From: Candidatus Poriferihabitaceae bacterium
Lineage (GTDB): Bacteria > Pseudomonadota > Gammaproteobacteria > Arenicellales > Poriferihabitantaceae
Length of the DNA: 64,000 nucleotides
Reading direction: 5' to 3'
Assembly: GCA_965208975.1 (NCBI GenBank)
Contig: CBDBQH010000003.1
Coordinates: 1,348,792-1,412,791 of the forward strand
Under the pieces are notes generated by a model, which was not told the DNA's origin, searched no databases, and saw nothing but the letters and a program-made list of their open reading frames with translations. The position numbers and the translations under genes were made by a program. Positions 1 to 64,000 of the stretch are shown one piece after another (the stretch's first letter is position 1; the number at the start of each line of letters is the position of its first letter).

Positions 1-180
1 CAAGTCAAATATGGTTGCGGATACGGCCTGGTCATCCGCAAGGACAAGAAGAAGATTCAGAACTTTCTGGCTGGTGTCGATTGGCGGAAGTACAGCAATC
101 TGGCAATGCACAACTGCTGTCATATCTCCATGTATCATATCCGCAACGCGCTGATTGATGCGGGTTTTTATGATGTGTGA
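1..180 (+). CDS. C-terminal 59 codons of an unidentified ORF entering from upstream of the window
   Basis: Frame 1 is open from nt 1 to TGA 178-180. The stop overlaps the ATG cluster (155/158/170/173) of the next ORF, suggesting a coupled gene pair. No motif recognised in the visible residues. Confidence 0.35.
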   Translation, partial: QVKYGCGYGLVIRKDKKKIQNFLAGVDWRKYSNLAMHNCCHISMYHIRNALIDAGFYDV

Positions 181-694
181 TCCACGGGAAATCTTATTGG
201 ACGTGCTGGCCGGCTATGCGGATTCTGACAAATGGACGAACGCTGAATTTGAGCATATCAAGCGAATATCCAACACGAAAGTGGGGGATGTCGGCCAGGA
301 CTTCATTGAACGGCTTTGCCGGTGTAAAGGCCTGGAGATACGCTTCCCCGGTTCTGGTGGGAAGCGGGCGCGTCAATCTCCCTGGGATGTCCAAATTGAA
401 TCAGTCCGGTTTGAATTGAAAACCGCTACCGAAGATATAGGCGGTAATTTCCAGTTTAACCATATCCGGTATCATCGGTCTTATGATGCGCTGATGTGTC
501 TGGGAATATCTCCAGGCAATATATCTGTGGGTTGCTGGACGAAAGCCCAGGTAACAACCGGACAAGCCGGTCGGTTGGTATCTATGGAAAAGGGCGCGAA
601 TGCGTCATACAAGCTGACAAAACGCCCGGAACAACTGCAACCCATTTCAGAATTTGAGAATCTGATTTTAGACCTTGTTACGAGGCCGGATTAA
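155..694 (+). CDS. hypothetical protein, possible PD-(D/E)XK (restriction-endonuclease-like) fold
   Basis: 179-aa ORF. Segment SPWDVQIESVRFELKTAT fits a D-x(n)-E-x-K nuclease core. No secure family assignment from sequence alone. Confidence 0.5.
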   Translation: MMRVFMMCDPREILLDVLAGYADSDKWTNAEFEHIKRISNTKVGDVGQDFIERLCRCKGLEIRFPGSGGKRARQSPWDVQIESVRFELKTATEDIGGNFQFNHIRYHRSYDALMCLGISPGNISVGCWTKAQVTTGQAGRLVSMEKGANASYKLTKRPEQLQPISEFENLILDLVTRPD

Positions 695-710
695 CGGATG
701 TGTCATGCTT

Positions 711-740
711 GTGCGACTTGAGCCGGTGCGACTTGAGCCG
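711..740. repeat. perfect tandem duplication of a 15-bp unit (gtgcgacttgagccg x2)
   Basis: Read directly: 711-725 equals 726-740. Lies immediately upstream of the candidate lysR promoter. Confidence 0.9.
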
Positions 741-741
741 G

Positions 742-770
742 TTGACTGGCTTCCCCGTATCAGGTAGCGT
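742..770 (+). promoter_or_regulatory. candidate sigma70 promoter of the LysR gene (TTGACT-N17-TAGCGT)
   Basis: TTGACT 742-747, 17-nt spacer, TAGCGT 765-770, about 50 nt upstream of ATG 821. Pattern match only. Confidence 0.3.
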
Positions 771-820
771 GTCAGTTAAATTAAATGGAGTTGGTTATTT
801 GAAATTGCGATAACAAATGA

Positions 821-1786
821 ATGCCGAACCCCAATCGACATATCCGGATAGCCCAGCGCGTTTCGACTCGTCTTAAACTCAAGCAGTTGCGTTTGCTGGT
901 ATCAATTGCCGAGCGCAATAGTATTCTTCACGCGGCTCGCCATCTGAACATTTCACAGCCAGCCGCGACCAAACTGATCAAGGACCTTGAGGCGGATTTT
1001 GGCGTTCAGTTGTTTGACAGGACCAATCGGGGGGTCGTGCCGACGGTGTTTGGCGAGGCCCTGGTCAAACATGGCAAGCTCATCCTCGCGCAAATTTCCC
1101 ATGCGGCCCAGGAGCTGGATGATCTCAATGACGGGAGCGGTGGTCGTGTTGCGGTGGGAACGTTGCTGGCGGCCTCCGCGGTTCTGCTGCCGCAAACGAT
1201 CAGCCGGCTGCACCAGCAACGACCGAACGTCATCATCTCCATTCGTGAAGGCACAAATGATGTACTCATGCCAGCATTACGCACGGGTGATCTGGATTTT
1301 GTTGTGGGGCGATTGCCGGAATACAGACATAGACAGGAATTGGTGCAAGAGCGTTTGTACGATGAGCGGGTCTGTATCGTCGCGCGTCCGAATCATCCGT
1401 TGGTTCACCAGAAGGAGACCTTTTTTGAACGGTTGTCCACTTTCGACTGGATCTTGCCGCCGCAAGACACAACCCTGCGAAGGCAGATCGACAAGGAATT
1501 TCTGGACAGGGATTTGGCGCCGCCCGTCGGGGCGGTCGAGTCCGTGTCATTTCTGACCAACAGGAATTTGCTCATCACCTCTGATTTCCTGGGCGCATTC
1601 CCGTTTCATGTGGTTGAGGAGGAAGTTCGCAATGGTCTGCTGGCGATTATCCCGTCCAGACTCAATCTTTCATCCGGACCGGTCGGAGTTTCTTATCGCC
1701 GACAAGGGGGGCTATCGCCAGCCGCCGCTATATTTCTCGAAATGCTCAGGGTCGTCTCAAAAGACCAGCCTGCCAGGCCGGAATAG
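821..1786 (+). CDS. LysR-family transcriptional regulator
   Basis: N-terminal HTH (LKQLRLLVSIAERNSILHAARHLNISQPAATKLIKDLEADFGVQLFDRTNRG) followed by a typical LysR substrate-binding domain length (321 aa). Confidence 0.9.
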   Translation: MPNPNRHIRIAQRVSTRLKLKQLRLLVSIAERNSILHAARHLNISQPAATKLIKDLEADFGVQLFDRTNRGVVPTVFGEALVKHGKLILAQISHAAQELDDLNDGSGGRVAVGTLLAASAVLLPQTISRLHQQRPNVIISIREGTNDVLMPALRTGDLDFVVGRLPEYRHRQELVQERLYDERVCIVARPNHPLVHQKETFFERLSTFDWILPPQDTTLRRQIDKEFLDRDLAPPVGAVESVSFLTNRNLLITSDFLGAFPFHVVEEEVRNGLLAIIPSRLNLSSGPVGVSYRRQGGLSPAAAIFLEMLRVVSKDQPARPE

Positions 1787-1871
1787 CTGTTTCCCCGGAC
1801 GAAAACTTCCGGTCTGTCTCCCGGTTACAACAAATTATATGGACAATACTTGTGGCGGGAAACAGTTTGCT

Positions 1872-1950
1872 GGCTATCTGAAATGATAATATCAAATTTG
1901 AATATTGATATTTTCATAGATACTGATAATTTTTCAGGTTATCCTGACAG
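1872..1950 (+). promoter_or_regulatory. conserved ~80-bp promoter/operator module, copy 1 (contains palindrome TCAAATTTGA 1892-1901 and -10-like TAATTT 1927-1932)
   Basis: Aligns colinearly with the reverse complement of 4390-4469. Sits 22 nt upstream of ATG 1972. Confidence 0.6.
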
Positions 1951-1971
1951 ACCCATCAAGAAACCTGTCCA

Positions 1972-2925
1972 ATGAAATACGCCAGGAACGAAGCAAAAGA
2001 ATATTCAAGAGAGAACATGAAGGGAATTTGGGCCGCGACGCTGAACCCGATGCTCCCGAACTATTCCATCGACGAGGACGGTCTGCGGCGGAACATCAAA
2101 CACTGGATCGACGACCTCAGGATTCAAGGCTTGTTTATCGCCGGCAAGCAGGGCGAATTTTTTTCGATGTCGCTGGCTGAGCGCAAACGCAATTTTGAAC
2201 TGGCGGTGGAAGCCTGCGACGGCCAGGCCGGTACGATCATGTCCTGTTCTGATCAGAACTTTGATACGGTGGTAGAGCTGGCCCGACACGCGCAGAATGT
2301 TGGCGCTGACTATATTGTGGTACACGCGCCGATCCTGCACTTCATCACGGACCGGGACGATACTGTCTACAATTATTACAAGGAGATTTGTGCCCGGGTT
2401 GATATTGGCATTGCGATGTGGAGCCACCCCGATTCCGGATATTTGATGAGCCCGGAGTTGTGTGCCCGCATTGCGGACCTGCCCAACATCATGGCAATAA
2501 AATATTCGGTTCCGCGTGACATGTACGCCAGATTGACCGAGCTGGCCGGAGATAAAATCCTGGTCAGTACCGCATCTGAAGACGAATGGTTTGACAATAT
2601 CACAGACCTGAACTGGCAGTTGTATCTTTGCTCCTCCCCTCCTTATCTGATTCAGACCAAAAACGATCTGCGGATGCACGAATATACAGAGCTTGCATTC
2701 GCCGGAGAAACCGGAAAGGCTCGCGCCATTCGTGACAGCCTGGAGCCGGTACGCAAGGCTCTGAAAAGTACCCGGCCTGGCGGCAAGCCTCAGGCTCACC
2801 AGAAATACTGGCAGGAACTGCTCGGTCAGGCGGGCGGGCCGGTACGCTCTCCCTTGCTTCAGTTGACAAAGGAGGAGAAGGCTGCAACAAAGGCGGCGTT
2901 CGACCTGTGCGGGCTAACGGGATAA
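1972..2925 (+). CDS. dihydrodipicolinate synthase/N-acetylneuraminate lyase family (class I aldolase/dehydratase) protein
   Basis: 317-aa ORF with DapA-family layout (GLFIAGKQGEFFSMSLAERK..., ADYIVVHAPIL, IMAIKYS with the Schiff-base Lys context). Substrate not inferable. Confidence 0.8.
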   Translation: MKYARNEAKEYSRENMKGIWAATLNPMLPNYSIDEDGLRRNIKHWIDDLRIQGLFIAGKQGEFFSMSLAERKRNFELAVEACDGQAGTIMSCSDQNFDTVVELARHAQNVGADYIVVHAPILHFITDRDDTVYNYYKEICARVDIGIAMWSHPDSGYLMSPELCARIADLPNIMAIKYSVPRDMYARLTELAGDKILVSTASEDEWFDNITDLNWQLYLCSSPPYLIQTKNDLRMHEYTELAFAGETGKARAIRDSLEPVRKALKSTRPGGKPQAHQKYWQELLGQAGGPVRSPLLQLTKEEKAATKAAFDLCGLTG

Positions 2926-4383
2926 CTACAACAGTTCCATACTGTGTGAGACGTTTTTCACCACGGTATAGTGCAACAAGCCCTCGTCACCGCCTTCACG
3001 ACCATAGCCGCTGGATTTGACACCGCCAAATGGCGTTTCGGGTACAGATGCCTCCAGAGTATTGATGGACAGATTTCCTGCCTCAACCCCATCTATCAGG
3101 CGGTCAACATTCGCTGCGGAATCGGTAAATGCGTAGGCCGACAATCCATACGGGACACTGTTCGCCTTGTCTATCCCCTGTTGCAGACTGGTGACCGAAT
3201 TCACGACCGCAATCGGCCCGAAGGGCTCTTCCCGCAGGATTAGCGCCTCATCCGGCACATCAGCCAGAACGGTCGGTTCAAAAAAGTAACCTTTCCCGGC
3301 TACTTTCGAACCGCCGAGAAGAAGTCTGGCGCCATGTTGCAAGGCATCGTCTACAAAGTTTTGCAGGGCCTCCAGTCTGCCGCCGTGGGCGACAGGCCCC
3401 ATTTCTGTGTCTTCCCTCATTCCATTTCCAACCTTTGTCGCCTTTGCGCGTTGAACAAAGCTCTCCGTGAAAGGATCAATCAGGTTTTCATGCACAAAAA
3501 ACCGTGTTGGTGAAGTGCAGACCTGGCCGGCATTTCTGAACTTGCGGACGGCAGAGGAAACTCCGGCGCGATGTGGGTCGGCGTCATCACAGACAATAAC
3601 GGGGGCGTGGCCGCCCAGCTCCATCAGAACCGGAGTCATGTATTCAGCCGCGAGCCGGGTGAGATGTTTGCCGACCATCGTGGAGCCGGTAAAAGCCACA
3701 AGGCGGATTTGATCCTTTGGGATAAGATAGCCTGAAATATCCGCCGGCTGTCCGAAGACCAGATTCAGGATGCCCGGAGGCAACCCGGCCTCCTCGAAAG
3801 CGCGCGCGATATGAACTGCGCCGGCCGGAGTTTCTTCGGCGGGCTTGAGTATAATTGAGCAGCCTGCCGCCAATGCGCCGGCAACCTTGCGCGCTGGCTG
3901 ACTCATCGGAAAATTCCAGGGCGAGAATGCGGCCACACTACCAATTGGCTGATGAACAACGATGTAGCGAATTCCCGGAGCGCTCGGGATCACCCGACCA
4001 TATAATCTTTGACCTTCCGCGGCGTCCCATTCGAAGAACTCACAACCACGGATCACCTCGAGTCTGGATTGTTTTATTGGTTTTCCAAGCTCCAGGGTGA
4101 TCGACCGGGCAATCTCCTCTTGTCGTTCACGCATAATTTGTGCGGCTTTCAAAATGATCCGGCTACGCTCCAGGGGTGGCGCGCGGCTCCAGATTTTGAA
4201 TCCCTCATGAGCCGCCGCAAGCGCGTCGTCCAAATCGGCCGCACCGGCAACAGGCAGCAAACCGACCGGCTTTTCATCCGCCGGGTTGAGTATTGGCAAG
4301 TGGTCCTTTGATTGCCGCCACTGGCCGTCAATGTACAGCTGGATTTCCGGGTATGTATTCATCAATAGACAACTCAAACTCAT
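2926..4383 (-). CDS. NAD(P)+-dependent aldehyde dehydrogenase
   Basis: 485 aa. ALDH motifs FTGSTMVGK, ELGGHAP and the catalytic Cys context RNAGQVCTSPTRFFV. Stop abuts the stop of the convergent 1972-2925 gene. Confidence 0.9.
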   Translation of the reverse strand: MSLSCLLMNTYPEIQLYIDGQWRQSKDHLPILNPADEKPVGLLPVAGAADLDDALAAAHEGFKIWSRAPPLERSRIILKAAQIMRERQEEIARSITLELGKPIKQSRLEVIRGCEFFEWDAAEGQRLYGRVIPSAPGIRYIVVHQPIGSVAAFSPWNFPMSQPARKVAGALAAGCSIILKPAEETPAGAVHIARAFEEAGLPPGILNLVFGQPADISGYLIPKDQIRLVAFTGSTMVGKHLTRLAAEYMTPVLMELGGHAPVIVCDDADPHRAGVSSAVRKFRNAGQVCTSPTRFFVHENLIDPFTESFVQRAKATKVGNGMREDTEMGPVAHGGRLEALQNFVDDALQHGARLLLGGSKVAGKGYFFEPTVLADVPDEALILREEPFGPIAVVNSVTSLQQGIDKANSVPYGLSAYAFTDSAANVDRLIDGVEAGNLSINTLEASVPETPFGGVKSSGYGREGGDEGLLHYTVVKNVSHSMELL

Positions 4384-4389
4384 GATTTG

Positions 4390-4469
4390 TCATTCAGGAT
4401 AACCTGAAACATTATTGGTATCCATGCAAATACGAATATTCAAATTTGATATTGTTATTTTAGATAACC
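4390..4469 (-). promoter_or_regulatory. conserved ~80-bp promoter/operator module, copy 2 (palindrome TCAAATTTGA 4440-4449)
   Basis: Reverse complement aligns with 1872-1950. Lies just upstream of the aldehyde dehydrogenase start (4383, minus) in the divergent intergenic region shared with the 4562 gene. Confidence 0.6.
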
Positions 4470-4561
4470 AGGGAACTATTTTGCTGTCAGAATAGTGGCC
4501 TGATGAACCTGGCCCGTAACCGGAAGAGTTTTCAACAACCATAGCAACCGCACTGGACACC

Positions 4562-5359
4562 ATGATGGACATACTGATGATCGGCTACGGAGCCATCGGC
4601 CGATACGTTGCAAAACATCTGGCCGACCACTGTGATGCGCGTATTCGATGGGTGCTTTGCCGCCCGGGCCGAAACGCCTGCGTCACCGACCAACTGGGTC
4701 GTGATGTGATTCCCGTCAATAGTCCGGATCAAATCAACGAGCAGATTGGGTTGGCGCTGGAATGCGCCGGACAGGATGCGCTCGCAGAACACGGCCCGGG
4801 CATCCTGGAGCGTGGCATTGACTTGCTGGCTGTTTCGAGCGGCGCTCTGGCCGATGACGCCGTGGCGGCCAGGCTGGAAGAGGGGGCGCAGTCCGGGGGA
4901 GCGAGGCTGCAGATCGTTTCCGGCGCCGTCGGCGCGATTGACGCGCTCTCCGCGGCAAAGATCGGCAGGCTGCAACGCCTGACCTATCGCGGCGCCAAGC
5001 CGCCGCAAAGCTGGCTTGGATCGCATGCGGAAAACGTAGTAGACCTCCGTGATGTCCGTGAACCGGTATGTCATTTCAAGGGTTCAGCGCGCGATGCGGC
5101 GCGACTTTATCCCAAAAATGCCAACATTGCCGCTTCCATCGCTTTGGCTGGACCCGGAATGGATGCGACCCGTGTAGAATTGATTGCTGATCCCGGGATT
5201 TCGTCGAACCGGCATGAATTGGAAGTAGAAGGCGATTTTGGACGTTTCAGCTTCAGGATAGAAGGCAATCCTCTTCCTGACAATCCCCGATCATCCGCAT
5301 TGACCGCCATGAGTATTGTCCGTGCAATTTGCAATCGACAGGCCAAAATTTTTATATGA
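4562..5359 (+). CDS. L-aspartate dehydrogenase family protein (NadX-like)
   Basis: 265 aa. N-terminal Rossmann IGYGAIG, conserved GAVGAIDALSAA and ARLYPKNANIAAS blocks typical of bacterial aspartate dehydrogenases. Confidence 0.75.
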   Translation: MMDILMIGYGAIGRYVAKHLADHCDARIRWVLCRPGRNACVTDQLGRDVIPVNSPDQINEQIGLALECAGQDALAEHGPGILERGIDLLAVSSGALADDAVAARLEEGAQSGGARLQIVSGAVGAIDALSAAKIGRLQRLTYRGAKPPQSWLGSHAENVVDLRDVREPVCHFKGSARDAARLYPKNANIAASIALAGPGMDATRVELIADPGISSNRHELEVEGDFGRFSFRIEGNPLPDNPRSSALTAMSIVRAICNRQAKIFI

Positions 5360-5427
5360 TACAAGGCCGACAAGCGTTTTCGTTGTCTGCTATCGCATTT
5401 CCAAATAGCCAATTCTATTTAATTCAA

Positions 5428-5456
5428 TTGACACATTACCTGCCAGGGTCTAGCGT
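5428..5456 (+). promoter_or_regulatory. candidate sigma70 promoter (TTGACA-N17-TAGCGT) for the 3-HAO/TRAP operon
   Basis: Perfect -35 TTGACA 5428-5433, 17-nt spacer, TAGCGT 5451-5456. Same -10 hexamer as the candidate lysR promoter. Confidence 0.4.
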
Positions 5457-5469
5457 CATACGGACAAGT

Positions 5470-5508
5470 ACCATCAATAGCCAAAACGAGACCATGCGTA
5501 TTGATGGT
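5470..5508 (+). promoter_or_regulatory. 10-bp perfect inverted repeat (ACCATCAATA-N19-TATTGATGGT) in the leader of the 5531 gene
   Basis: Arms at 5470-5479 and 5499-5508 are exact reverse complements. Lies between the candidate promoter and ATG 5531. Could be an operator or an RNA hairpin. Confidence 0.5.
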
Positions 5509-5530
5509 CGGTTAACGGAGTATCAGACTG

Positions 5531-6085
5531 ATGAATGAACATCCTGGATTCAAGCCTTTTAATTTTCAGGCCTGGATTGACGACAACAGACATTTTTTGA
5601 AGCCTCCGGTGAGCAACAAACAATTGTTTGATGAGAAGACCGGCATGGTGGTGATGATTGTGGGTGGCCCCAATATGCGGGTTGATTTCCATGATGACCC
5701 GGTGGAGGAATTTTTCTACCAGATGAAAGGCGATATGATTCTCAAGATAGCGGAGAACGGACAGATTTTTGATGTCCCGATCCATGAAGGCGAAGTGTTC
5801 CTGTTGCCGCCGCACACGCGCCATTCACCGCAACGCCCGGTAGAAGGTTCGGTTGGGTTAGTGGTCGAAGGAACCCGACGGGAAGATGATCGCGACGGCT
5901 TTGAATGGTTCTGTTTCAGCTGTGGCGACAAGGTTCACCGGGTCGAGGTGAAAGTTACCGATATCGTGAAAGATCTGCCGCCCCTGTTCTCGGCATTTTA
6001 TGATAGCCGGGAACACAGAACCTGCGGCCACTGCGGTGTTGTTCATCCGGGCAAAGAGCCGCCGGAAGGCTGGGTCAGCATTTGA
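5531..6085 (+). CDS. 3-hydroxyanthranilate 3,4-dioxygenase (cupin)
   Basis: 184 aa. N-terminus FNFQAWIDDNRHFLKPPVSNKQLF, cupin metal ligands in VDFHDDPVEEFFYQMKGDM and PPHTRHSPQR, C-terminal Cys4 site (CFSCG...CGHCG) as in bacterial 3-HAO. Confidence 0.8.
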   Translation: MNEHPGFKPFNFQAWIDDNRHFLKPPVSNKQLFDEKTGMVVMIVGGPNMRVDFHDDPVEEFFYQMKGDMILKIAENGQIFDVPIHEGEVFLLPPHTRHSPQRPVEGSVGLVVEGTRREDDRDGFEWFCFSCGDKVHRVEVKVTDIVKDLPPLFSAFYDSREHRTCGHCGVVHPGKEPPEGWVSI

Positions 6086-6116
6086 GGATGAGCATAGCGG
6101 CAATAACCAACCATAA

Positions 6117-7118
<1,002 letters not shown>

Positions 7119-7146
7119 CGACTCCCTGATGCTGTTAAAATCGGGT

Positions 7147-7183
7147 GGCCATCCGGGTGTCGATCCGGATGGCCTTCTTTTTG
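7147..7183 (+). terminator. rho-independent terminator/attenuator between dctP and dctQ
   Basis: 10-bp perfect stem GGCCATCCGG (7147-7156) / CCGGATGGCC (7165-7174), 8-nt loop, then TTCTTTTTG. Confidence 0.7.
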
Positions 7184-7184
7184 T

Positions 7185-7754
7185 ATGAGGAATCGCATGC
7201 TGTCACATATCCGGATGGTCTCGTCGGCCATTCTGCGAATTGAAAAGTACCTGCTGATTGTTTTGGCCGGATCGGTAACCGGCCTGATTCTGTTGAACGT
7301 CGTAACCCGGTCTCTCAGCATGTCCATTTTCTGGGTCGACGAACTGGCCATCTATGCCATGATCTGGATGATGATGGTGGGAGCATCGGTCAAGATTCGC
7401 ATGCGTAAAGGCATCGCGGTAACCCTCGCGCAGAACTATCTGAGCGAGCGCGTCGCCGCTCCTCTCAGGATTGCCGTTGATGTGGTTATCTTCCTTTTTT
7501 CAATCACTCTCGTTGTGTTGTGCTGGCTCTGGTTTGACCCGCTTCAACTCGCGACAGTCGGGTTTGACATCCAGTTATTCGCGGCGAAATCCTTCAATTT
7601 TATCTATCAGGAGCCAACCAACACGATCGGGATTCCAAAGTTTCTGGTGTGGTTGATCATGCCCTTCGTGGCGTTGACCATGACTCTCCATTCAAGCGTC
7701 AATCTGCTGGAAAGATTGTCCGGTCACAGCATAACCATTCCGGGGATTGAATAA
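7185..7754 (+). CDS. dctQ: TRAP transporter small permease (DctQ family)
   Basis: 189-aa hydrophobic 4-TM-type protein between dctP and dctM. The exact start is uncertain; several in-frame ATGs lie at 7185-7220. Confidence 0.8.
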   Translation: MRNRMLSHIRMVSSAILRIEKYLLIVLAGSVTGLILLNVVTRSLSMSIFWVDELAIYAMIWMMMVGASVKIRMRKGIAVTLAQNYLSERVAAPLRIAVDVVIFLFSITLVVLCWLWFDPLQLATVGFDIQLFAAKSFNFIYQEPTNTIGIPKFLVWLIMPFVALTMTLHSSVNLLERLSGHSITIPGIE

Positions 7755-7756
7755 AG

Positions 7757-9019
7757 ATGGTGCCCACGGTTTTCATGGTCTTGCTGCTCGCCGGTGTCCC
7801 AATCGCACTGGTTTTGGCAGTCTCCGCCCTGTTTTACATTCTGTATTCCGGACAAACTGTTCTGTTGCAATCCTATACACAACAGTTGTTTTCCGGGGTG
7901 GAAAGCTACGGGCTGCTGGCCATTCCGTTGTTCATGCTGGCTGGCGAGCTGATGAACGAAGGGGGTATCACACGGCGTCTGATTGAGTTCGCAAGCGTGT
8001 TTGTCGGACGTGTGAAAGGTGGGCTGGCTTACATCAACCTGCTGGTCAATATGATGATGGCATCCATCATCGGCTCGGCCGCTGCCCAAATTGCCATCAT
8101 GTCAAGAGCAATGGTTCCCCAAATGGAGCGCAAGGGGTATGACCGATCTTTCGCTGCGGCGACCACGGCGGCCGGCGGTCTCCTGTCGCCGATCATTCCA
8201 CCGTCGATGCTGTTCGTGATTTACGGTGTGCTCGCCCAGATTGCCATTGGTGACCTGTTCATCGCCGGCATCATCCCCGGCCTGATTATGGCGTTTGGCT
8301 TTTTTGTGGTAATTGCCTTTATCGGCATGAAATCCGACCTTCCCGCGGGAGAAGCCGTCTCTTTGCAACAGAAGCGCGTGGCGCTGACAATGGGCGCTCC
8401 AACCCTGCTGATTCCGCTGGTCATCGTGGGTGGCATTCTGGCAGGTATCGCGACACCGACTGAATCCGCCGCGGTTGCATCCGTTGCCGCGTTCATTCTT
8501 GGCAAATTCGTCTATCGGGAACTTGAAATATCGCGCCTGTCCACAATTTTGCTGCGTACCGCGATCAATACATCCATCGTTGTGTTCATTGTAGCCACAG
8601 CCAATCTGTTCGGGTGGATAATCATTTATGAGCAGGTTCCGCAAAACCTTGCGCTCCAGCTGGTCGCTCTGACCCAAAACCCACTGGTTTTCCTGCTTTT
8701 GGTCAATCTGTGCCTGTTGTTCGTCGGTATGATCCTGGATGGCATTGCCGCGCTGATTCTGGTGGTTCCGATCCTGTTGCCGATCGCACAGCAGAGCTAC
8801 GGCATTGATCCATTTCATTTCGGCGTGATCATCTGTATCAATCTGGTTCTGGGCCTGCTTACCCCTCCGGTTGGTTCCGGATTATTCGTCACCACGGCAA
8901 TGACCGGAGTCAAACCAGGAGACCTCTTCCGGGCGCTATTGCCATTTCTTGCCGCTACACTGGCTGTGCTCGCGCTCCTTTGCTGGCAGCCCTGGCTGGT
9001 AACGATACTGATTGAATAG
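7757..9019 (+). CDS. dctM: TRAP transporter large permease (DctM family)
   Basis: 420-aa polytopic membrane protein with DctM-like N-terminus (LLLAGVPIALVLAVSAL...) starting 3 nt after dctQ. Confidence 0.9.
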   Translation: MVPTVFMVLLLAGVPIALVLAVSALFYILYSGQTVLLQSYTQQLFSGVESYGLLAIPLFMLAGELMNEGGITRRLIEFASVFVGRVKGGLAYINLLVNMMMASIIGSAAAQIAIMSRAMVPQMERKGYDRSFAAATTAAGGLLSPIIPPSMLFVIYGVLAQIAIGDLFIAGIIPGLIMAFGFFVVIAFIGMKSDLPAGEAVSLQQKRVALTMGAPTLLIPLVIVGGILAGIATPTESAAVASVAAFILGKFVYRELEISRLSTILLRTAINTSIVVFIVATANLFGWIIIYEQVPQNLALQLVALTQNPLVFLLLVNLCLLFVGMILDGIAALILVVPILLPIAQQSYGIDPFHFGVIICINLVLGLLTPPVGSGLFVTTAMTGVKPGDLFRALLPFLAATLAVLALLCWQPWLVTILIE

Positions 9020-9153
9020 GCTGACTCAGGGCAGTCCCAATCCCGCGATAGGCGAATAGTAAGAGTATACCCTATAAAGTATCCCGGACAGCATAGTGAC
9101 ACACGGCCAAAAATCTGGTATATAGCGAATAAGTTAAATCGGAGAAACATACA

Positions 9154-9854
9154 ATGAAATCTGTACCCCCCCCCCCCCCCCCCCCCCCGATATAAAGGGC
9201 AGAAATAAAACAGACTTACAGAAACGACAACGAATCATCAAAGGTCTGGCCGTTGGCGGACTAGCCGTTACGGCATGGCAGAAACCGATTGTAAACAGTG
9301 TGCTGTTGCCGGCTCATGCACAGCCATCAGGAAACACAACAGCAGACCCGGCAAACCCGTCCGGGCAGACAGGACAGACCGAGCAGGGACAAACCAATCA
9401 GGAGCAAACAGCCGTACCGCAACAAAACCAACAGCAACCAATAGGCAATCCCAATCATGACCGATTGGAGCCATTGCCAGCAGGGGAGACGCTTAACATC
9501 ACACCCCGCAACGCCGAGCAGTGCAGAACGATCCAGATAGTAAGATATGAACTTGCTGATCGGTATCGCAGTCCGGGACAGGTTGATAAAGACTACTGGA
9601 TCAAAATAACAGGGATACAAACGCCGACAAGCAGCACGCGCCCGGATCCGTTGGCTTTAAGATTAGTAGATATAAATTTTGGAACTGTAATCCCTTTAGA
9701 TACATCCATAGACTCGAGATCAGGCAATAAAAACGCGCATCCTGCCAAAGATTCGGGAATGTTCACGGCCTTTTTTCGTAACAGTGAATTCCGACTAGGG
9801 TATATACAATACAACATAAGGGACTTCACCCTTATTTGTGACGGGACGCGCTGA
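9154..9854 (+). CDS. secreted hypothetical protein whose ATG (9154) is out of frame with the body (frame of 9189-9854) because of a C23 tract; candidate phase-variable gene, OFF as sequenced
   Basis: RBS GGAG 9141-9144, ATG 9154, MKSV, then C23. The ATG frame stops at TAA 9193-9195. The downstream frame is open from 9138 to 9854 and encodes KRQRIIKGLAVGGLAVTAWQKPIVNSVLLPAHA/Q, a signal-peptide-like segment, before the GTG 9300 given in the ORF track. Confidence 0.6.
9166..9188 (+). repeat. homopolymeric C23 tract
   Basis: Counted directly: 5 C (9166-9170) + 10 C (9171-9180) + 8 C (9181-9188). Confidence 0.95.
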
Positions 9855-9914
9855 TAGCGGGTTTATCCAAGACAAGGGCTGGTGGTCGCCATCTGCTACC
9901 CTCTCCCGCGTCTG

Positions 9915-9942
9915 GCGGGCGGGCACAAGACCCGCCCCTACG
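9915..9942 (+). repeat. REP-like hairpin unit gcgggcgggcacaagacccgcccctacg (stem GGGCGGG/CCCGCCC)
   Basis: 28-nt sequence identical to 10064-10091. Confidence 0.85.
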
Positions 9943-10006
9943 ATAATGGGTGGCGCGGGAATGATGTTTCGGATTATGGATGTCGTGAATTGCAGATTCC
10001 ATATAT

Positions 10007-10034
10007 CGTAGGGGCGCCCCTTGTGGGTGCCCGC
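10007..10034 (-). repeat. REP-like unit, inverted-orientation variant (cgtaggggcgccccttgtgggtgcccgc)
   Basis: Its reverse complement, gcgggcacccacaaggggcgcccctacg, shares the GCGGGC...CACAAG...GCCCCTACG frame with the flanking units. Confidence 0.7.
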
Positions 10035-10063
10035 ATTATTTTCGTATACGGTCAATGACGGTT

Positions 10064-10091
10064 GCGGGCGGGCACAAGACCCGCCCCTACG
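10064..10091 (+). repeat. REP-like hairpin unit, second direct copy
   Basis: Identical to 9915-9942. Confidence 0.85.
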
Positions 10092-10138
10092 CAACATTCA
10101 ATCGCCGCACCCAAAGATCAAACAACATCTCACACGTC

Positions 10139-10180
10139 CCCCGTCATTCGTGGATTCCCGCCTTTGCGGGAATGACGGGA
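10139..10180. repeat. second type of extragenic palindrome (CCCGTCATTC...cccgcctttgcggg...GAATGACGGG)
   Basis: 10-bp outer arms at 10140-10149 and 10170-10179, with an inner cccgc/gcggg hairpin. The (a)ttcccgc...gcgggaat(g) core recurs in degenerate form near 25126-25150. Confidence 0.7.
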
Positions 10181-10465
10181 AAGGGGCGGGGGGCTGTATT
10201 CTGAGCGCACGTAGCGTTTGACTTCAGGTTGCCATGTGGTGTAGTGTTGAGGCTGATAGAAAACAGCAGCGCTGTCGTCTCTGATCCAAGCGTTGGTTGG
10301 ACAGAAATATCCGACTAACCGCGACAGCGTATGCTCCTCCCTCTCTGCCTTTCCCATCTACATGAACAAGTTTGTAATACTCATTGATGGCTTGATACCA
10401 AGCAGGAAAGACCTCAGTCATCCTTCTACCAGATCCAGTCAATTCAAACATATCGAGAATCCCGA

Positions 10466-10816
10466 ATGAAGCGTTACTCAAACATGATTATTACCGTCGC
10501 CGTAACCTTGGGCATTTCTGGATGCTCTACTGTCCCGGTTGTTCCATTCGATACCGATGGAAGCCGCTCCGATGGCATTGTCAAGATGGTCGCCCCCGTG
10601 GGGACATTTGATAGCGCGGAAACGATGATTGTTGATTGGGATGCCGCAGAACAAAGTGCCTCCCGTCGGTGCCGCCAATGGGGATACTCTGGAGTCGAAG
10701 CGTTTTCCGGGATAACAATCGAGTGTCTGGAAACGTCCTGCTACTCAAGTACCTACTATAGTAGCTGCGGTTGCTCACGGGAGCAGGTCACTCGGAACTA
10801 CCAGTGTATCGACTGA
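10466..10816 (+). CDS. yecR: YecR-family lipoprotein
   Basis: 116 aa. Lipobox LGISGC. Conserved blocks DGSRSDGIVKM, RRCRQWGYSGVEAFSG and C-terminal YQC, as in YecR-like lipoproteins. Confidence 0.7.
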   Translation: MKRYSNMIITVAVTLGISGCSTVPVVPFDTDGSRSDGIVKMVAPVGTFDSAETMIVDWDAAEQSASRRCRQWGYSGVEAFSGITIECLETSCYSSTYYSSCGCSREQVTRNYQCID

Positions 10817-10948
10817 CGGCTTGACCCCGGCACTGCCAACCCGATGAAGCGTGACCTGGAACTGGTCAAGAACGCCCCAGACTGACCGGCTACGAATGTC
10901 CACGCATCTGCCGTGGACTGATTGAAGAAGCCGGGCTGCTCTCTTCAA

Positions 10949-11833
10949 TCAACCCAAATCCTTCCTCGGCAATCGGGTGACCAGGCTTGAGGTGTCATGG
11001 CGGTTTCCACCGGCGGCCTGGATTTCGGCGTAGTATCCATCGACAATCCGGGTGACGGGCAGTTCCGAGTGGTTGCGCTCGGCCTCTTCCATACACAGAC
11101 CCAGATCCTTCCTCATCCAGTCCACCGCGAATCCGAACTCGAATTCATTATTCAACATGGTTTCATGTCGATTGATCATTTGCCATGACCCGGCCGCGCC
11201 CTTTGAGATGACATCGAAAACCTTCATGCCGTCCAGACCCGCATTGACGCCAAAAGCCAGTCCCTCGGACAATCCCTGAACCAGTCCGGCAATGCAGATC
11301 TGGTTTACCATCTTGGTCAGCTGGCCGGAGCCGGCCCCGCCCATCAGCAATGCGGAGCGGGCAAAACAGTCAATCAATGGTCTGGCGCGATCAAACACGG
11401 CCTGATCACCGCCGACCATCACCGTCAATATCCCGTTTTCGGCGCCCGCCTGCCCGCCGGAAACCGGAGCGTCGAGAAAGCCGAAATCATTTTTCCCGGC
11501 ATGGTCGTACAGTTCCCGCGCGATATTGGCGGAAGCGGTTGTGTGATCAATAAAAACCGCGCCGGGGCGGATTGAATGGAATGCGCCATCCGCGCCGGTG
11601 GTTACGCTACGCAGGTCATCATCATTACCCACACAGCAAAACACGAAATCCGCGTCTGCCGCGGCCAGGGCCGGGGTCAACGCATGGGCGCCGCCATATT
11701 CAGCAACCCATTTCTCGGCTTTTGCGGTTGTCCGGTTATAAACACAAACCGAATGGCCGGCGGTTGCCAGATGCCCGGCCATTGGGTAACCCATAACGCC
11801 AAGACCAATAAAAGAGACTTTGATGTTGTTCAT
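10949..11833 (-). CDS. NAD(P)-dependent beta-hydroxyacid dehydrogenase (3-hydroxyisobutyrate dehydrogenase family)
   Basis: 294 aa. N-terminal FIGLGVMGYPMAGHL Rossmann motif, DAPVSGG and the GAGSGQLTKMVNQ block. Confidence 0.85.
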   Translation of the reverse strand: MNNIKVSFIGLGVMGYPMAGHLATAGHSVCVYNRTTAKAEKWVAEYGGAHALTPALAAADADFVFCCVGNDDDLRSVTTGADGAFHSIRPGAVFIDHTTASANIARELYDHAGKNDFGFLDAPVSGGQAGAENGILTVMVGGDQAVFDRARPLIDCFARSALLMGGAGSGQLTKMVNQICIAGLVQGLSEGLAFGVNAGLDGMKVFDVISKGAAGSWQMINRHETMLNNEFEFGFAVDWMRKDLGLCMEEAERNHSELPVTRIVDGYYAEIQAAGGNRHDTSSLVTRLPRKDLG

Positions 11834-11934
11834 GTCAAAAATTTATTTCAATACAAAAGGGCGGTGACGATAACCTAATTGGTGACAGGAAACAATCGAA
11901 ACAGGATTGGATGCGGGAATCCGGAACCGCCTCG

Positions 11935-13002
11935 TCAAACCCTTCGGAGCAGTACAAGCGCCCCGAGCAGGAACGCCGCAACGGGAACGGTGGCGCCCAG
12001 CAAGGGAGGTAAATTGCTGGCGAGGACAAAGTGGCCGAAGCCGTTGTTGACGACATAAAAGCCGATGCCAAGCATGATTCCGATAAACAGATTCCTTTCC
12101 AGGCTGCCGGAGCGTACATTTACGAAAACAAACGGAATGGCCAGAATGACCATCATTGCCGTGGCAAGCGGCAGCATGATCTTGTTCCAGAACGCAAGCT
12201 CGTAGAGATCGGTTTTTTGCTGGTTATTGTCGAGATGCCGGATATAGTGGTTCAGCTGAATCAATGAGAGTTGCTCCGGCTTGATCAAAAATACGGACAG
12301 GATTTTTGGCGTAACCTGCGAGTCCCATTTGGCGGAATCAGAAGCTGAGGTTTCCGCCTTGCCTGAGTCTGAGTCAATCCGGGTGACCTTAACGTTGTCC
12401 AGTATCCACTGATTCTCGATGAAAGCGCCTTTCCCGGCGCCAACCAGCAATTCCAGTTTTCTGTTTTGATCGAAGTGGAACAATTTGATTTTCAGCAGCG
12501 TCAGGTCTGGCAGTATTTCATGGATGTTTACGTAGGTTTGTGAGTCGCGCATCCACAGGCCGGTGGCGGTATGCTGCTTGATATCCTGTTGCATGGCCTC
12601 CGCCCGCCCCCGCTGCGCCCGGGTTTCTGTCCAGGGAGAAACCAGTTCACCGATCAAAATAGCCGCGACCATGAAAAATGCCCCGGTTTTCAGTGACGCC
12701 ATGGTGATCTGGAAAATTGAAATCCCGCTGGCGCGCATCACCACTAACTCTGAACCATTGGCCAGTATGGACAGTCCGATGATTGTGCCGAGCAATGCCG
12801 CCATCGGAAACAGTTCGTAAATCATGCGCGGGATGGTCAGGGCGATGTATAGAAGAGCGGCTTTCAGGTCGTAATTCCCTTCCCCCAGACTGGCAAGCTC
12901 GTCCAGAAAATTGACAAGCGTGAACAGTCCGATTAATACCAGCAGGGAAAGGATGGCATATTGAAAAATGATCCATCCGAGATAGCGATTGAGAATCGAC
13001 AT
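11935..13002 (-). CDS. lptG: LPS export ABC transporter permease LptG
   Basis: 355-aa membrane protein. Second gene of the lptF-lptG pair divergent from pepA (conserved synteny). N-terminus MSILNRYLG... Confidence 0.9.
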   Translation of the reverse strand: MSILNRYLGWIIFQYAILSLLVLIGLFTLVNFLDELASLGEGNYDLKAALLYIALTIPRMIYELFPMAALLGTIIGLSILANGSELVVMRASGISIFQITMASLKTGAFFMVAAILIGELVSPWTETRAQRGRAEAMQQDIKQHTATGLWMRDSQTYVNIHEILPDLTLLKIKLFHFDQNRKLELLVGAGKGAFIENQWILDNVKVTRIDSDSGKAETSASDSAKWDSQVTPKILSVFLIKPEQLSLIQLNHYIRHLDNNQQKTDLYELAFWNKIMLPLATAMMVILAIPFVFVNVRSGSLERNLFIGIMLGIGFYVVNNGFGHFVLASNLPPLLGATVPVAAFLLGALVLLRRV

Positions 13003-14105
13003 CAGGTTTTCAATCCCGGTAGTAGTCTCAGATTACGTCTGCGTCTCGCGAAGAAGTAAACGGCAGCCGTCAGGAACAGCAGATGAATAGCCCACAGGGA
13101 AAGATTCGGGTGCAGCGCCTCGCGTCTTATCAGGGCGACTCCCGCTCCCATCATGTTGAAGTACGCAAAATAGACCAGTAATGCCGGAATCATTCCGGGG
13201 AATCGCTTTTTCCTGTAGGTTTGGCTCGAAAAGCAAAGCGCAAAAATCATTAAAATCGGCAACATGATAATCTTCGCGATTCGCCAGTGGAGTTCACCGG
13301 CAGCCGCTCGCTGGTGTCCTGATTGTCCTGATTGTTCAATCAGGGTAGTCACAGGGCGGGCCTTGACCGGCAAACCGATGCGAGCGGCGCTTGGCCGGGT
13401 TTTCAGTCGGAGGGAGTAAGACTCAAAATCCAGCAACGTGTACTGATCGTCCTCGGCGGCGATGCTGTATCGCGAGCCATCGTCAAGCGCCAGAAAATCG
13501 GCATTGGTTTGCGCGTCTGTTGCTCTGCGCCCGGTTGTCGCCACAACCACATCGTCCTGATTCTCACCTGCGGTATAAATAAAGATATTCCTGGATTCGC
13601 TGGTTTGCGCGTTATGGCTTTCCACGAAATAAACACCGTTACCCCGTTTGGTTTCGACAAATACGCCAGGGACAATGTTTGTCATGTCAGAACGGTTTTT
13701 ATCGGTGAACTCCATGACATGCACGGTTTTGGCCGCCAGTGGTGAAAGATAGAGTGATAATACGGCTACCACGGAACCGACGATGGCAAACAACACAACG
13801 AGCGGACGCAAAAATGCGCTCATACCGCCCCCGCAGGCATTGATCACCGTGAGTTCGTTATCGCGGATCCATCTGCCCATGACCAGCAAGGTGGAAATAT
13901 AGATCACCAATGGTACAATCAGGTCAAGGTAGGTGATCAGTTTAAGCAATAGCAAAACCAGGACCCGGTCCATGGCAATGCTTCCCGCGGCGGCCTGATC
14001 CAGCAAGCCAACGAGACGGACGACGAAAAATATTGAAATCAGGATAGTGGCAACCCCGGCGCAGGTTTGCAAAACCTCGCGGACGAAGGCCCGATGGATA
14101 ATCAT
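13002..14105 (-). CDS. lptF: LPS export ABC transporter permease LptF
   Basis: 367-aa membrane protein. Its stop overlaps the lptG start at 13002. Divergent from pepA. Confidence 0.9.
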   Translation of the reverse strand: MIIHRAFVREVLQTCAGVATILISIFFVVRLVGLLDQAAAGSIAMDRVLVLLLLKLITYLDLIVPLVIYISTLLVMGRWIRDNELTVINACGGGMSAFLRPLVVLFAIVGSVVAVLSLYLSPLAAKTVHVMEFTDKNRSDMTNIVPGVFVETKRGNGVYFVESHNAQTSESRNIFIYTAGENQDDVVVATTGRRATDAQTNADFLALDDGSRYSIAAEDDQYTLLDFESYSLRLKTRPSAARIGLPVKARPVTTLIEQSGQSGHQRAAAGELHWRIAKIIMLPILMIFALCFSSQTYRKKRFPGMIPALLVYFAYFNMMGAGVALIRREALHPNLSLWAIHLLFLTAAVYFFARRRRNLRLLPGLKT

Positions 14106-14181
14106 GCGGGTTTTATAATGATAGAATCATGTTGATCAACAGACTGCTCTATTTTACGTAATATCAACCGAGACGTTAAAT

Positions 14182-15669
14182 ATGGATTTCTCTGCAAAAG
14201 CCCTGAGTCTGACCAGACAGCCTTCACCTTGCATTGTTGCAGGTGTTTTTGATGCGAGCAAGCCCGTATTGTCGCCTTCTGCCAGGATTCTTGATAAGGC
14301 GACCGGCAAACAGCTCAGCAAACTGCTTGCCCAGGGCGACCTGTCGGGAAAGCCCGGCTCTACACTGATGGTTTATGAGCCGCGGGGAATCGGCGCCAAA
14401 AGGATATTGTTGCTCGGTCTTGGCAAGAAGGACGAGGTGACGAACCCGGTCATGCGCAAGGCCGTGGTTGCGGCTATTCGGCGACTGGACAGAGGGAATA
14501 TAAAGACCGCAGATCTGGCCTTGCTTGATACGGTCAGTGATAATCCGGAGGTGACTCGCCGCACCAGGAGCCTGATTGAGGCGATTGACGCGGCGCTCTA
14601 TCGCTATAGTGAAACAAAAAGCGGCAAGGAAAAGGCGCGCACATTGAAGAAAGTGAATATCATCGCCGGGCGGGAGGAGCTGGTGGCGGCGAAACAGGGC
14701 GTTATCGAGGGCGTGGCGCTGGCCAATGGCGTTCGTTATTGCCGGACGATTTCGGATCTGCCCGGCAATATATGTACTCCCGGGTATCTGGCCCGTCGGG
14801 CGAAAGAGTTACAGAAAACCCATAAAATCAAAACCACTGTGCTCGATGAAGTACAGATGAAGCGATTGAAAATGGGGTCGCTGCTGTCGGTATCCAGAGG
14901 TAGCCGGGAACCGGCGAAATTGATTGTGATGGAGTATCGGGGAGGAGCTTCCGCAGACAACCCGGTGGTTTTGATCGGCAAGGGACTGACCTTCGACGCT
15001 GGAGGAATATCGATCAAGCCAGCTGCCGCCATGGATGAAATGAAGTACGACATGTGTGGTGGCGCCAGTGTATTCGGAGCGCTAATCGCCGTGTCGGAGA
15101 TGGAACTGCCAATCAACGTGGTCGGAATCATCCCGAGCAGCGAAAATCTGCCAGACGGCGCCGCCAACAAACCGGGCGATATTGTCACGAGCATGTCCGG
15201 GACTACCATAGAAATACTCAATACCGATGCCGAAGGTCGTCTGATTCTGTGTGACGCGATGACTTATGCACAGCGCTATGAACCGGCGGCCGTGGTGGAT
15301 ATTGCCACCCTGACCGGGGCTTGTATTATTGCTCTGGGCCATCACGCGAGCGGATTGTTCAGTAACAGTGACCAGTTGGCCGAACAGTTGCTGAACGCGG
15401 GAGAAGAGGCCGGGGATCGGGCCTGGCGGTTACCGCTTTGGGAAGATTACTCGAAGCAGTTGAAAAGCAATTTTGCGGATCTGGCCAATATCGGTGGCCG
15501 TAGCGCGGGTTCTGTGACCGCGGCCTGCTTTTTGAAACACTTTGCCGGAAAGTATGACTGGGCCCATCTGGATGTTGCGGGAACGGCCTGGAAGTCAGCC
15601 GACCCCAAGGGCGCCACCGGCCGGCCGGTGCCCTTGCTGGTCGAGTTTTTGATGGCTCGCGCCAGATAG
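14182..15669 (+). CDS. pepA: leucyl aminopeptidase (M17)
   Basis: 495 aa. M17 signature NTDAEGRLILCD and the VLIGKGLTFDAGGISIKP block. Confidence 0.95.
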   Translation: MDFSAKALSLTRQPSPCIVAGVFDASKPVLSPSARILDKATGKQLSKLLAQGDLSGKPGSTLMVYEPRGIGAKRILLLGLGKKDEVTNPVMRKAVVAAIRRLDRGNIKTADLALLDTVSDNPEVTRRTRSLIEAIDAALYRYSETKSGKEKARTLKKVNIIAGREELVAAKQGVIEGVALANGVRYCRTISDLPGNICTPGYLARRAKELQKTHKIKTTVLDEVQMKRLKMGSLLSVSRGSREPAKLIVMEYRGGASADNPVVLIGKGLTFDAGGISIKPAAAMDEMKYDMCGGASVFGALIAVSEMELPINVVGIIPSSENLPDGAANKPGDIVTSMSGTTIEILNTDAEGRLILCDAMTYAQRYEPAAVVDIATLTGACIIALGHHASGLFSNSDQLAEQLLNAGEEAGDRAWRLPLWEDYSKQLKSNFADLANIGGRSAGSVTAACFLKHFAGKYDWAHLDVAGTAWKSADPKGATGRPVPLLVEFLMARAR

Positions 15670-15700
15670 TGTCCGGTTGGCGCCATCATTCATAGCGGTC

Positions 15701-16156
15701 ATGCAGCAGGTGAATTTTCATATTTTGGAAAATGAGGATTACAGCGGAAAGCTGCGCTATGCCTGCCGTCTTGTGCGCGAAGCATACAGACAGGGTATGA
15801 AGGTGAATATCCGCACCTCAAGTCCCGACCAGAGCAGTCAGCTGGATGCCATGTTGTGGACATTTTCCCAGGGCAGTTTTATCCCCCATGCGATCATTGG
15901 CCCCGAGCGCCTCAAGCGGGAGGATTACCCGGTGCAACTGGGTGAAAATGTCGGCGCCGCGCCGCGCGAAGACGAAACGGTGGATATGCTTGTCAATTTG
16001 TGTCAGCAACCCTGCCCGCGACCGGAGCAATATGCCCGTGTTGATGAAGTGGTTTGCTCGGAGCCGGCGGACAAGCAGGCGGCGCGCGACCGTTTCCGGG
16101 ATTATCGCAGCCAGGGCATTGAGCCGGACACCCGGCGAATTTCTTCGATCACGTGA
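15701..16156 (+). CDS. holC: DNA polymerase III chi subunit
   Basis: MQQVNFHIL... N-terminus typical of HolC, in the pepA-holC-valS position. The ATG at 15701 is preferred over the upstream TTG 15677 of the ORF track. Confidence 0.85.
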
Positions 16157-19029
16157 CCGTCGACAAGTCCTACAATCCTCAACAGGTCGAAACCAGATGG
16201 TATAACCACTGGGAAGAGGCCGGGTACTTTGCGCCTTCAGGCCATGCTGCCGATCCGTACTGCATCGTCATTCCCCCGCCCAATGTCACTGGCAGTCTGC
16301 ACATGGGGCATGCGTTTCAGGATACGATCATGGATGCCCTGATTCGTTACCATCGCATGCTGGGCGACAATACGCTTTGGCAGCCGGGTATGGACCATGC
16401 GGGTATTGCGACCCAGATGGTGGTTGAACGACTGATCAATGCACAAGGCCAGACTCGCCATGACTACGGTCGGGAGAAGTTCATCGAGAGGGTCTGGCAA
16501 TGGAAGAATGAGTCCGGCGGTATGATTACCCGCCAGCTGCGGCGGATGGGGGCTTCGGCGGACTGGAAGCATGAACGGTTCACCATGGACCCCGGATTGA
16601 GCCGCGCGGTCAGTGAGGTATTCGTGCAGCTTTATGACGAAGGGATTATCTATCGCGGCAAACGGCTGGTAAACTGGGATCCGGTCCTGCATACGGCCTT
16701 GTCCGATCTTGAAGTCCTGTCCGCGGAGGAAGACGGCAGTTTGTGGCATTTGCGTTATCCGATTGTGGAGGAAGACGGCTGGCTTACGGTCGCCACCACG
16801 CGCCCTGAGACCATGCTGGGTGATAGCGCGGTTGCGGTGCACCCGGATGATGAGAAATACAGGGCGTTGATCGGAAAATGGGTCGAGCTGCCATTGACCG
16901 GGCGCCGGATACCGATCATCGCCGATCATCATGTGGATCCCGGTTTCGGTTCCGGTTGTCTAAAGATTACCCCGGCCCATGATTTCAATGACTATCAGGT
17001 CTGGACCCGGCACCGCGAGACCCCGGCAATCCGTGAGCAGGTCCACCAGGGACTGATCAATGTGTTCACGGCGGATGCGGGCATACGGGAGAATATCAAC
17101 GACCGGAATTTGCGCGAAGGCGAATTGATTCCAGCGAATTATGTCGGTCTGGATCGGTTTGCCGCCAGGGACGCGATTGTCGCTGATCTCCGGCGCCAGG
17201 GGCTGCTGGAGCGGATAGACGATCATCAGCTGATGGTTCCGAGAGGGGACCGCTCCGGGGCGGTGGTTGAACCGTTCCTGACGGATCAGTGGTATGTCGA
17301 TCTGACCCGACAAACGCTGGATGATGGCCGCCCGGGAGGAAAGGCGCGGATCGTCGCGCCGTCAATTGAGGCGGTGAGAAGCGGGGCCATTGAATTTGTG
17401 CCGTCGAACTGGAGCAAGACCTGGTTTCAATGGATGGAGAATATCGAAGACTGGTGCATTTCTCGTCAAATATGGTGGGGGCACAGGATTCCGGCATGGT
17501 ATGACGAGAGCGGAAATATTTTTGTGGGTATGGATGAGTCGGCTGTCCGGGCGAAATACCATATTGCGGATGAGGTTGAATTGCGGCAGGACGAAGATGT
17601 GCTCGATACCTGGTTTAGTTCAGCGTTATGGCCCTTCTCTACACTGGGATGGCCTTCAACCACAGAACGGCTGAATACGTTTTATCCAACCAGCGTACTG
17701 GTTACGGGTTTTGACATCATATTTTTCTGGGTGGCCCGGATGATCATGTTTGGAATGCGTTTCATGGGAGAGATTCCGTTTCATCAGGTCTATATTCATG
17801 GTTTGATTCGTGATTCGCACGGGCAGAAAATGTCGAAGTCCAAGGGCAATGTGCTGGACCCGATTGACCTGATCGATGGTATCGAGCTTGAGCCATTGGT
17901 GCAGAAGCGAATACAGGGCATGATGCAGCCCCACCTGCGGGAAAGGATCGAGCGCCAGACACGCCAGGACTTCCCGCAAGGGATACCGGGGTTTGGTACG
18001 GATGCCCTGCGTTTCACATTCATGGCCCTGGCGTCGCATGGACGTGACATCAATTTCGATCTCGGCAGGATTGAGGGTTACCGCAATTTCTGCAACAAAA
18101 TCTGGAATGCGGCCCGTTTCGTATTGATCAATACGCAAGGAAAAAACTGTGGCCGGAATGGCGGTGATGTGATGCTGTCGATGATCGACAGATGGATGAT
18201 ATCGCAGTTACAGCGCAGCGAGAAGAAAGTGCGCGAATTCATGGAGAACTACCGTTTTGATCGGGTTGCCCAGGAAATCCACGACCTGATCTGGAACAAA
18301 TACTGCGGCTGGTATCTGGAGCTCAGCAAGCCGGTACTGAACAGCCCGGACAGCGCCCCGGCGTTGCAGACCGGCAGCCGACGAACACTGGTCCGCGCGC
18401 TGGAGGCGATTTTGCGTCTGCTTCATCCGATCATGCCGTTTATTACCGAGGAAATCTGGCAGCAGGTTGCGCCTTTGGCGGACAAGGCGGGCGAAACCAT
18501 CATGACCCAGCCTTACCCCCGGTGCGATGAGTCCCGGATTGACCACGATGCGGAACAAGAAATGGACTGGGTCATGCAATTCATCCTCGGCATTCGGAAA
18601 ATCAGGGGTGAAATGGACGTTGCGCCTGGTCAATACGTGCCGGTTCTGTTGGTCGGGGCCACGAGCCGGGATGTGGAAATGCTGGAGAGGCATCGCAGGT
18701 TGCTGGATGCCGGTGGCAAAATCGAAAGTATTGATGCGCTTGGGGAATCGGATGATGAGCCCGAGTCGGCGGTGGTTGTCACGGGCGGGATGAGGATATT
18801 GATTCCTCTTGCCGGGCTGATTGACAAGCGGGCGGAGATAGAGCGTCTGGGCAAGCAGGCACAGCAGCTGGACAGTGAGCTTGCACGGGTCAGGGGAAAG
18901 CTTGAAAACGAACAGTTTGTCGCCAGAGCGCCGGCGCACATTGTCGAGAAAGAGCGACAAAAACGGATTGATCTGGAGTCGAAATGCCGAGCCGTCAAAC
19001 AGCAGCTGGAAAAAATATCTTCCCTTTAG
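16153..19029 (+). CDS. valS: valine--tRNA ligase
   Basis: 958 aa. HIGH-type [13 protein letters not shown] and the KMSKS motif. GTG start overlaps the holC stop (GTGA). Confidence 0.97.
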
Positions 19030-19166
19030 AAATGCGGAGGCGATACCCATACTCATCTGGTTGTGTGACATCGAATCACCGAACCAGATTGATGGATAGG
19101 AAACCGGCTGTGAACAGGGTAAGATTTGAACCCGGATATTTCATTGGTTGATCGGTAGATCTGAAC

Positions 19167-19691
19167 ATGAATTCGAGCCTTAACAAAAGCCGGTACAGCA
19201 AGGAAGACCTGCTGGCCTGTGGTCGTGGTGAGTTGTTTGGCGCGGGTAACGCACAGTTGCCCCTGCCGAATATGTTGATGTTCGACCGCATCACTCATAT
19301 TGACGGAGATGGCGGCAAATTCGGCAAGGGATGTGTGATTGCCGAGCTGGATATTGTTCCGGATCTGTGGTTTTTTAACTGTCATTTTGAAGGAGACCCG
19401 GTCATGCCGGGGTGTCTGGGCCTGGACGCGCTGTGGCAATTAGTCGGATTTTCTCTGGGATGGAGGGGCGGTAAGGGGCATGGCCGGGCGCTCGGTTCCG
19501 GTGAAACCCGGTTCAGTGGCCAGATAACCCCCGCCAATGAACGGGTGACCTATAGAATTGACTTGAAGCGGGTGATCATGCGCAGTCTGGTGATGGGAAT
19601 TGCAGATGGAGAGGTCCTGGTGGATGGCAAGCAGGTCTATGTTTGCAAGGGCTTGCGAGTGGGTTTGTTTCAAAATGTGGAGTCATTTTGA
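19167..19691 (+). CDS. fabA: 3-hydroxydecanoyl-ACP dehydratase/isomerase
   Basis: 174 aa, colinear with FabA ([30 protein letters not shown] with the active-site His). Confidence 0.95.
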
Positions 19692-19716
19692 GTGGTTAAA
19701 GTGTGGTGAGTTTTAG

Positions 19717-20931
19717 ATGAAAAGAGTAGTAATAACCGGCTTTGGTATTGTTTGCAGTCTGGGTAACAATAAAGACGAGGTTAAAAAGGCGCTGATGTCG
19801 GGACAATCCGGTATCGTATATTGCGATGAATACGCCGAACTTGGTATGCGTAGTCAAGTCCATGGCGCCGTCAACATTGACGCGCAATCAATAATAGATC
19901 GCAAACTCTACCGTTTTATGGGAGATGCCGCCGCTTATGGATACATTGCCATGCAGGAGGCGATCACTCATTCCGGGCTGAAAGATGACATGGTCAGCAG
20001 TGAACGGACCGGGTTGTTGCTTGGAACTGGCGGCGCTTCGCCTGAAAATATCGTCAAGGCCGCCGACACACTACGCCAGCGGGGTATCAAACGGGTCGGC
20101 CCCTACATGGTGACCAAAACCATGGCGAGCACGATTCCCGCCTGTGTCGGCACTGCGTTCGGAATCAAGGGGGTCTCCTATTCAATCAGTTCGGCCTGCT
20201 CCACCAGCGCCCATTGCATTGGTCATGGCGCGGAACTGATTCAGCTGGACAAACAGGATGTCGTGTTCGCCGGGGGGGGCGAAGAAGTCCATTGGTCGTT
20301 ATCGGCGCTGTTTGACGGGATGGGCGCTTTATCCGCGAACTACAATGAAACTCCGCAAGAGGCGTCGAGACCTTATGACCGGGACCGGGACGGGTTCGTC
20401 ATTTCGGGCGGGGCTGGTGTGGTCGTGCTTGAAGAACTCGAACACGCCAAAAAAAGGGGAGCGCACATTTATGCCGAACTGGTGGGTTACGGGGCGACTT
20501 CCGATGGTTACGATATGGTGCAGCCTTCGGGTGTGGGCGCGGCCCGGTGTATGAAACAGGCGGTGAGGACGCTGGACCAGCCGGTGCAGTATATCAATGC
20601 CCATGGCACCAGCACGGTGGTCGGGGACATCAGGGAACTGGAAGCGATTGCCGAAGTATTTGGCGACGATTGCCCGCCCATCAGCGCCACCAAGTCGCTG
20701 AGCGGTCACGCGCTGGGCGCCGCCGGGGTAAACGAATCCATTTATACCCTGCTGATGATGGAGCACGGTTTTATCGCCGCTTCCGCCAATATCCGTAATC
20801 CAGACCCGGCTGCAACCGGATTCCCGATCATGGTCGAGACCCGAACCGATATGGACATTGAGGTCGCAATGACCAACAGCTTCGGGTTTGGCGGCACAAA
20901 TTGTTCATTGGTTTTTCAGAGCTGGCGATAG
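19717..20931 (+). CDS. fabB: beta-ketoacyl-ACP synthase I
   Basis: 404 aa. Active-site Cys context [13 protein letters not shown] and C-terminal NSFGFGGTN. Directly downstream of fabA. Confidence 0.93.
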
Positions 20932-20980
20932 TCCCGGGCCGGCTCGCCTGTGCGCCCGCTCAGATAAGAGTGGCCCTGTC

Positions 20981-23129
<2,149 letters not shown>

Positions 23130-23179
23130 TCAGGTTATTTTATAGAAATCCGTCCGCAACATTCAAGCAATGTCCGGGT

Positions 23180-24559
23180 TCAGTACATATGAGACTCAAC
23201 TTGAGTCTCTTTGCAGGAATCTGATACGGAATTTCCATATTTGTACGATAGTTTCGTAAGCCTCCCTGTCAAGTGGAAAGTTCGCAAGCATCCTGGCTTT
23301 TCCAGGTAGAAAATATCCTGATAAATCGTCTTATTCCAAAATCTGAATCCAGGATTCATCAAATCTGATTGATTCCAGGACGGCCTCTCTATCCAGTTGT
23401 GGCGGTTCCTTGATTTTAATTGCCAGACGCTTTTTGGGGACATCTTCAATAATGGTGAATTGCGCCCGGAAATGAGACGGATTTTTGAGACAGTGGAAGG
23501 TCGGCGATTCTTTGCCGTTTTGGCTCCCCATGCTGTTTGCTGCAAAACAATATCATCAATCACCAGCTTATCGGTTTCCTCTTGAGAAAATGTCGACACC
23601 CAATCTGTGGCTTGTATCAGATTCCTGATGACTGCCTGCGCCACAGGTACAGGAAGACTATTGCCCGCCTGCTTCCTGGTTTGCGAATAGTTACAAACAA
23701 TCCTGGCCTCTTCGGGAAATCCCTGGAGCCGCAGCATTTCCCGCACAGTCAGCCTTCTTTCACCGTTCACCAGAAGGTAGTTGTAAGAAGCGCCCGCGCG
23801 CAATGCACACGAAAACGGATAGGCGCTGATATGTCCGGCCTTGTTCTCATGCCAGATGGTCGGTTCTTTCGTAGGTTTTTGCTTGCTTAGTCTCTTCCGC
23901 CTGATATGACCGGAGGCAAAATATTCTTCGGGAACATCTTTTTCCAGGATTTCACTCAATGGACGCATCGGGATGTTTCCAGCAGGCCAGTTGAAATAGC
24001 GTGGGGAGCGGAAGCCAACAATAAAGACACGTTCCCTTTTCTGTGGCAGACCAAAATCCAGAGCGTTCAATACCTTATAAGTTGTGTAGTATCCCAACTC
24101 GTCCAGAGTTTCCAAAATCCGATTCAGGGTTTGTCCCTTGCTGTGCCCAACCAGCAACTTCACATTTTCCAGCACAAACGCCGCCGGTTTCTTCTCTGCC
24201 AATATGCGCGCTATATCAAAGAACAATGTCCCTCTGGTATCGTCAAAGCCGCGCATATTGCCGATGATACTGAACGGCTGGCATGGGAAACCAGCCAGCA
24301 GAATGTCGTGGTCGGGGATGTCCTGCGCGGCTATCTCCATAATATCGCCGTGTGGGGTTTCGCCAAAGTTCTCTGCGTAGGCTCTCTGGCATTCCTGATC
24401 AATCTCACTGCTGAAGACACACTCGACATCCGCACCAAGATCGGCGCCCGCATTTTGCATGGCATAACGAAACCCGCCAATACCGGCAAACAGGTCGATA
24501 AATCGGACGGTTTTTTTCTTCCCTGTATATCCGGTATTCATGACCGGAATATAGCACAT
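23180..24559 (-). CDS. dcm: DNA (cytosine-5)-methyltransferase with a ~130-aa C-terminal extension of unknown function
   Basis: Motif I DLFAGIGG, IV GFPCQPFS, VI ENV, VIII QKRERVF, IX TVREMLRLQGFP, X GNSLPVPV (about residue 300-310). The ORF then continues ~130 aa with no recognised motif. Confidence 0.9.
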   Translation of the reverse strand: MCYIPVMNTGYTGKKKTVRFIDLFAGIGGFRYAMQNAGADLGADVECVFSSEIDQECQRAYAENFGETPHGDIMEIAAQDIPDHDILLAGFPCQPFSIIGNMRGFDDTRGTLFFDIARILAEKKPAAFVLENVKLLVGHSKGQTLNRILETLDELGYYTTYKVLNALDFGLPQKRERVFIVGFRSPRYFNWPAGNIPMRPLSEILEKDVPEEYFASGHIRRKRLSKQKPTKEPTIWHENKAGHISAYPFSCALRAGASYNYLLVNGERRLTVREMLRLQGFPEEARIVCNYSQTRKQAGNSLPVPVAQAVIRNLIQATDWVSTFSQEETDKLVIDDIVLQQTAWGAKTAKNRRPSTVSKIRLISGRNSPLLKMSPKSVWQLKSRNRHNWIERPSWNQSDLMNPGFRFWNKTIYQDIFYLEKPGCLRTFHLTGRLTKLSYKYGNSVSDSCKETQVESHMY

Positions 24560-24580
24560 TGCTACCCGCGTGTTGCAGTA

Positions 24581-25018
24581 TCATAGGGTTCGGGTTGACC
24601 CAGGCTTCCCAAGGAAAGCCTGGAGACGTTCGGTAGTTATCGCTATATCTCGCAATTCACATTCCCATACTGTAATCACTTCCCAACCATTTTCTTCCAA
24701 CAATGCAATATTGTGTGTATCACGAGCTTGATTTTGCTTCAGTTTGGTCAGCCAATAATCTCGATTGGTAGCAGGAATTCGAACCCGTTCACAGTCGGTA
24801 TGGTAGTGCCAGAAACAGCCGTTTACAAAAACGACTTTGTGACGTGATGGGAATACCAGATCAGGTTTGCCGGGTAGGTCGGTTCGATGCAAGCGATAGC
24901 GATAACCGAGACCATGCAACAGGCATCTTACCCGCATCTCCGGCTTCATACCCTTTGATTTGACCCGCCCCATTATGCGGCTACGGACCTGAGGCGATAC
25001 ATTATCAGCCATAACCAT
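24581..25018 (-). CDS. vsr: very short patch repair endonuclease
   Basis: 145 aa. MKPEMRVRCLLHGLGYRYRLH, LPGKPDLVFPSRHKVVFVNGCFWH. Lies 21 nt upstream of dcm on the same strand. Confidence 0.92.
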   Translation of the reverse strand: MVMADNVSPQVRSRIMGRVKSKGMKPEMRVRCLLHGLGYRYRLHRTDLPGKPDLVFPSRHKVVFVNGCFWHYHTDCERVRIPATNRDYWLTKLKQNQARDTHNIALLEENGWEVITVWECELRDIAITTERLQAFLGKPGSTRTL

Positions 25019-25240
25019 ACTTAACTACTCTTTTCAAACTCTACTGGCGACAACATTCCATTGACCTATGCCGCTTTGCCGGATTATAGAACACTCCGAT
25101 ATCGTTGAAAATGTCTGTCCGGCATTCCTGCAAATGCGGGAATCCAGACCCATGGCAGTATCAAATCTTCGCTTCAATCGGCGCCGCTATTTGGTTACGA
25201 TCACGGTTTTGGATTGATTCTCTATTGAGGGGTGGGTTTA

Positions 25241-26590
25241 ATGAATAAACAATATGATTTTATCGTCATCGGCGGCGGTAGTGGTGGTATTGCTGCGGCG
25301 CGACGGGCCGCGCAATACGGAGCGCGGGTTTTGCTGATCGAATCCGGTCGGCTGGGAGGAACCTGTGTCAATGTCGGCTGTGTGCCCAAGAAAGTCATGT
25401 GGATTACATCCCAGATTCGGGAAACCCTGGAGGTGGCCGGGAGTTACGGATTGGACATCAACGAAAGCGGATTTGACTGGTCCACTATCAAATCCTCCCG
25501 GGATCGCTACATTGAGCGGCTGAATGGCATCTACCAACGCAATCTGGATCAATCCGGAGTGGAGGTCGTGGAGGGAGTCGCCAGGTTTACAGGTGGCGGC
25601 GCCGTTACCGTAGACGGGGAGGATTATTCGGCCCGCCATATTCTGATCGCTACAGGTGGCGGCCCCACTGTTCCTGACATTCCGGGCGCCGGGTACGGCA
25701 TTACCAGTGACGGATTTTTCGAGCTGGAGCGCCAGCCCCGCAAGATACTGGTGATCGGCGCCGGCTATATCGCGACCGAACTGGCCGGATTGATGCACGG
25801 GTTGGGCAGCCGCGTGTCGCTCCTGCTACGCAAGGACAAATTATTGCGAACATTTGACCACGATATACACCAGGCGGTGATGCGGGAGATGGCCGCGTCC
25901 GGCATTGAGATTCTCACCAATGTCTCAATCGGCTCATTGGTCAAAAATTCCGGCAGTCTCGGATATCGCGACTTTGATGGCTCCGGCCAGGACGATTACG
26001 ACTGCATGATCTGGGCGGTTGGCCGCCACCCCAGGGTGGAGGGGCTGGATCTTGATGTTGCCGGAGTCCGGCTGGATTCGCGCGGCTATATCGAAACCGA
26101 TGAATACCAGAACACCACCGCCAGCGGCATTTATGCCGTCGGTGATGTCACTCCCAGGGCACAGTTGACCCCGGTGGCGATTGCGGCGGGGCGCAGACTG
26201 TCCGACCGTCTGTTTGGCAATCAAGCGGATGCGAAGCTTGATTACAGCAATATTCCTACGGTCATTTTTTCGCACCCCCCGGTCGGCACGGTCGGCCTGT
26301 CAGAAGCCAAAGCGGTCGAAAAATACGGCGCCGATACCATCCGGGTCTACAAAAGCGAGTTTGTTGATATGTATTTCGCGGTCACCGAACACAAACCGCG
26401 AACATTAATGAAACTGATTGTGCAAGGCGAGAACGAAAGAGTGGTTGGTTGTCATGTGGTTGGTCGAGGCGCGGATGAAATGATCCAGGGATTCGCGGTG
26501 GCAATCAAAATGGGTGCAACCAAAAAAGATTTCGACAACACGGTCGCCATTCATCCCACCGCGGCGGAAGAGATGGTGACACTTCGGTGA
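25241..26590 (+). CDS. gor: glutathione-disulfide reductase
   Basis: FAD motif [11 protein letters not shown], redox-active [14 protein letters not shown]-terminal HPTAAEE. ATG 25241 preceded by GAGGGG. Confidence 0.93.
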
Positions 26591-26855
26591 GTCCGCGCAC
26601 CGGCTCTTGCGGTGGAGGTTGCGCCGTCTTTGGACAAGCGGGTCAAACCAATGCGGGAAGCTGTGGCGTGACATCAGGATTTGCATGCTGGACAGGTTCA
26701 GGGAAAGCGGGTTAGACTTCAAACCCGTTTCCCCGGTATTCCCGAGACTGCTTGAACGCCCGATAGTGGTCCACAAGAGTAAGGCGGTGATTGGCCGGCC
26801 ACCGGAAAACGTATTAACCATTTTGTAGATAACCTGTAACCCGGAGGATATAACT

Positions 26856-27413
26856 GTGGATACTGTCAACTTCGTTCACATGATTGACGGCACCGCCGAA
26901 GAGTATGCTTTTCTTGTCAACCACGAGAAAGAACACGCAAAAACGCTGCCCGACCGATTGATGACGGCGTTGGCTGATCTCGAACACTCCTTTTCCGGCT
27001 ATCAAGTGAGCAGGCTGGAACACTCATTGCAATCCGCCACCCGGGCTCTTGACGCCGGAGAGTCCGAGCAAATGGTGGTGGCTGCCCTGCTGCACGACAT
27101 TGGCGACAACCTCGCGCCCTGCTCCCACAGCGAAATGGCGGCCTCGATACTGCGCCCTTATGTTTCGGAGAGAATCTACTGGATTGTCAAACATCATGGC
27201 CTGTTCCAGACCTGGTACTACGCCCATCATTTCGGCAAGGATCGTAATGTCAGGGAGCGCTTTCGCGAGCATGAATGGTATCAGGACTGTATTGATTTTT
27301 GTGAGAACTACGACCAGAACTGTTTCGACCCGGATTTCAAGTCAAAACCCCTGGAATTTTTCCGACCCATGGTGGAACGGGTATTCGCGGAACCGATGGC
27401 TCATTTTGTCTGA
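26856..27413 (+). CDS. HD-domain protein (possibly MIOX/PhnZ-like HD superfamily)
   Basis: 185 aa. HSLQSATRA...AALLHDIGD HD motif plus a second His cluster IVKHHGLFQ. Function not inferable. Confidence 0.7.
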   Translation: MDTVNFVHMIDGTAEEYAFLVNHEKEHAKTLPDRLMTALADLEHSFSGYQVSRLEHSLQSATRALDAGESEQMVVAALLHDIGDNLAPCSHSEMAASILRPYVSERIYWIVKHHGLFQTWYYAHHFGKDRNVRERFREHEWYQDCIDFCENYDQNCFDPDFKSKPLEFFRPMVERVFAEPMAHFV

Positions 27414-27503
27414 AAAATGAGCCAACACAATATCTGGCTTCAGAACCCCGGATTCCCGGTTGACACCCGGATTCCCGGTTGTGATCCGGATATGCTTGAT
27501 TGT

Positions 27504-27534
27504 CCGGTTTCAGGCTGGAAACCGGCTTTTGTTG
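27504..27534 (+). terminator. rho-independent terminator downstream of the HD-domain gene
   Basis: Perfect 8-bp stem CCGGTTTC/GAAACCGG (27504-27511, 27518-27525), 6-nt loop, then CTTTTGTTG. Confidence 0.6.
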
Positions 27535-27990
27535 CGCCGCCGGTAAAAAACGGCTTCGTGTAATCGCCTGTGTCGCACTTTCAGGGGTTACCCTTGCCGT
27601 TTTTGGGTTGGGTCAATATCCGGCTTTCCAGCCTGCCACGCGCTGGACGCACTGGATGGGATTCCCGGCTATCGTCCTGATCGCGGTGTCCTGATCGCGG
27701 TTGCACAAACAGGCCGCACAGTCTGGCAGTCTTCACCTGTCGCCCCTGTGGCTATGGTTGACGGGTAAACGACGTTACCCGTTGGATTACCGGCCATGAC
27801 CTTCTCGCAAGGGTTTATCCGGTTGCGGTTCCCAGGGCGCGATATTGTTCGCTATCAATCGCGGCCACCGCGCTGGCTACCATCTGATAGCATTTTCGTT
27901 TGAGTTGGCGCCGTCTGGATCAAAAAATGCTATCGCTGTTTCTATTGACCAATCGTGACCCGCTCCGCCTTCAGGAAAACCCGCTATCGT

Positions 27991-28395
27991 TTATTCCTCT
28001 ATCAGGTGCCCGTATCTGTATTCTTCTTTATAAGCCTTGTCGCCTGGCTTTTTGGTTACCCAAATTCCGTTCCTCTTGCCGTCTACATACGGGCCTTCCG
28101 AAACCATGCGGCCAGCCAGGAATGTATCTACCCAATGCCCGTTTTTCTCGCCGTCTACAACCGGCCCTGTTCCAGTTCCGCCGTTTGGTAGGTCGATGGT
28201 CTGCCCCTGGGTCTCTTGCCAGGCTGTTTGTATCAAGGCTTCAATCATCCGTGACCGGGTGACCGGGTGCATCCACGCCAGTTCGTCCAGTTCGTCCCGT
28301 CTGGCCGGATGAAGTCGGATATTGACTTGTGCCCGTTTGTCCGCCGGGTCGGTTACCCGGTCAGACCAGCGCGCATAATGCTTGTGTTTGTTCAT
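27991..28395 (-). CDS. chimeric ribbon-helix-helix protein: RHH N-terminus (repeat-encoded) fused to a MORN-repeat-like C-terminus
   Basis: The N-terminal 68 aa are near-identical to the 40103-40450 product (KRAQVNIRLHPARRDELDELA...TRSRMIEALI, a beta-alpha-alpha RHH pattern). The C-terminal part, GEKNGHWVDTF...YVDGKRNGIWV, resembles MORN/YwqK-type repeats and begins where nucleotide homology ends (28191). Confidence 0.55.
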   Translation of the reverse strand: MNKHKHYARWSDRVTDPADKRAQVNIRLHPARRDELDELAWMHPVTRSRMIEALIQTAWQETQGQTIDLPNGGTGTGPVVDGEKNGHWVDTFLAGRMVSEGPYVDGKRNGIWVTKKPGDKAYKEEYRYGHLIEE

Positions 28396-28877
28396 CGGCT
28401 GATCCGGCTAATGTATAGCCAGTCCGAATTGTGGATTGTGTGAATCAATCCAGTGAAGTCATCAGCCAGCCGGTAGCCAAGCGGATAGCGGAGGTTGTGA
28501 CGGGTATATTAGGCAGTGGGAGCTTGCAGTTGTCGATGGTTGTGGTGCGTCATGGCAAACAACAACCGATGGTATTGGTCAGTACCGAGCGGATACGGGG
28601 TCGTTTGCAAGGGGAGCGATTGATTCAATCGTATATGGGTCGTTGGGCCTGTGAGGAAGGGTATCGGTTCAGCAAGCAGGGGTTTGGATTGGAGAAGGTT
28701 CAAGCCCGGAAACTGGCGACCTTGCAGAATCTGGTTGCACTGGCGACGTTAGCCTGGGGATTGCTGGCCTGTCACCAGAATCAGGGGCAGAAACTCATCT
28801 ACAAGGCGAAACGGCAAAAGAGTCACAAACCCCTGGTTTTCCCGTTCTACACGCTGTTATCGGGCTGGCAGGCGTTA
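28191..28877 (+). repeat. 687-bp direct repeat, copy A
   Basis: Colinear with 40246-40932 at a constant offset of 12055 nt. No indels detected from ORF and junction comparison. Scattered substitutions. Confidence 0.9.
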
Positions 28878-28991
28878 TTTGCGGATGCCAAAACCCTTTT
28901 TTATGACTGGTGGAGAAAACCCAAACGCCCCCCACCCAGACAGGCTGACCTGTTCATCAATAACGGGCGGCTTGCGCCCATCCTCTCATGA
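28431..28991 (+). mobile_element. IS4-family DDE transposase, C-terminal fragment (186 aa)
   Basis: Contains the Y-(2)-R-(3)-E-(6)-K signature (YMGRWACEEGYRFSK). Lacks the N-terminal catalytic D residues and DNA-binding region. GTG start. Confidence 0.65.
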
Positions 28992-29240
28992 AAAAATGGG
29001 GAGACCTTAGTTTATATGCTTGTTGCCCATATCTGATATAATCCGATAATTCAACCACTAACGTTTATGAGTAATAGTTTATGAGTGATAGAAAATCCAG
29101 CCCGGCGAAAAAAACTTCCAAACAATCAGAAAGTAGTGGTAAATTTCCTCGCTCCCAACCAACTAATCCAGCAGATAAGAGACATATAAACAAAACGACC
29201 GATACAATGAGGCCCCCACCGAAACCGAAAAGATAAATCC

Positions 29241-29780
29241 ATGTCCATGTCAAAAAGCCAATTTTCAGATTACTCTGACAGAATGTGGGAGTTACTCTTT
29301 TCAGTGCGTCGATCTTTTCATTACCATGAGCATCGGGAACGGTTTTTCACACTGCTGCATAACATGGTAAATTTAACCTGGATAATCTGTGGAACCCTTG
29401 CCGTGTGGAAATTGATGGAAAGTGACACACAGATATATTTAGTCGCTGTTCCAACTATTGCGTCTGTGATAGACATTATTATTGGTTTTGCTTCTAAAAT
29501 ATCTGTGCACAAGGTTCTGAAACAAAGATACCTGCAATTGGAAACGGAAATTGTCAGTGACCCGGACAATCAGAAATATGTGGATTTTCATCGTAAACGC
29601 AGAGTTATCGAATCGGATGAGCCACCTAAATTACATGCGTTGGATGTGCTTTGCCACAACGAAGTGGTCCGCGCTTCTTACCCCCCTGAGGATGCCAGGG
29701 AACATTTGGCAAAAGTTCCATGGTTGCCCCGATGCTCTGCTCAACTTTTGTCCTGGCCCAAGACAATGAGTTCAATATGA
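29241..29780 (+). CDS. 2-TM membrane protein with SLATT-like architecture
   Basis: 179 aa. Cytoplasmic helix (RRSFHYHEHRERFF), two adjacent TM helices (LTWIICGTLAVW, IYLVAVPTIASVIDIIIGF), then the helix SVHKVLKQRYLQLETEI. The layout resembles SLATT effectors. Family not verified. Confidence 0.5.
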   Translation: MSMSKSQFSDYSDRMWELLFSVRRSFHYHEHRERFFTLLHNMVNLTWIICGTLAVWKLMESDTQIYLVAVPTIASVIDIIIGFASKISVHKVLKQRYLQLETEIVSDPDNQKYVDFHRKRRVIESDEPPKLHALDVLCHNEVVRASYPPEDAREHLAKVPWLPRCSAQLLSWPKTMSSI

Positions 29781-29876
29781 GCGCTTTGGTAAAGGACAGG
29801 CGCTCCCGGCAATAAAGTCTCTCACTGATTCATCCGGCAACCTTGATGGACCTGCTGCATAAGTTCTCACAGAATT

Positions 29877-31727
29877 ATGGATCGAACCCGGAAATATCAT
29901 GAGAGGCTGATCGGATTGCTCAAAACCGATGTGCGCTTCATTGATGATGAAGGGGAGCTGGTCAAGGCGGCAGTGATTGACCGCGCCTGGAAAATGGACC
30001 ACGGCCTGATGAGACTGTTGCTTGGCGATGAAAGAATAAAGACACAGTTCTTTGATGAAATTGAAGGGCATTGGCTTTTCAATACGAACACATTCATTGA
30101 CTACCTCTCCGATAAAAACTTCCTGGCCAATTCATATACCCGATTCCGCAACCGGATTGGTTTGAACATTGACAATAAATTCCTGCGACAGCGGGGCGAA
30201 GTATCCCTGGTTTGGCCATACAAGGATTGCGTACTGGAAGGCGGACAGACCAAAGAGGAGGAAAAACGCAAGGAGATTTTCTTCAATGAAATTCTGGCAC
30301 AGGACGAGATCGACCGATTACTCGACCCGAAAGTAATCACCAACTGGAAACGCTATACGATTGACGGTGATCAGAAAGTTACCGGGATCAGGCGGGATGA
30401 TGCCGGCGTAATCCGGGAAAATCTGATTATCAAGGGCAACAACCTGCTGGCATTACATACACTGAAAAAACAGTTCCGGGGCAAGGTAAAGCTGATTTAT
30501 ATTGATCCTCCATTTAATACAGAACGAGACAGTTTTACCTATAATGACAGTTTTACACATTCAGCATGGCTAACTTTTATACGGAGCCGACTTCTGGTTG
30601 CTTATGATCTTTTAAGGGCCGATGGAAATATTTTTGTACATGTTGACAACAATGAATCTCATTACATGAAGATCGTGCTGGATGAAGTTTTTGGAAGGGA
30701 AAATTTTGTAAATGAAATTATTTGGCACAAAGGAAGAGAAGGGGGTAGTTCGAGGTCACACTCAAAGAGTTCAGCAATGCCAACTGAATATCAGAATATT
30801 TTCATTTTTGCGAAAAACAAGTCATCGAGATTTTGGAACCCACCACTAGGCCCATATAAAAAATCCACTATTGGCCGAATTGAGAAAGATTCAAAAGGCT
30901 GGTTTTATACGAGGGGTCGAATGGGTAGAACACCAGCCGAATGGGAATTGCAAGCAGGATCAGGATTGAAAACATACATTTCTGACAGAGTTGATCTTGA
31001 TAAAGACAGAGTCATAGAAACCCTGACTGCACCCAATGCAAAATATGTAGCCATAGGAGATGTTTGGGGAAGAGAATTAGTAAAAAATTCAAAGGAAGCA
31101 AACTACGACACATCTAAACCAGAAGGATTGCTGAAGATGATCATTGAGGCAGCATCTAATCCGGGTGATTTAGTACTTGATTTCTTTCTTGGGAGTGGGA
31201 CGACTATGGCAGTATGCTTAAAATTGGATAGGAGATGTATAGGTATAGAACAGTTAGAAGGAGGAATAAACGCACTGATTCCGAGACTAAAAAATGTCAT
31301 CGGAAAAAATCTACAACAGAAGGAAAGCTTCCTCGAAGAAATTGAATGCGACACTGGCGGCATCTCCAAATCCGTAAACTGGCAAGGCGGTGGCGATTTT
31401 ATCTACTGTAAGTTGATGCGATACAACGAAGTCTGGATGGATAAAATCCAGGCCGGACGGTCTTCCGAGGAACTTGTAAAACTCTGGAAAGACATTGCTG
31501 AAAACTCCTTCCTGAACTGGTATGTGAACCCTGAAATCCCGGCGGAGGCGCTGACTGATTTTATTGCCATCGGGAAAAAGGAAAACGGGCTGGAGAAGCA
31601 AAAAACATTATTAGCGGAACTGCTGAACAAAAATCAACTCTACGTCAATCTTTCGGAAATAGACGACCAGGATTTTGCCGTCAACGAGGAAGATAAAGCA
31701 TTGAACAGAAAATTCTATGGATACTAA
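29877..31727 (+). CDS. mod: type III restriction-modification methyltransferase (Mod)
   Basis: 616 aa. N-terminal block NSYTRFRNRIGL, motif IV IYIDPPFNT before motif I LVLDFFLGSGTT (beta-class order), and the flanking AWLTFIRSRL...DGNIFVHVD typical of Mod. Confidence 0.9.
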   Translation: MDRTRKYHERLIGLLKTDVRFIDDEGELVKAAVIDRAWKMDHGLMRLLLGDERIKTQFFDEIEGHWLFNTNTFIDYLSDKNFLANSYTRFRNRIGLNIDNKFLRQRGEVSLVWPYKDCVLEGGQTKEEEKRKEIFFNEILAQDEIDRLLDPKVITNWKRYTIDGDQKVTGIRRDDAGVIRENLIIKGNNLLALHTLKKQFRGKVKLIYIDPPFNTERDSFTYNDSFTHSAWLTFIRSRLLVAYDLLRADGNIFVHVDNNESHYMKIVLDEVFGRENFVNEIIWHKGREGGSSRSHSKSSAMPTEYQNIFIFAKNKSSRFWNPPLGPYKKSTIGRIEKDSKGWFYTRGRMGRTPAEWELQAGSGLKTYISDRVDLDKDRVIETLTAPNAKYVAIGDVWGRELVKNSKEANYDTSKPEGLLKMIIEAASNPGDLVLDFFLGSGTTMAVCLKLDRRCIGIEQLEGGINALIPRLKNVIGKNLQQKESFLEEIECDTGGISKSVNWQGGGDFIYCKLMRYNEVWMDKIQAGRSSEELVKLWKDIAENSFLNWYVNPEIPAEALTDFIAIGKKENGLEKQKTLLAELLNKNQLYVNLSEIDDQDFAVNEEDKALNRKFYGY

Positions 31728-31773
31728 ACCGCTAATGACACAGGAATATTCAGCGCATCATCAGGAGTAAATT

Positions 31774-32001
31774 ATGAGAACAGAAATACAAACTACCCAA
31801 GATATATGGCCCATGCTGACACCCGTTGTTTTCGTTCCCCATGCGGATAATGAATACCAACGGTTGGTGGCTGTACTGGATAATTTGATTGATGTGGTGG
31901 GCGAAGATGAAAGCCACCCCCTGGCCTCACTCATGGAGGTCATTGGCGTGTTGATAGAAAAATATGAGGATGACCACGTTCCTGAACTGACGGAGGCATA
32001 A
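31774..32001 (+). CDS. small protein resembling only the N-terminal (non-HTH) part of HigA-type antitoxins
   Basis: 75 aa. Strong SD AGGAG 7 nt upstream of the ATG. LTPVVFVPHADNEYQRLVAVLDNLIDVVGEDESHPLASLMEVIGVLIEKYE parallels the E. coli HigA N-terminal region. No room for an HTH before res. Confidence 0.5.
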   Translation: MRTEIQTTQDIWPMLTPVVFVPHADNEYQRLVAVLDNLIDVVGEDESHPLASLMEVIGVLIEKYEDDHVPELTEA

Positions 32002-32052
32002 CAATCAGAAGACGGGCTCATTGGGAAACCAATCATTTCACCGGGCGATAAG

Positions 32053-34623
32053 ATGGCTGACAAGTATTTGTATGAGATACTGGATTCCGTCTCCCAAATG
32101 GGATTGTTAAAGAAAGAAATCCCCCGTTATCTCACGGATAATCTGAACCCCGCCCTTCAACTGCGTCCCTATCAGGAAGAAGTATTCGCCCGTTTTTTCC
32201 ACTGTCTTGCCAATGATTTTCCCGGCAAGAATCAGCCGTTGCATTTTCTGTTCAACATGGCAACTGGCAGTGGCAAAACCCTGATCATGGCGGGGTTGAT
32301 TCTCTATCTGTACGGGAAAGGCTATCGAAACTTTCTGTTTTTTGTCAACGCCTCGAATATCATTGAAAAGACAAAGGATAACTTCCTCAATCCGCTCTCA
32401 TCCAAATATCTGTTCAACGAAAACATCCATTACGGTACAAAAAGAATTGAGATAGCTCCAGTCACCAATTTTGAAGGCGCCAACGAAAACGGCATCAACA
32501 TCTGTTTTACCACTATCCAAAAACTGCATTCCAGTCTGACTATTGATAAAGAAAACGCGTTGACCTTTGAGGATTTCAGTAGAGGAAAAACCGTCCTTCT
32601 CGCAGATGAAGCCCACCACATCAACGTAAACACGAGGGCCGGAAAGAAATTATTTGAGAGTTGGGAAAATACGGTAGAACGCATCTTTATTCAGCACAAA
32701 AATAATTTACTGCTGGAATTTACCGCCACCCTGGATTACACCGATACAAATCTTGTCGATAAATACCGTAACAAAGTGTTATACCGATATGACCTGCGAC
32801 AGTTCCGCAATGACGGCTATTCCAAAGACGTTTGCATTGTTCAGGCAGATTTTGAGGAGAAAGACCGGATCATACAGGCGCTTATCCTCAACCAGTACAA
32901 GCAGGAAGTTGCAGCGAAATACACTATCAATTGCAAGCCGGTCATCCTGTTCAAGGCACAAAGAACAATTGCCCAATCCAAAGAGAACAAAGCCAGATTC
33001 CATAAGATCATTGAGAATCTTTCAGGCGATGACATTGACCGGATTTGGGACCAGTCAAACCTGCCACTGGTAAAGAGTGCATTTACTTTCTTCAAAGAAA
33101 ATCATATCTCTGCCAATCAGCTGGCGAAAAGGCTTCGCAGAGAATTTGATGAGAGTCGTTGTATTTCCGTAAATGAAGAAAAAGAAAAAGAAAATCAACA
33201 GATATTACTCAATACTCTGGAAGAACGGGATAACCATATTCGAGCCATTTTTGCAGTACAGAAACTGAATGAGGGTTGGGATGTCCTGAACCTGTTCGAT
33301 ATTGTCCGTTGTTATACGAATCGGGATGCAAAGGCTGGGAAACCGGGAAAAACAACTATTGCCGAAGCGCAATTAATCGGACGCGGAGCGCGTTATTTCC
33401 CTTTTGTTACCAACGACAACCCCGACCGATACCGGCGGAAATTCGACCAGAATCTGACTTCTGAACTGCGTGTGCTGGAAGAGATGCACTACCACAGTAT
33501 AAATGATTCCCGCTATATCTCTGAGTTACGTACTGCGTTGATTCAGGAAGGTATGGTAGATGAACGAGAGGTGACCAAGCCGCTCACACTAAAGGATTCG
33601 TTCAAGGCCACAGAGTTTTACCGGCATGGATTGGTCTACCTGAACAGCCGGGTCAGAAACCGATATGAAAAGGTTTACTCATTTTCTGATATGGGCGTTT
33701 CGTTACAAAACTATCAATATACGCTTGCAACCGGCCGGGGAGCATCTCAGTCCATCCTCGATAACAACGACAGTGTCAGTCAGGTCAAAGAAGCAGGCTC
33801 ACAAGAAATCAAAGTAAGGGATATTCCTGTTCACATAGTCAGAAATGCCATTGCCCAAAATTCTTTCTTTTCTTTCAACTCCATTAAAAAATATTTTCCT
33901 CATATTGAATCGGTGCGCCAATTCATTGATTCGGATGACTATCTCGGGGGGTTGGCAATCACATTTCAGGGAAATTTCCCCAACCCGTTACCTAATAAGG
34001 TCCAACTGGATGCGGTAACGGGTCTGCTCGGGGAAATCGAATCTGAGATGCGTAGAAATGCTACGGAATACAGGGGAACAGAAACATTCAAGCCATACGG
34101 GGTTGGTTCTGTATTCACGGCTAAAACCCTCAAATTGATTGAAGGCAGTGAAAGGGCCAATGGTGACGATCCGTTTGTTTCCGACAGGGAATGGTATGTC
34201 TTCAGCGCAAACTACGGGACCGGAGAGGAAAAGGCTTTTGTCCGGATGCTTGACCGCCAGATGGGTACACTGAAAGAAAAATACGATGAAATTTACCTGG
34301 TCCGCAATGAAAGGCATTTCAAGATTTACAGTTTTGACGACGGACAGGCGTTTGAACCGGATTTTGTTCTTGCTCTACGGGAGAAAAATGGAAATATGCT
34401 TACCTACCAGATGTTTGTTGAGCCTAAAGGAAAACATCTAAAAGATCATGACAAGTGGAAAGAGGAGTTTCTGCAACAAATTACGGACAAATTCAAGGGA
34501 AAAACACTGGAATTCAAAACGAAAATCAAGACCCAAAAATACAGGCTGGTGGGGGTTCCGTTTTATAACAATGAAGATGAAAACAGATTTAAGGAAAGTT
34601 TGTATGAGGCGGTGGGAATGTAG
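32053..34623 (+). CDS. res: type III restriction enzyme Res subunit (SF2 helicase + PD-(D/E)XK nuclease)
   Basis: 856 aa. Motif I MATGSGKT, II LLADEAHH, III FTAT, VI QLIGRGAR. C-terminal nuclease FEPDFVL...FVEPKG. Confidence 0.9.
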   Translation: MADKYLYEILDSVSQMGLLKKEIPRYLTDNLNPALQLRPYQEEVFARFFHCLANDFPGKNQPLHFLFNMATGSGKTLIMAGLILYLYGKGYRNFLFFVNASNIIEKTKDNFLNPLSSKYLFNENIHYGTKRIEIAPVTNFEGANENGINICFTTIQKLHSSLTIDKENALTFEDFSRGKTVLLADEAHHINVNTRAGKKLFESWENTVERIFIQHKNNLLLEFTATLDYTDTNLVDKYRNKVLYRYDLRQFRNDGYSKDVCIVQADFEEKDRIIQALILNQYKQEVAAKYTINCKPVILFKAQRTIAQSKENKARFHKIIENLSGDDIDRIWDQSNLPLVKSAFTFFKENHISANQLAKRLRREFDESRCISVNEEKEKENQQILLNTLEERDNHIRAIFAVQKLNEGWDVLNLFDIVRCYTNRDAKAGKPGKTTIAEAQLIGRGARYFPFVTNDNPDRYRRKFDQNLTSELRVLEEMHYHSINDSRYISELRTALIQEGMVDEREVTKPLTLKDSFKATEFYRHGLVYLNSRVRNRYEKVYSFSDMGVSLQNYQYTLATGRGASQSILDNNDSVSQVKEAGSQEIKVRDIPVHIVRNAIAQNSFFSFNSIKKYFPHIESVRQFIDSDDYLGGLAITFQGNFPNPLPNKVQLDAVTGLLGEIESEMRRNATEYRGTETFKPYGVGSVFTAKTLKLIEGSERANGDDPFVSDREWYVFSANYGTGEEKAFVRMLDRQMGTLKEKYDEIYLVRNERHFKIYSFDDGQAFEPDFVLALREKNGNMLTYQMFVEPKGKHLKDHDKWKEEFLQQITDKFKGKTLEFKTKIKTQKYRLVGVPFYNNEDENRFKESLYEAVGM

Positions 34624-34812
34624 GGCTGTTGACTAATACTTTGGTTAATGAATCTGGTAAAAGCTTGTTGGGCAATGTGAAATGTTGATACCACCAAGGT
34701 TAAAAAGAGCGACAGGCCCACGATAGTATAGGACCATGCACCCCGATGGAGTATTATCAACAACTCACACTCAGTGCCTGAGTTTCATATGCACTGAACC
34801 CGAACACCTTCG

Positions 34813-34841
34813 TTGCATACATAGAGTACCACCCACATAAT
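34813..34841 (+). promoter_or_regulatory. candidate sigma70 promoter of the TIR-SLATT pair (TTGCAT-N17-CATAAT)
   Basis: TTGCAT 34813-34818, 17-nt spacer, CATAAT 34836-34841, about 43 nt upstream of ATG 34884, which has SD AAGGGGA. Confidence 0.45.
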
Positions 34842-34883
34842 ATTCGGGAATGTGAAAATTTCGTCCAAAATAAGGGGATATAA

Positions 34884-35312
34884 ATGAGTACAAGACAAAT
34901 CCACGTTTTTATTAGTCATTCATGGGCTTACTCAAATCATTATCAAACTCTAGCTGATTGGATTTTTAATCAAAAGTGGAGCGTGGAGCAGGCATCCCTG
35001 GATTTTCGAGATTATTCTGTTCCACAAAGTGACCCAGTCCATAATGCAAATAATGACACGCAATTAAGACAAGCGCTTTACAATCAAATATCACGAAGCC
35101 ACGTTATTGTCATCCCAACTGGAATGTATGCCTCTTACAGTAAGTGGATACAAAAAGAGATTGATGGAGCTAGCCATTATAGAAAGCCTGTATTGGCAGT
35201 TAACCCCTGGGGCGCTCAAAGAACTTCTTCATATGTTAAAGATGTAGCAGACAAAATCGTTGGCTGGAATGCCAAGACTGTTGTTGGCGGGATTTGGGAA
35301 TTGTACAAGTGA
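34884..35312 (+). CDS. TIR-like domain protein (DUF1863/ThsB-like)
   Basis: 142 aa. IHVFISHSW start strand, VIVIPTGMYASYSKWIQKEIDGA containing the S-x-W-x(3)-E glutamate context used by TIR NADases, KPVLAVNPWG. Confidence 0.8.
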   Translation: MSTRQIHVFISHSWAYSNHYQTLADWIFNQKWSVEQASLDFRDYSVPQSDPVHNANNDTQLRQALYNQISRSHVIVIPTGMYASYSKWIQKEIDGASHYRKPVLAVNPWGAQRTSSYVKDVADKIVGWNAKTVVGGIWELYK

Positions 35313-36196
35313 TGAACGAATTTAAAATAAAATCTAGTGAAATGCCTGGATTGTATCAGTCTGCTGACCGGGCATCTCTTGATGCTCAAAGTAGTTACTT
35401 TACGGGCTTGCGATGGTATCTCGTCTTGCTGATTTGTGCTGCTTTTATTTCGTATGCTCGGCCCAATGACCTTATAGGTGCACTACTATCAGCAAGTCTA
35501 TTTTTAATCACTCTTGGAATTCTTGTGTTTATTCGTGTCAAAAAGCCTGATGACATTTGGTATAACGGCAGAGCTGTTGCTGAGTCAGTTAAAACAAGGG
35601 CTTGGCGATGGATGATGAGAGCTGAGCCTTATGAAGACCACCAAAACATTGAAATAGTTTCTAAACAATTCATTAACGATCTAAAAGCAATACTTAGTCA
35701 AAATAAAAGCTTATCCCATTCTCTTCAATCAACGGATGCTGTGGATGATCCTATTTCCCAGCCGATGAAGGATATAAGGACACTTTCCGTGTCTGAGAGA
35801 TTAGGAATATATGTAGATCAAAGAATTCAGAATCAAGTCAATTGGTATTGGACTAAATCCGGCTTTAATAAGCGTCGAGCCCAGCAATGGTTTTGGGTGT
35901 CCGTATTTTTGCATGCGTCAGCAATAGCCATGTTGTTATATCGGATTAAAGATCCAACCTTCTCTCTTCCGGTAGAGGTGGTTGCTACCTCAGCAGGAGC
36001 GGTATTAACTTGGTTACAAGCCAAAAAGCATAACGAACTAAATTCCGCATACGCTCTTGCTGCACATGAAATTGTATTGATAAAGGGAGAGTCTGCTTCT
36101 GTTTGTCGTGAACAGCAGCTTTCGGAATATGTGGTAAATAGTGAGGCAGCTTTCTCACGAGAACATACTCAATGGGTTGCTCGAAAAGGAGACTAG
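35312..36196 (+). CDS. SLATT/DUF4231-type membrane protein with two tandem 2-TM modules
   Basis: ATG overlaps the TIR stop (TGATG). Module 1 has TMs WYLVLLICAAFISY and LLSASLFLITLGILVFI followed by WYNGRAVAESVKTRAWRWMMRAEPY. Module 2 has RIQNQVNWYWTKSGFNKRRAQQWFWVSVFLHASAIAMLLY plus a further TM, then ELNSAYALAAHEI. Confidence 0.75.
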   Translation: MNEFKIKSSEMPGLYQSADRASLDAQSSYFTGLRWYLVLLICAAFISYARPNDLIGALLSASLFLITLGILVFIRVKKPDDIWYNGRAVAESVKTRAWRWMMRAEPYEDHQNIEIVSKQFINDLKAILSQNKSLSHSLQSTDAVDDPISQPMKDIRTLSVSERLGIYVDQRIQNQVNWYWTKSGFNKRRAQQWFWVSVFLHASAIAMLLYRIKDPTFSLPVEVVATSAGAVLTWLQAKKHNELNSAYALAAHEIVLIKGESASVCREQQLSEYVVNSEAAFSREHTQWVARKGD

Positions 36197-36348
36197 TTGC
36201 TAACAAAGCACTGCTACCGGAAAAAATTTTCTACTACTCACTAAACGGGCGTCCAGAACCATCCGAACAAGGTTAGCCCCATTGTTTCCAAAATCTGATG
36301 TTTTTGTGTCATCCTGAAAGATGATGGTGCGCGCAGATGTACGGCGTT

Positions 36349-36378
36349 TTGTATTATTAGAAACTAGTGCTGTATGAT
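36349..36378 (+). promoter_or_regulatory. candidate sigma70 promoter of the OLD-type gene (TTGTAT-N18-TATGAT)
   Basis: TTGTAT 36349-36354, 18-nt spacer, TATGAT 36373-36378, 26 nt upstream of ATG 36405. Confidence 0.4.
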
Positions 36379-36404
36379 GCACGGTTTTGTATCGGTTGCA
36401 GAAT

Positions 36405-38377
36405 ATGAAATTAACACACGCTCGGGTCCAAAACTTCCGTTCTATTCTTGATACAGGGAAGTTTTCTATAAACGACCTTTGTTGCCTTGTTGGGAAAAAT
36501 GAGGCAGGTAAAACTGCAACACTCACTGCTGTACAGTCAATTCTTCCATACGGGGATCCACAAACGTATTTTGATGTAACGGAAGACTACCCCCGTCGTT
36601 TTGCTACACGCTACCACGAAAGGCATAAAAATTCTGAGGCTGTTGTGGTAGAGACATGGTGGCAGCTTTGTGATGAGGGGTATGAACGGCTTTGTGAAGA
36701 ATTTAGCGAGGACGCTGTAAGGTCTCGTGAATTTCGCATTTACAAAAAATATAACACCGAAAATACTATATGGGATTTTGATCTGGATGAAGCTGTTGTA
36801 GTAGCGAGTATTCTTAAAGCCCATAGGTTGAATGCTACTGAGCAAGCCAGTCTTTCAAAATGTTCGACTATTTTGCAAGTTTTGGAAAAAATTGAAACCC
36901 GTGAGGAACCAACTGAAAAATTGAGAGCGATTGCTAAACATTTCGAGAACTATCAAAGATCAATTCAGTATAAAGCAACCGAATTGGTTGGTGATCTGGT
37001 TCCGACCTTCTTTTATACGTCTCATTATGACCGAATGAGCGGTAAATTGTCGATACAGAAAATTGCAGACAGAAAATTGCAGAGGACAAAAAAAATGATA
37101 ATGTTGATCCAGAAGATGAAATATTCCTGGATTTTCTGCGTCTTGCCGGAACTTCGCTGGAGGAATTGAATGAGGTGTCACGGTTCGAAGAACTCAACGC
37201 CAAATGTGAAGCAGCCTCCGCGGATATCACGGATCAAATATTCAAATACTGGTCTCAAAATGACAATCTTGAGGTAGAAGTAAAGCTCAGCGAGGGGCGA
37301 CCGGGCGATCCAGCACCTTTTAATTCTGGCGCCGTGGCTCGAGCTCGAGTATATAATCGGCTGCACCGGGCGAGTGTTTCCTTTTCTGATCGCAGTGCAG
37401 GTTTTGTCTGGTTTTTCTCCTTTCTTGTCCAGTTTGCCATGATGAGGCGCAATACAAGCAATGTAATCATACTACTTGACGAGCCTGGCCTGACGCTACA
37501 CGGAAAGGCACAAGCTGACTTGCTTCGCTATATTGAAGCTGAGCTTCTGCCTGACCACCAGGTTGTTTACACAACCCATTCCCCATTCATGGTTCCGCCG
37601 CAGAGGTTAGCTGATTGTCGTGTAGTTGAAGACGTTGTCAAACGCGACGAGCGAGACCGTCCTGTATCTGAAGGAACCAAGATTACAGATGACGCGATGA
37701 GCACAGACAAGGACACATTGTTCCCGTTACAAGGTGCGCTTGGCTACTCCGTCACTCAATCACTTTTCGTCGGTAAGAACAGCCTCCTTGTTGAAGGCAC
37801 ATCCGACATCCTGTATTTGCAGGCGCTATCGAGTGAAATTGAAAAGCGCGGTGGGATGTCACTCGACCCGAAATGGACACTCTGCCCTGCCGGGGGCATA
37901 GACAACCTGAGGCCATTCGTTTCCTTGTTCGCTGGAAACCACCTCAACATCGCGGTTCTTTCGGATCAAGCACAAGGAGATAAAAGTAAGGTTGAACGGC
38001 TCAGGAGAAGCGAAATTCTTGCCGCTGAACGGTTCCATACGATCGCTGAATTGCTTGACGAAGATGAAGCAGATATTGAGGACTTGTTTGTATCTGAATT
38101 GTTCTGTCGGATCGTAAATGAAGCTTATGGGTTAGAAGGAAATCATGCAGTTACGCCAGAAAAATTGAACGAAGTCGCAAATACAGAAAGGCAGGTTAAA
38201 CGGGTGGAGGCTTATTTCAATCGTCTGCCAGAAGCCATTCCAACTTTCAGCCATTTTCGTCCAGCAGAGTGGCTCATTCACAATGGAGAGATTTTGTCTG
38301 AGAAATCGGATTCGGTAAAAGGCACGCTTGAAAGAGCAGAGAAAATTTTTAAGATTTACAACGAAATATTGATATAG
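36405..38377 (+). pseudogene. OLD-family-type ABC ATPase + TOPRIM nuclease gene, frameshifted by a 14-bp tandem duplication
   Basis: Walker A VGKNEAGKT (N-terminal ORF 36387/36405-37169). Walker B IILLDEPG, H-loop TTHSP and TOPRIM-like LLVEGTSDILYL (ORF 37166-38377). Deleting one 14-bp copy joins the two ORFs in frame, giving ...GKLSIQKIAEDKKNDNVDPEDEIFLDFLRLAGTSLEELNEVSRF... Confidence 0.8.
37055..37083 (+). repeat. 14-bp tandem duplication (cagaaaattgcaga x2; period-14 identity spans 29 nt)
   Basis: 37056-37069 equals 37070-37083. The preceding base also matches. Confidence 0.95.
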
Positions 38378-39329
38378 CTGTCCCACTATAATTACAAAGC
38401 CCACCCGCCCCCGGCCCCAGATGTTCCTCTTTGCGCTCTTCCGCTAACTGAACCTGTCTCCCCCGCTCTGCAAACCGCGCCCTGTCCTGTTGTGAGCGCT
38501 TGCCGTGACATTTCGGGCAACTCACGCCCGGCTGATAATACTCGCTGGCCTTGTCTTTCTCCGTAACCGGCATGCGGCAGCCGTGGCACTGGTCATAACG
38601 GCCCCGGTTCAAATCATGGTCAACCGTGACCCGTTCATCGAACACGAAACATTCGCCCCGCCATCGGGACTCCGATACCGGGACGGTTGCGAGATAATTC
38701 AGGATTCCGCCTTGCAGATGATATACGGATTCAAAGCCGTTCTGTTTCAGGAAGGCCGTGGCTTTTTCGCAACGGATGCCGCCGGTGCAATACATGGCGA
38801 TCTTTTTGTGTGTTTCCGGGTCCAGGTTTTCCAATGCGTATTGCGGAAATTCCCTGAAATTGGTGGTATGGGGATTGACCGCATTTTCAAAGCGCCCCAC
38901 CTCGATCTCGTATTCGTTGCGGGTATCGACCACAAGCGTTTCGGGGTCTTCCAGCAGCGCATTCCAGTCTTCGGGATCAATATAGGTCCCCGCCAGTACC
39001 TGCGGATCAATATCTTCGACCCCCATGGTGACGATTTCTTCTTTCAGCTTGACCCGGGTGCGTTTGAACGGCATCCGGTCGGTCCCGGACTGCTTGTATT
39101 CAATACCGGAAAAACCGGCTTGCCCCTCCAGCCACTTCAGAAATTGATCAATCGCTTGCCGCTCACCGGCGATCGTGCCATTGATCCCTTCTTTCGCAAG
39201 CAACAAGGTGCCGGTGAGCGACAAGCCGGATAATTGATCCAGCATCGGTTGTTGCAGGGAAACGTAATGGGCAAGCGGCGTGAATTTATAAAATGTGCAA
39301 ACCACCAGGTTGTTTGCAGGTTCTGTCAT
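38349..39329 (-). CDS. trhO: rhodanese-domain tRNA uridine(34) hydroxylase (UPF0176/YceA family)
   Basis: 326 aa. N-terminus VCTFYKF..., EGINGTIAG, rhodanese active-site loop CTGGIRCEK, C-terminal Cys cluster CHGC...CPKCHG. Confidence 0.85.
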   Translation of the reverse strand: MTEPANNLVVCTFYKFTPLAHYVSLQQPMLDQLSGLSLTGTLLLAKEGINGTIAGERQAIDQFLKWLEGQAGFSGIEYKQSGTDRMPFKRTRVKLKEEIVTMGVEDIDPQVLAGTYIDPEDWNALLEDPETLVVDTRNEYEIEVGRFENAVNPHTTNFREFPQYALENLDPETHKKIAMYCTGGIRCEKATAFLKQNGFESVYHLQGGILNYLATVPVSESRWRGECFVFDERVTVDHDLNRGRYDQCHGCRMPVTEKDKASEYYQPGVSCPKCHGKRSQQDRARFAERGRQVQLAEERKEEHLGPGAGGLCNYSGTAISIFRCKS

Positions 39330-39413
39330 GGCATCTGTTCAGGATGGGCCGGGGCGCCCTTTGGGCAACAGGAGCAACCGGGGGAATACAGCCCGTATAA
39401 TCGATCTGTAGAA

Positions 39414-39647
39414 TCAGGAGTCCATGATCTCATCCGCTAACCTGTTCAGATCTTCCCAATCGTCTTCTTCATCAAGCCAGACCACAGCCTGACATACGAT
39501 CACCGACTGACCATCAAAGGTCATGGCTGGAGAGCCGTACAGTTGATAGCCCATTTCCAGCGCTTCGCTGACCCGACGGCAAAAGGAGACATCATCCGGG
39601 CCGGTCAGCAATCGGTAGGGTAGTTTGTTTTCAGATAGATTGGACAT
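39414..39647 (-). CDS. DUF1737-like small protein
   Basis: 77 aa. YRLLTGPDDVSFCRRVSEALEMGYQLYGSP matches the DUF1737 pattern as I recall it. Confidence 0.6.
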   Translation of the reverse strand: MSNLSENKLPYRLLTGPDDVSFCRRVSEALEMGYQLYGSPAMTFDGQSVIVCQAVVWLDEEDDWEDLNRLADEIMDS

Positions 39648-39726
39648 GACATAAAACCTTTTTGTAATTATCAGTTACTATACCCCAAATCCCGGTTCCG
39701 TTTCTACGCTCACCCGTCCACACCCG

Positions 39727-40017
39727 ATGACTCCCCGCATAAAGGTCTCCACCGATCAAAAAGGTAGCTGGAGTGTGTCGAAACGACTACTGCCATACCT
39801 GTGGAAGCATCGCGCGCGGGTCGGGGCGGCGCTGTTGTTTCTGGCGCTGGCTCGCATGGCTAATGTGACGGTGCCGGTGACGTTGAAATGGATCGTCGAC
39901 GACCTGGACATGGAGGCGCTGGTTGCTGTGCCCGTCGGGTTACTCGTGGCTTATGGCTTGCTGCGATTCAGTACCATCGCGTTCAATGAAATTCGCAATG
40001 TGATTTTTTCCCGCACC
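39727..40017 (+). pseudogene. 5' fragment (~97 codons) of an ABCB/Atm1-type ABC transporter permease-ATPase gene
   Basis: RLLPYLWKHRARVGAALLFLALARMANVTVPVTLKWIVDDL...YGLLRFSTIAFNEIRNVIFSR is a typical first-TM region. The reading frame then runs into unrelated sequence, and no TMD or NBD follows anywhere downstream. Confidence 0.6.
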
Positions 40018-40102
40018 GGAATTCAGATAGCCGTTCTTTATAAAACCTCTATCGCGGATTTGGGGGGCCACTTGTCATTTCCGGCTACTCCGTCCAGTTC
40101 GT

Positions 40103-40450
40103 TTAATCCTCTGGTGACCGCCGGACAATCAACCCGTCCCGCCCCATTTCTGCCCGTAACTGTTCCAGGCTCTTACCTTTCCCGGTCGCTGGTCGATTGC
40201 TGGCCGGGGTCGATTGATCAACCTCGCCGCGCTCAATGGTGGCCGGGTCGATGGTCTGCCCCTGGGTCTCTTGCCAGGCTGTTTGTATCAAGGCTTCAAT
40301 CATCCGTGATCGGGTGACCTGGTGCATCCGCGCCAGGTCGTCCAGTTCGTCCCATCTGGCCGGATGAAGTCGGATATTGACTTGTGCCCGTTTGTCCGCC
40401 GGGTCGGTTACCCGGTCAGACCAGCGCGCATAATGCTTGTGTTTGTTCAT
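40103..40450 (-). CDS. ribbon-helix-helix protein (115 aa)
   Basis: Paralogue of the 27991-28395 N-terminus with a different C-terminal tail. Confidence 0.6.
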   Translation of the reverse strand: MNKHKHYARWSDRVTDPADKRAQVNIRLHPARWDELDDLARMHQVTRSRMIEALIQTAWQETQGQTIDPATIERGEVDQSTPASNRPATGKGKSLEQLRAEMGRDGLIVRRSPED

Positions 40451-40932
40451 CGGCTGATCCGGCTAATGTATAGCCAGTCCGAATTGTGGATCGTGTGAAT
40501 CAATCCAGTGAAGTCATCAGCCAGCCGGTAGCCAAGCGGATAGCGGAGGTTGTGACGGGTATATTAGGCAGTGGGAGCTTGCAGTTGTCGATGGTTGTGG
40601 TGCGTCATGGCAAACAACAACCGATGGTACTGGTCAGTACCGAGCGGATACGGGGTCGTTTGCAAGGGGAGCGTCTGATTCAATCGTATATGGGTCGTTG
40701 GGCTTGTGAGGAAGGGTATCGGTTCAGCAAGCAGGGGTTTGGATTGGAGAAGGTTCAAGCCCGGAAACTGACGACCTTGCAGAATCTGGTTGCACTGGCG
40801 ACGTTAGCCTGGGGATTGCTGGCCTGTCACCAGAATCAGGGGCAGAAACTCATCTACAAGGCGAAACGGCAAAAGAGTCACAAACCCCTGGTTTTCCCGT
40901 TCTATACGCTGTTATCGGATTGGCAGGCGTTA
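40246..40932 (+). repeat. 687-bp direct repeat, copy B
   Basis: See copy A. Boundaries located by base-by-base comparison at both junctions. Confidence 0.9.
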
Positions 40933-40950
40933 AAAGCGCTTTCAGGATGA
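40486..40950 (+). mobile_element. IS4-family DDE transposase, C-terminal fragment (154 aa, further truncated)
   Basis: Near-identical to 28431-28877. Diverges after ...TLLSDWQAL and stops. Confidence 0.65.
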
Positions 40951-41126
40951 ACCCACCTCTTCACGGATAACAGCGCTGTTTCGATCAAAAAATGCCGCAA
41001 GGTTGTATCCGACAACATCCCGCATGAAATCATAGGTCGATATCAACGGATTATTTGCTCCGATTCGCAGTTCATATCACCCCCGTCAATCCGTTTATAG
41101 AAATCGTCTCAGTATTCATCACAGTA

Positions 41127-42143
41127 TCATCGCCCCGATTTTCCAGAACCCATCCCAGCCCGTCGCTGGTTAATCCGGCGGGTCGCTTCCTCAGTACCAT
41201 CGTGCAGGGTATCGAGCCATTTGTCCCAGGGCATGAACGGGGTTCCGTAGTTGCATTCGAAGTATCGGTGATGGAGCTGATGGAACAGGTTGGCGACCCC
41301 GAGCGTGGATTTGCCCTTGATGACAATGGATTCGTAACCGACATGCCCGGTATAAGCCGACAGCGCGGTCAGATAGATATGGAAGAACATGTGGATCGGG
41401 TGGGAGGGAATGACCAGATGAATCAGCACGGTACTGAAATAAAACAGATGCTCAAGCGGGTGCATCGCTAACCCGGACCATGGCCCGATCGTGACGTTTT
41501 TGTGATGCAGGGCATGGGCAATCCGGTAGAGCGGTGGCCAGTGAATCAGCCGATGGATGAAGTAGAAGTGCATTGACGCCCATGCGGTCAATATCAGGAA
41601 CAGGCCAACAAACCAGTAAGGATTATCCGACCAGGTATTCCATAGAATGAGCTGATTGGCATACGCCCACATCAGCAATACCTGAAATCCTGTCCAGACC
41701 GTAACACCACTGGCGCAGGTCCAGAAGATATTGTCCCAAACCTGGTTGTTGAACAGGAATGTCCGGTTGTTTCGGGCTAATTCCCGATGCTCGTATCGTT
41801 GCACCTTGCCCTGGCATTTCCAGGTATGGAAATAAAGATGCAGGCCGCCCGCCGCCACCACGGAGAGACCGATATTGATCGCCCAAACCTGAAATATCCA
41901 GTCTGGCGAGAAGGTCTTCCAGTCCTCGATTCCCGGAGAGAGGTAAAACCACGTCACAATCCCCAGCAAGACAAAAATCATCATCTGGGATAATACAAAC
42001 CCCCTGCCCAGAATAAACTTCAATGCCTTGACGGGTTGCGGCGGCCATACGAAAATCGGCGGCATCACCAAAGGCAACTGCGGATGCCAGTTCCATGGCC
42101 CTCTTGTACGGTGGCTGGATTTCAGGGAAGCGGGGTCAGCCAT
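41127..42143 (-). CDS. fatty acid hydroxylase/sterol desaturase superfamily membrane protein
   Basis: 338 aa, hydrophobic, with three His boxes (HRLIH, HALHH, HQLHH). Starts 15 nt after the clpX stop. Confidence 0.75.
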   Translation of the reverse strand: MADPASLKSSHRTRGPWNWHPQLPLVMPPIFVWPPQPVKALKFILGRGFVLSQMMIFVLLGIVTWFYLSPGIEDWKTFSPDWIFQVWAINIGLSVVAAGGLHLYFHTWKCQGKVQRYEHRELARNNRTFLFNNQVWDNIFWTCASGVTVWTGFQVLLMWAYANQLILWNTWSDNPYWFVGLFLILTAWASMHFYFIHRLIHWPPLYRIAHALHHKNVTIGPWSGLAMHPLEHLFYFSTVLIHLVIPSHPIHMFFHIYLTALSAYTGHVGYESIVIKGKSTLGVANLFHQLHHRYFECNYGTPFMPWDKWLDTLHDGTEEATRRINQRRAGMGSGKSGR

Positions 42144-42158
42144 AAACCATCAGGCCAG

Positions 42159-43457
42159 TCAGGTTGACTGCATGGCAGCCTTTTTTCTGGTTTTTTCTTT
42201 CTCGTATACATAAAGCGGGCGCGAGCCTTCGGTAATCACAGAGGCGTCAACCACGACCTTGTTGACTCCTTCGAGCGAGGGTAACTCGTACATCGTTTCG
42301 ATCAGCGCACTCTCCATAATCGAGCGCAGCCCCCTGGCGCCCGATCTACGCTCCATAGCCTTGATCGCAATCTGGCGCAGCGCGTCTGCGTGGAATTCCA
42401 GATCAACGCCTTCATACTTGAACAGGGTCTGGTATTGCTTCGTCAGGGCGTTTTTGGGTTCAACCAGAATTCGCACAAGGGATTCCTCATCCAGTTCTTC
42501 GAGCGTCGCAATCACCGGAAGCCGACCCACAAATTCGGGGATCAGCCCGAACTTGATCAGATCTTCAGGCTCCAGTTTCTGCAACAGTTCATTGGAGCGC
42601 TGATCCGGTGACTGATCCTTGATGTCGGCGCCAAACCCGATGCCGGATTTCTCGGTGCGGTTCTGAACAATCTTCTCGACACCTGCGAAAGCGCCACCGC
42701 ACAGGAACAGGATATTGCGGGTATTCACCTGCAGAAGCTCCTGATGAGGATGTTTCCGCCCGCCATGCGGCGGAATCGCAGCGACAGTACCTTCAATCAG
42801 TTTCAGCAGAGCCTGCTGCACCCCTTCCCCGGAAACGTCACGGGTAATGGACGGGCCTTCGGCTTTGCGCGATACCTTGTCAATCTCATCAATATAAACG
42901 ATCCCGATCTCGGCTTTTTCAACTTCATAATCACAAGCCTGAAGCAGTTTCTGGATGATATTTTCAACATCCTCACCGACATAACCGGCTTCGGTCAGCG
43001 TGGTTGCGTCCGCGATCGTAAACGGGACATTCAGTTGTTTCGCCAGTGTTTCGGCCAGCAACGTTTTACCGGAGCCAGTCGGACCAATCAGGAGAATATT
43101 GCTTTTGGAAATATCAACGGCGGAATTCGCCTCTTCGTTTTCAATTCTTTTGTAGTGATTGTAAACCGCGACCGACAGCATTTTCTTCGCGTCCTGCTGG
43201 CCGATCACATAATCATCGAGAATTGCGTGGATTTCCTTAGGCGTTGGAAAGCCGGGCTCATTACCCGCAGGAGAAACCTCACCAGTGATTTCATCGCGAA
43301 TAATTCCGTTGCAAAGGTCGACACATTCGTCACAGATGAAGACAGAGGGTCCAGCAATCAGTTTCCTGGCTTCGTGCTGGCTTTTACCGCAAAAGGAACA
43401 ATGAAGCGGTTTTTCGTTTCTGGCTGAGGTTTTTTCAGTCATCGCTATTTTGGTCAA
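42159..43457 (-). CDS. clpX: ATP-dependent Clp protease ATP-binding subunit ClpX
   Basis: Zinc-finger [27 protein letters not shown], Walker A GPTGSGKT. Confidence 0.97.
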
Positions 43458-43486
43458 TGATCGTATTGTGGTAACGACGGTTCCAA

Positions 43487-44086
43487 CTATAACCGTTTTT
43501 TTAGCACAGAATCAATAATGCCGTATTTACGGGCTTCCTCGGCGCTCATGAAATTGTCCCGGTCCGTATCGGTCTTGATCGTATCCAGGGATTGACCGGT
43601 GTGGCGCGAGAGAATCTGGTTGAGCCGCTCTCTGACACCGAGAATCTCCCGGGTATGGATTTCAATATCAGACGCCTGCCCCTGGGAGCCGCCCATGGGC
43701 TGGTGAATCATCACCCTGGAATGAGGCAGCGCGTGGCGTTTGTCCTTTTCCCCTCCGGCCAGGATCACGGCGCCCATACTGGCAGCCTGACCGATACACA
43801 CGGTACTGACATCCGGTCGTATGAACTGCATGGTATCGTAAACCGCAAGACCTGATGAAACATTACCGCCCGGACTGTTCACATACAGGGAAATATCCTT
43901 CTCCGGGTTTTCAGACTCCAGGAACAGCAGCTGCGCGACGATGATATTGGCCATGTGATCATCCACCGGGCCGACCATAAAGACGACTCGCTCCTTGAGC
44001 AGCCGGGAATAAATATCATAAGCCCGTTCACCGCGACCAGTGGATTCCACCACCATGGGTACAAAATTGATATTTTCAGTTTTCAT
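43487..44086 (-). CDS. clpP: ATP-dependent Clp protease proteolytic subunit
   Basis: 199 aa. Catalytic Ser context GQAASMGA and the His context MIHQP. Confidence 0.97.
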
Positions 44087-45393
44087 TGCGGGTCTCCTTC
44101 ATAAAAATCCCGAAGCGAGAGTTTTTCTTCTTCAACAGTCGCCGTTTCCAACATTATTTTTACAACCTGTTCCTCAAACAGGACCGCCTCGGCCCTCTTC
44201 ACCTGTTCGGGGTCCGACATAAACTGGGCGATAAAGGCTTCCGGCTGCTCATAACTGGCCGCCATCTCATTCACCCTCGTCTTGACTGCGTCAGAGTCTA
44301 CCTGAATCATCTGCTTGTCAATAATCGCCTGGACGATCAGACCCATGGTAACCTGCCGTTTTGCTTCTTCCTCGTAATGCTCCCGGTTGATGTCACTCAC
44401 TGGCAGGCCATGATCCGTCATATACTGTTCAAGCCTTCGCGTCGAACGGTCAATTTCATTTTTGACCAGAGATTTCGGCGCTTCGATTTCGTTTTTACGC
44501 AACAAACCATTCATGACCCGGTGGCGCATCACACCCCGCAAACGATCATCCAGCTCACGGGACAGGTTCTTTTCCACCTCCTGCCTCAACTTTTCGATAC
44601 CGCCCTCACTGATTCCCATTTTTTCAGCAAACTCATCGTCGAGTTCCGGCAGTTCCGGCTGCTCGACCGCTTTGATCGTGATCGAATACTCGACCTCCTT
44701 GCCAGCCAGAATCGGATTGTCGTGGGATTGTGGATAGGAAGTCCGAATGACCGCGGTCTCACCCTGAGTGACACCGACCAGCCCGTTTTCAAACTCTTCC
44801 GGCATTTCCCGGTTACCGAGGACGAAAGAATATCCCCTTAAAGCTCCATCTTCAAAGCTCTCCCCTTCTACTTTGCCATCAGAATCAATCGTCAGTTTGT
44901 CGCCTTTTTCAGATTTCCCTTCCCGGATGACATAATTATCCACATGGCGCAGGCGAATATCCGCCAGCGTATTGTCAATATCCTGCGCCGTCACCTCCAC
45001 TACAGGCTTGCGGATGGTTACCCCTTCAAGGTCCAGTGAAGGAATGGCCGGAAAGATTTCTATGGTCGCAACAAACTCCAGATCCTTGCCGGACTGATAG
45101 GGGGTTGGCTCAATCGAAAGCAGTCCGGCCGGAATGATTTCCCGCTCATTGAGCGCGGCCTCGTAACTCGACTGGATCGTCTCCATCACTACCTCGTTGG
45201 TAATGCCGGGAGCAAATCGTTGCCGGACAATACGCAAGGGAGCCTTGCCGGGCCTGAAACCCGGGATGCGCGTCTTTCTGGCCGCGTCGTGCAGCCGTTT
45301 GGACACCTTTGATTCGATCTCATCAGCCGGTACGCAAATGGCAAGTTTTCGCTCAATGGCGCCAGACTCTTCAACGGAAACCTGCATGCTCAT
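44083..45393 (-). CDS. tig: trigger factor
   Basis: 436 aa. N-terminal ribosome-binding GFRPGKAP motif. Upstream of clpP (ATGA overlap). Confidence 0.95.
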
Positions 45394-45430
45394 CTCCTCA
45401 TAAATTTCATCATGTCTGTTTTTCTGATTA

Positions 45431-45515
<85 letters not shown>

Positions 45516-45603
45516 TTATTCACGCCAGTTTCTTATTTCACGCCAATTTGTCGCGAACTCAACTCTTGCGATAACCCGAACCCAAGCGAACCAGTGTAGA
45601 AAA

Positions 45604-45680
45604 TGGGGTGAACGATGGGACTCGAACCCACGACGACCGGAATCACAATCCGGGGCTCTACCAACTGAGCTACGCTCACC
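45604..45680 (-). tRNA. tRNA-His (anticodon GUG)
   Basis: Reverse complement reads G(-1)GTGAGCGTAGCTCAGTTGGTAGAGC CCCGGATTGTGATTCCGG ...GGTTCGAGTCCCATCGTTCACCCCA. Extra 5' G typical of tRNA-His. Confidence 0.9.
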
Positions 45681-46030
45681 ACAAACCTGTAAACCTGTAT
45701 CACCCTGAACGAAAATCGTTATGGCGCGCTCCGGGAAACGATAGATGGGTACTGACCCGAAGAAGCTGAATTATAATAGCAACCTCCTTGATCATCAATA
45801 TGATCAGCGAACTGGTCGGCTTTTCCGAAATTGATGAGTAATACCCGATTTGTATCGAAGTGATCGTCTATGATAAAACCTTTCCAGCGAAAGCAATACA
45901 ACTTTAACAGGAGCGAATATGGCAATGCAAAACAACAACACGAAGCGCCCATTGGGTTTTCCTCGCTAACTGATTTTTGACAACGCCACAGCATTCAGGC
46001 AGGATGATACTTTCTTGAGGGAGAAAGAAG

Positions 46031-47239
46031 ATGAGCGATATAGATTTGAAACATCTGTTTACACCGGGCACTGGAGCGGTGCCACCTTATCTGGCTGGCC
46101 GCAAGGCGGAACGGGAGTATTTCCAGGATTGTGTCGAGATATTGACCGCCCGGAAACCAGTCAGTCGAGACCTGATTGTTTACGGCCCCCGTGGCAATGG
46201 CAAAACCGCCCTGCTCACCTACCTGCAACAAGAGACCCTCCAAAAAGAAGAGGAGAAGCTGGATATTCTGTGGGCGACACCGAAGGAACTGGAACATCCG
46301 GGAAAATTTATTGATCTGGTGATCGGAGACCATTCCGGTCTTCGTCGCAAGCTCACTTCCGGGGAATTCTCAGTTGATTTCGGTATTGTGCAAGCCAATG
46401 TAGGGATTGACCTGTCCAGGCGACCGTTGACCATCCAGGATTTGTTGCGGGAACGATGCCAGAGCAAGCCTCTGATTCTGATTATTGATGAGGCCCATCG
46501 CCTGAACCCACAGATGGGCGAGGAGTTGTTGAACGCCAGCCAGACCGTACGCAGGGAGGGCAACCCGTTCCTGCTGGTTCTGGCTGGTACTCCGAATCTT
46601 GAAGCGGCCCTGGGAAAGACCAACGCATCGTTCTGGGACCGTAGTGAACTCTTTCCATTGGGACGGCTGTCGCCTGAAGAAGCCGGGCAGGCCATCACGG
46701 CGCCGTTGGAAAAAGCGGGCGTATCCTTTGCCCCCGGCGTCGTCAAAGAAGTCGTTGAACGTGCGCATTGCTACCCCTTTTTCCTGCAAGTACAGGGCGA
46801 TTGTCTGGCTCGAAGACTGAATCAAACCGGGGAGGCGGTAATCACTATGGACACGACTCGGGAAGTGGAGGCGGAGGCACAAAGAAGGCGCGACGCTATG
46901 TATAAAATCCGGCACAATGAGATAGACAGAATGGGGCTATTACCTGTGGCCCAGAGTGTTGCAGATGCCTTTATCCAGGGCGGCGAGCCGATTCTGCATG
47001 GAAAAATCCTGAAGGAAACGATTGAAAAAGGAATGACAGGTGATGATGAACCGGCCACGGACAGGCGCATCATGGAGAAACTGGAGCAGCTTTCCCACCT
47101 CGGTTATGTCTGGCAGGTCGGAAGATATGACTACGAACCCGGTATCCCGAGCCTGATGTCTTTTGTGCGGGAATATTCACTGTGCCAAACCCGGGTGGGA
47201 GCGCACAAAGCGCCGGGCATGGAAAGGCAGGAGTGGTAG
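46031..47239 (+). CDS. stand-alone AAA+ ATPase (archaeal-ATPase/Orc1-like N-terminus) with a helical C-terminal region
   Basis: 402 aa. SD GAGGGAG upstream. PPYLAGRKAEREYF lead-in, Walker A GPRGNGKT, Walker B LILIIDEAH. C-terminal half not recognised. Confidence 0.7.
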   Translation: MSDIDLKHLFTPGTGAVPPYLAGRKAEREYFQDCVEILTARKPVSRDLIVYGPRGNGKTALLTYLQQETLQKEEEKLDILWATPKELEHPGKFIDLVIGDHSGLRRKLTSGEFSVDFGIVQANVGIDLSRRPLTIQDLLRERCQSKPLILIIDEAHRLNPQMGEELLNASQTVRREGNPFLLVLAGTPNLEAALGKTNASFWDRSELFPLGRLSPEEAGQAITAPLEKAGVSFAPGVVKEVVERAHCYPFFLQVQGDCLARRLNQTGEAVITMDTTREVEAEAQRRRDAMYKIRHNEIDRMGLLPVAQSVADAFIQGGEPILHGKILKETIEKGMTGDDEPATDRRIMEKLEQLSHLGYVWQVGRYDYEPGIPSLMSFVREYSLCQTRVGAHKAPGMERQEW

Positions 47240-47278
47240 AATCCGGCGTTATTTGCATTCCCCTGGAAAACCAAACTC

Positions 47279-47896
47279 ATGCTCACAGGCATCAACCGGC
47301 GTCTGATCATCCGACTGGTCCTCTTTCATATCGGGATCATCGCGCTGTCGAACTACATGGTCCAGTTTACCGGCGCATTCATGGGGTATACGTTCACCTG
47401 GGCGATGTTTGTTTTTCCTGTCGTCATACTGGCTACCGACCTGACGGTCCGATTATCCAATCAGCGCAATGCCCGGATTGTGGTTGGTCTGGCGTATATT
47501 CCGGCCATCCTGATCAGCACCTGGTTGGCGGACTGGAGGATTGGGATGGCCAGCGGCACGGCCTATCTGGTCGGACAATTACTGGATATTACGGTATTCC
47601 AGAAAATACGTGAAAAGGCAAGGGCATGGTGGCCGGCGCCTCTGATCTCGACACTGGTCGCCAATATCATTGATACGTATACTTTTTTCGCAGTCGCGTT
47701 CCATCACTCCGCCGATGAGTTCATGGCAGTCAACTGGTTTGAGGTGGCTACGGTGGATCTGTGTTTCAAGATTGCCGTCTCGGTTGTGTTGTTCCTGCCT
47801 GCTTATGGAGCTTTGCTAAACCACCTCCGGGCCCGGCGTGACCGTAGCGATAGCCCTGCTTTTGACCATCCCGAAAATGACCATCCCGAAAATTGA
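47279..47896 (+). CDS. yhhQ: queuosine-precursor transporter (YhhQ/DUF165 family)
   Basis: 205 aa, colinear with E. coli YhhQ (LFHIGIIALSNYMVQ, FPVVILATDLTVR, WWPAPLISTLVANIIDT, VDLCFKIAVSVVLFLPAYG). Confidence 0.85.
   Translation: MLTGINRRLIIRLVLFHIGIIALSNYMVQFTGAFMGYTFTWAMFVFPVVILATDLTVRLSNQRNARIVVGLAYIPAILISTWLADWRIGMASGTAYLVGQLLDITVFQKIREKARAWWPAPLISTLVANIIDTYTFFAVAFHHSADEFMAVNWFEVATVDLCFKIAVSVVLFLPAYGALLNHLRARRDRSDSPAFDHPENDHPEN
47864..47893 (+). repeat. 15-bp tandem duplication at the 3' end of yhhQ (gaccatcccgaaaat x2, encoding DHPEN-DHPEN)
   Basis: 47864-47878 equals 47879-47893, immediately before the TGA. Confidence 0.9.
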
Positions 47897-47936
47897 CATA
47901 AGGAATAATAAAATGTAGCATAAGTGTTTTTAATCG

Positions 47937-47968
47937 ACTCAGATATTGGTATACTCAGATATTGGTAT
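47937..47968 (+). repeat. 16-bp tandem duplication (actcagatattggtat x2) upstream of the second TRAP operon
   Basis: 47937-47952 equals 47953-47968, ending 19 nt before ATG 47988 (SD AGGAG). Confidence 0.9.
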
Positions 47969-47987
47969 AAACATTCAGGAGAAATAA

Positions 47988-48998
47988 ATGAAATCGAAAT
48001 CTCTGAAACTTGTAGTTGCTGGTTCCTTGTCACTGATCATGGTCAGTGAAGTCATGGCAACCGAATGGAATGTGTCGCTGTGGGGGAAACGCCGCGCTTT
48101 TACCGAACATGTTGAAAAACTTGCTGAACTCGTCAGCGAAAAGACAGGCGGTGAATTCACGCTCAATCTGTCGTATGGAGGATTGTCCAAAAGCCGTGAA
48201 AATCTGGACGGCATTTCGATCGGCGCATTTGAAATGGCTCAGTTCTGCGCAGGCTACCATTATGATAAAAACCCGTCCATTACCGTCCTGGAACTGCCGT
48301 TTCTGGGGGTTTCTTCGCTTGAACAGGAGGTTGAAATCTCCCAGGCTGTTTACCGGCACCCTGCCGCTATTGAAGACCTTGCCCGTTGGAACGCTACACT
48401 GCTGATGCCCTCCCCGATGCCCCAGTATAACATTGCAGGAGTTGGTGATGGTCCAGGAACGCTTGCAGAATTTGAAGGACTTGCCGTCCGGGCTACAGGG
48501 GGCGTTGGCCAGGCGATAAAGGCAGTCGGCGCTGTACCCACTTCCATGTCAGCAACTGAAGTCCGGCAGGCGCTGGATAGTGGCGTAGTGTCAGCAGTTG
48601 CATTTGCGCCCCACGCCCACATGTCTTTTGGAACAGTTGAAAGCGCCAAATGGTGGACCACGAATCTCAATCCCGGTACTATCAACTGTCCTGTCGTTGT
48701 CAATACAGATGCCCTTGATTCACTGAGTGATATGGAACGCGAGGCTCTTCTCGGCTCTGTTGATGAGGCGCTGGCTCACTATCTTTCCAACTACAACGAC
48801 AAGACGATGGCTCAGTGGGGGCCGCTTCTTGATGAAAAGGGTATTGAGAGGATCACCTATGCCGAGCAAGAACTTGCAGCCCTCCGGGAAGCGGTTGCAG
48901 CCCCCGCTGCAAAGGCCTGGATCGAGGAGAACACTGCCCGTGGCCTGCCTGCACAGGAACTCTATGATCTTGTGACCGGCATGATCGATGGCAACTAA
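47988..48998 (+). CDS. TRAP transporter substrate-binding protein (DctP family)
   Basis: 336 aa with a signal peptide (LSLIMVSEVMA/TEW). Followed by the two TRAP permease genes. Confidence 0.8.
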   Translation: MKSKSLKLVVAGSLSLIMVSEVMATEWNVSLWGKRRAFTEHVEKLAELVSEKTGGEFTLNLSYGGLSKSRENLDGISIGAFEMAQFCAGYHYDKNPSITVLELPFLGVSSLEQEVEISQAVYRHPAAIEDLARWNATLLMPSPMPQYNIAGVGDGPGTLAEFEGLAVRATGGVGQAIKAVGAVPTSMSATEVRQALDSGVVSAVAFAPHAHMSFGTVESAKWWTTNLNPGTINCPVVVNTDALDSLSDMEREALLGSVDEALAHYLSNYNDKTMAQWGPLLDEKGIERITYAEQELAALREAVAAPAAKAWIEENTARGLPAQELYDLVTGMIDGN

Positions 48999-49058
48999 GC
49001 ACACCAATAATTCCCGCCGGTAGCGTACTGCCGGCGGAGCGAATACCGGAGAAATCAT

Positions 49059-49703
49059 TTGGCCGGTCACTCTGCTGTTCTCACAGACGGTACGCGCTTA
49101 AGCAGAATAGACTGTCGACTGTATCAGGTCGAATCCCTGCTGGCGCTTGTCGGCGGTTTTGCGGTATTTTCCTTGATGTTGCTTGCTGTCGCCAGCGTCG
49201 GCGGGCGCAATTTCCTGAATCATCCCTTGCCGGGATATGTCGACTGGATTGAGCAGGCGATGCCGCTGATTGCGTTTATTGGCGTTTCATACTGTCAGAG
49301 GCTGGGTGGTCACATACGGATGGACATTCTGGTAGGTTTGCTGCACAGACGTTCCCTGTGGGTAGCTGAATTCATCGGCACATTGTTAATCCTGATTTTG
49401 ATGTTGTTGATGATCTGGGGGACCTGGTCTCATTTTGAGCGCTCCTTCGACTGGTCAGCGCCCTGGTGGAGCCGTGACTCCAGCCTGGACATACGCCTGC
49501 CTCTTTGGCCTGCCAAGCTGCTGGTTCCAGTAGCATTTTCAGTTCTTGCCTTACGCATGGCATTACAAGTCTGGGGTTATGGTAGAGCCATTCTTTCAGG
49601 AACGTCAGAACCCGTGGCCGTGCCGCTCATTGAGGATGTCGCAAAGATTGCCGAACAGGAAGCTGAAGCGGTAGCAGGACTTGAGCATGAAAACGAGGAG
49701 TAA
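49059..49703 (+). CDS. TRAP transporter small permease
   Basis: 214-aa 4-TM-type protein in the DctQ position, with an acidic C-terminal tail. Confidence 0.75.
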   Translation: MAGHSAVLTDGTRLSRIDCRLYQVESLLALVGGFAVFSLMLLAVASVGGRNFLNHPLPGYVDWIEQAMPLIAFIGVSYCQRLGGHIRMDILVGLLHRRSLWVAEFIGTLLILILMLLMIWGTWSHFERSFDWSAPWWSRDSSLDIRLPLWPAKLLVPVAFSVLALRMALQVWGYGRAILSGTSEPVAVPLIEDVAKIAEQEAEAVAGLEHENEE

Positions 49704-49723
49704 ATTCAATACGCCCCGGATCA

Positions 49724-51133
49724 ATGGATTCCATTGAGATAGGTCTGGTTATCACCGGTTTCCTGCTGGTTCTGGTGGTTGTCGGCGTAAGGGTCGCGTT
49801 CGCAACCGCCATCGCCGGGATGATTGGTCTGATCTGGATTTTCTGGGATAAGCGTGATTATGCGCCAGAACAATTCAGCTGGGCTCTTACAGTGGCCGTG
49901 AAGACAGCCGGACAGGTTCCTCACTCCAAGATTTCTTCCCAGGCTTTGTCTCTCATCCCGACCTTCATATTAATTGGTTATCTCGCCTACTACGCCGGTC
50001 TGACCAAAGCGCTTTTTGAAGCCGCCAAACGCTGGATCGGTTGGGTTCCCGGAGGTTTGGCGGTGGCGACAGTATTTGCTACTGCGGGATTTGCCGCCGT
50101 TTCAGGCGCTTCGGTTGCGACTTCCGCGGTGTTTGCCCGAATTGCCTTGCCAGAAATGACCGCCGTCGGATATGACAAACGCTTTGCCGCTGGAGTAGTG
50201 GCCGCTGCGGGAACTCTCGCCTCATTGATCCCGCCGTCCGCAATCCTTGTTATTTACGCCATAATCGTTGAACAGGATGTGGGAGCCTTGTTGCTGGCGG
50301 GGTTTCTGCCGGGCGTTTTCTCTGCGCTGGTTTATGGCTTGTTGATCGTTGGAATGGCTGTTGTGGTCAAGGATTTCGGACCTGCCGTGGGTGGTTTTTC
50401 GTGGGTTGAAAGATTCAAGTCTCTGCCGCCGGTGTTGCCAATCTTTTTTGTTATCGCGATTATCATATTATTCATTTACAACCCTTTTGGCGGTGACGCC
50501 TGGGGCACCCCGACAGAAGGCGGAGCGCTCGGCGCGTTTGTGGTGTTTGTCATGGCCGTTTACGGTGGCATGAGGTGGCCGCAATTCAAGAGGGCGCTGA
50601 TGGAAACCGCTAAACTCTCGGTCATGATCTTTACCATCATCTGGGGGGTTTTGATCTTTGTGAGATTTCTGGGGTTTGCCGACCTGCCCGGCGTTTTTTC
50701 AGCATGGATTACATCCCTTGACCAAAGTCCTTTTCTTACCCTGATCCTTATCCTGCTGGCCTACGCTGTGCTGGGCATGTTCATGGATGCAATCGGTATG
50801 CTTATTCTGACACTCCCGGTTGTGTTTCCTGCGGTAATCGCCCTCAACGGCGGTTGGGCTGTAACTGCACAAGAAAGCGCTTTTGGGCTGAGCGCTACAG
50901 AGTGTGGGATCTGGTTCGGTATAATTGTCGTAAAAATGGCCGAGCTTTGCCTGATTACGCCACCGATAGGACTCAACTGTTTTGTGGTCGCGGGTGTGCG
51001 CCCGGAAATTTCGGTACATGATGTATTTAGAGGGGTGGCGCCTTTTTTTATTGCCGATGCCCTGACCATTGCCGGGTTGGTCCTTTTCCCGGGCATTGTA
51101 CTTTATTTCCCCAACCTGTTACTGGGCGGGTAA
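49724..51133 (+). CDS. TRAP transporter large permease
   Basis: 469-aa polytopic membrane protein in the DctM position. Confidence 0.85.
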   Translation: MDSIEIGLVITGFLLVLVVVGVRVAFATAIAGMIGLIWIFWDKRDYAPEQFSWALTVAVKTAGQVPHSKISSQALSLIPTFILIGYLAYYAGLTKALFEAAKRWIGWVPGGLAVATVFATAGFAAVSGASVATSAVFARIALPEMTAVGYDKRFAAGVVAAAGTLASLIPPSAILVIYAIIVEQDVGALLLAGFLPGVFSALVYGLLIVGMAVVVKDFGPAVGGFSWVERFKSLPPVLPIFFVIAIIILFIYNPFGGDAWGTPTEGGALGAFVVFVMAVYGGMRWPQFKRALMETAKLSVMIFTIIWGVLIFVRFLGFADLPGVFSAWITSLDQSPFLTLILILLAYAVLGMFMDAIGMLILTLPVVFPAVIALNGGWAVTAQESAFGLSATECGIWFGIIVVKMAELCLITPPIGLNCFVVAGVRPEISVHDVFRGVAPFFIADALTIAGLVLFPGIVLYFPNLLLGG

Positions 51134-51281
51134 GCGTGTATGGCGCTGTGAGCGTGTATGACGCTTGACCGCTCTGCAATTGTCTTGCCGATAGCGGGTT
51201 TTTTCCGGTCAAATGATTTAGAATAACGGTTTTGCGCCGGGCAGACCCGGACAAGCCAGCGAACGGACCTTTAAGTTTGTT

Positions 51282-51638
51282 TTGTTAACCGATTATTTAC
51301 CGATCCTGTTATTTATCATCGTCGGCATTGCCGTCGGTGTAATCGCTATTTCGGCAGGGAAGATACTGGCTCCGAGCAAGCCGGACGAACAAAAAAATTC
51401 GCCTTACGAGTGCGGATTCGAGGCATTTGAAGATTCCAGGATGAAATTTGATGTCCGGTATTATCTGGTTGCTATTCTGTTTATTATTTTTGATCTTGAA
51501 ATTGCGTTTCTGTTTCCGTGGGCGATTGTGCTTGATGAAATCGGCGTGTTCGGGTTCTGGGCGATGATGTTGTTTCTCGGGGTCCTGGTAGTCGGGTTCA
51601 TCTATGAATGGAAAAAAGGCGCTCTGGAATGGGAGTAG
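51282..51638 (+). CDS. nuoA: NADH-quinone oxidoreductase subunit A
   Basis: 118 aa, TTG start, [15 protein letters not shown]..., SPYECGFE motif. Confidence 0.9.
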
Positions 51639-51643
51639 ATTAA

Positions 51644-52141
51644 ATGGCGCTTGAAGGCACCTTGCAGGAAGGATTTGCAACAGCCAGGCTGGATGACCTG
51701 ATCAACTGGGCGCGAACCGGCTCACTGTGGCCGATGACTTTCGGCCTTGCCTGTTGCGCGGTCGAAATGATGCAGGCGGGGGCGGCGCGTTACGATCTCG
51801 ATCGTTTCGGTGTCATATTCAGGCCAAGTCCCAGACAATCGGACGTAATGATCGTGGCCGGCACCCTGACCAACAAGATGGCGCCGGCCCTGCGTAAGGT
51901 ATATGACCAGATGGCCGAGCCGCGATGGGTCATCTCGATGGGCTCCTGCGCCAATGGCGGGGGTTATTACCATTATTCCTATTCCGTAGTTCGCGGCTGT
52001 GATCGCATCATCCCGGTGGATGTGTATGTGCCCGGCTGTCCGCCGACCGCCGAAGCGTTGATTTATGGTATCCTGCAATTACAGAAAAAGATCAGGAAAA
52101 CCAGCACGATCGCGCGACCGGCAGTCATATCAGCGACTTGA
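51644..52141 (+). CDS. nuoB: NADH-quinone oxidoreductase subunit B
   Basis: [27 protein letters not shown] (N2 cluster ligands). Confidence 0.95.
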
Positions 52142-52159
52142 TCCGGGGAACCATTTAAT

Positions 52160-52780
52160 ATGATGACCCTGTCTGACTTGCCTGGGCGCCTGACCGGGTT
52201 GCTGGGTGAAGACCTGATCGCCAGCAAAATCCGGCTGGGTGAGTTGACCTGCGAAATCCGGCGTCAGGCGATTACCGATGTCTGTCGCCGTCTGAGAGAC
52301 GACCCCGGCGCCCGGTTCGATCAGTTGATTGATCTTTGTGGCATGGATTATTCCACCTGGGGCAAGGAAGGGGGCAATCCCTGGTCGGGCAGCCGCTATG
52401 CGGTGATCTATCATTTGATGTCGCTTGACAACAACCAGCGCATCCGGCTGCGCTGTGAACTGGACGACCAGCAACCGCTCATTGACTCGGTGATTGAGGT
52501 CTGGCCCGCAGCCGACTGGTTTGAACGAGAAGCGTTTGATCTGTATGGGATTATTTTCAACGGGCACCCCGACCTGCGCCGTCTGTTGACGGATTATGGT
52601 TTTATCGGTCATCCGTTTCGTAAGGACTTTCCACTGTCGGGGCAGGTGGAAATGCGTTTTGACGAGGAACAGGGACGGGTCATCTATCAGCCCGTCACAA
52701 TCGAGGAGCGTATCCTGGTTCCACGTACCATTCGTAAGGATTCATTCGCCGGTTCTGATTTGAGTGAGAGCCCGGACTGA
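52160..52780 (+). CDS. nuoC: NADH-quinone oxidoreductase subunit C
   Basis: 30-kDa subunit signature [22 protein letters not shown]. Separate from nuoD. Confidence 0.93.
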
Positions 52781-54033
52781 TGGCTGAAATTCGCAACTAT
52801 ACGATGAATTTCGGGCCGCAACATCCGGCGGCGCATGGTGTGCTCAGAATCATCATGGAGATGGACGGCGAGGTAATTGAGCGTTGTGACCCGCATATCG
52901 GTTTGCTGCATCGGGGTACGGAGAAACTGGCGGAGACCAAGCCTTACAATCAGAGTATCGGTTATATGGACCGCCTTGATTACGTCTCGATGATGTGTAA
53001 CGAGCATGCTTATGTTCTGGCAATCGAGAAAATGCTCGGTATCGAAATCCCGCTTCGCGCACAATATATCCGGGTGCTGTTTGATGAGATCACCCGTATC
53101 CTGAATCATTGCCTGTGGCTGGGCGCTCATGCGCTGGATGTCGGCGCCATGACGGTCTTCCTGTACTGTTTCCGTGAAAGGGAAGACCTGATGGATTGCT
53201 ACGAGGCGGTGTCCGGCGCTCGGATGCATGCCACTTATTACCGGCCCGGCGGGGTTTATCGGGATTTGCCCGACCAGATGCCGAAATACGCTCCCACCAG
53301 GCAGCGTTCTGAAACCGGGACGCAGAAACTCAACGAGGCCCGCGAAGGGTCACTGCTTGATTTCATCGAAGCCTTTACCGAGCGATTTCCCGCCTGTGTA
53401 GACGAATATGAAACCCTGTTGAGCGATAACCGCATCTGGAAACAAAGGACGGTAGACATCGGCATTGTGGCCCCGGAACGCGCCAGGGCGCTGGGCTTTT
53501 CCGGCGCCATGCTGAGAGGTTCGGGAATAGAGTGGGATCTGCGTAAGAAACAGCCCTATGAAGTGTATGAGCGGATGGATTTCGATATTCCGGTGGGTAC
53601 GAATGGCGACTGCTATGACCGTTATCTGGTGCGAGTTGAGGAAATGCGCCAGTCCAACCGCATCATCAGACAGTGCGTTGACTGGCTGCGAAATCATGCG
53701 GGGCCGGTCATTGTCGATGATCACAAGCTGACTCCGCCTTCGCGAGAAAACATGAAAGGCGATATGGAATCCCTGATCCACCACTTCAAGCTGTTCACCG
53801 AGGGTTATTGCGTACCGCCCGGAGAAGCCTACGCGGCGATTGAACATCCCAAGGGGGAGTTCGGTATTTATCTGGTTTCCGATGGCGCCAACAAGCCCTA
53901 CCGGGTCAAAATCCGGGCGCCTGGTTTCGCTCACCTCGCCGCCCTGCACGAAATGTCCAATGGTCACATGCTGGCCGACATGGTCGCGATCATCGGCACC
54001 CAGGATATTGTGTTCGGGGAGATAGACCGATAA
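52780..54033 (+). CDS. nuoD: NADH-quinone oxidoreductase subunit D
   Basis: [15 protein letters not shown]..., 417 aa. Confidence 0.95.
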
Positions 54034-54036
54034 GTC

Positions 54037-54534
54037 ATGACATCCGATCCTGTCAATCATTGCCGGCTGTGCGAGGCGTCCATGCGACAGATCAGCCATG
54101 AACTGGAAAAATATCCGGCAGACCAGCGCCAGTCCGCGCTGCTGGCCGCTCTGCGAATCGCCCAGGACGAGCATGGCTGGCTGAGCGGGGAGCTGATCGA
54201 ACAGGTCGCCGGCATCATCGGGATACCGCCGATCAAGGCTTACGAGGTCGCGACCTTTTACTCAATGTATGATCTGGGCCCGACCGGCCGGCATAAGGTA
54301 TGTCTGTGCACCAATATCTCCTGCATGTTGCGTGGCTCGGATGAGATTGCCGCTCATCTGCGACAAAAGCTCGGCATCGGATTCGGCGAGACCACTGCCG
54401 ACGGTCGCTTTACCCTGAAGGAAGTGGAGTGTCTGGCCGCCTGTGCCGGAGCGCCGATGATGCAGATCGGGCGCGATTACTACGAAGATCTGACTCCGGA
54501 CAAGGTGGACCGGATTCTTGAGGGGCTGATATGA
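54037..54534 (+). CDS. nuoE: NADH-quinone oxidoreductase subunit E
   Basis: 2Fe-2S ligands in VCLCTNISCMLRG and ECLAACAGAP. Confidence 0.93.
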   Translation: MTSDPVNHCRLCEASMRQISHELEKYPADQRQSALLAALRIAQDEHGWLSGELIEQVAGIIGIPPIKAYEVATFYSMYDLGPTGRHKVCLCTNISCMLRGSDEIAAHLRQKLGIGFGETTADGRFTLKEVECLAACAGAPMMQIGRDYYEDLTPDKVDRILEGLI

Positions 54535-55850
54535 GCTTGCCATTGGTTGCTGACCGATTCAGTTCCTTACGCAGGGCATGCAATGTCAGTCTGCCCGACC
54601 CGGCGATCGAAAAGCCCTGGACGCTGCAAAGCTACCGCGCCAACGGCGGTTATCAGGCATTGGAAAGGGTACTGAGCGGCCAGATACCACATACTGAAAT
54701 CATAGATACCCTCAAGCAATCGAACATCCGCGGGCGGGGCGGGGCCGGATTTCCGGTGGGAGTAAAATGGAGCTTCATGCCACGCGACTCCAATGTGCAG
54801 AAATATGTGGTCTGTAATTCCGATGAAGGTGAGCCTGGTACCTGCAAGGATCGGGACATTATGCGACTGAATCCTCACGCCCTGATTGAGGGCATGACCA
54901 TTGGCGGTTATGTGATGGGCGCTACCGTGGGCTACAATTATATCCGTGGCGAATTCCAGGAACCCTACGAGGTCATGGAGGAGGCGATAAGGGAAGCCCG
55001 GCAGGCCGGCCTGCTGGGTCGCGACCTGTTCGGCTCGGGCTTTGACTTCAATCTGTACAACCATCTGGGCGCCGGCGCCTATATCTGCGGTGAGGAAACC
55101 GCGCTGCTCAATTCGCTGGAAGGAAAAAAAGGCGAACCACGCTTCAAGCCGCCCTTTCCGGCCGCTTATGGTTTGTACGGCAAGCCGACCACGATCAACA
55201 ATACCGAATCCTTTGCCTCTGTGCCGGCCATTCTGAGGGCGAATGGCGACTGGATGGATGGCGCCTGGTTCAAGCGGCTGGGGGTTGAAAACGCTGGAGG
55301 GGTCAAGGTGTTTTCGGTGACCGGTCACGTGGAACGCCCCGGAAATTACGAGATCAGGATGGGTACTCCCTTTCGTGAACTGCTGGAAATGGCGGGTGGA
55401 GTCTGGAAAGGCCGCAAGTTGAAGGCCGTGATCCCCGGTGGCTCGTCGGTGCCGGTCATGCCTGCGGAAAATATCATGCAGGCCAATATGGATTATGATT
55501 CCCTGCAAAAACACGGTTCTGCGGTCGGCGCCGGCTCTGTGATTGTCATGGATGAAACCACCGACATGGTGAAAATCCTGAAGCGTATCGCGTATTTTTA
55601 CTACGAAGAATCCTGCGGTCAGTGCACGCCCTGCCGTGAGGGTACTGGCTGGTTGTATCGCATTTTGAAGCGAATTGATTCAGGGCATGGCAAAATGAAA
55701 GACCTGGATACCCTGCTGGATGTCGCCAACCGGATAGAAGGCCGCACCATTTGTGCGTTGGGTGACGCGGCGGCCTGGCCTGTGCAAAGCTTCCTGGCAC
55801 ATTTTCGGCATGAGTTCGAAGCGAAGATCAAGGTAACGGCTACGCGATGA
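54531..55850 (+). CDS. nuoF: NADH-quinone oxidoreductase subunit F
   Basis: FMN/NADH site GRGGAGFPVGVKW, 4Fe-4S ESCGQCTPCREG. Confidence 0.95.
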   Translation: MSLPLVADRFSSLRRACNVSLPDPAIEKPWTLQSYRANGGYQALERVLSGQIPHTEIIDTLKQSNIRGRGGAGFPVGVKWSFMPRDSNVQKYVVCNSDEGEPGTCKDRDIMRLNPHALIEGMTIGGYVMGATVGYNYIRGEFQEPYEVMEEAIREARQAGLLGRDLFGSGFDFNLYNHLGAGAYICGEETALLNSLEGKKGEPRFKPPFPAAYGLYGKPTTINNTESFASVPAILRANGDWMDGAWFKRLGVENAGGVKVFSVTGHVERPGNYEIRMGTPFRELLEMAGGVWKGRKLKAVIPGGSSVPVMPAENIMQANMDYDSLQKHGSAVGAGSVIVMDETTDMVKILKRIAYFYYEESCGQCTPCREGTGWLYRILKRIDSGHGKMKDLDTLLDVANRIEGRTICALGDAAAWPVQSFLAHFRHEFEAKIKVTATR

Positions 55851-58234
55851 GTACGATAACCATAGAAGTGGATGGCAGGGAACTCGAAGCCGTGGCCGGC
55901 GAAATGCTGATTGGCGTCACTGACCGCAATGACATTTATATTCCCCGATTCTGCTACCATGAAAAACTGTCGGTCGCGGCAAATTGCCGGATGTGTCTGG
56001 TAGAAGTAGAGCGGGCGCCGAAGCCGATGCCGGCCTGTGCCACTCCGGTCAATGCCGGCATGAAGGTCTTTACCCGGTCAAAGCTGGCGCGCGAAGCCCA
56101 GAAAGGCACGATGGAGTTCCTGTTGATCAATCATCCGCTGGATTGTCCGGTTTGTGACCAGGGCGGAGAATGCCCCTTGCAGGATCAGGCGCTTGCGTAT
56201 GGCAAGGGTGATTCACGCTTCATGGAATCCAAGCGGGTGGTTCCGAATTACGATATCGGTCCTCTGGTCGCTACCGAAATGACCCGTTGCATCCATTGTA
56301 CGCGCTGTGTGCGTTTCGGGGAGGAGATCGCCGGGGTGGTTGAGATGGGTATGCCGGGGCGCGGTGAGCATGCCAGAATTACCACCTTTCTCAGTCGTCC
56401 GGTGAATTCTGAAGTTTCGGGCAATATCATTGATCTGTGTCCGGTCGGCGCCCTTACGTCCAGACCTTACCGTTTTGCCGCGCGGTCATGGGAGCTGCAA
56501 AACCATTCGGCCATCAGCCCGCATGACTGTCTCGGAACCAACATCAACATCCAGACGCTGCGCGGCCGGGTGGAACGGGTTTTGCCGATCGAAAATCCCG
56601 CGATCAACGAATGCTGGCTGGCGGACCGGGACCGCTTTTCCTATGAGGCGGTCAACAGCGAAAAACGCTTGCTTGACCCGATGATCCGGGAAAACGGCCA
56701 GTGGCGGACCACTGATTGGGAAACCGCCCTGACCTTTGCCGCCGAGGGATTGCGGGCCGTTATCCATGCCGGCTCAGCCAATGATATAGGTGGAATTGCA
56801 GGATACACGTCAACCCTGGAGGAGTTCTACCTGTTACAGAAGCTGCTGCGGGCGCTGGGCAGTGAAAACGTGGATCACCGATTGCAACAGTGTGATTTCA
56901 GGGATGATGACATCGCTCCGGCCTTCCCTGCATCAGAAGTGGCCATCAGCGACTATGACAAGCAACAGGCCATATTACTGGTAGGTTCCAACATCCGCAA
57001 GGAACAACCGTTGCTTGCCTTGAAAATCCGGCGAGGAGCCGAATCCGGCCTGACCCGAATCAGCGCCATTAATCCGGTGGATTATGATTTGAATTTCGGC
57101 TTGATCGAATCCGCTTTCGGAGCCGGACCGGCGTTGGTCTCCCGGCTCGCAGAGTTGGCAATGAATGTCGCTACAATCCGGTCGGTTGAGCTGCCCGAAG
57201 ATATCCGGGCGCTGGCCTGTGACCATGCCGGTATGTACCAATCCGCGCGCAATCTGGCGGCGGCGGGTGACAACGGCTTGATCATTCTGGGGGCTTTGGC
57301 GCAACAGCACCCCGATGCCAGTGTGATCCAGGCCATTGCCAACTGGATTGCCGACACGGCAGGCTGCAAACTGGCCATCCTGACGCCAGGAAACAGTGTC
57401 GCTGGACATATCTCGAATTGTCGGCCACATACCCATGGCAAAAACCTCCATGATATGTTGTACGGGGGGTTACCGGGCTTTGTACTGCTCGGCTGTGAGC
57501 CTGAACTGGATTGCATCGACGCGAAAGCGGCGGCTGCCGCGATGAACCATGCGCGCTTCATCGTCCAGATGAGCGCGTTTCAAAGTGAATCGGTCAAAAA
57601 ATACGCGGATGTGCTGTTGCCGGTCGCCGCTTTCACCGAGTCTGCCGGTACTTTTATCAACTGCGAAGGTCGGGTGCAAACGGCTGAAGTCTCCGCCAAC
57701 CCCGCGGGGCAATCGCGGCCAGCCTGGAAGGTATTGCGTGTACTTGGCAATTTCCTGCACTGCGATGGATTCGAATTCATTACACTTGATGATGTGATGG
57801 AGGAAATCAGTGCCACGACCGGAATGGACGATATACAACCGAATGCGCGTTCCACACAACGCCGGTTCAATCCGTTATTGTCCGTGTCCGCTGCCGACGG
57901 TCTGCCGCGGATTGCGGATATGCCGATGTATCGCGGCGACATCACACTGCGTAACACGGACGCGCTTCAGCGCACCGCGGACAATCCCGCGCCAGCGGTA
58001 TCCGTCCACCCCGCTACGGCGGCAAGATTGGGTCTTGCCGAAGACGTTGAGGCGCTCGTACAGGCATCCGTGAAAGACGGCGCCAACCGCATCCGGTTAC
58101 CACTCAGATTGAACCCTCGCCTGATGGAAAATTGCGTCCATATTGCCGCCGGATTCCATGAAACGGCCGGCCTCGGCGGCCAGACCATCGTCAACCTTCT
58201 GAAAGCGCCTGCGGACGGTAAGGCGGATGGCTGA
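55847..58234 (+). CDS. nuoG: NADH-quinone oxidoreductase subunit G
   Basis: N-terminal 2Fe-2[34 protein letters not shown], 795 aa. Confidence 0.95.
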
Positions 58235-59273
58235 TTTCTGGTTTTCAATGACCGGGTGGCTGCCGGACAGTTTGCAGCATTTCTTCTGGATCATGCTGAA
58301 AATCACTGCGATCATCATTCCTTTGATGGCCTGCGTGGCCTGGTTTACTTTTGCGGAACGCAAGTTGATCGGCTATATGCAGACCCGGGTCGGACCCAAT
58401 CGGGTCGGGCCCAAGGGCTGGGGGCAACCGATCGCGGATGTCATCAAACTGATGTTCAAGGAAGTCATCATCCCGCATAAATCAAACCGCTACCTGTTTC
58501 TGATCGCGCCGGTTCTTTCCCTGGCGCCGGCGCTTGCGGCCTGGGCTGTGGTGCCGTTCACCGACTCGCTGGTACTGGCCAACATTGACGCCAGTTTGTT
58601 GTACGTGCTTGCCTTGACTTCGATGGGCGTTTATGGCGTGATTGTGGCGGGCTGGGCATCGAACTCCAAATACGCCTTTCTGGGCGCGATGCGCTCTGCC
58701 GCGCAGATCGTTGCCTATGAAATCGCGATGGGATTCGCTCTGGTGGGAGTACTGATGGTTGCCGGCAGCTTGAATCTGAGAGAAATTGTGCTGCATCAAT
58801 CCGGCGGCTTCTGGCAGTGGTACTGGCTGCCCCTGTTGCCGTTGTTCGTGGTGTATTTCATTTCCGGGGTGGCGGAGACCAATCGGGCGCCGTTTGACGT
58901 AGCGGAAGGCGAGTCGGAAATTGTCGCCGGTTTCCACGTGGAATATTCCGGCATGGGTTTCGCGGTGTTTTTCCTGGCGGAATATGCCAATATGGTTCTC
59001 ATTGCGGCGCTCACCGTACTGATGTTTCTGGGAGGGTGGCTGCCGCCGGTTGACGTGGCTCCGTTCACCTGGCTTCCCGGCCTGTTCTGGTTCGGGCTGA
59101 AAACTGCCGCGGTGGCCTTTCTGTTCCTGTGGTTTCGCGCGACCTTTCCCCGCTACCGATATGACCAGATCATGCGCCTGGGATGGAAAGTCCTGATCCC
59201 GGTGACTCTGGTATGGATTGTCGTGATCGGGCTCGGAAAGTTCTATACGCCGCTCGGCTTTGTTTTTGCATAA
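58227..59273 (+). CDS. nuoH: NADH-quinone oxidoreductase subunit H
   Basis: [35 protein letters not shown]. Confidence 0.95.
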
Positions 59274-59304
59274 CGGTACGAAAGTATAATCACAGGTATT
59301 CTCA

Positions 59305-59796
59305 ATGGCTCTGGATCTCAAACAGCTTTACAAGACCTTTTCCCTGCAGGAGTTGAGAAAAGGACTCGGTGTAACCGGCCGTCAGCTTTTCAACAAGAAA
59401 ACGACGATCATGTATCCGGAGGAAAAAACGCCGAAGTCGCCGCGCTTTCGCGGCCTGCACGCACTGCGGCGCTACCCCAATGGTGAGGAGCGCTGCATCG
59501 CCTGCAAACTGTGTGAGGCGGTCTGCCCGGCGCTGGCCATCACCATTGATTCTGAAGAACGCGAAGACGGTACTCGCCGCACTACCCGCTATGATATCGA
59601 CTTGTTCAAGTGTGTTTACTGCGGCTTTTGTGAAGAAGCCTGCCCGGTGGATTCGATCGTGATGACCGATATTCATGAATTCCACATGGAAGAGAACGAG
59701 GAACGTGTGATCGATAAACAGGGACTGCTGGAAATAGGTGACCGCTACGAAGCCGAAATCGCCGCCGCCCGCAAACAGGATTCAGTCTACAGGTAA
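59305..59796 (+). CDS. nuoI: NADH-quinone oxidoreductase subunit I
   Basis: Two ferredoxin motifs, [12 protein letters not shown] and [12 protein letters not shown]. Confidence 0.95.
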
Positions 59797-59804
59797 ATCG
59801 GGCG

Positions 59805-60440
59805 ATGACACTTCTGCAAACAGCCTTTTATGTGTTTGGCGCGATTCTGGTCTTCGCGGCCATGATGGTGGTAACCATCCGCAATCCGGTCAAATCCGCG
59901 TTGTTTCTGGCGCTGGCGTTTTTCAGCGCAGCCTGTATCTGGATCACCTTGCAGGCCGAGTTTCTGGCTATCGTCCTGGTATTGGTCTATGTCGGGGCCG
60001 TGATGGTGTTGTTCCTGTTTGTCGTAATGATGCTGGATATTGATCTCGCCAGACTGCGCGCCGGTTTCACCCGTTATCTGCCGATTGGTTCACTGGTCGC
60101 GGCGCTGCTTGTGGTTGAAATAACGCTGGTATTGTATGGCTCCTTTGGCGCGAGTGATTACCGTCCACCGGCCAGTCCCGGCGGCTCTGGCTACAGCAAC
60201 TCGAAAGAACTGGGCGGACAGTTGTATACCCACTATGTTTTCGCGTTTGAAATTGCCGCGCTGATCCTGCTGGTTGCGATTATTGCGGCGATTGCGCTGA
60301 CCATGAGAAGACGCCCGCAAACAAAATATATCAACCCCGCGGATCAGGTACTGGTGAAGCGTGAAGATCGGCTGCGAATCGTGAAAATGAAACCGGAGGC
60401 CTCCGGGACCTCTTCCTCCGCTGATCGGGGCCAATCATGA
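59805..60440 (+). CDS. nuoJ: NADH-quinone oxidoreductase subunit J
   Basis: 211-aa membrane protein in the conserved operon position. Confidence 0.9.
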
Positions 60441-60742
60441 TTCCACTCTCCCATTACCTGATTTTAGGAGCGATCCTGTTTGCCATCAGCGTTGTCGGGA
60501 TATTCCTGAACCGCAAGAATGTCGTCATCCTGCTGATGGCGATTGAGCTGTTGCTGCTTGCAGTCAACCTGAATTTCGTGGCTTTCTCATACTATCTGAA
60601 TGATATTGCGGGTCAGGTTTTCGTGTTCTTCATCCTGACCGTGGCCGCGGCGGAAGCCGCAATCGGACTGGCCATCCTGATTGTATTGTTCCGGAGCAGG
60701 AAAACCATCAATGTTGACGAACTGGATACCCTGAAGGGATGA
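60437..60742 (+). CDS. nuoK: NADH-quinone oxidoreductase subunit K
   Basis: 101 aa, 3 [21 protein letters not shown]. Confidence 0.93.
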
Positions 60743-62700
60743 AGAATATCTACCTGGCCATTCCCCTGATCTGTCTGGCCGCTGCGGTCGTGACCGGGCT
60801 GTTCGGCAAATCCATCGGCCGTCGGGGGGCGCATTCAATCACCATCGCCGGAGTAGCCATCGCTTTCGTGTTGTCGGTGTGGGTCTATGCCGATGTTCGC
60901 AGCGGCGCCAGCGCCAACCAGAGTGTGTATACCTGGGCAATCAGCGGCGGCATTCCCTTCGAGATCGGATTCCTGATTGATCCGTTGAGCGCGACAATGA
61001 TGATCATTGTCACCTTTGTTTCGCTGATGGTTCATATCTACACTATTGGTTATATGGCAGAGGACCCGGGTTACCAGCGATTCTTCTGTTACATCTCCCT
61101 GTTTACTTTCGCCATGCTGATGCTGGTCATGTCGAACAACTTCCTGCAACTGTTTTTCGGCTGGGAGGCGGTCGGACTGGTGTCGTATCTGTTGATCGGA
61201 TTCTGGTTTGACCGGGACACCGCGATCTTCGCCAATATGAAGGCATTTCTGGTGAATCGAGTGGGGGACTTCGGGTTTTTGTTGGGAATCGCCGCGATTC
61301 TGGCTGTGTTTGGTTCGCTGGATTACGCCACCGTATTCGGTAACGCCGAGGCGCTCGGCGCGGCTACCGTAGCCTCGCCCTTTGGTGAATGGCAATGGCT
61401 CACCGTAATTTGCATCCTTTTGTTTGTCGGAGCCATGGGTAAATCCGCGCAGGTCCCCCTGCATGTCTGGCTGCCGGACTCAATGGAGGGGCCGACTCCG
61501 ATCTCAGCGTTGATCCATGCGGCGACTATGGTAACGGCGGGGATATTCATGGTGGCTCGCATGTCCCCCCTGTTCGAGTGGAGCGAGACCGCCCTGTCAG
61601 TGGTATTGATCGTCGGCGCCACCACCGCAATCCTCATGGCCCTGGTCGGCCTGGTGCAGAATGACATCAAAAGAGTGGTCGCTTACTCCACCCTGTCGCA
61701 ACTCGGTTATATGACGGTGGCGCTGGGAGTATCGGCCTACGATATCGCAATCTTTCACCTGGGTACTCACGCGTTTTTCAAGGCGTTGCTGTTTCTCGCC
61801 GCCGGCTCGGTCATTATCGCGATGCACCATGAGCAGGACATGAGAAAAATGGGCGGATTGAAAGCGGTCATGCCCATCACTTATCTGACCTGTCTGATCG
61901 GTTCGCTGGCATTGGCCGGGATTCCCCCGTTCGCCGGGTTTTTCTCCAAGGACGCGATTATCGAAGCGGTCCGCCACAGCGACACCGCAGGGGCGCAATT
62001 TGCCTGGATCGCAGTACTGGCCGGCGTATTCGTCACCGCGTTTTATTCTTTCCGGTTATTGTTCATGACCTTCCATGGAGAAAATCGGTCGGACGAGCAG
62101 ACTCGAGCACATCTGCATGAATCGCCTCCGGTGGTGACACTGCCACTGGTTGCGCTGGCTATTCCTTCGCTCCTGGCTGGTCTGCTTTTCTTCGCCCCGG
62201 TGATCAGTGGGGAACACTTCGGCGACTCCCTGTTCATTCTCGCCAATCACGATGTCACGCGGGAAATCGCCGCTGCCTATAGCGGCAAGAGCGGGGGGGC
62301 GCTGATATTCAGCGCTGTTTTGCATGGTATCCTGACCCCGCCTTTCTGGCTGGCAGTCGGTGGAATTGCCGGCGCCTGGTATTGTTATTGCCGTAATCGG
62401 GCAATGCCGGCGAGGATTGCAAAAGCCGCCGGGCCGTTCTACCGCGTATTGCAAAACAAGTACGGCTTTGACGATATCTATCAGGCCCTGTTCGCGCGCG
62501 GGTCGGTGTGGTGCGGGAAACTGCTGTATAAAAATGTCGACTCCGGATTGATTGACGGGGGGCTGGTGAATGGAACCGCCCATACGGTAGCCGCTATTTC
62601 AGTTGTCTTGCGAAAAATCCAGACTGGATATACCTATCATTACGCTTTTGTGATGATTATCGGATTGTTCAGCCTGATCACCTTGTTTGTCTGGTTTTGA
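60739..62700 (+). CDS. nuoL: NADH-quinone oxidoreductase subunit L
   Basis: 653 aa, antiporter-like. [41 protein letters not shown]. Confidence 0.95.
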
Positions 62701-62742
62701 TGATGACAAAAATACTGAATGCCGGACGAGCCAAAGTCCCGA

Positions 62743-64000
62743 ATGGAAAATAAACTGCTCAGTGTACTGATCTGGCTTCCTGTTCTTGCCGGCCTGCTGG
62801 CGCTGGCGATCGGGGATGATCGGCGCGCCGATATCACGCGCAAACTGGCCCTTGGATTTTCTATTGTAATCTTTCTGCTCAGCATCCCCCTGTATACCGG
62901 GTTCGACCCGACTACTGCCCGCATGCAGTTCACCGAGCATTATCGGTGGCTGGAATCGTTCAATATTTTCTACTCGCTCGGGGTGGATGGCATTTCGATG
63001 CCGTTGATTCTGTTGACCACCCTGTTGACCGTGGTGGTCGTGATCGCGAGCTGGCAGGTCATTCAACAGCGGGTCGCGCAATACATGGCAGCTTTCCTGA
63101 TTATGGAAGGTATCATGATCGGCGTATTTTCTGCGCTGGACTCGATTTTATTCTATGTCTTCTGGGAGGCCATGCTGATTCCGATGTTTCTGATAATCGG
63201 AATATGGGGCGGCCCCAATCGCATCTATGCAACGATCAAGTTTTTCCTGTATACCCTGCTGGGTTCACTGCTGATGCTGGTGGCTCTGATCTGGTTGCAC
63301 AATGCCAGCGGCGGAAGTTTCAGCATTCTCGATTTCCACCGTTTGCCCTTGCCGCTGGATGCCCAGATACTGATCTTTCTGGCTTTTTTCGCTGCTTTTG
63401 CCGTCAAGGTTCCAATGTTTCCGGTCCATACCTGGTTGCCCGATGCCCATGTCGAGGCGCCGACCGGAGGTTCCGTCATCCTGGCCGCGATCATGTTGAA
63501 GATGGGTGGCTATGGCTTTATCCGGTTCAGTATGCCGATTGCCCCCGATGCCAGCCACCAACTCGCATGGCTGATGATCGGACTCTCCCTGATCGCGGTG
63601 GTCTATATCGCCCTGGTCGCGCTGGTGCAGCAGGACATGAAAAAACTGATCGCCTATTCGTCGATCTCCCACATGGGTTTTGTTACTTTGGGGTTATTCG
63701 TCTTCAACTCGCAGGGAGTGGAAGGCGCGATGATGCAAATGATTTCCCATGGATTTATTTCCGGCGCCCTGTTCCTGTGTGTTGGCGTACTTTATGACCG
63801 CTTGCACTCGCGCAGGATTGACAGTTACCGCGGCATTGCGACTCCGATGCCTGTTTTTGCCGCATTTATGGTTCTGTTCGCGATGGCCAATGCCGGACTG
63901 CCCGGAACCTCCGGCTTCGTCGGCGAATTCCTGGTCATCCTCGGCTCTTTCAGGGTCAACCCCTGGTTCGCCATTTTTGCCGCGCTGACTCTGGTGTTCG
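62743..64000 (+). CDS. nuoM: NADH-quinone oxidoreductase subunit M (5' part; runs off the window end)
   Basis: Absent from the ORF track because no stop is reached. ATG 62743, frame open to nt 64000. My translation reads MENKLLSVLIWLPVLAG...GVDGISMPLILLTTLL...PVHTWLPDAHVEAPTGGSVILAAIMLKMGGYG...GVLYDRLHSRRIDSYRGIA. Confidence 0.9.
   Translation, partial: MENKLLSVLIWLPVLAGLLALAIGDDRRADITRKLALGFSIVIFLLSIPLYTGFDPTTARMQFTEHYRWLESFNIFYSLGVDGISMPLILLTTLLTVVVVIASWQVIQQRVAQYMAAFLIMEGIMIGVFSALDSILFYVFWEAMLIPMFLIIGIWGGPNRIYATIKFFLYTLLGSLLMLVALIWLHNASGGSFSILDFHRLPLPLDAQILIFLAFFAAFAVKVPMFPVHTWLPDAHVEAPTGGSVILAAIMLKMGGYGFIRFSMPIAPDASHQLAWLMIGLSLIAVVYIALVALVQQDMKKLIAYSSISHMGFVTLGLFVFNSQGVEGAMMQMISHGFISGALFLCVGVLYDRLHSRRIDSYRGIATPMPVFAAFMVLFAMANAGLPGTSGFVGEFLVILGSFRVNPWFAIFAALTLVF

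Follow-up and report, generated by a model that had tools for sequence, protein, structure and literature searches.

How is a gene to be read that is equipped with a ribosome-binding site and an ATG, enters a run of 23 cytosines at its fifth codon and is closed by a stop codon after 13 residues, with a long open body lying behind the run in another frame? This is the question raised by one locus in the window, the 64-kb stretch of DNA analysed here. The likely answer, in our view, is phase variation at the level of translation: a contingency locus that is switched by slipped-strand mispairing. The locus and its immediate flanks comprise the following features.

9096–9124, plus strand: possible sigma-70-like promoter, weak and picked out by eye (GTGACA at 9096–9101, then 17 nt, then TATATA at 9119–9124)
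9141–9144, plus strand: Shine-Dalgarno sequence GGAG, 9 nt upstream of ATG 9154
9154–9165, plus strand: start codon and head, ATG AAA TCT GTA (MKSV), MKSV being also the N-terminus of the relatives P0001–P0004 and P0007
9166–9188, plus strand: C23 homopolymer, the proposed slipped-strand switch, coding for poly-proline (codons 5–12)
9193–9195, plus strand: TAA that closes the ATG frame when the tract is C23, leaving the 13-aa peptide MKSVPPPPPPPPI
9189–9320, plus strand: Tat-like leader DIKGRNKTDLQKRQRIIKGLAVGGLAVTAWQKPIVNSVLLPAHA, residues 13–56 of the C24 product, with predicted cleavage after AHA
9300–9302, plus strand: GTG, the earliest possible start in the frame of the body; a start here leaves the leader without its n- and h-regions
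9321–9464, plus strand: low-complexity linker rich in Q/T/N/G/P, residues 57–104 of the C24 product
9465–9851, plus strand: C-terminal β-sandwich domain with two conserved cysteines (C124 and C229)
9852–9857, plus strand: stop codons TGA TAG
9915–10103, no strand assigned: REP-like palindromic repeats past the gene, with a 28-nt unit at 9915–9942 and 10064–10091
10004–10034: inverted REP-like copy, including a terminator-like hairpin at 10012–10032

On re-reading, the GGAG, ATG 9154, the codons AAA TCT GTA and the C23 run all lie exactly where the preliminary description had placed them, and re-translation reproduces its reading of the ATG frame, in which MKSV is followed by eight prolines (seven CCC codons and one CCG), isoleucine and TAA. 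The second frame, which has a codon at 9189 and is referred to here as the body frame, had been described as open and as devoid of ATG, GTG or TTG ahead of GTG 9300. This frame indeed has no stop from 9138 up to the TGA at 9852–9854, and between 9138 and GTG 9300 it holds none of these three codons, the near-starts in that interval being limited to ATC, ATA, ATT and CTG. GTG 9300 was rejected as the real start, since initiation there would delete the n- and h-regions that are kept by all family members. The body comprises 221 codons without a stop, and the frame of the tract is its only lesion.

When the length of the tract was varied in silico, a continuous ORF of 232 aa was obtained at C21 and one of 233 aa at C24, whereas C22, C23 and C25 all led to an early stop. 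The gain or loss of C units thus decides whether the locus reads as a full-length ORF or terminates early. The fusion of ATG 9154 to the body at C21 or C24, with 233 aa in the latter case, had been anticipated correctly. Apart from C23, no homopolymer of the 64-kb window exceeds 8 nt, and by chance a C run of at least 23 would be expected about 1e-9 times per window. The gene therefore carries, inside its 5′ coding region, a simple repeat of a length far beyond chance.

Long G/C homopolymers are well established as sites of high-rate length change. We infer that the present tract behaves likewise in vivo, and the same holds for any adaptive role that the switch may have. In the proposed mechanism, a gene with its own ribosome-binding site and ATG would be read through a cytosine run that begins at codon 5 and forms a proline stretch ahead of the leader. 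Slippage during replication would leave mispaired strands from which cytosines are removed or to which they are added. Tract lengths of 3n (21, 24, 27 and so on) would join the ATG to leader, linker and β-sandwich, giving an ON state whose product would be exported and its leader cleaved after LPAHA. At lengths other than 3n, the assembled 23 included, translation would end after 13 residues, giving an OFF state.

To place the gene among its relatives, we utilised the C24 product as a query against 5.8 billion protein clusters. Seven relatives, P0001–P0007, were retrieved from two contigs of 2,100,580 bp and 821,201 bp. An exact-sequence look-up revealed that the DctM, LptG, PepA and YecR-like proteins of the window are exact entries of the 2,100,580-bp contig, which they share with six of the seven relatives. 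As the window's neighbouring genes lie on the same contig as the relatives, P0001–P0007 are paralogues within the window's own genome. Five of them begin with MKSV, a proline run and then DIKGRNKTDLQKR. The runs measure P10 in P0001, P5 in P0002, P6 in P0003 and P0007, and P5 preceded by a tyrosine in P0004. P0005 and P0006 begin with MNQE..KTDLQKR just before the leader and are without prolines. The C24 product aligns with the paralogues end to end, from Met1 to the C-terminal GTR, which identifies ATG 9154 as the true start. The genuine nature of the ATG-MKSV head, as first proposed from the window alone, is likewise supported by the five paralogues of the form MKSV-(Pro)n-DIKGRNKTDLQKR, where n is 5, 5 (after Tyr), 6, 6 or 10; such differing proline counts show that the head is a real and length-variable module.

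Judging from the protein sequences, the prolines of the paralogues would be encoded by C runs of about 15–30 C, with up to about 30 C for P0001. The window copy is the only out-of-frame copy seen, and the other five heads are in frame; out-of-frame copies are invisible to a protein search, so that the resulting ratio of ON to OFF copies (at least five to at least one) is biased. In line with this, the product of the window copy is present in no form in a collection of 15 billion proteins. Among the 154 best matches of a profile search with the family, described below, a proline run ahead of the leader occurs in these five paralogues only.

A relative with a poly-C head outside this genome was found neither in the protein searches nor in those of genome contigs and metagenomes. 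Scanning genome contigs with the family alignment, in a collection without the window's genome, yielded only L001 and L002, two Arenicellales MAGs in which the match is confined to the leader and no poly-C head is present. Orthologous alleles of the tract were not found in the genome-contig and metagenome searches. Seven metagenome DNA matches to ATGAARTCNGTN followed by C9 were rejected as chance matches, as they are unrelated and have no tblastn similarity.

Comparing the window copy with its poly-proline paralogues reveals a steep gradient of conservation along the protein. Head and leader share 91–92% identity, the linker 75–87% and the C-terminal domain 56–60%. Such a combination of a conserved leader and a diverged domain is typical of families of variable surface proteins. 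Between P0003 and P0007, the C-terminal domain is identical, and the differences, including a 7-aa indel, are confined to leader and linker. As far as can be read from the two sequences, this pattern points to recombination among the copies. With at least six copies of head and leader placed before diverged C-terminal domains, each copy could switch independently, which would generate a combinatorial set of secreted or surface proteins.

There is, however, a counter-observation to the phase-variation reading. The visible heads are all in frame, and P0003 and P0007, which are recent duplicates, share P6. A stable and functional poly-proline stretch would look identical. The prolines of the paralogues might be encoded by mixed CCN codons, in which case they would be stable.

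The in-frame heads are equally what one would expect if the C23 allele were an artefact. In this explanation, the frame is intact in the real tract, which would most simply be C24, the gene is constitutively readable, and the 23 results from under-calling of the homopolymer in a metagenome assembled from long reads. We regard this as a minority possibility. The assembly is of the MAG type, and its very long contigs (2.10 and 0.82 Mb) suggest long reads. The main error of long reads lies in homopolymer length. Moreover, the window contains a second frameshift, located at its longest A run, A8 (37088–37095), which is likewise cured by the addition of one nucleotide. The A8 run splits a gene for an OLD/AriA/GajA-like ATPase-Toprim protein; at A9 a 663-aa ORF is restored, and the match to AriA spans the break. 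As the breaks at C23 and A8 both need one additional nucleotide, together they bear the signature of homopolymer under-calling. A homopolymer error had been named from the outset as the main alternative to a switch, and it gains some weight from the A8 frameshift.

Against this stands the general quality of the sequence. We screened the 277 homopolymers of at least 5 nt for the effect of gaining or losing one nucleotide. Five sites were flagged, of which four merely fuse neighbouring genes and only one, A8 at 37088, marks a gene that is truly split. Just two of the 277 runs break a gene, which indicates that the assembly is generally accurate, and a G8 run lies inside an intact gene. Tracts equivalent to 15–30 C have apparently been resolved in frame five times over. 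A tract of 24 C would also remain hypermutable. The artefact would thus remove the statement that the gene is OFF as sequenced, but not the statement that it is phase-variable.

A further explanation holds that the locus is a decaying pseudogene, a redundant paralogue lost by a frameshift at a fragile site and devoid of regulatory meaning. The family is redundant, with at least eight members, and P0004 is shortened by an additional, truncating frameshift within its C-terminal domain; the source annotation apparently lists no protein at the locus. However, the 221-codon body of the window copy is free of stops and can be aligned with the paralogues to its last residues (GTR), its ribosome-binding site and ATG are intact, and its sole lesion is a tract length that would be revertible at a high rate. 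We thus judge gene decay to be extremely improbable.

The translational switch, which remains our preferred reading, makes distinct demands on the ribosome. Runs of proline stall ribosomes and require EF-P (PMC4176338, PMC5811046). As 7–10 consecutive prolines close to the start would stall ribosomes and need EF-P, expression in the ON state would be EF-P-sensitive. CCC-C contexts and tRNA-Pro are prone to frameshifting (PMC7577736, PMC4519876), and transcriptional slippage occurs at homopolymers of about 9 nt or more, as documented for A and T runs (PMC1088944). By analogy with these cases, the OFF state is probably leaky, since a C23 run would be prone both to slippage of RNA polymerase and to frameshifting on tRNA-Pro.

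The same properties form the basis of a third alternative, in which the C23 allele is functional through recoding. Here, RNA-polymerase slippage or a –1 ribosome shift on CCC would produce the full-length protein, and its output would be set by the efficiency of slippage and by EF-P. A –1 shift at any point of the run leads into the body frame with perfect re-pairing on CCC. Frameshifting is known from CCC-C sites and tRNA-Pro (PMC7577736, PMC4519876), ribosomes stall on consecutive prolines (PMC4176338), and RNA polymerase slips on homopolymers from about 9 nt upwards, as documented for A/T runs (PMC1088944). Programmed recoding, however, keeps its out-of-frame layout across homologues, whereas here the frame is kept in five of the six heads and the tract is missing from two paralogues. 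A stimulatory RNA structure was not found, the predicted fold of 9100–9260 being no better than that of shuffled sequences (z = 0.39). Efficient transcriptional slippage is, moreover, documented for A/T and not for C runs (PMC1088944). Recoding as the primary function of the tract is therefore very unlikely, and it is best viewed as leakiness layered over a DNA switch.

The genomic surroundings were inspected for other forms of control. The gene lies between the TRAP transporter operon dctPQM, which is encoded on the same strand and whose dctM ends at 9019, and a gene for a YecR-like lipoprotein. A consensus promoter scan returned no sites upstream of the gene. A terminator-like site was not found between the end of dctM and the gene; read-through from the TRAP operon is thus also possible. 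The region upstream yielded no family match in Rfam. A structured RNA element was rejected as a candidate, as there is neither an Rfam match nor an unusual fold. An inverton was likewise rejected: inverted repeats are absent upstream, the only ones being the REP-like repeats downstream, and the neighbours are the TRAP, YecR-like, dehydrogenase and LptFG genes. The wider surroundings (lptFG, pepA, holC, valS, fabA/B, clpXP, tig and nuo) are core chromosome, which, with the lack of inverted repeats around the promoter region, speaks against an invertible element. A mobile-element context was rejected as well.

What the switch would control is a putatively exported protein. The preliminary description had pointed to a signal peptide just after the tract, and this proved to be a conserved export-type leader ending in LPAHA/Q that is common to several hundred proteins and that we now describe as Tat-like. 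Searching 1.84 billion representative proteins with a profile of the family (E ≤ 1e-3) returned 438 matches, which, apart from the paralogues, cover the leader only (profile positions of about 14–70). Among the 154 best of these 438 matches, the motif P-x-H-A is present in 150, in the form LPAHAQTS in 76 and LPAHAQTT in 23, and the leaders have a median length of about 51 aa. An RR pair lies upstream in 124 of the 150, and most of the remainder have KR. The leader family shares the near-invariant motif W.KP.V.SV.LPAHAQTS. Its distant members P0015, P0017 and P0045, all of which carry RR, pass the curated cut-off of the Tat signal model TIGR01409. Neither Pfam nor NCBIfam has a model for this family of at least 438 proteins, and a literature search found no paper containing LPAHAQ.

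The passengers attached to these leaders are diverse and often adhesin-like, including Big_9, cadherin-like, LapA and tandem-95 repeats. The N-terminal extension that precedes the leader varies freely in length across the wider family, which indicates that a variable proline run is tolerated in this position. The closest relatives of the window leader, which share the KTDLQKRQ(Q/R)IIK variant, are found on unrelated passengers in the two Arenicellales MAGs L001 and L002. Arenicellales is an order that includes sponge-symbiont families.

Comparing the leader with Tat signal peptides (TIGR01409/PF10518) reveals a similar layout. Both are long (about 44 aa past the prolines in the window protein) and combine a basic n-region, a weakly hydrophobic core rich in Gly/Ala/Thr, a c-region with a basic residue, and an A-x-A site. 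The RR followed by h-h-K is also shared by most of the leader family. In the window copy, the n-region contains 7 K/R and 2 D/E, the hydrophobic core GLAVGGLAVTA has a mean Kyte-Doolittle value of 1.77, and a basic residue in the c-region is accompanied by an A-H-A / Q cleavage-type site. However, the window protein and the Arenicellales-type subgroup have KRQR, KRKQ or KRQQ in place of RR, and the conservation of the c-region, W.KP.V.SV.LPAHAQTS, by far exceeds that of ordinary signal peptides. The window copy reads L-Q-K-R-Q-R-I-I-K; it thus has no RR pair and the twin-arginine motif (S/T)-R-R-x-F-L-K is absent. The Tat models TIGR01409 and PF10518 gave no match to the window protein at E ≤ 1. 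On the basis of its sequence relatives, we place the leader in a Tat-like family and not among generic Sec signals; its own route may be either Tat or Sec.

Behind the leader, an AlphaFold2 model predicts the Q/T/N-rich linker to be disordered (pLDDT < 50). It is followed by a β-sandwich of about 125 aa with strands distributed over model residues 103–220 and pLDDT values mostly of 80–90. The C-terminal domain had previously been described as about 110 aa long; the folded part is larger, at about 125 aa. C124 is unchanged throughout the family alignment, and C229 is aligned with a cysteine in all paralogues that reach the C-terminus, that is, in all but the truncated P0004. Pfam and NCBIfam contain no family that matches the C24 product, and a match to FAM101 at E 0.033 was discarded as noise. 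A search of the PDB yielded no match by sequence; by fold, the best hit had an E value of 0.087, and the hits were generic β-sandwiches.

The overall architecture of the locus is reminiscent of several known contingency systems. In Neisseria, CTCTT units in 11–12 opa loci and a G run in pilC lie inside the leader-coding region. The present locus shares with opa and pilC a repeat tract in the leader-coding region (here ahead of the leader), as well as the organisation as a multigene family whose leader is conserved and whose mature domains vary, and in which each copy switches independently (here as proposed). Whereas opa combines pentamer repeats with outer-membrane β-barrel adhesins of a human pathogen, the locus described here combines a mononucleotide run with a Tat-like leader and a small, soluble-type β-sandwich in an uncultured marine gammaproteobacterium. 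General context for opa and pilC as contingency genes is provided elsewhere (PMC5084427).

The nanH3 gene of Gardnerella piotii contains poly-C by its signal-peptide region, with 8–14 C that vary within cultures (10.1101/2020.09.16.300947). Both nanH3 and the present gene carry a cytosine homopolymer in the 5′ coding region, adjoining the signal-peptide part of a secreted or surface protein. In both, in-frame lengths are three apart, and out-of-frame lengths lead to an annotated protein that lacks the signal peptide. However, the nanH3 tract is located just after the signal peptide, whereas the 23 C described here precede the leader at codon 5. Variation of nanH3 was established experimentally in cultures, while the variation proposed here is read from one assembled sequence and from the proteins of paralogues. 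In addition, nanH3 is a single gene, compared with at least six headed copies here.

In Bordetella, C6/C7 occurs in bvgS, and the fim promoters carry up to C19 (fim3); G/C tracts are the polymorphic class (PMC1891110). As proposed for our case, long cytosine runs control genes for surface structures in a Gram-negative proteobacterium. The longest C tracts of Bordetella, however, are found in promoters, where they affect transcription by altering the spacing, whereas the tract described here is coding and acts on the reading frame. At 23 C it is also longer than the quoted C19 (PMC1891110).

All testable parts of the initial suggestion of a slipped-strand contingency locus (frame arithmetic, head and leader) hold, with the refinement that the gene belongs to a multigene family. 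The mechanism is classical. What is unusual is the organism, the length of the tract (23 C in a coding region), its position before a Tat-like leader and the multicopy family. A literature search found no paper that joins Arenicellales with phase variation.

We tentatively extend this reading to a joint module. It is possible that the poly-C head is a dedicated, duplicated switching module for at least six exported β-sandwich proteins, that its translation is throttled by EF-P and that the leader is an undescribed, Tat-derived signal. If this were true, coding homopolymers of 23 C and, by deduction, about 30 C would exceed the longest tract of one survey, the C19 of a Bordetella fim3 promoter (PMC1891110), and the ON states would be throttled by the EF-P-dependent translation of 5–10 N-terminal prolines. 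W.KP.V.SV.LPAHAQTS would be an export or sorting signal of hundreds of proteins, many of which measure only 50–100 aa; the leader family is a separate lead. For annotation, the locus illustrates that out-of-frame genes drop out of protein catalogues, so that a homopolymer-aware re-annotation of long-read MAGs is needed. The very long tract also offers a test case in which population heterogeneity can be set against long-read homopolymer error.

To our knowledge, contingency loci have been described almost wholly from cultured pathogens and commensals of animals. If the present reading is true, stochastic variation of surface and secretome would extend to environmental or invertebrate-associated symbionts, and the β-sandwich family would be a concrete target for studies of host, phage or grazer interactions. 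Under the joint module hypothesis, the exported proteins would be varied copy by copy in an uncultured bacterium that is probably host-associated and of a sponge-type, Arenicellales-like kind.

The interpretation of the 23-cytosine run (C23, 9166–9188) that places the secreted-protein gene out of frame is affected by a second broken gene in the window. Two overlapping ORFs together represent one OLD/AriA/GajA-like ATPase-Toprim defence gene, interrupted at a run of eight adenines (A8, 37088–37095), the longest A run in the window. Adding one A yields a single ORF of 663 aa, and its AriA match runs across the break. The interruption is either a real frameshift, possibly a switchable one, or an under-called homopolymer, and it bears on how far the length of C23 can be trusted. 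The split gene lies in a low-GC island (~29800–38400; GC 0.42–0.45 vs about 0.53 elsewhere) that looks like a defence island and contains the following features:

29877–31727, type III restriction-modification mod gene
32053–34623, type III restriction-modification res gene, pairing with mod
35294–36196, SLATT_3/SLATT_1 effector
36387–38377, OLD/AriA/GajA-like ATPase-Toprim defence gene, split at A8

No repeat tract was seen in the mod gene. Two further features of the window lie outside this island:

9915–10103, REP-like palindromic repeats, immediately 3' of the secreted-protein gene
23180–24559 (-), C-5 cytosine DNA methyltransferase gene, amid housekeeping genes

The repeat region comprises two direct copies and one inverted copy of a 28-nt palindromic unit, GCGGGCGGGCACAAGACCCGCCCCTACG, and includes a terminator-like hairpin. 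The methyltransferase gene apparently lacks an adjoining restriction gene.

A shorter cytosine run occurs in L002, a leader-family locus of an Arenicellales MAG (OZ220708.1):

L002 4755–4765, C11 run, 223 nt upstream of ATG 4989 of the leader-family gene

No other homopolymer in the 10-kb locus reaches 8 nt. A short hairpin lies just after the C11 run, which may act as a promoter-type tract or may be there by coincidence.

Among the paralogues in the same genome, P0004, encoded on the same contig, has its poly-Pro head in frame and loses the family reading frame within the C-terminal domain, which truncates the protein at 196 aa. Its tail, ..IPVRYIHRDRNGH, resembles an alternative-frame translation of the corresponding region of the window gene (NPFRYIHR, frame from 9137). 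This truncation is a second type of lesion in the paralogue family. The paralogues P0003 and P0007 have identical C-terminal domains. They differ in leader and linker only, where four residues are substituted and one copy has 7 aa (TADPANP) that are missing from the other. This pattern points to a recent event of duplication or gene conversion and to N-terminal parts that are mosaic.

The leader itself (9189–9320), with the motif W.KP.V.SV.LPAHAQTS, recurs in P0008–P0154 and defines a protein family with at least 438 members. Pfam and NCBIfam hold no model specific to this family, and our literature search returned no paper containing the motif. Most members carry RR, and three distant ones score above the cut-off of the Tat model. 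About a quarter of the best-scoring matches are only 52–100 aa long, consisting of the leader and a short tail. Conservation of the c-region is far above that of ordinary signal peptides, which hints that these proteins undergo a dedicated processing or sorting step.

Follow-up and report, generated by a model that had tools for sequence, protein, structure and literature searches.

Islands that lie between directly repeated IS copies can be lost or amplified in a RecA-dependent manner, as happens at IS-flanked chromosomal loci and with IS26-type translocatable units. Horizontally acquired genes and defence systems also collect in integrase-free hot spots that have core genes as conserved flanks (Oliveira et al. 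2017, PMC5635113), some of them described as 'core defense hotspots' (Johnson et al. 2023, PMC10250203). The locus analysed here, in a 64,000-nucleotide window (the whole stretch of DNA under analysis, to which unprefixed positions refer) from a genome that is probably that of a sponge symbiont, has traits of both. As in the IS-bounded islands, direct repeats of several hundred base pairs with IS sequence bracket an accessory block that recombination would delete or amplify; unlike in those islands, the IS pieces are dead and joined to a partial host gene, and the transposase has no possible role. As in the core-gene hot spots, content of 93 bp to 17 kb, rich in restriction and defence genes, lies between core flanks (here clpX-FAH and HD, FAH being a fatty-acid hydroxylase gene), there is no sign of a single mobilising element, and homologous recombination appears to account for the turnover. 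The locus departs from those hot spots in that the recombination substrate is apparently an internal relic repeat, composed of a ribbon-helix-helix (RHH)-like gene start and a dead IS, and not the core flanks, and in that the incoming block looks as if copied from a different hot spot, namely the trhO locus, in this genome or a sibling one. The most likely reading is that ordinary homologous recombination left the repeats as scars, and that they are not a new mobile element.

The features of the region are as follows, where C1, C2 and C3 are the three contigs of the genome and IS positions are counted on the 1426-bp full element:

26856-27413, plus strand: HD-domain gene, left core flank (Pfam HD; orthologues of 81-92% amino acid identity in 7/7 genus relatives)
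27465-27990: module of ~0.5 kb, apparently non-coding, found repeatedly 3' of RHH-cassette cargo genes (no Rfam match)
27991-28190, minus strand: MORN-like repeat gene, 3' part, in-frame fusion with RHH codons 1-68
28191-28877: repeat copy A, with RHH-like codons 1-68 (28191-28395, minus strand), an upstream stub (28396-28420) and a dead IS piece (28421-28877)
28421-29010, plus strand: dead IS4-like piece in copy A, in which IS 177-292 is joined to 942-1426 (by BLAST against its own genome)
29011-38399, plus strand: low-GC (0.40-0.45) defence stack (composition, Pfam, PADLOC)
29877-31727, plus strand: type III mod
32053-34623, plus strand: type III res
34884-35312, plus strand: ThsB-like TIR gene
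35294-36196, plus strand: SLATT gene
36387-38377, plus strand: OLD-type ATPase/TOPRIM gene, in two parts owing to a 14-bp tandem duplication
38400-40034: second copy of the native trhO-DUF1737-ABC locus, with the N-terminal 103 codons of ABC
40077-40475, minus strand: complete RHH-like gene of copy B with short flanks (CDS 40103-40450, 115 aa)
40246-40932: repeat copy B, with an IS piece (40476-40932) ending 133 bp before the IS terminus
40948-41064, minus strand: putative restriction-endonuclease gene relic of 39 codons, adjoining copy B
41127-42143, minus strand: FAH gene, right core flank (Pfam FA_hydroxylase; 86-92% orthologues beside clpX in all genus relatives)

Both repeats lie inside the 13.7 kb between the HD and FAH genes, an interval that is variable among genus relatives. 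In six of the seven relatives the corresponding gap measures 93 bp (G004), 0.7, 1.8, 5.1, 14.6 and 17.4 kb, and in the seventh the two genes are unlinked. G004 represents the empty state, with its HD gene adjoining the FAH gene; at the same site G005 has Mrr and a restriction-modification system, and G006 a large helicase/methylase island. With the same two core genes, a variable and defence-rich content and an empty state, the interval is, on genome comparison, a core-gene-flanked defence hot spot.

The initial annotation had described two colinear 687-bp direct repeats in this region and had proposed an exact alignment as a check. The alignment bears the description out: offset by 12055, 28191-28877 and 40246-40932 form an ungapped alignment in which 14 of 687 bp differ (98.0% identity), and beyond either end the identity between the copies drops to chance level, the flanking letters being tggta versus ggccg on the left and ttt versus aaa on the right, as reported. 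The three longest mismatch-free stretches measure 137, 137 and 133 bp. The repeat is a composite, in which the 5' end of a small RHH-like gene, a member of a dispersed family, makes up positions 1-230 and a dead IS piece positions 231-687. The substitutions had been thought to cluster in the RHH part, which is not so by density (5 in 230 bp versus 9 in 457 bp in the IS part), although four of the 14 are indeed packed into 28 bp (28255-28282). What had been taken for a 35-bp divergent intergenic region is actually the fusion joint between the RHH-upstream stub and the IS. This joint is the same in both copies (28418-28420 and 40473-40475), and they also have an internal IS deletion in common; because the gene/IS joint is shared, both copies can be traced to one already-degraded ancestor, as the initial annotation had argued in preferring duplication of a degraded element over two insertions. 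The inner side of each copy is intact, and the outer side of each is cut by an illegitimate junction.

Both IS pieces lack the 5' 176 bp of a 1426-bp IS4-like element and start at IS position 177; the N-terminal truncation noted earlier is thus real, but an in-frame internal deletion of ~650 bp has to be added to it. In copy A, homology to other IS copies continues for 133 bp outside the repeat and stops at 29010, the true IS terminus, where the right inverted repeat is intact (28991-29010). The piece in copy B stops at IS position 1293 and has no right inverted repeat. The left inverted repeat is absent from both copies, and the DDE transposase core is deleted. The same in-frame deletion is found in a complete 762-bp MITE-like derivative with both ends (C1:198290-199051), and the window copies resemble such MITE-like deletion derivatives of IS4-like elements; unlike the complete derivative, they are further truncated and, since the left inverted repeat is missing, not mobilisable in trans. 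A search for the intact IS elsewhere in the genome, also proposed earlier, recovered at least five near-full copies, four of 1425-1427 bp and one of 1384 bp. Full copies carry the inverted repeats CTAAAGTCTCCCCATTTTTT and CTAGGGTCTCCCCATTTTTT, and flanking duplications of 8-10 bp (target duplication ~9 bp) are present at C3:1728061, C3:1320867, C1:503113 and C1:585820. The transposase scores 21.4 against Pfam DDE_Tnp_1 (cut-off 23), and its best NCBIfam matches, IS4 (49 bits, cut-off 250) and IS701, all lie far under threshold.

Cargo flanked by direct repeats with transposase-derived sequence, in a genome where at least five near-full copies with target duplications attest an active IS family, might be read as an element that actively moves, be it a composite transposon with an IS copy at each end or a site-specific island between att repeats. 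We consider this very improbable and rejected both forms. A functional IS or composite transposon is contradicted by the missing left inverted repeats, the missing right one in copy B, the loss of the DDE core and the lack of a target duplication. For a site-specific island, the repeat ends are illegitimate joints and not att-like cores, no integrase or recombinase domain was found in the 17 larger ORFs scanned in the hot spot (27991-40950), and the closest tRNAs lie 4 kb off (45431-45679). We also considered as a recombination motif the 9-mer GTCGATGGT, which occurs both at the RHH/MORN joint and at the IS internal-deletion joint, and dismissed it as coincidence, because its 8-mer core GTCGATGG ranks only ~9,300th of 65,018 8-mers.

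The RHH gene had been described as truncated in each copy. This holds for copy A, which retains codons 1-68, but the gene of copy B is complete at 115 codons, extending 143 bp beyond the repeat (40103-40245), with family homology continuing to 40077 (169 bp). It has a 90% match to C3:1198763-1199142 that crosses the repeat boundary, and full-length orthologues of 72-85% occur in genus relatives and ENA contigs. Ribbon-helix-helix (Arc/CopG/MetJ) proteins have an N-terminal beta-strand followed by two helices and are obligate dimers. The RHH-like protein had no match in Pfam, NCBIfam or PADLOC; one orthologue gave a weak Arc-like PHROG match (E = 8e-4), and an AF2 monomer model (11 sequences) reached a pLDDT of 51, a weak test given that the fold is an obligate dimer. 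On these results the RHH assignment is plausible but tentative.

The sequences outside the repeats are distinct on the two sides. Left of copy A, the junction with the MORN-like gene lies in a 10-bp microhomology, GGTCGATGGT, and the MORN-like part has paralogues by tblastn and blastn at C3:474542-474739 and 817748-817855. The ~0.5-kb module next to it has 87-96% matches at C3:1196836-1197261, 1200636-1200844 and 1227457-1227658. The usual layout of the RHH family is RHH, then cargo, then this module (for example, C3:1196836-1199142), and the RHH of copy A fits it. Right of copy B, the restriction relic corresponds, at 85% amino acid identity, to residues 163-201 of a 212-aa ORF that lies next to a DNA methylase in the G005 version of this hot spot, and by this homology it is a remnant of an older island. 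The final 6 codons of the FAH gene derive from inserted DNA, and homology with G004 stops near 41150.

These flanks also bear on the chance that the 12-kb block was misjoined during assembly, with the 687-bp repeat or the 99.2% identical trhO copy described below as the site, so as to combine copies from different strains or loci. The genome is probably metagenome-assembled, with an Arenicellales MAG as its closest relative; it is in three contigs, the C1/C3 break falling in a long tandem repeat; and near-identical repeats are classic misjoin sites. We nonetheless think an artefact improbable, as the repeats are short and both lie in one 2.1-Mb contig, the copies differ at 14 positions and have distinct and specific flanks, the outer flanks match the core genes of the hot spot, and the relic is homologous to the G005 island at the same site. 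Contig C2 (4.4 kb), considered as an alternative haplotype or excised form, proved to have no relation to the region.

The contents of the intervening segment had been correctly listed as a defence island, trhO, a DUF1737 gene and an ABC fragment. The defence stack also includes a gene for a 179-aa TM protein, and no structured RNA was found in the region (no Rfam match at E <= 0.1). To the earlier description can be added that the trhO-DUF1737-ABC' block is a secondary copy, 99.2% identical to the native locus at C3:1204037-1205674, where ABC is full length (594 aa); in the window trhO has lost its stop codon and gained a 16-aa foreign tail. G004 retains 155 bp of this res 5' end as a relic (88% identity), ~1.2 kb from the 3' end of trhO, and in the native trhO locus of this genome an RHH 3' fragment lies left of trhO. 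Judged from these relics, the adjacency of island and trhO is ancestral at the native trhO locus.

The anatomy, the junctions, the hot spot and the duplication are established by these comparisons. The direction and mechanism of the event behind this arrangement we infer as follows, giving the account a probability of about 0.5. The repeats would be non-autonomous scars in an integrase-free hot spot, left when a 12,055-bp circle entered a resident relic by one crossover. An ancestral joint would have welded an RHH-like upstream stub to a dead MITE-like derivative of the 1426-bp IS4-like element. The hot spot would at first have held a doubly truncated relic, consisting of the MORN fusion, the 687 bp and the restriction-gene relic. 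A circle of 12,055 bp would then have formed, with the RHH-like gene in full, the dead IS as far as its right end, the low-GC stack of defence genes and a trhO-DUF1737-ABC' segment copied from a native-type trhO locus. It would have entered the relic by a single RecA-type crossover near repeat positions 92-109, in the manner of a Campbell-type integration, in which the homology is directly duplicated and each copy is a chimera of resident and incoming sequence with one resident and one incoming flank. One such crossover would therefore yield two chimeric direct repeats with inner sides intact and outer sides truncated, matching what is observed. Unlike in known Campbell cases, the event here is read from sequence polarity only, and the circle is hypothetical, with no recognisable replicon or origin.

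The differences between the copies point the same way. The derived base lies in copy A at repeat positions 65, 75, 85 and 92 and in copy B at 109, 247, 429, 430, 459, 526, 674 and 675, so that 12 of the 14 polarised differences fit one breakpoint between positions 92 and 109, the exceptions being 385 and 660; outgroup polarisation is ambiguous at 4 of the 14 sites. A single-breakpoint permutation test, chosen after seeing the data, gave p = 0.046 for all 14 sites and p = 0.013 for the 10 unambiguous ones. Divergence between the copies in the IS part (9/457 bp, 2.0%) exceeds that between the trhO block and its native copy (0.8%), which fits an older resident copy. An origin in place or in one step, with no resident relic and with the differences arising later, predicts neither of these patterns. 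It could have taken the form of a local duplication with two outer truncations, or of insertion by two illegitimate joints of a linear piece, originating in a concatemer or circle, of ~1.06 units with 687-bp terminal redundancy. The layout of RHH copy A also speaks against it: because that layout is the usual one of the family, as at C3:1196836-1199142, the copy appears to be a resident and not a random insertion end. On the other side, the common joint and deletion fit such an origin equally well, illegitimate joints do occur at both outer ends, it takes about as many events or fewer, and the relic-only state was not found in any genome or metagenome contig searched. We regard it as possible but the less likely course.

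Likewise, no genome or metagenome contig searched had the donor arrangement (RHH, dead IS, island, trhO), and the 31-mer of the RHH/IS junction had no match in JGI metagenome contigs. Identical Res, ThsB or DUF1737 proteins are not on record in other assemblies. Res relatives in GTDB species genomes (56-77% amino acid identity) come mostly from unrelated phyla, including Desulfobacterales, Poribacteria and Caldilineaceae; because synteny there is limited to mod-res, none of them identifies a donor. The 13.7-kb region had no megablast match in PLSDB or INPHARED, and an origin from a plasmid or phage was therefore rejected.

RecA-dependent excision or amplification, which the initial annotation foresaw for the intervening 11,368 bp, is mechanistically plausible. 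The reverse crossover would remove 12,055 bp as a non-replicating circle, and unequal sister-chromosome exchange would amplify the unit. Since the trhO-DUF1737-ABC' block is a redundant copy, loss of the 12-kb unit should not harm the cell. For annotation, the chimeric ORFs at the repeat and trhO junctions call for caution: the 134-aa RHH-MORN, 326-aa trhO and 196-aa 'ABC' ORFs and two 'transposase' ORFs are recombination artefacts and not genuine genes.

The feature is of an ordinary kind, and its interest is local and moderate. It offers a well-resolved case of a defence island placed, and possibly lost, in a core-gene hot spot without an integrase or active transposon, where dispersed dead repeats and homologous recombination would suffice for placement. 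More speculatively, and in our view doubtfully, the RHH-like start and dead IS may serve as a portable homology patch by which a defence island and host genes hop, integrase-free, from the trhO locus to the FAH-HD site, a circle forming and then inserting, RecA-dependently, where a relic of that patch already lies. Were this true and general, the repeats that former occupants leave behind as relics would determine in advance where and how new defence islands land in symbionts without dedicated island recombinases.

The two direct repeats that bracket the defence island align without gaps at a constant offset of 12055, the relation claimed in the initial annotation and upheld by both a repeat search and base-by-base comparison. 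The copies differ at 14 of 687 positions (98.0% identity), and beyond both repeat ends their identity is at chance level. The longest mismatch-free blocks between them measure 137, 137 and 133 bp; perfect blocks of 133-137 bp are of ample length for RecA-type recombination. The proposed clustering of mismatches in the RHH-like part fails by density (5 in 230 bp versus 9 in 457 bp of the IS part), but four do fall within 28 bp.

Features of the repeat region (window positions)
28191-28877: copy A of the repeat
29011-38399: defence-gene stack of low GC (0.40-0.45), with type III mod and res, a ThsB-like TIR gene coupled to a double-SLATT gene, and an OLD-type ATPase/TOPRIM gene broken by a 14-bp tandem duplication
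38400-40034: trhO, DUF1737 and ABC copies, 99.2% identical to C3:1204037-1205674
40246-40932: copy B of the repeat
40948-41064, minus strand: 39-codon relic, right neighbour of copy B

BLAST against the window's own genome, where the window occupies C3:1348792-1412791, resolved the repeat into a composite of two sources. Positions 1-230 hold the first 68 codons of the small RHH-like gene and ~25 bp upstream, on the minus strand; family copies lie at C3:1198763-1199142, C3:1201676-1201865, C3:1212938-1213045, C3:731829-731939 and C1:376-542 of the same genome. Among the sequences searched, homologues are restricted to this genus (at least G004 and G006) and four ENA contigs. That the small gene encodes an RHH protein is plausible but unproven, because the family has no match in Pfam, NCBIfam or PADLOC, one orthologue gives a weak PHROG 'Arc-like repressor' match, and the AlphaFold2 model is poor (pLDDT 51). 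The genes share a recurring layout (window 27465-28420; C3:1196836-1199142; C3:1200636-1201865): the RHH-like gene is followed by a variable cargo gene (RTX-like 383-aa protein, 181-aa lipoprotein or MORN-like protein), and this by a conserved module of ~0.5 kb that is apparently non-coding. Within the family, homology has a common start at window 40077, 26 bp past the RHH stop, and an 8-kb periodic repeat in an ENA contig (L030) holds an RHH orthologue and a large RTX protein. The layout looks like a cassette family shuffled by recombination.

Positions 231-687 derive from a 1426-bp IS that has inverted repeats of ~20 bp and target duplications of ~9 bp and encodes a 421-aa transposase of only distant likeness to IS4/IS701. 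A search for the intact element found at least five near-full copies elsewhere in the genome (four of 1425-1427 bp, one of 1384 bp). The window pieces lack the left inverted repeat, since they start at IS position 177, and have also lost IS positions ~293-941 in frame, a deletion shared with a complete MITE-like derivative of 762 bp at C1:198290-199051. Given these two losses, the 186-aa and 154-aa 'transposase' ORFs are dead remnants. An active transposon or att-type island, which we rate as having practically no chance, is ruled out on anatomy. At C1:503080-503113 a second IS right end lies directly left of a full copy (…AAAAAATGGGGAGACCCCAG…), a sign that members of this IS family have inserted in nested or tandem fashion. 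The final 6 kb of C1 are identical to C3:1759-7758 and sit in a long array of ~4.8-kb tandem repeats; C1 and C3 probably belong to a single chromosome that was split at a giant repetitive gene. Contig C2 shows no relation to the region.

In both copies the RHH upstream stub is joined to IS position 177 in the same way (28418-28420 and 40473-40475), and both therefore go back to a single, already degraded ancestor, as first suggested. To the right of copy A, the match to other IS copies goes on in perfect register for another 133 bp and reaches the right inverted repeat at 29010, and the low-GC island begins directly after it. On its left, the sequence switches at 28190/28191, within a 10-bp microhomology (GGTCGATGGT) found in both gene families, into the 3' part of a MORN-like repeat gene, yielding an in-frame 134-aa chimera. 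Copy B continues leftward into a complete 115-codon RHH-like gene, colinear with paralogues and orthologues to 40077, and its IS part stops at 40932; the adjoining relic shares 85% identity with residues 163-201 of a 212-aa ORF in G005, which adjoins a DNA methylase at the corresponding chromosomal site. As read from these junctions, both copies are intact on the side that faces the island and truncated by an illegitimate joint on the side that faces away. The motif GTCGATGGT is common to two deletion joints, with no notable over-representation.

The block at 38400-40034 matches the native trhO-DUF1737-ABC locus, whose ABC gene has its full length of 594 aa. In the window, trhO has lost its stop codon and gained a 16-aa foreign tail, and ABC ends after codon 103. 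An RHH 3' fragment (C3:1201676-1201865) lies left of trhO at the native locus. The adjacency of island and trhO is not accidental: the orthologous native locus in G004 keeps a 155-bp relic of the res 5' end (L073 9970-10124; 88% identical to window 32022-32176), ~1.2 kb from the trhO 3' end and in the same relative orientation as in the window. The interval from a VirB11-like gene to trhO is variable (4.3 kb in G004 versus 7.9 kb in the window's genome). Taken as circular, the 12,055-bp unit has the order RHH gene, dead IS, island, trhO, DUF1737, ABC', which gives it the look of a single uninterrupted piece from a native-type trhO locus, closed where ABC codon 103 meets the RHH 3' flank (40034-40077).

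The region has no plasmid or phage matches and no Rfam matches, the island proteins have no identical sequence in other assemblies, and the RHH-IS junction is absent from JGI metagenomes. Relatives of Res (56-77% amino acid identity) come mostly from unrelated phyla, with synteny limited to mod-res. Within the stack, a perfect 14-bp tandem duplication at 37056-37083 (CAGAAAATTGCAGA, twice) divides the OLD-type gene into ORFs 36387-37169 and 37166-38377. The dcm-vsr pair at 23376-25117 is a 98.7% duplicate of C3:804405-806146 (1742 bp), a further recent segmental duplication of a methylase/repair module.

Both repeats lie in a variable gap of 13.7 kb (~27445-41149). The block tig-clpP-clpX-FA hydroxylase is present in all seven same-genus genomes, with the HD gene across the site in six, and comparison with these relatives revealed an empty site.

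Gap between FA hydroxylase and HD genes in same-genus relatives
G004: 93 bp, empty site
G003: 0.7 kb
G007: 1.8 kb, Na/Pi cotransporter
G001: 5.1 kb
G005: 14.6 kb, Mrr, R-M pair, duplicated hydroxylase 3' end
G006: 17.4 kb, large helicase/methylase island
G002: genes not adjacent, rearranged

No ORF scanned at the hot spot has a recombinase domain, and in this the site matches the integrase-free hot spots of Oliveira et al. 2017 (PMC5635113) and the 'core defense hotspots' of Johnson et al. 2023 (PMC10250203). Homology to the empty-site relative ends near 41150, and the hydroxylase gene closes with six extra codons (SGKSGR) from inserted DNA (41127-41149). In G005, two directly repeated ~78-bp copies of the hydroxylase 3' end (L018 3903-3981 and 7532-7609) enclose a 3.5-kb Mrr and R-M insert with no visible integrase at this hot spot.

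We put at about 85% the probability that these are dead composite repeats of common descent, in an integrase-free hot spot, flanking a transplanted block; the initial observation holds, and its interpretation is borne out in part and sharpened. With paralogues and other IS copies as outgroups, the derived base lies in copy A at repeat positions 65, 75, 85 and 92 and in copy B at 109, 247, 429, 430, 459, 526, 674 and 675, with exceptions at 385 and 660 (single-breakpoint permutation test, p = 0.046 for all sites and 0.013 for the 10 unambiguous sites). Two parental copies are suggested: a more diverged one, preserved in A's left and B's right portions and bearing both outer truncated joints, and a near-ancestral one, preserved in B's left and A's right portions and bearing both intact inner continuations. 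A resident relic, truncated on both sides, would have occupied the hot spot, and a circle bearing an intact copy would have entered it by a single crossover. We give this Campbell-type insertion an even chance; it also fits the greater divergence of the IS part (2.0%) than of the trhO block (0.8%). An origin by duplication in place, or by insertion of a linear piece with terminal redundancy, would leave the mismatches to later divergence and seems rather doubtful, and an assembly chimera as the source of the paired copies is highly improbable.

The repeat pair is an example of an already known kind of feature, accessory DNA flanked by repeats within a core-gene defence hot spot, and not of a new mechanism. 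Recombination between the repeats would delete 12,055 bp and leave one hybrid repeat, taking the whole defence stack with the redundant trhO and DUF1737 copies and visibly nothing unique and essential, and unequal sister exchange would amplify the same unit.

Follow-up and report, generated by a model that had tools for sequence, protein, structure and literature searches.

Type VII Thoeris was experimentally validated as a defence system in December 2025 and signals via canonical cADPR (Yirmiya et al., bioRxiv 10.64898/2025.12.03.692087). It is a two-gene operon in which a ThsB-type TIR protein of about 140 aa is encoded directly upstream of a SLATT-domain membrane protein. In type III restriction-modification (R-M) systems such as EcoP15I and EcoP1I, mod lies upstream of res; Mod contains the TypeIII_RM_meth domain with DPPF and FxGxG motifs, and Res contains SF2 helicase motifs and a C-terminal PD-ExK nuclease. 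Class 1 OLD proteins, such as phage P2 Old and Thermus scotoductus OLD (PDB 6p74), combine an N-terminal ABC-type ATPase with a C-terminal TOPRIM domain in a single gene and have no helicase partner. The SLATT/S-2TM effectors of CBASS and the RT-associated SLATT proteins share an all-helical hairpin of two transmembrane segments (2-TM). In phage lambda, the exclusion genes rexAB are expressed in the lysogen and follow the repressor on its strand; RexA is soluble and about 280 aa long, and RexB is a 4-TM protein.

We analysed a stretch of 64,000 nucleotides (the window) from a genome related to sponge-associated Arenicellales / Ca. Poriferihabitaceae. An AT-rich block within it holds four defence-type modules, in the order given by a preliminary description of this DNA; three are of known kinds, one of these three is broken, and the fourth is an uncharacterised, phage-borne membrane protein with a small proline-rich partner ORF. 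The features of the block are as follows.

29081 to 29236, plus strand: small ORF of 51 aa, conserved partner or leader of the SLATT-fold gene
29247 to 29780, plus strand: 2-TM protein of 177 aa with a divergent SLATT fold (phrog_11791, E = 1.5e-37)
29877 to 31727, plus strand: Mod, type III R-M methyltransferase (N6_N4_Mtase 1.7e-46, TypeIII_RM_meth 4e-19, PADLOC MTase_III 3e-167)
31774 to 32001, plus strand: 75-aa ORF, relic of a HigA-type antitoxin (N-terminal half of HigA)
32053 to 34623, plus strand: Res, type III R-M restriction subunit (ResIII 1.8e-31, PADLOC REase_III 3e-137 over residues 16-852)
34884 to 35312, plus strand: ThsB, TIR protein (ThsB_TIR 2.5e-16)
35312 to 36196, plus strand: ThsH, SLATT_3+SLATT_1 membrane effector of 294 aa (Pfam and NCBIfam; SLATT_3 5.6e-43, SLATT_1 2.3e-31)
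36405 to 38377, plus strand: class-1-like OLD ATPase-TOPRIM nuclease, pseudogene (AAA_15, OLD-like_TOPRIM and PADLOC Old matches)
37056 to 37083, plus strand: exact 14-bp tandem duplication within the OLD gene, CAGAAAATTGCAGA twice

Composition and content of the island

The 9.4-kb block is very probably a foreign, horizontally acquired, mosaic anti-phage defence island, judging from its sequence. Its GC content (29018-38400) is 43.2%, compared to 53.7% for the remainder of the window. In 1-kb windows the island has a mean of 0.432 and a maximum of 0.486, versus a mean of 0.537, a standard deviation of 0.026 and a minimum of 0.473 outside it (Mann-Whitney p = 5e-11), and the spot counts of 20/60 and 36/60 G+C given earlier were both exact. 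GC3 is 0.33-0.49 in the island genes and 0.58-0.68 in the flanking host genes. Within the island the GC3 values fall into two groups (0.43-0.49 for the small-ORF/2-TM cassette and the R-M genes, 0.33-0.37 for the Thoeris and OLD genes), which makes the island a mosaic with no fewer than two compositional blocks.

The trhO locus lacks the island in all seven closest relatives (L001-L007). Synteny with these relatives is limited to about 1.7 kb, comprising trhO and a fragment of an ABC-transporter gene; because the locus is generally rearranged, the absence of the island is weaker evidence than it would be in a syntenic genome. In one relative (L005), a 155-nt piece from the 5' end of a closely related res persists downstream of trhO, and an R-M system may therefore be old at this site in the clade. 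Uniform composition, conservation of the island at this site in all relatives and a lack of defence homology had been named as observations that would speak against a defence island; none of the three was found, and all components have homology to defence families, the first module at the level of family and fold.

The type III Mod/Res pair is intact as judged by its motifs, with DPPF and FLGSG in Mod and GSGKT, DEAH, TAT, QLIGR and PD...EPK in Res. It shares the domains and gene order of EcoP15I and EcoP1I. Mod and Res resemble the members of a plasmid-encoded Mod/Res pair to a similar degree (39% and 43-49% identity), which is what a cognate pair should show. In a related plasmid type III system mod and res overlap directly, whereas here 325 nt containing the 75-aa ORF separate them. 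This ORF, already listed in the preliminary description, aligns to aa 1-72 of 133-aa HigA proteins from the plasmid collection (E = 7e-14), which follow HigB on Leptospira and Acinetobacter plasmids. Neither HigB nor the C-terminal (HTH) half of HigA was found anywhere in the window. We rejected a controller protein as the identity of this ORF in favour of a toxin-antitoxin relic, which could disturb the expression of res. A tandem-repeat scan detected no simple-sequence phase-variation tract in mod. Given the intact motifs, Mod would methylate one strand of an asymmetric site, and Res, as an SF2 ATPase with a PD-ExK nuclease, would cut unmethylated incoming DNA.

The TIR and SLATT_3/SLATT_1 pair is assigned to type VII Thoeris. 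ThsB aligns to the validated type VII ThsB of Pseudohongiella nitratireducens without gaps over 137 aa (66% identity, 83% similarity), and the catalytic position, Glu92, is at least 90% conserved. The start of thsH overlaps the stop of thsB (TGATG, read from the sequence). We found 1,840 ThsH homologues, and a ThsB_TIR ORF was located directly upstream of the ThsH homologue in 73 of 75 metagenomic loci. No structural difference from the described operon was apparent, the comparison with a validated sequence being that of ThsB. Several components had been called only computationally predicted; this description fits the first module, and is out of date for the TIR and SLATT pair. By analogy with the 66%-identical orthologue, the TIR domain of ThsB would convert NAD+ into canonical cADPR on infection. 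As in the orthologous system, cADPR would activate the four-TM effector ThsH, and activated ThsH would presumably disrupt the membrane, leading to cell arrest or death.

The OLD gene had been recognised as frameshifted. We traced the inactivation to the exact 14-bp tandem duplication (TRF: 2.1 copies, 100% match); the alignment with a 78%-identical relative (L172) contains a 14-nt gap exactly at this position. Reconstruction without the duplication yields a protein of 652 aa that matches intact homologues of about 653 aa with 100% coverage and up to 83% identity, and that retains conserved Walker A, Walker B and TOPRIM motifs. Among PDB entries, the OLD-family nuclease 6p74 matches best, at a distant level of similarity (E = 2e-8 over about 145 residues). 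The island gene has the domain order of class 1 OLD and likewise no helicase partner; it differs from the 528-aa chain of 6p74 in its greater length (about 653 aa) and in its inactivation. An intact homologue stands alone in a different defence island, and truncated or split copies are also present in two relatives (L171 and L172). As a module of the island, the ATPase-TOPRIM nuclease is currently switched off by the duplication.

The small-ORF and 2-TM cassette

The first module had been described as a single SLATT-like 2-TM gene. The likeness of the 177-aa protein to SLATT is weak by sequence and shows only at the level of family and fold, and the adjacent 51-aa ORF had been missed. The protein itself has no Pfam match and no match to a PADLOC or other defence-database model, and hhalign comparisons with the two halves of ThsH gave probabilities of at most 1%. 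Its family comprises 2,076 representative clusters at E <= 1e-3; weak matches to the PADLOC CBASS 2TM effector model were found in 14 of 81 family members, and family members also weakly matched RT-associated SLATT models. In an AF2 model (pLDDT 92, pTM 0.86) the protein is predicted to share the all-helical 2-TM hairpin of the SLATT/S-2TM effectors. Proteins annotated as SLATT head the list of BFVD fold matches (E = 4.7e-3, TM 0.65), with no fold match at E <= 1e-3. A further difference from these effectors is the partner: no adjacent cyclase, TIR or RT gene was present in any locus examined, and the constant partner is a proline-rich ORF of about 55 aa.

In the window this small ORF is basic, contains about 16% proline and few hydrophobic residues, and has the motif TTDTMRPPPKPKR at its C-terminus. 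In each of the 11 loci inspected first, the 2-TM gene begins where an equivalent ORF of 51-73 aa ends. Of 29 IMG/VR loci, 22 have the motif [DNSP]T.{1,2}[PAS]P, compared to 7 of 411 control ORFs (p = 3e-25). On these comparisons, module 1 is a conserved two-gene cassette.

Conservation in the small ORF is confined to the C-terminal [DN]-T-x-x-P-P-P-type motif and its spacing from the stop codon (5-17 residues); the remainder is conserved in composition only. Relative to the downstream start, the ORF stops anywhere from 19 nt short of it to 25 nt past it. EF-P-dependent stalling is known for the motifs PPP, APP and PPD. All of this would suit a cis-acting leader peptide, in which an EF-P-dependent XPPX stall gates translation of the SLATT-fold gene, rather than a protein partner. 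We consider the leader peptide a possible reading, though not the favoured one, since a simple polyproline stall would not need the conserved [IV]-x-[DN]-T ahead of the prolines, and a disordered binding partner or an antitoxin-like inhibitor could likewise have the consistent length (about 51-62 aa) and the hydrophilic, basic make-up.

The cassette is phage-derived and is often found in the immunity region of Mu-like prophages. It adjoins CI/S24 repressors in BcepMu, TC7, L163, L168 and 7 of 25 IMG/VR loci, commonly following the repressor on the same strand. In BcepMu and on a Klebsiella plasmid, the homologue is located just upstream of a lysis cassette (holin, endolysin, Rz/Rz1). The latter position, the membership in a PHROG with no assigned function and the lack of a defence-database match for the window protein would be consistent with a prophage remnant serving phage housekeeping, as a lysis regulator, a holin/antiholin accessory or in lysogeny control. 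We find such a role rather doubtful: lysis genes are absent from the surroundings of the cassette in an ICE (L074), on a megaplasmid where it neighbours ectoine genes (L167), in a locus with an adjoining histidine kinase gene (L170) and in the present island; the fold resembles that of SLATT effectors; and the common position after the repressor is that of exclusion genes such as lambda rexAB. The likeness to RexAB is an analogy of position, in that two genes, one of them for a membrane protein, form a small module beside a prophage repressor on the same strand, and it implies no kinship in sequence or fold (2-TM here, 4-TM in RexB). Judging from fold and genomic context, the cassette would most likely serve as a membrane effector of lysogen-type exclusion or abortive infection, working without a nucleotide-signal synthase.

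Borders, assembly and decay

The flanks of the island contain the following features.

28191 to 28877, no strand assigned: direct repeat copy 1, 687 nt (self-blastn of the window)
28421 to 29017, plus strand: 3' fragment of an IS4-family element (homology to L001)
38349 to 39329, minus strand: trhO, host gene (UPF0176_N and Rhodanese matches)
39727 to 40084, plus strand: N-terminal fragment (about 103-118 aa) of an ABC-transporter gene (tblastn and tblastx against L001-L007)
40246 to 40932, no strand assigned: direct repeat copy 2, 98% identical to copy 1

The left edge had been placed at a transposase fragment, and an IS fragment does abut the island. The fragment has 87% DNA identity to L001 8376-8497 and 9141-9632, and in L001 the IS match stops where native abc-trhO intergenic sequence resumes. 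This homologous end places the true left border at 29017 and not at the ORF stop at 28991. The right edge lies inside the last codons of trhO, as had been proposed: homology in the seven relatives breaks at about 38400-38407, within the 3' end of the gene, and the DNA alignment ends after ...CATCTGGGGCC. Relatives match residues 1 to about 308 of 326; the last 18 codons are novel, and the last 10 or so native codons have been replaced at the junction. The domain search detected no integrase or recombinase domain in any major ORF, in agreement with the preliminary description, and with no integrase, att duplication or tRNA found at the borders, the mode and direction of acquisition are inferred. 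Promoter and terminator scans performed no better than on shuffled sequence.

Repeat copy 1 contains the N-terminus of a minus-strand RHH-like ORF (weak RHH_1 match) and the C-terminal fragment of an IS4-type transposase (DDE_Tnp_1, E = 1.1e-4); in copy 2 the IS fragment is truncated 140 nt earlier. The two repeats bracket the island, trhO and the ABC fragment. In the relatives the ABC-transporter gene is divergent from trhO, and homology to it stops at about 40035-40084, just before copy 2. None of the left-flank genes (gor, HD) was found near trhO in the relatives. These observations would fit a 12-kb unit (28191-40932) that was moved or duplicated whole through recombination between the IS-derived repeats, in which case the island borders would not be true mobile borders. 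Such a unit is conceivable, if less probable than the island by itself: trhO and the ABC fragment are host-like in both composition and synteny, and composition breaks at 29018 and about 38400, not at the repeats.

We favour an assembly of the island in at least two steps, the cassette with the R-M system and Thoeris with OLD, which would have proceeded by IS-associated or illegitimate recombination and not via an integrase. The island is now partly decaying, as seen in the broken OLD gene, the HigA relic and the clipped trhO. Taken further, the frameshift, the toxin-less half-gene between mod and res, the clipping of trhO and the ABC-transporter gene, the flanking IS fragments and repeat, and the damaged OLD copies in L171 and L172 could describe a graveyard of defence genes with little current function in an IS-rich symbiont genome. 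We regard this as unlikely, because no truncation affects Mod, Res, ThsB, ThsH or the two cassette ORFs, all of which keep their catalytic or conserved motifs, and the damage to OLD goes back to one recent event in a gene that is otherwise 83% conserved. That the other 14-16-bp duplications of the window avoid coding sequence points to selection still being at work.

The locus is a genuine yet largely ordinary defence island. The island had been expected to hold uncharacterised immunity functions; this applies to its first module, the small-ORF/SLATT-fold cassette, which is the sole unexplored component. Together, type III R-M, type VII Thoeris, the currently inactive OLD and the cassette would give the host layered immunity.

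Composition and borders of the island

The AT-rich block at 29018-38400 (9,383 nt) has a G+C content of 43.2%, compared to 53.7% in the remainder of the window. A sliding-window profile shows a fall in GC content from ~0.54 to values of 0.40-0.44 over the interval from ~29.0 to ~37.5 kb; in 1-kb windows, the mean is 0.432 (maximum 0.486) for the island and 0.537 (sd 0.026, minimum 0.473) for the rest (Mann-Whitney p = 5e-11). The drop in composition had been proposed in the preliminary description from two spot counts, both of which are exact. GC3 deviates from the flanks as well: the values for the island genes are 0.33-0.49, versus 0.58-0.68 for the host neighbors gor, an HD-domain gene, trhO, clpX, clpP, and tig. 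GC3 also divides the island itself into a first block, comprising the cassette and mod/res (0.43-0.49), and a second, comprising thsB, thsH, and OLD (0.33-0.37), from which it follows that the island is a mosaic with two or more sources. Promoter and terminator scans gave no enrichment over shuffled sequences, and an Rfam search of 27500-41500 returned zero matches.

Features of the island and its surroundings, in window positions
28191-28877 and 40246-40932: direct repeat, 687 bp, copies 98% identical
29081-29236: small ORF, 51 aa, basic and proline-rich, directly upstream of the 2-TM gene
29247-29780: 177-aa 2-TM protein; match to phrog_11791, E = 1.5e-37
Upstream of 31774: Mod, 616 aa; PF01555 (1.7e-46), PF12564 (4e-19); DPPF at residue 210, FLGSG at residue 437
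31774-32001: 75-aa ORF between mod and res
Downstream of 32001: Res, 856 aa; PF04851 (1.8e-31), PADLOC REase_III (3e-137, a full-length type III Res model)
After mod/res: ThsB, TIR protein, 142 aa; ThsB_TIR PF08937 (2.5e-16)
After thsB: ThsH, SLATT protein, 294 aa; SLATT_3 and SLATT_1 matches (Pfam, NCBIfam)

The homologues of trhO, the host gene at the right edge, found in the genome collection belong to sponge-associated Arenicellales / Ca. Poriferihabitaceae MAGs, with 80-87% trhO identity, and the window is assigned to this group on that basis. Synteny with the seven closest of these relatives is limited to ~38400-40084 (~1.7 kb), which contains trhO and the start of an ABC-transporter gene. 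At the 3' end of trhO, the DNA alignment with the relatives stops after ...CATCTGGGGCC, at ~38400-38407; trhO has lost its last ~10 native codons and ends instead in a novel tail of 18 codons, which overlaps the OLD stop. The left edge is marked by an IS4-type fragment that reaches 29017, a limit set by the end of the IS in relative L001, where native sequence resumes. Both edges, described previously as lying after a transposase fragment and within the last codons of trhO, were thus recovered.

The island is absent from the trhO locus in all seven relatives, with the caveat that the shared synteny amounts to just the ~1.7 kb given above; within 10 kb of trhO, none of them has an island gene, except for a 155-nt piece of res in relative L005. 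This piece (L005 12120-12274) matches, at 88% identity, the initial ~125 nt of res together with the 31 nt before it; it is located 1.2 kb downstream of the L005 trhO and is oriented relative to trhO just as res is in the window. The match hints at an older presence of the restriction-modification system at the trhO site. Exact-sequence look-ups of trhO and ThsH matched no contigs.

Domain searches of the island gave no recombinase domain, in agreement with the earlier statement that no integrase or recombinase gene is present. The borders also have no att-like repeat and no tRNA (the tRNAs are 7 kb distant), and neither a duplicated native trhO tail nor an att-like repeat was found at the left border. 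The sole mobility-type features at the island are the IS fragment and the 687-bp repeats, whose extent had not been given before. The repeat pair encloses the island, trhO, and the ABC-transporter fragment, and contains the IS fragment as well as the N-terminal part of an RHH-like ORF. In all relatives the ABC-transporter gene is divergent from trhO; in the window (39727-40317) it breaks off after ~103-118 codons, and ~160 nt (40084-40246) lie between this break and repeat copy 2. Elsewhere in the window, a 102-nt inverted repeat (1860-1961 and 4380-4481, 81% complementary) surrounds a 2.4-kb segment that may be a small mobile element, and a run of 23 C residues is located at 9166-9188.

Restriction-modification, Thoeris, and OLD modules

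Composition, borders, and module content agree with the preliminary description of a defence island, which we judge to be correct: this is a real defence island, composed mostly of known systems. The type III Mod and Res are confirmed by strong family matches and by intact catalytic motifs; Mod combines N6-adenine methyltransferase motifs with a type III Mod domain at the N-terminus, and Res retains the SF2 helicase and PD-(D/E)xK nuclease motifs (GSGKT, DEAH, TAT, QLIGR, and a C-terminal PD...EPK). The mod gene contains no simple-sequence tract. Mod and Res have similar identities to a Mod/Res pair from a Thioclava plasmid (39% and 43-49%, respectively), as would be expected for a cognate pair. 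By analogy with the family, Mod/Res would restrict unmethylated DNA.

Both genes are on one strand with mod first. In the Thioclava plasmid system mod and res overlap directly, whereas here they are separated by a 325-nt spacer, which gave no match in a DNA search against plasmids. The 75-aa ORF in this spacer aligns to residues 1-72 of 133-aa HigA-type antitoxins, which on plasmids always follow HigB. It has no HTH domain match, and both the HTH-bearing half of HigA and HigB are absent across the whole 64-kb window. A controller (C) protein of the restriction-modification system was considered for this ORF and rejected, as only the non-HTH N-terminal half of HigA was matched. Because only this half is present, with neither the HTH half nor HigB, and because the Thioclava mod and res overlap directly, the ORF is a toxin-antitoxin (HigA) relic and not a controller protein.

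A further methyltransferase is encoded 4 kb upstream of the island. At 23180-25018, the minus strand carries the gene for a Dcm-type C5 cytosine methyltransferase of 459 aa (TIGR00675, 4e-90) and, after it, the gene for Vsr (TIGR00632, 2e-43); the GC content of this stretch is reduced (0.47-0.50), and no cognate nuclease was identified.

The third module had been described as a TIR-like protein with a SLATT protein, and both assignments hold. The thsB stop and the thsH start overlap by one base (TGATG). The SLATT_3 plus SLATT_1 protein has 1,840 homologues, 68-91% identical, in unrelated phyla, and the preceding ORF on the same strand encodes a ThsB_TIR protein in 73 of the 75 metagenomic loci with enough upstream sequence. 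Glu92, at the position of the catalytic glutamate, is present in the window ThsB and is at least 90% conserved among 76 ThsB sequences.

Yirmiya et al. (bioRxiv 10.64898/2025.12.03.692087) defined the pair of a TIR and a SLATT protein as type VII Thoeris. Three type VII systems gave protection to E. coli or B. subtilis, the TIRs of these systems produced canonical cADPR on infection only, and external cADPR was toxic to cells with a type VII system (10.64898/2025.12.03.692087). The window pair has the same layout, with a ThsB-type TIR upstream of the SLATT protein. The window ThsB is 66% identical and 83% similar to the TIR of the validated system from Pseudohongiella nitratireducens SCS-111 (sequence from Table S1 of 10.64898/2025.12.03.692087), without gaps over 137 aa (E = 6e-72), whereas it is just 22% identical to the TIR from an Alteromonadales scaffold. 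Judged by this ThsB comparison, module 3 is a close orthologue of a characterised system. By family knowledge, ThsB would make cADPR on infection, and ThsH would then disrupt the membrane. The island thereby adds an instance of type VII Thoeris in a sponge-symbiont lineage. At one ThsB-ThsH locus (L082, 3445-6329), two extra TIR genes (TIR_2) are located directly upstream of thsB, and ParE and BrnT toxin-antitoxin genes follow.

The OLD-type ATPase-TOPRIM gene is frameshifted, as previously described, and the lesion consists of 14 bp duplicated exactly in tandem (CAGAAAATTGCAGA x2, 37056-37083), which splits the reading frame. With one copy removed, the ORF encodes 652 aa, and its alignment to intact homologues of ~653 aa runs through the junction ungapped, with 100% coverage and up to 83% identity. 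Comparison with 13 homologues shows conservation of GKNEAGKT, ILLDEPG, and LLVEGTSD (the Walker A, Walker B, and TOPRIM motifs). The domains are AAA_15 and OLD-like_TOPRIM, and among solved structures the OLD-family nuclease 6p74 is the best match. An intact homologue (on contig L081) stands alone beside GmrSD and DEAD/MZB genes; no UvrD/GajB-type, retron, or AriB-type partner was found here or beside the L081 homologue. The closest OLD homologues in large contigs of relatives are those of L172 and L171. The first of them (contig L172, 9369-11329), 78% identical, lacks the duplication, and its alignment shows a gap of 14 nt precisely where the second copy lies. Together, the stand-alone context, the L172 sequence, and the domain and 6p74 matches fit an OLD of class-1 type.

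The L172 gene is itself split by a different lesion, into 211 + 442 aa, and in the other homologue (contig L171, 10001-11719) OLD is N-terminally truncated among five transposase genes, beside a type I restriction-modification system and a KAP NTPase. These independent lesions in relatives hint that the symbionts either pay a cost for OLD or can do without it. The window OLD would currently be inactive, and the loss of one 14-bp copy would restore the frame. The duplicated gene is a clean, naturally occurring "off" allele of an OLD nuclease.

Two-copy tandem duplications (period 14-16 bp) form 8 arrays in the 64 kb (at 711, 9372, 27674, 29063, 37055, 47863, 47937, and 58386; also 45515); the chance expectation is about 2e-4 exact 14+14 repeats per window. 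Except for the OLD lesion, the exact copies are intergenic or at gene ends; the imperfect period-15 arrays at 9372 and 58386 fall within ORFs. This pattern suggests a mutational process that acts across the genome, for example slippage or IS-excision footprints, and whose products are then filtered by selection.

The two-gene cassette at the left end

The first module had been described as a single gene for a SLATT-like 2-TM protein. The 2-TM gene is present, but the 51-aa ORF directly upstream had been missed, and the module is a two-gene cassette. At the left edge of the island (29063-29091), a near-perfect 14-bp tandem duplication (GTTTATGAGTAATA x2.1) doubles the start-codon region of this ORF.

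The 177-aa protein has no match in Pfam (even at E < 10), NCBIfam, or PADLOC. A word-indexed search found three other homologues, whereas the full profile search (E <= 1e-3) found 2,076 representative clusters; a viral-contig search with alignment A3 gave no confirmed match. The AlphaFold model calculated from an 81-sequence alignment is confident and all-helical (pLDDT 92, pTM 0.86); this alignment was used because the model from a 4-sequence alignment was unusable (pLDDT 51). A fold search of the PDB with the model gave no match (best E = 0.49), and a profile search of PDB sequences with the family gave nothing. In a fold search of BFVD, 9 of the 24 top matches were annotated as SLATT (best E 4.7e-3, probability up to 1.00, TM up to 0.65), and the top matches among these predicted viral structures were giant-virus proteins with this annotation.

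At the sequence level, the link to SLATT models is weak. Pfam SLATT or 4TM models gave weak matches to 5-6 of the 81 family members, the PADLOC CBASS "2TM effector" model matched 14/81 (a weak link), and RT-associated SLATT models matched 3/81. When the family was compared by hhalign to each SLATT half of ThsH (SLATT_3, SLATT_1), the probability was at most 1%, and membership of the family in SLATT at the sequence level was therefore rejected. Accordingly, the "SLATT-like" label would apply to the modeled fold and not to any curated SLATT model: we call the protein a predicted SLATT-fold protein and not a member of the curated SLATT family.

An ORF of 51-73 aa ending at the start of the 2-TM gene was present in 11/11 loci first examined, which include an ICE-like contig, Mu-like prophages, Burkholderia phage BcepMu, Pseudomonas phage TC7, and Klebsiella and Salinivibrio plasmids. 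The BcepMu annotation (NC_005882.1) omits the small proline-rich ORF (3814-4002), which sits in the interval from gp18 to gp19, and in TC7 the ORF (2805-2963) is masked by an over-long start call of TC7_041. The C-terminal consensus is roughly [IV]-x-[DN]-T-x-x-P-P-P-x-P and ends 5-17 residues before the stop codon. A back-translated DNA pattern retrieved 39 IMG/VR loci, 29 after dereplication; 22 of these 29 carry a motif-bearing small ORF, versus 7 of 411 control ORFs from the same contigs (Fisher p = 3e-25, an optimistic value because the motif pattern was relaxed after the data had been seen).

The cassette is often found downstream of a CI/S24-type repressor on the same strand, as in cassette loci L163 and L168/169, BcepMu (after gp17 and gp18), and TC7. 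The nearest upstream gene in 25 IMG/VR loci encodes HTH_3 in seven and S24 in five, and is otherwise unknown. The position after the repressor on the same strand is the classical site of lysogen-expressed exclusion genes, e.g., lambda rexAB. No nucleotide-signal synthase or RT (SMODS, TIR, RT) adjoins the 2-TM gene in the 11 loci. We found no functional study in the literature of BcepMu gp19 or of a comparable prophage module with a 2-TM and a proline-rich protein.

A tentative reading, which we regard as possible though rather doubtful, is that the cassette (29081-29780) is an undescribed, self-contained phage-exclusion or abortive-infection system, in which a synthase-free SLATT-type membrane effector is controlled by a partner or leader of ~55 aa bearing the conserved [DN]-T-x-x-P-P-P motif, and which is found in the immunity region of temperate phages, Mu-like and others, and on ICEs, on plasmids, and in defence islands. 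Such a module would act independently of a signal, gated by the small partner or by polyproline-dependent translation.

Overall, this is a textbook defence island whose best-defined modules are already known. One of its systems, the Thoeris TIR plus SLATT pair, has since been characterised, and any new biology would be confined to the cassette of small ORF and SLATT-fold gene. The cassette is widespread and unannotated: the SLATT-fold protein has 2,076 representative clusters, and the annotations of BcepMu and TC7 lack the small ORF. If it is a defence system, SLATT pore-formers would be deployable without second-messenger synthases. The island as a whole provides evidence that the defence islands of these IS-rich genomes are built and eroded piecemeal, without dedicated integrases.

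Follow-up and report, generated by a model that had tools for sequence, protein, structure and literature searches.

Two short genes on the forward strand of the 64,000-nt stretch of DNA analysed here (the window) encode a TIR-domain protein and a membrane protein with two SLATT domains, and the question is which kind of system the pair represents. An earlier note, made from the sequence alone, had predicted an essentially uncharacterised abortive-infection module in which no sensor was evident. According to our results, the pair is very likely a type VII Thoeris anti-phage system, with the TIR gene as thsB and the SLATT gene as thsH.

Gene pair and its expression signals

As seen in Table 1, thsB and thsH are co-oriented, with the TIR gene first. 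We confirmed from the sequence the ORF coordinates and lengths (142 aa and 294 aa) given in the earlier note, together with the TGATG overlap of stop and start codons (one base is common to both ORFs) and the good Shine-Dalgarno sequence that it had pointed out, which reads AAGGGG. Both ORFs are full length, alignments of homologues show that all residues invariant in the family are kept, and the coupling junction is intact.

The candidate promoter TTGCAT-N17-CATAAT, also proposed earlier, is present in the sequence but weak (3/6 and 5/6 consensus matches, i.e. 8/12), and it was not reported by our promoter scan of the region. The scan found no enrichment of sites (1 in the real region, versus a mean of 5.4 in shuffled sequence), and when the sequences 5' of the operon were aligned for ten related loci, no conserved −35/−10 pair that takes in the window copy emerged. 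The element is plausible as a promoter, and we do not count it as evidence. We note that an 11-nt imperfect inverted repeat (34788–34798 / 34809–34819) overlaps it. A search for an intrinsic terminator 3' of thsH returned none, and Rfam and tRNA scans detected no RNA gene inside or beside the operon.

Table 1. Positions of the thsB-thsH pair, its signals and the neighboring genes in the window
Feature	Position	Strand	Remarks
DDE transposase fragment	28431..28991		Island edge
Type III R-M mod	29877..31727		Upstream of the Thoeris pair
Type III R-M res	32053..34623		Upstream of the Thoeris pair
Candidate sigma-70 promoter TTGCAT-N17-CATAAT	34813..34841	+	Weak
Shine-Dalgarno AAGGGG	34872..34877	+	6 nt upstream of thsB ATG; read off the sequence
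thsB	34884..35312	+	142-aa TIR-domain protein (ThsB_TIR, formerly DUF1863); ATG 34884, TGA 35310-35312
thsB Glu92 codon	35157-35159	+	Catalytic-position Glu within SKWIQKE
thsB-thsH junction TGATG	35310..35314	+	Stop/start overlap, 1 base common to both
thsH	35312..36196	+	294-aa putative membrane effector; ATG 35312-35314, stop 36196
thsH SLATT_3 part	35345-35800	+	Pfam and NCBIfam matches
thsH SLATT_1 part	35810-36175	+	Pfam and NCBIfam matches
OLD-family ATPase-TOPRIM gene	36405..38377		Downstream of the Thoeris pair; apparent one-base frameshift in A8 run (about 37087-37094)

Domains and predicted structures of ThsB and ThsH

The family assignments of the ORFs are far beyond chance, and NCBIfam is concordant with Pfam. 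The HMM search proposed in the earlier note to check its DUF1863/ThsB-like TIR call bears that call out: ThsB matches Pfam ThsB_TIR (PF08937, the former DUF1863) with an E-value of 2.5e-16 and a score of 60.3 bits, where the cutoff is 21.2, and it also matches the PADLOC ThsB models (E-value 1.7e-8). We detected 1165 homologues of ThsB, which is a minimal 142-aa ThsB-type domain without a sensor extension.

The glutamate of SKWIQKE, which had been placed at the catalytic position of TIR enzymes, is E92, and the alignments agree with that placement. E92 is invariant among 36 close homologues, is kept in at least 90% of the 77 TIR partners of the ThsH family, and is invariant when ThsB is aligned with the validated type I, IV, VII and VIII ThsB domains. 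In Bacillus cereus MSX-D12 ThsB the residue aligned with it is the RYEI glutamate, which we take to be E85 (by our own numbering of the published sequence) and presumably the residue mutated in the original Thoeris work.

An AlphaFold2 model of ThsB, built on the 36 homologues, has an alternating beta/alpha fold (mean pLDDT 87.5). Using Foldseek, the closest solved folds were MTH538 (1EIW), a B. cereus TIR protein (8FZ9) and EcThsB (8WCF), mixed with generic Rossmann-like folds at E-values of about 1e-3 to 1e-4; the result supports the predicted TIR fold and is not discriminating when taken alone. At the sequence level MTH538 is the sole PDB match.

For ThsH, the double SLATT/DUF4231 call was right: residues 12–163 match SLATT_3 (E-value 5e-43), residues 167–288 match SLATT_1 (2e-31), and a DUF4231 match (2e-12) lies over the first half of the protein, all in Pfam. 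No model in PADLOC 2.0 (2023) matches ThsH. We detected 1936 homologues, and the best 120 of the 1936 are about 294 aa long, share 68–100% identity with ThsH and carry the SLATT_3 and SLATT_1 pair as well; the closest named one is from Methylocaldum sp. (84% identical).

The AlphaFold2 model of ThsH is all-helical (mean pLDDT 84) and contains two helical hairpins (H13–49/H54–77 and H160–213/H221–263), and hydropathy gives membrane spans at about residues 32–50, 54–74 and 193–212 and a weaker fourth at about 221–238. The two successive 2-TM modules described in the earlier note are thus backed by both analyses, with the fourth span under the Kyte-Doolittle cut-off of 1.5. Since both inter-helix loops are short (4–8 residues), and since the conserved basic segments that flank the hairpins are all on one side, opposite the loops, the predicted topology is consistent with a cytoplasmic ligand-sensing face. 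A PDB sequence search with ThsH found no related solved structure, Foldseek with the model returned non-significant helical-bundle matches only (the best being ExbB, E-value 0.2), and no structural analogue for ThsH can be claimed.

Co-occurrence of ThsB and ThsH across genomes

The earlier note had also suggested a survey of co-occurrence. Using one genome per species, we found 322 loci that encode a ThsH relative and kept 80 of them, spanning Gamma-, Delta- and Epsilonproteobacteria, Bacteroidota, Cyanobacteria and others. An upstream ORF abutting the ThsH gene was taken in 76 of the 80 loci, and all of these ORFs were scanned against Pfam. A ThsB_TIR ORF abuts the ThsH-family gene in 69 of the 76 loci, which come from other species and many phyla, and the junction is tight in 66 of the 76, with the partner gene and thsH overlapping or no more than 11 nt apart. 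The commonest junction among the 76 is a −4 overlap (19 loci), and 9 loci have a −1 overlap. With so many ThsB_TIR partners and tight junctions, pairing and translational coupling are conserved features rather than chance, and the coupling claimed for the window pair is real.

The TIR partners are diverse. At least five divergent TIR lineages occur as partners of the ThsH family, and across these different partners (including Alteromonadales-type systems) ThsH is highly conserved, at 40–79% identity. Some of the partner TIRs have their nearest relatives in cluster 2598792572, where type II and type X TIRs are found as well (bioRxiv 10.64898/2025.12.03.692087).

Relation to type VII Thoeris and other defence systems

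The association of TIR with SLATT was already noted in earlier comparative genomics, and operons of the two were defined as type VII Thoeris (ThsB + ThsH) in a preprint of December 2025 (Yirmiya et al., bioRxiv 10.64898/2025.12.03.692087). In that study, systems from an Alteromonadales scaffold, Pseudohongiella nitratireducens SCS-111 and Bacillus licheniformis SCCB 37 defended against phages, and their TIRs produced canonical cADPR, only after infection, as measured by LC-MS. Growth of cells with the Alteromonadales or the B. licheniformis system was arrested by added cADPR, and not by 2'cADPR or 3'cADPR; defence by the Alteromonadales system persisted in the presence of the Tad1 and MoTad2 sponges; and 3 of the 6 type VII candidates tested did not protect the heterologous host (all from bioRxiv 10.64898/2025.12.03.692087). 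A TIR + SLATT system named Shaseng has been validated independently, with immunity abolished when a TIR protein is inactivated (bioRxiv 10.1101/2024.12.27.630466). The label 'essentially uncharacterised' in the earlier note therefore does not hold: the system is already characterised, and the window copy adds an ordinary further example. Neither does the statement that no sensor is evident, since in Thoeris the ThsB TIR itself is the infection sensor (e.g. capsid sensing in staphylococcal Thoeris; PMC12578639).

The closest tested relative is the P. nitratireducens system, which has the same order (TIR, then SLATT) and overlapping genes. Window ThsB is 66% identical to the tested P. nitratireducens ThsB (E-value 6e-72). 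The TIR domain of the tested protein (Table S1 of the preprint) is identical at 139/139 positions to the TIR of a locus in our set (L019, from P. nitratireducens SCS-49), and the SLATT gene adjoining that TIR encodes a protein of the same length and SLATT_3 + SLATT_1 architecture as window ThsH, 64% identical to it over all 294 aa. The two pairs differ in overlap (1 nt, TGATG, in the window vs 8 nt in L019), in about one third of residues, in host and in genomic neighborhood. An identity of 64–66% to a validated system is strong, yet it is no proof of an equal signal or phage range.

The other validated type VII systems (Alteromonadales and B. licheniformis) are likewise TIR + SLATT-effector pairs that signal through cADPR, with TIRs of other lineages: the window TIR is 22% identical to the Alteromonadales TIR and, in our alignment, 18% identical to the B. 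licheniformis TIR. Two loci in our set (L077 and L080) have TIRs that are 83–84% identical to the validated Alteromonadales ThsB, and their ThsH proteins are 40–41% identical to window ThsH over the full length. Together with L019, these effector identities indicate that the validated proteobacterial systems all use one ThsH family.

Other systems resemble the window pair in part. Shaseng, by its description, is also a TIR + SLATT transmembrane defence system, but it has two TIR genes (SasA and SasB being the TIR proteins) and a reported control by a CRISPR crlRNA, whereas here a single TIR gene is present and no CRISPR element lies close to it. Type VIII Thoeris (ThsB + ThsI, a CMP-hydrolase/TPR protein) has a ThsB in the same cluster as the window TIR (2734565194; 37% identical in the alignment) and canonical cADPR as its messenger, and its effector is a soluble nucleotide hydrolase as opposed to a SLATT membrane protein. 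Type I/II Thoeris, CBASS with 2TM/SLATT effectors and DRT10/UG17 (reverse transcriptase + SLATT) also couple an infection-triggered signal or enzyme to a cell-killing effector, with 3'cADPR, His-ADPR or cyclic oligonucleotides as messengers in place of cADPR. Each of these three was considered for the window locus and rejected based on Pfam scans: the pair and the neighboring proteins scanned gave no SIR2, SLOG or Macro match (type I/II Thoeris), the gene before thsH encodes a TIR and the neighborhood gave no SMODS/CD-NTase match (CBASS), and no reverse transcriptase domain was found in the flanking ORFs (DRT10/UG17).

The features that define type VII at the sequence level (a TIR protein, an adjoining SLATT effector, conserved pairing, the glutamate and a defence island) are all present. 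The window pair is a member of the tested family pair; both of its genes are intact, the catalytic residue is kept and the surroundings form a defence island. The assignment is by pairwise homology and not by a curated type VII profile, because PADLOC (2023) has no model of the SLATT partner and recognises just the TIR half of a type VII system.

Proposed mechanism and alternative explanations

The earlier note proposed a stand-alone abortive-infection module in which a nucleotide signal acts on a membrane effector. The family matches, the 69/76 co-occurrence and the homology to a validated system speak for this proposal, and its functional inference is essentially right. In the mechanism that we propose, ThsB would be inactive in uninfected cells and would be activated by phage infection, probably because it directly recognises a component of the phage, as is the case for other Thoeris systems. 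Via Glu92 it would then cyclise NAD+ into canonical (N1) cyclic ADP-ribose, the product made by its tested homologue, to which it is 66% identical. The cADPR may bind conserved, positively charged cytoplasmic segments of ThsH, the putative binding segments being PDDxWYNGRAVAESVKTRxWRW after helix 2, AKKHNELNSAYAL after helix 4 and the C-terminal AFSREHTQW. The invariant basic residues R87, K94, R99, K238, K239 and R283 are candidates for the predicted pocket. ThsH would then oligomerise and breach the inner membrane, as suggested by SLATT effectors in CBASS and by AlphaFold3 models in which ThsH protomers assemble into membrane-spanning oligomers and leave positively charged pockets between them (bioRxiv 10.64898/2025.12.03.692087). 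The infected cell would die or halt growth ahead of phage release, i.e. abortive infection.

The diversity of the TIR partners bears on the signal. As one conserved SLATT effector is reused with at least five ThsB lineages, one of which also feeds other Thoeris effectors, ThsH might answer more than one TIR product, or window ThsB might sense another phage feature or make another messenger. We regard this as unlikely; if true, the window copy would be a functionally distinct form within type VII. The narrower version, in which window ThsB makes another NAD+-derived signal (3'cADPR, 2'cADPR, His-ADPR or other) and ThsH is tuned to that, draws on the same lineages, on the partner TIRs near cluster 2598792572 and on the fact that the product specificity of TIRs can shift with few substitutions. 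It is quite unlikely given that the window TIR and Pseudohongiella ThsB are of one lineage, that the Pseudohongiella TIR and the type VIII TIRs of cluster 2734565194 make canonical cADPR, and that ThsH stays 40–79% identical across TIR partners that include those of cADPR-responsive Alteromonadales-type systems.

A different division of labor, with the TIR as an NAD+-depleting toxic effector and the SLATT protein as sensor, anchor or second toxin, would make the pair something other than true Thoeris. Many bacterial TIRs are indeed NADase effectors (in CBASS, Pycsar, TIR-pAgo and Avs), and this caveat is raised for the unverified types in bioRxiv 10.64898/2025.12.03.692087. For the window pair we consider it highly improbable: in type VII, cADPR alone arrests growth and the product of the TIR is cADPR, made in dependence on infection; the window TIR is of the minimal ThsB type; and SLATT proteins serve as membrane effectors elsewhere, in CBASS and in RT systems. 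The type VII reading, with ThsB as sensor and signal producer and ThsH as effector, is preferred.

The surrounding defence island

Type III restriction-modification genes precede the pair, and a split OLD-family nuclease gene follows it (Table 1). The apparent frameshift that splits the OLD-family gene, the transposase fragment at the island edge and the failure of our searches to find a convincing promoter or terminator would fit a pair left over from a defence island that is decaying or has fallen silent, or one that works like a toxin-antitoxin addiction module and has no anti-phage role in this host; such a reading has very little chance of being right, as both ORFs are full length with all family-invariant residues kept, the coupling junction is intact and genomes from different phyla keep the two genes together. 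The locus is instead one more intact natural example of what is very likely cADPR-based Thoeris immunity, and neither the gap in PADLOC nor the reuse of the effector changes current understanding. The GC content of the island (about 29000 to 37500) is 41–44%, as compared to 53–55% in the flanks, and the host (about 54% GC) acquired the system inside this low-GC defence island.

ThsB lineages paired with ThsH

We sorted the upstream partners of thsH (the gene of the SLATT_3+SLATT_1 membrane protein) in loci L001-L080, the 80 loci kept from 322 encoding ThsH relatives, by their best match to the reference TIRs of the Thoeris preprint (Yirmiya et al., bioRxiv 10.64898/2025.12.03.692087). At least five divergent ThsB lineages were found to be paired with a single conserved ThsH family, and this pairing points to a fixed ThsH effector whose TIR sensor is swapped modularly. 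Eleven partners, including that of the window, best match the Pseudohongiella type VII TIR, and one matches a '3TM'-associated TIR belonging to the cluster of that Pseudohongiella TIR; the others best match type-IV-like TIRs (22 partners, 135-143 aa), a 157-aa lineage like cluster 2598792572 (15), a type-VIII-like TIR (nine) or an Alteromonadales-type TIR (three). Sixteen partners, among them a 194-aa Bacteroidota class, have no match among these reference TIRs.

Some loci (L055, L056 and L061) carry a second TIR gene 3' of thsH besides the upstream one (see table), an arrangement reminiscent of Shaseng, which also has two TIRs (bioRxiv 10.1101/2024.12.27.630466). A few ThsH homologues have no abutting TIR ORF (L003, L013, L050, L064, L069 and others), and may be orphan or disrupted systems; the genes upstream of thsH at such loci include PMSR, PfkB, an epimerase and a DDE transposase.

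Upstream motif and an archaeal bin

In eight related loci from differing hosts (L004-L007, L010, L019, L039 and L065), the motif (G)TTATGCA(A/T/C) is found 22-38 nt 5' of the thsB ATG; it may be a promoter or operator that moves along with the thsB-thsH cassette. No exact copy is present upstream of thsB in the window, where the nearest sequence is CGTTGCATA, lying within an 11-nt imperfect inverted repeat. One thsB-thsH pair (L009; 79% and 71% identity to the pair of the window) is on a 3.4 kb contig binned as a Methanosarcina sp. MAG (archaeal); the explanation is either that archaea acquired the pair horizontally or that the contig was wrongly binned.

Genomic neighborhood

The Thoeris pair of the window is found in a low-GC defense island (GC 41-44% vs 53-55% in the flanks) together with the genes marked in the table as lying in the island; a C5 cytosine methyltransferase gene is located farther left. 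Its immediate downstream neighbor, also in the island, is an OLD-family gene broken into two ORFs, with the frame changing at an A8 homopolymer; the frameshift may stem from an error in sequencing, or the gene may be a pseudogene or subject to phase-variable switching.

Coordinates of features in the window and of second TIR genes in other loci
Feature	Location	Coordinates	Strand	Remark
C5 cytosine methyltransferase	window	23180..24559	-	
Defense island	window	~28400..38400		
DDE transposase fragment	window	28431..28991		in island
Type III R-M mod	window	29877..31727		in island
Type III R-M res	window	32053..34623		in island
Inverted repeat	window	34788-34819		
Nearest motif-like sequence	window	34811-34819		
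OLD-family gene	window	36405..38377	+	AAA_15 ATPase + OLD-like TOPRIM; PADLOC: GajA/Old/AriA-like
First ORF	window	36405..37169		
Frameshift	window	~37087-37094		
Second ORF	window	37166..38377		
Second TIR gene	L055	6921-7322		
Second TIR gene	L056	1637-2047		
Second TIR gene	L061	7672-8094

What the first reader, a model, noticed from the sequence alone, without database searches (positions are those of the whole stretch)
36349..38377. OLD-type ABC-ATPase/TOPRIM nuclease gene inactivated by a perfect 14-bp tandem duplication
The track shows two ORFs, 36387-37169 and 37166-38377. The first carries Walker A (GKNEAGKT) and ends in an implausible tail (RTKKMIMLIQKMKYSWIFCVLPELRWRN). The second carries Walker B (IILLDEPG), TTHSP and a TOPRIM-like LLVEGTSDILYL.

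At 37056-37083 the sequence cagaaaattgcaga occurs twice in tandem. Removing one copy joins frame 0 to the frame of the second ORF, which is open from 37046. The result is a continuous 652-aa protein from ATG 36405, reading ...MSGKLSIQKIAEDKKNDNVDPEDEIFLDFLRLAGTSLEELNEVSRFEELNAK....

The gene is therefore a recent pseudogene, or a reversible OFF state, since short tandem duplications can collapse by slippage.

The VEGxxD form of the TOPRIM motif and the absence of a partner helicase leave two possibilities open. It may be a class-1 OLD nuclease or a fused PARIS-like (AriA-AriB type) protein.
Basis: partly seen in the sequence, partly recalled or inferred. Interest (0 to 1): 0.65.

Follow-up and report, generated by a model that had tools for sequence, protein, structure and literature searches.

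The report
Broken stand-alone OLD defence nuclease gene
A phage-defence nuclease gene of the OLD family, in a defence island of an uncultured gammaproteobacterium, has been knocked out of frame by a clean 14-base tandem duplication; this is an ordinary, recent gene inactivation, not a new kind of system.

Summary
CAGAAAATTGCAGA occurs twice in tandem at 37056-37083. Deleting one copy fuses ORFs 36387-37169 and 37166-38377 into one 652-codon frame from ATG 36405. About 108 of the 120 best homologues are uninterrupted proteins of about 653 aa. Six orthologous loci show a clean 14-nt gap exactly at the second copy.

The repaired protein is an OLD-family ABC-ATPase/TOPRIM nuclease. Its closest solved structure, by sequence and by fold, is the Class 1 OLD of Thermus scotoductus. 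No partner gene is conserved in about 25 related loci, so it is stand-alone (Class 1 by context). It is not Gabija, retron or PARIS.

The frameshift removes 28 conserved codons, and no in-frame start lies upstream of them. dN/dS against an intact syntenic orthologue is 0.14 and there is no second lesion, so the break is recent. Reversion by collapse of the repeat is possible, but nothing marks this as an evolved switch.

Caveats: reads could not be checked, and the window holds five blunt 14-16 bp duplications, which is unexplained. An A8 run 4 nt downstream forms an A_AAA_AAA heptamer in the mutant frame, so leaky rescue cannot be excluded.

The parts
36405..38377 (+). Interrupted OLD-family nuclease gene. 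It is 1973 nt as found and 1959 nt (652 codons plus stop) after removing one 14-bp copy.
   Evidence: Repaired translation has no stop. It is collinear with homologues of about 653 aa that start MKLTHARVQNF. Pfam AAA_15 4.3e-19 and OLD-like_TOPRIM 23.0 bits; PADLOC Old 9.4e-22.
36405..37169 (+). ORF1 as encoded: codons 1-225 of the nuclease (Walker A lobe and helical insertion) followed by 29 out-of-frame codons and TGA. The ORF listing starts it at TTG 36387; homology puts the true start at ATG 36405.
36492..36515 (+). Walker A / P-loop, GKNEAGKT (G30-T37; K36 corresponds to Ts OLD K34).
   Evidence: Sequence. HMMER alignment to 6p74 residues 2-45. G30, N32, E33, G35 and K36 are invariant in 127 homologues.
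37056..37069 (+). First copy of the 14-bp unit CAGAAAATTGCAGA (the ancestral sequence).
   Evidence: Orthologues carry a single copy.
37070..37083 (+). Second copy of the 14-bp unit: the insertion that shifts the frame after codon 225.
   Evidence: A 14-column gap in all six orthologous loci lies exactly here (alignment A2).
37084..37165 (+). Codons 226-253 of the ancestral protein (EDKKNDNVDPEDEIFLDFLRLAGTSLEE). They are now read out of frame in ORF1 and lie upstream of any ATG/GTG/TTG start in the ORF2 frame, so neither product contains them.
   Evidence: The stretch includes columns at least 90% conserved among close homologues (D233, I235, F236, L237, F239, L240, L242, A243, G244, T245, L250); L237, L240 and A243 are at least 90% conserved across 127. 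The model places helices 231-242 and 247-252 here, with pLDDT about 86-93.
37088..37095 (+). A8 run, the only A or T homopolymer of 8 or more in the 64 kb. In the ORF1 (mutant) frame it reads ACA AAA AAA ATG, an A_AAA_AAA -1 slippery heptamer at 37088-37094. A -1 ribosomal slip, or one extra A in RNA or DNA, would rejoin the frames and give a 657-aa protein with ED replaced by DRKLQRT.
   Evidence: The run is absent from six orthologues. No downstream structure: z = 0.13.
37159..37177 (+). Possible restart site for ORF2: GGAGGA (37159-37164), TTG 37166 overlapping the ORF1 stop TGA 37167-37169, and GTG 37175. The database gene call P0054 (400 aa, MSRFEELN...) uses GTG 37175.
   Evidence: Whether translation occurs is inference.
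37166..38377 (+). ORF2: C-terminal 403 codons carrying the signature-like RSAGF, Walker B, D-loop His, H-loop, TOPRIM and a C-terminal helical region. It lacks Walker A.
37466..37489 (+). Walker B, IILLDEPG (residues 350-357; E355 corresponds to Ts OLD E276). The D-loop His H361 follows.
   Evidence: HMMER alignment to 6p74. L352-L358, L360 and H361 are invariant. Ts residues are from PMC7049728.
37571..37585 (+). H-loop, TTHSP (H387 corresponds to Ts OLD H310).
37784..37807 (+). TOPRIM motif LLVEGTSD: E459 and D463 align with Ts OLD metal ligands E377 and D381.
   Evidence: alignments; Ts residues. E459, G460 and D463 are at least 90% conserved.
37964..37966 (+). D516, at the end of strand 511-515. 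It aligns with Ts OLD D431, the first Asp of the DxD metal-A site. The second Asp is not conserved in this family.
   Evidence: alignment (family ...avlhD... against Ts VVVHDED).
38042..38374 (+). C-terminal helical region (residues about 542-652), with invariant E554, D555 and R591. Ts OLD has no counterpart of this length.
   Evidence: Model secondary structure with pLDDT 82-95; invariants. The Ts OLD alignment ends near residue 516 of the family profile.

Best explanation
This is a gene for a stand-alone OLD-family nuclease. It has an N-terminal ABC-type ATPase with a helical insertion, a C-terminal TOPRIM nuclease domain and a helical tail. It sits at the end of a low-GC defence island in the chromosome of an uncultured gammaproteobacterium. 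The island holds a Type III restriction-modification system, a ThsB-like TIR plus SLATT pair, and this gene.

Shown:
- A 14-bp blunt tandem duplication at 37070-37083 shifts the frame after codon 225.
- The encoded products are a 254-aa N-terminal fragment (Walker A only, 29 missense residues) and, at most, a restart product of about 400 aa that lacks Walker A.
- Twenty-eight conserved codons are present in neither product.

Inferred:
- By analogy with Ts OLD and P2 Old, where both the Walker A lysine and the TOPRIM metal ligands are needed, the locus as encoded should not make a working ATP-dependent nuclease.
- The lesion is recent. It is the only defect, and the rest of the gene carries the signature of purifying selection.
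- It is best seen as one more case of turnover of a costly, dispensable defence gene. It could revert by precise loss of one copy, but it shows no sign of being an evolved switch.
For: Lesion:
- Exact duplication and frame repair.
- A clean 14-nt insertion relative to six orthologous loci.
- About 108 of the 120 best homologues are uninterrupted proteins of 648-674 aa, collinear across the junction.

Identity:
- Pfam AAA_15 4.3e-19, and OLD-like_TOPRIM 23.0 bits against a cut-off of 23.2. PF20469 is listed for most homologues.
- PADLOC best model is Old, 9.4e-22.
- Best PDB sequence match is 6p74, the Ts OLD Class 1 enzyme: 7.8e-11 with profile A1 and 2.2e-16 with profile A3, covering Walker B through TOPRIM.
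- AlphaFold model has pLDDT 88.9 and pTM 0.78. Its best Foldseek hit is 6p74 at 7.3e-14, followed by GajA structures.
- K36, E355, H361, H387, E459, D463 and D516 align with Ts catalytic residues K34, E276, H283, H310, E377, D381 and D431.

Stand-alone status:
- No conserved neighbour in 18 loci within 4 kb either side or in seven further contexts.

Recency:
- dN/dS is 0.14 against the intact syntenic orthologue in L023. Intact-intact pairs give 0.03-0.13.
- L023 shares TIR-SLATT-OLD at 86-90% nucleotide identity.

Island:
- GC 0.41-0.48 against 0.53-0.55 in the flanks; defence genes identified.

Reality of the duplication:
- The four other 14-16 bp duplications in the window lie in harmless places, as expected for real mutations filtered by selection.
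Against: - No reads are available, so an assembly or polishing artefact, or a minority allele, cannot be excluded.
- The window has about 8 times the density of such duplications seen in 422 kb of comparison loci. The cause is unexplained and could be technical.
- A -1 slip at A_AAA_AAA, or one extra A in the A8 run, would restore the frame. 'Inactivated' may therefore mean 'strongly attenuated'.
- ORF2 has a plausible ribosome-binding site and start. Whether the two fragments complement each other was not tested.
- No function of this roughly 650-aa subfamily has been shown experimentally. Defence is inferred from family membership and island context.
- Global TM-scores to Ts OLD are low (0.29-0.35).
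Confidence: 0.8

Rival explanations
1. Reversible OFF state or leaky allele. The duplicated allele is a heritable but unstable OFF or LOW state of a costly nuclease. Three routes lead back: precise collapse of the 14-bp repeat by replication slippage; gain of one A in the A8 run 4 nt downstream (14 + 1 = 15 nt, in frame); and, without any mutation, -1 ribosomal frameshifting or transcriptional slippage at A_AAA_AAA. The last would give a low level of a 657-aa protein with a 5-residue larger loop.
For: - A perfect tandem repeat is a substrate for slippage (established knowledge). Reversible tandem duplications are cited for Ralstonia phcA in bioRxiv 10.1101/2023.04.27.538605. Reversible agr lesions, including poly(A) tract changes, are reported in S. 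aureus (PMC6686034).
- The A8 run is the only A or T homopolymer of 8 or more in 64 kb. It falls in the 0 frame as A_AAA_AAA only in the mutant allele, and the simulated slip gives a stop-free 657-aa product.
- The affected residues, 226-230, lie in a variable loop between helices.
Against: - There are only two copies, and no repeat at this site in six orthologues, so this is not an evolved contingency tract.
- The A8 run is also absent from the orthologues.
- No stimulatory downstream structure: z = 0.13. The only SD-like GAGG lies 2 nt upstream, which is not the spacing known to stimulate -1 shifts (own knowledge).
- One duplication studied in S. aureus agrA did not revert.
- No population data are available.
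Confidence: 0.1
2. Assembly or consensus artefact. The genome really carries one copy of the 14-mer and an intact gene. The second copy was introduced during long-read assembly or polishing, or it reflects a minority haplotype.
For: - The source contig is 2.1 Mb (P0054), and the nearest relatives come from Mb-scale metagenome contigs, so a long-read metagenome assembly is likely.
- Related contigs carry single-base homopolymer frameshifts in the same gene (L020 and L003), which is typical of such data.
- Five 14-16 bp blunt duplications in 64 kb is an unusual density.
Against: - A perfect 14-bp tandem duplication is not a typical long-read error type (own knowledge).
- The other four duplications avoid disrupting intact genes. 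Two are intergenic, one is in frame at a C-terminus and one is in already degraded DNA. That would be unlikely for random artefacts in DNA that is mostly coding.
Confidence: 0.1
3. A natural two-gene arrangement, a PARIS-like split of ATPase and TOPRIM, that functions as two subunits.
For: - PARIS encodes the ATPase (AriA) and the TOPRIM (AriB) separately, and fused forms exist (PMC12392090).
- ORF2 has a GGAGGA and a start overlapping the ORF1 stop.
- The PADLOC AriA model matches residues 1-392 at 3.4e-21.
Against: - The break lies inside the ATPase domain, between Walker A and Walker B, not between the ATPase and the TOPRIM.
- Twenty-eight conserved codons are lost from both products.
- Homologues are overwhelmingly single proteins.
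- Other split copies break at different sites.
- The break is produced by an insertion absent from all orthologues.
- DUF4435 is not detected, and AriA structures match only about 45 residues around Walker B.
Confidence: 0.01

Closest known systems
Class 1 OLD family nucleases (Thermus scotoductus OLD, PDB 6P74; phage P2 Old; Vibrio cholerae Class 1 OLD; E. coli YbjD)
   Same: - Single gene encoding an N-terminal ABC ATPase with an inserted helical domain plus a C-terminal TOPRIM.
- Best sequence and fold match is 6P74.
- P-loop Lys, Walker B Glu, D-loop His, H-loop His, the TOPRIM E-x3-D and the first Asp of DxD are all conserved.
- No conserved partner gene.
   Different: - 652 aa against 528 aa for Ts OLD, with a helical C-terminal region of about 110 aa carrying invariant E554, D555 and R591.
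- The second Asp of DxD is not conserved.
- No tblastn match to P2-like phage Old at E <= 1e-3.
- It lies in a defence island, whereas one review describes Class 1 genes as usually isolated (PMC10568477).
- This copy is frameshifted.
Gabija GajA (Class 2 OLD)
   Same: - ATPase-TOPRIM architecture.
- Full-length Foldseek matches to GajA (8u7i, 8sm3, 8x5i; E 7e-12 to 4e-10).
- PADLOC GajA models hit at 2.7e-15 and weaker.
- A helical region follows the TOPRIM, as in Class 2 (PMC7049728).
   Different: - No UvrD/GajB-like helicase downstream, here or in any related locus. The downstream gene here is trhO on the other strand.
- Sequence matches to GajA are much weaker than to Ts OLD: 1.2e-5 against 2.2e-16.
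PARIS (AriA/AriB, Class 4 OLD), including fused AriAB
   Same: ABC ATPase of the same broad AAA_15 type. A TOPRIM nuclease of the OLD superfamily.
   Different: - AriA matches cover only the region around Walker B.
- DUF4435 is not detected.
- The PADLOC AriAB hit is partial (residues 339-475, 8.6e-12) and weaker than Old.
- The split here is a mutation inside the ATPase, not a domain boundary.
Reversible gene inactivation by short tandem duplication or homopolymer slippage (Ralstonia phcA, S. aureus agr)
   Same: A perfect short tandem duplication causes a frameshift, with a homopolymer next to it. Both are lesion types known to revert.
   Different: No evidence here of switching, of copy-number variation or of conservation of the repeat.

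Membership tests
OLD family nuclease (any class) | N-terminal ABC-type ATPase with P-loop, Walker B and H-loop | tested here: met
   AAA_15 4.3e-19 over residues 1-392. GKNEAGKT, ILLDEPG and THSP are present and invariant in 127 homologues. They align to Ts OLD K34, E276 and H310.
OLD family nuclease (any class) | C-terminal TOPRIM domain with acidic metal ligands (Ts OLD E377, D381, D431/D433) | tested here: met
   LLVEGTSD aligns with Ts LLVEGYGD, and D516 aligns with Ts D431. PF20469 scores 23.0 bits, just under the 23.2 cut-off, on this protein, but is listed for most homologues. The second Asp of DxD is not conserved.
OLD family nuclease (any class) | Overall fold resembles a solved OLD protein | tested here: met
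   Model pLDDT 88.9. Foldseek top hit is 6p74 (E 7.3e-14, probability 1.00), followed by GajA. Global TM is only 0.29-0.35, so domain arrangement or extra regions differ.
Class 1 OLD | Single-gene system with no dedicated partner gene (definition in PMC12392090 and PMC7049728) | tested here: met
   No neighbour is shared among 18 loci within 4 kb either side. Contexts differ in L020-L028. TIR-SLATT lies upstream only in the window and its close syntenic relative L023.
Class 1 OLD | Shorter protein lacking the C-terminal helical domain of Class 2 (a property of Ts OLD) | tested here: inconclusive
   The protein is 652 aa and the model shows a helical C-terminal region, residues about 542-651. 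Whether this is homologous to the Class 2 helical domain was not determined.
Class 2 OLD / Gabija | [quoted passage not shown] | tested here: not met
   The downstream gene is trhO on the minus strand. No helicase lies next to the gene in related loci.
Class 3 OLD / retron | Adjacent reverse transcriptase and msr/msd non-coding RNA | tested here: not met
   The neighbours are a SLATT gene and trhO. No reverse transcriptase appears in the gene lists of related loci. The non-coding RNA was not searched for.
Class 4 OLD / PARIS | AriA ATPase plus AriB DUF4435-type TOPRIM, separate or fused | tested here: not met
   No DUF4435 hit at E <= 0.01. The AriAB model gives a partial, weaker hit than Old. 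AriA structures match only about 45 residues and are absent from the top 50 fold hits.
Phase-variable contingency locus | Repeat tract conserved in relatives, with variable copy number | tested here: not met
   All six orthologous loci have one copy and divergent sequence at the site. Variation within the population is not testable with these tools.
Programmed -1 ribosomal frameshift site | Slippery heptamer in the 0 frame, plus a stimulator, plus conservation | tested here: not met
   The heptamer A_AAA_AAA is present in the 0 frame. There is no downstream structure (z = 0.13), and the A8 run is absent from the orthologues.

The most novel reading that the evidence does not exclude
The duplicated allele is not dead but is a tunable low-expression or bet-hedging state of a costly nuclease. 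The 14-bp insertion happens to place the adjacent A8 run in the 0 frame as A_AAA_AAA. A -1 ribosomal slip or transcriptional slippage would then yield a small amount of a full-length 657-aa enzyme. Two DNA-level routes, collapse of the repeat or A8 to A9, would restore full expression. Separately, the five blunt 14-16 bp duplications in this window could mark a genome-specific mutational process, such as fill-in of staggered breaks, that generates such states.
Probability: 0.08. Interest if true: 0.5.

Novelty: new member of a known kind. Interest (0 to 1): 0.25.

Why it matters
This is a clean example of recent loss of a defence gene by a simple mutation. Related islands carry different lesions: an IS inside the neighbouring SLATT gene in L023, truncation of the OLD gene next to an IS in L021, and frameshifts in L020 and L003. 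This fits the known rapid turnover of defence genes.

The roughly 650-aa stand-alone OLD subfamily is widespread. Thousands of homologues occur across many phyla, and 75 plasmid records carry one, annotated only as 'AAA family ATPase'. It is uncharacterised, and whether Class 1 OLD proteins defend on their own is listed as an open question (PMC10568477).

The finding itself does not change what is known.

Tried and rejected
- Natural PARIS-like split: rejected. The break is inside the ATPase, conserved codons are lost, and the insertion is absent from orthologues.
- Conserved partner gene: none found. TIR-SLATT adjacency is shared only with the close syntenic relative L023, so it is read as shared island ancestry, not a three-gene system.
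- Recurrent break hotspot: four disrupted relatives break between codons 138 and 225. The hit list favours N-terminal breaks and the lesions differ in kind, so this was not pursued.
- L022 (P0007) first looked 5'-truncated by an IS. The DNA encodes the full protein in one frame, 88% identical, so it is intact.
- Stimulators of -1 frameshifting: none.
- Promoter and terminator scan of 36100-38500: nothing above shuffles.
- Search for either allele in JGI metagenome contigs with CAGAAAATTGCAGAN{0,14}GGACAAAAAAAATGA: no match.
- Near-identical DNA in plasmids: none.
- Exact look-up of the window's ORF2 product: not on record.
- First structure model from 19 sequences was poor (pLDDT 64). It was replaced by a 127-sequence model.
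The precomputed Pfam lists were used instead.
- Removing one copy of each other tandem duplication restores no long ORF.
Full report
**1. The observation**

The 14-mer CAGAAAATTGCAGA lies at 37056-37069 and is repeated exactly at 37070-37083. Period-14 identity spans 37055-37083, so the junction carries only 1 nt of microhomology.

The two ORFs are as reported: 36387-37169 (260 aa, with an unconserved 28-residue tail) and 37166-38377 (403 aa). The second frame is open from 37046. Deleting one copy gives a stop-free 652-aa product from ATG 36405.

A perfect 14-bp tandem repeat is expected about 2.4e-4 times in 64 kb of random sequence (own arithmetic), so the repeat is not chance.

**2. Is it an insertion relative to relatives?**

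A search of the repaired protein returned thousands of homologues. About 108 of the best 120 are uninterrupted proteins of 648-674 aa that cover the whole query, at up to 83% identity. The alignment runs straight through the junction without a gap.

At the DNA level, six orthologous loci (L001, L002, L003, L020, L021, L022) show a clean 14-column gap exactly opposite the second copy.

The closest true orthologues are L022 and L023:
- L022 is 88% identical in protein and intact in one frame.
- L023 shares the whole TIR-SLATT-OLD block at 86-90% nucleotide identity and has an intact OLD gene.

It is not met. Other disrupted copies are broken elsewhere and differently:
- L020 lost one A from an A run near codon 164.
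- L003 gained one base near codon 580.
- L021 is truncated at codon 154 next to an IS.
- A Rhizobium plasmid copy (L029) is split near codon 138.

**3. What the gene encodes**

- Pfam gives AAA_15 (4.3e-19, residues 1-392) and OLD-like_TOPRIM (23.0 bits against a cut-off of 23.2, residues 453-516). PF20469 is listed for most homologues.
- The best PADLOC model is Old (9.4e-22). AriA matches only the ATPase. GajA and AriAB are weaker or partial.
- Against PDB sequences, the best match by a wide margin is 6P74, the Class 1 OLD of Thermus scotoductus: 7.8e-11 with a 19-sequence profile and 2.2e-16 with a 127-sequence profile. The aligned stretch runs from Walker B to the TOPRIM. GajA scores 1.2e-5, and AriA matches about 45 residues around Walker B.
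- A 127-sequence AlphaFold model is confident (pLDDT 88.9, pTM 0.78). Its best Foldseek match is again 6P74 (7.3e-14), followed by GajA structures. Global TM-scores are low (0.29-0.35), so domain placement or extra regions differ.

Using the residues defined for Ts OLD (PMC7049728), the alignments equate the following:

| This protein | Ts OLD |
|---|---|
| K36 | K34 |
| E355 | E276 |
| H361 | H283 (the unusual D-loop His) |
| H387 | H310 |
| E459 | E377 |
| D463 | D381 |
| D516 | D431 |

All are invariant or nearly so in 127 homologues.

Differences from Ts OLD:
- The protein is about 125 aa longer.
- It has a helical C-terminal region (about 542-651) carrying invariant E554, D555 and R591.
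- The second Asp of DxD is not conserved.

**4. Partner genes and class**

An all-against-all comparison of ORFs within 4 kb either side in 18 loci found no shared neighbour. Seven more contexts (L020-L028) also differ, and are often other defence genes such as GmrSD, Type I R-M or SLFN/AlbA.

- No UvrD-like helicase follows the gene. Here the downstream gene is trhO on the other strand.
- No reverse transcriptase is adjacent.
- DUF4435 is not detected.

By the published context-based scheme (PMC10568477 and PMC12392090), this is a Class 1 (single-gene) OLD nuclease of an uncharacterised subfamily of about 650 aa. It is annotated in databases only as 'AAA family ATPase'.

**5. Consequence of the lesion**

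The frame shifts after codon 225, at the end of model helix 217-225.

- ORF1 keeps the P-loop lobe and the helical insertion, then reads 29 wrong codons to a TGA.
- Ancestral codons 226-253 lie upstream of any ATG, GTG or TTG in the ORF2 frame and are absent from both products. They include helices 231-242 and 247-252 and eleven columns at least 90% conserved among close homologues.
- ORF2 could be translated. GGAGGA lies at 37159-37164, TTG 37166 overlaps the ORF1 stop, and GTG 37175 is the start used by the database gene call P0054. Its product lacks Walker A.

For P2 Old, both the Walker A lysine and the TOPRIM ligands are required in vivo (PMC7049728). I therefore infer loss of function. 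This step is inference, not a test.

**6. Age**

The repaired gene has no other defect. Its dN/dS against the intact L023 orthologue is 0.14, close to the intact-intact pairs (0.03-0.13). The gene was under purifying selection for essentially all of its divergence, so the duplication is recent.

**7. Setting**

ValS is 84-91% identical to proteins from unnamed Mb-scale metagenome contigs and 65-67% identical to Thiohalophilus and Sedimenticola. With valS, pepA, tig-clpX and nuo genes in the window, the source is the chromosome of an uncultured gammaproteobacterium.

The OLD gene ends a low-GC island (0.41-0.48 against 0.53-0.55) that contains:
- Type III mod and res genes (29877-34623).
- A ThsB-like TIR gene (34884-35312).
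- A SLATT gene (35294-36196).

Two 687-bp direct repeats, 98% identical and matching IS701/IS4-type transposase fragments, bracket the region at 28191-28877 and 40246-40932.

**8. Reversibility and leakiness**

A perfect tandem repeat can collapse by slippage, and such reversions are documented elsewhere. Here there are only two copies, and no orthologue has a repeat at the site. Nothing suggests an evolved contingency tract.

It is the only A or T homopolymer of 8 or more in the window and is absent from orthologues. In the mutant frame it reads ACA AAA AAA ATG, a canonical A_AAA_AAA -1 slippery heptamer. A -1 slip, or one extra A in RNA or DNA, rejoins the frames and gives a 657-aa protein in which ED becomes DRKLQRT in a variable loop. 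No downstream structure supports programmed frameshifting (z = 0.13). I rate leaky or reversible behaviour as possible but unsupported, at about 0.1.

**9. Artefact?**

Reads are not available. The window holds five perfect two-copy duplications, all 14-16 bp, with 0-2 nt of junction microhomology. That is about eight times the density in 422 kb of comparison loci. This is unexplained and might be technical.

The other four duplications sit where they do no harm:
- Two are intergenic (711 and 47937).
- One is in frame at the very C-terminus of ORF 47279-47896, giving DHPEN-DHPEN.
- One (27674) lies in short-ORF DNA, with no ORF longer than 73 aa, upstream of an IS fragment.

That pattern is what selection on real mutations would leave. 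It is unlikely for random errors in mostly coding DNA. I put the artefact reading at about 0.1.

**10. Verdict**

The finding is real and correctly interpreted. It is a recent frameshift, by a 14-bp tandem duplication, of a stand-alone (Class 1-type) OLD-family nuclease gene in a defence island. It is a new member of a known kind carrying an ordinary lesion, and interest is low to moderate.

Noticed in passing
window 711-742, 27674-27701, 37055-37083, 47863-47893, 47937-47969: Five perfect two-copy tandem duplications, all 14-16 bp, with 0-2 nt of junction microhomology. There are none of 11-13 bp or of 17 bp and above. Density is about 8 times that in 422 kb of comparison loci. Four lie in harmless positions. 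The cause is unknown: a genome-specific blunt-duplication process, or a technical artefact.
   Followed up: partly
window 28191-28877 and 40246-40932: A 687-bp direct repeat, 98% identical, matching C-terminal fragments of IS701/IS4-type transposases. The two copies bracket the defence island plus trhO. An ABC-transporter-like ORF at 39727-40317 matches only about the first 106 positions of a 584-position SmdB-type model, and the second repeat copy starts inside it at 40246.
   Followed up: partly
window 34884-36196; L023 3773-7798: A ThsB-like TIR gene (142 aa) overlaps the start of a SLATT_3+SLATT_1 two-TM effector gene (300 aa). This looks like a two-gene defence module with no PADLOC model for the SLATT partner. 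The same pair, 90-91% identical, lies upstream of the intact OLD gene in L023, where the two SLATT-matching segments are separated by about 2.7 kb containing a transposase gene.
   Followed up: partly
window 29877-34623: A complete Type III restriction-modification system (Mod 616 aa, Res 856 aa) in the same low-GC island. A 179-aa ORF of unknown function lies upstream at 29241-29780.
   Followed up: no
window 9166-9188: A C23 homopolymer between the ORFs ending at 9019 and starting at 9300. It could be a hypermutable tract or a sequencing problem.
   Followed up: no
L020 7851-7860; L003 11736-11758; L021 about 7770-7830; L029 3001-4966: Orthologues or homologues of the same OLD gene are disrupted in other genomes by different lesions: loss of one A in an A run, a +1 frameshift, 5' truncation next to an IS3-type element, and a split in a Rhizobium plasmid. 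The single-base cases may be long-read errors.
   Followed up: partly
window 23180-24559 (minus strand): A Dcm-type cytosine-5 DNA methyltransferase (458 aa) about 5 kb upstream of the island. A neighbouring 369-aa ORF at 21999-23108 was not examined, so a further R-M system is possible.
   Followed up: no
window 46031-47239: A 402-aa ORF with a P-loop (VYGPRGNGKTALL) and no NCBIfam match at E <= 1e-10. It is an uncharacterised ATPase next to the two duplications at 47863 and 47937.
   Followed up: no
window 26856-27413: A 185-aa ORF whose only NCBIfam matches are weak and partial, to PhnZ-type HD-domain phosphonate oxygenases (positions 18-98 of a 179-position model). Its identity is uncertain. 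Only short ORFs lie between it and the IS fragment at 28191.
   Followed up: no
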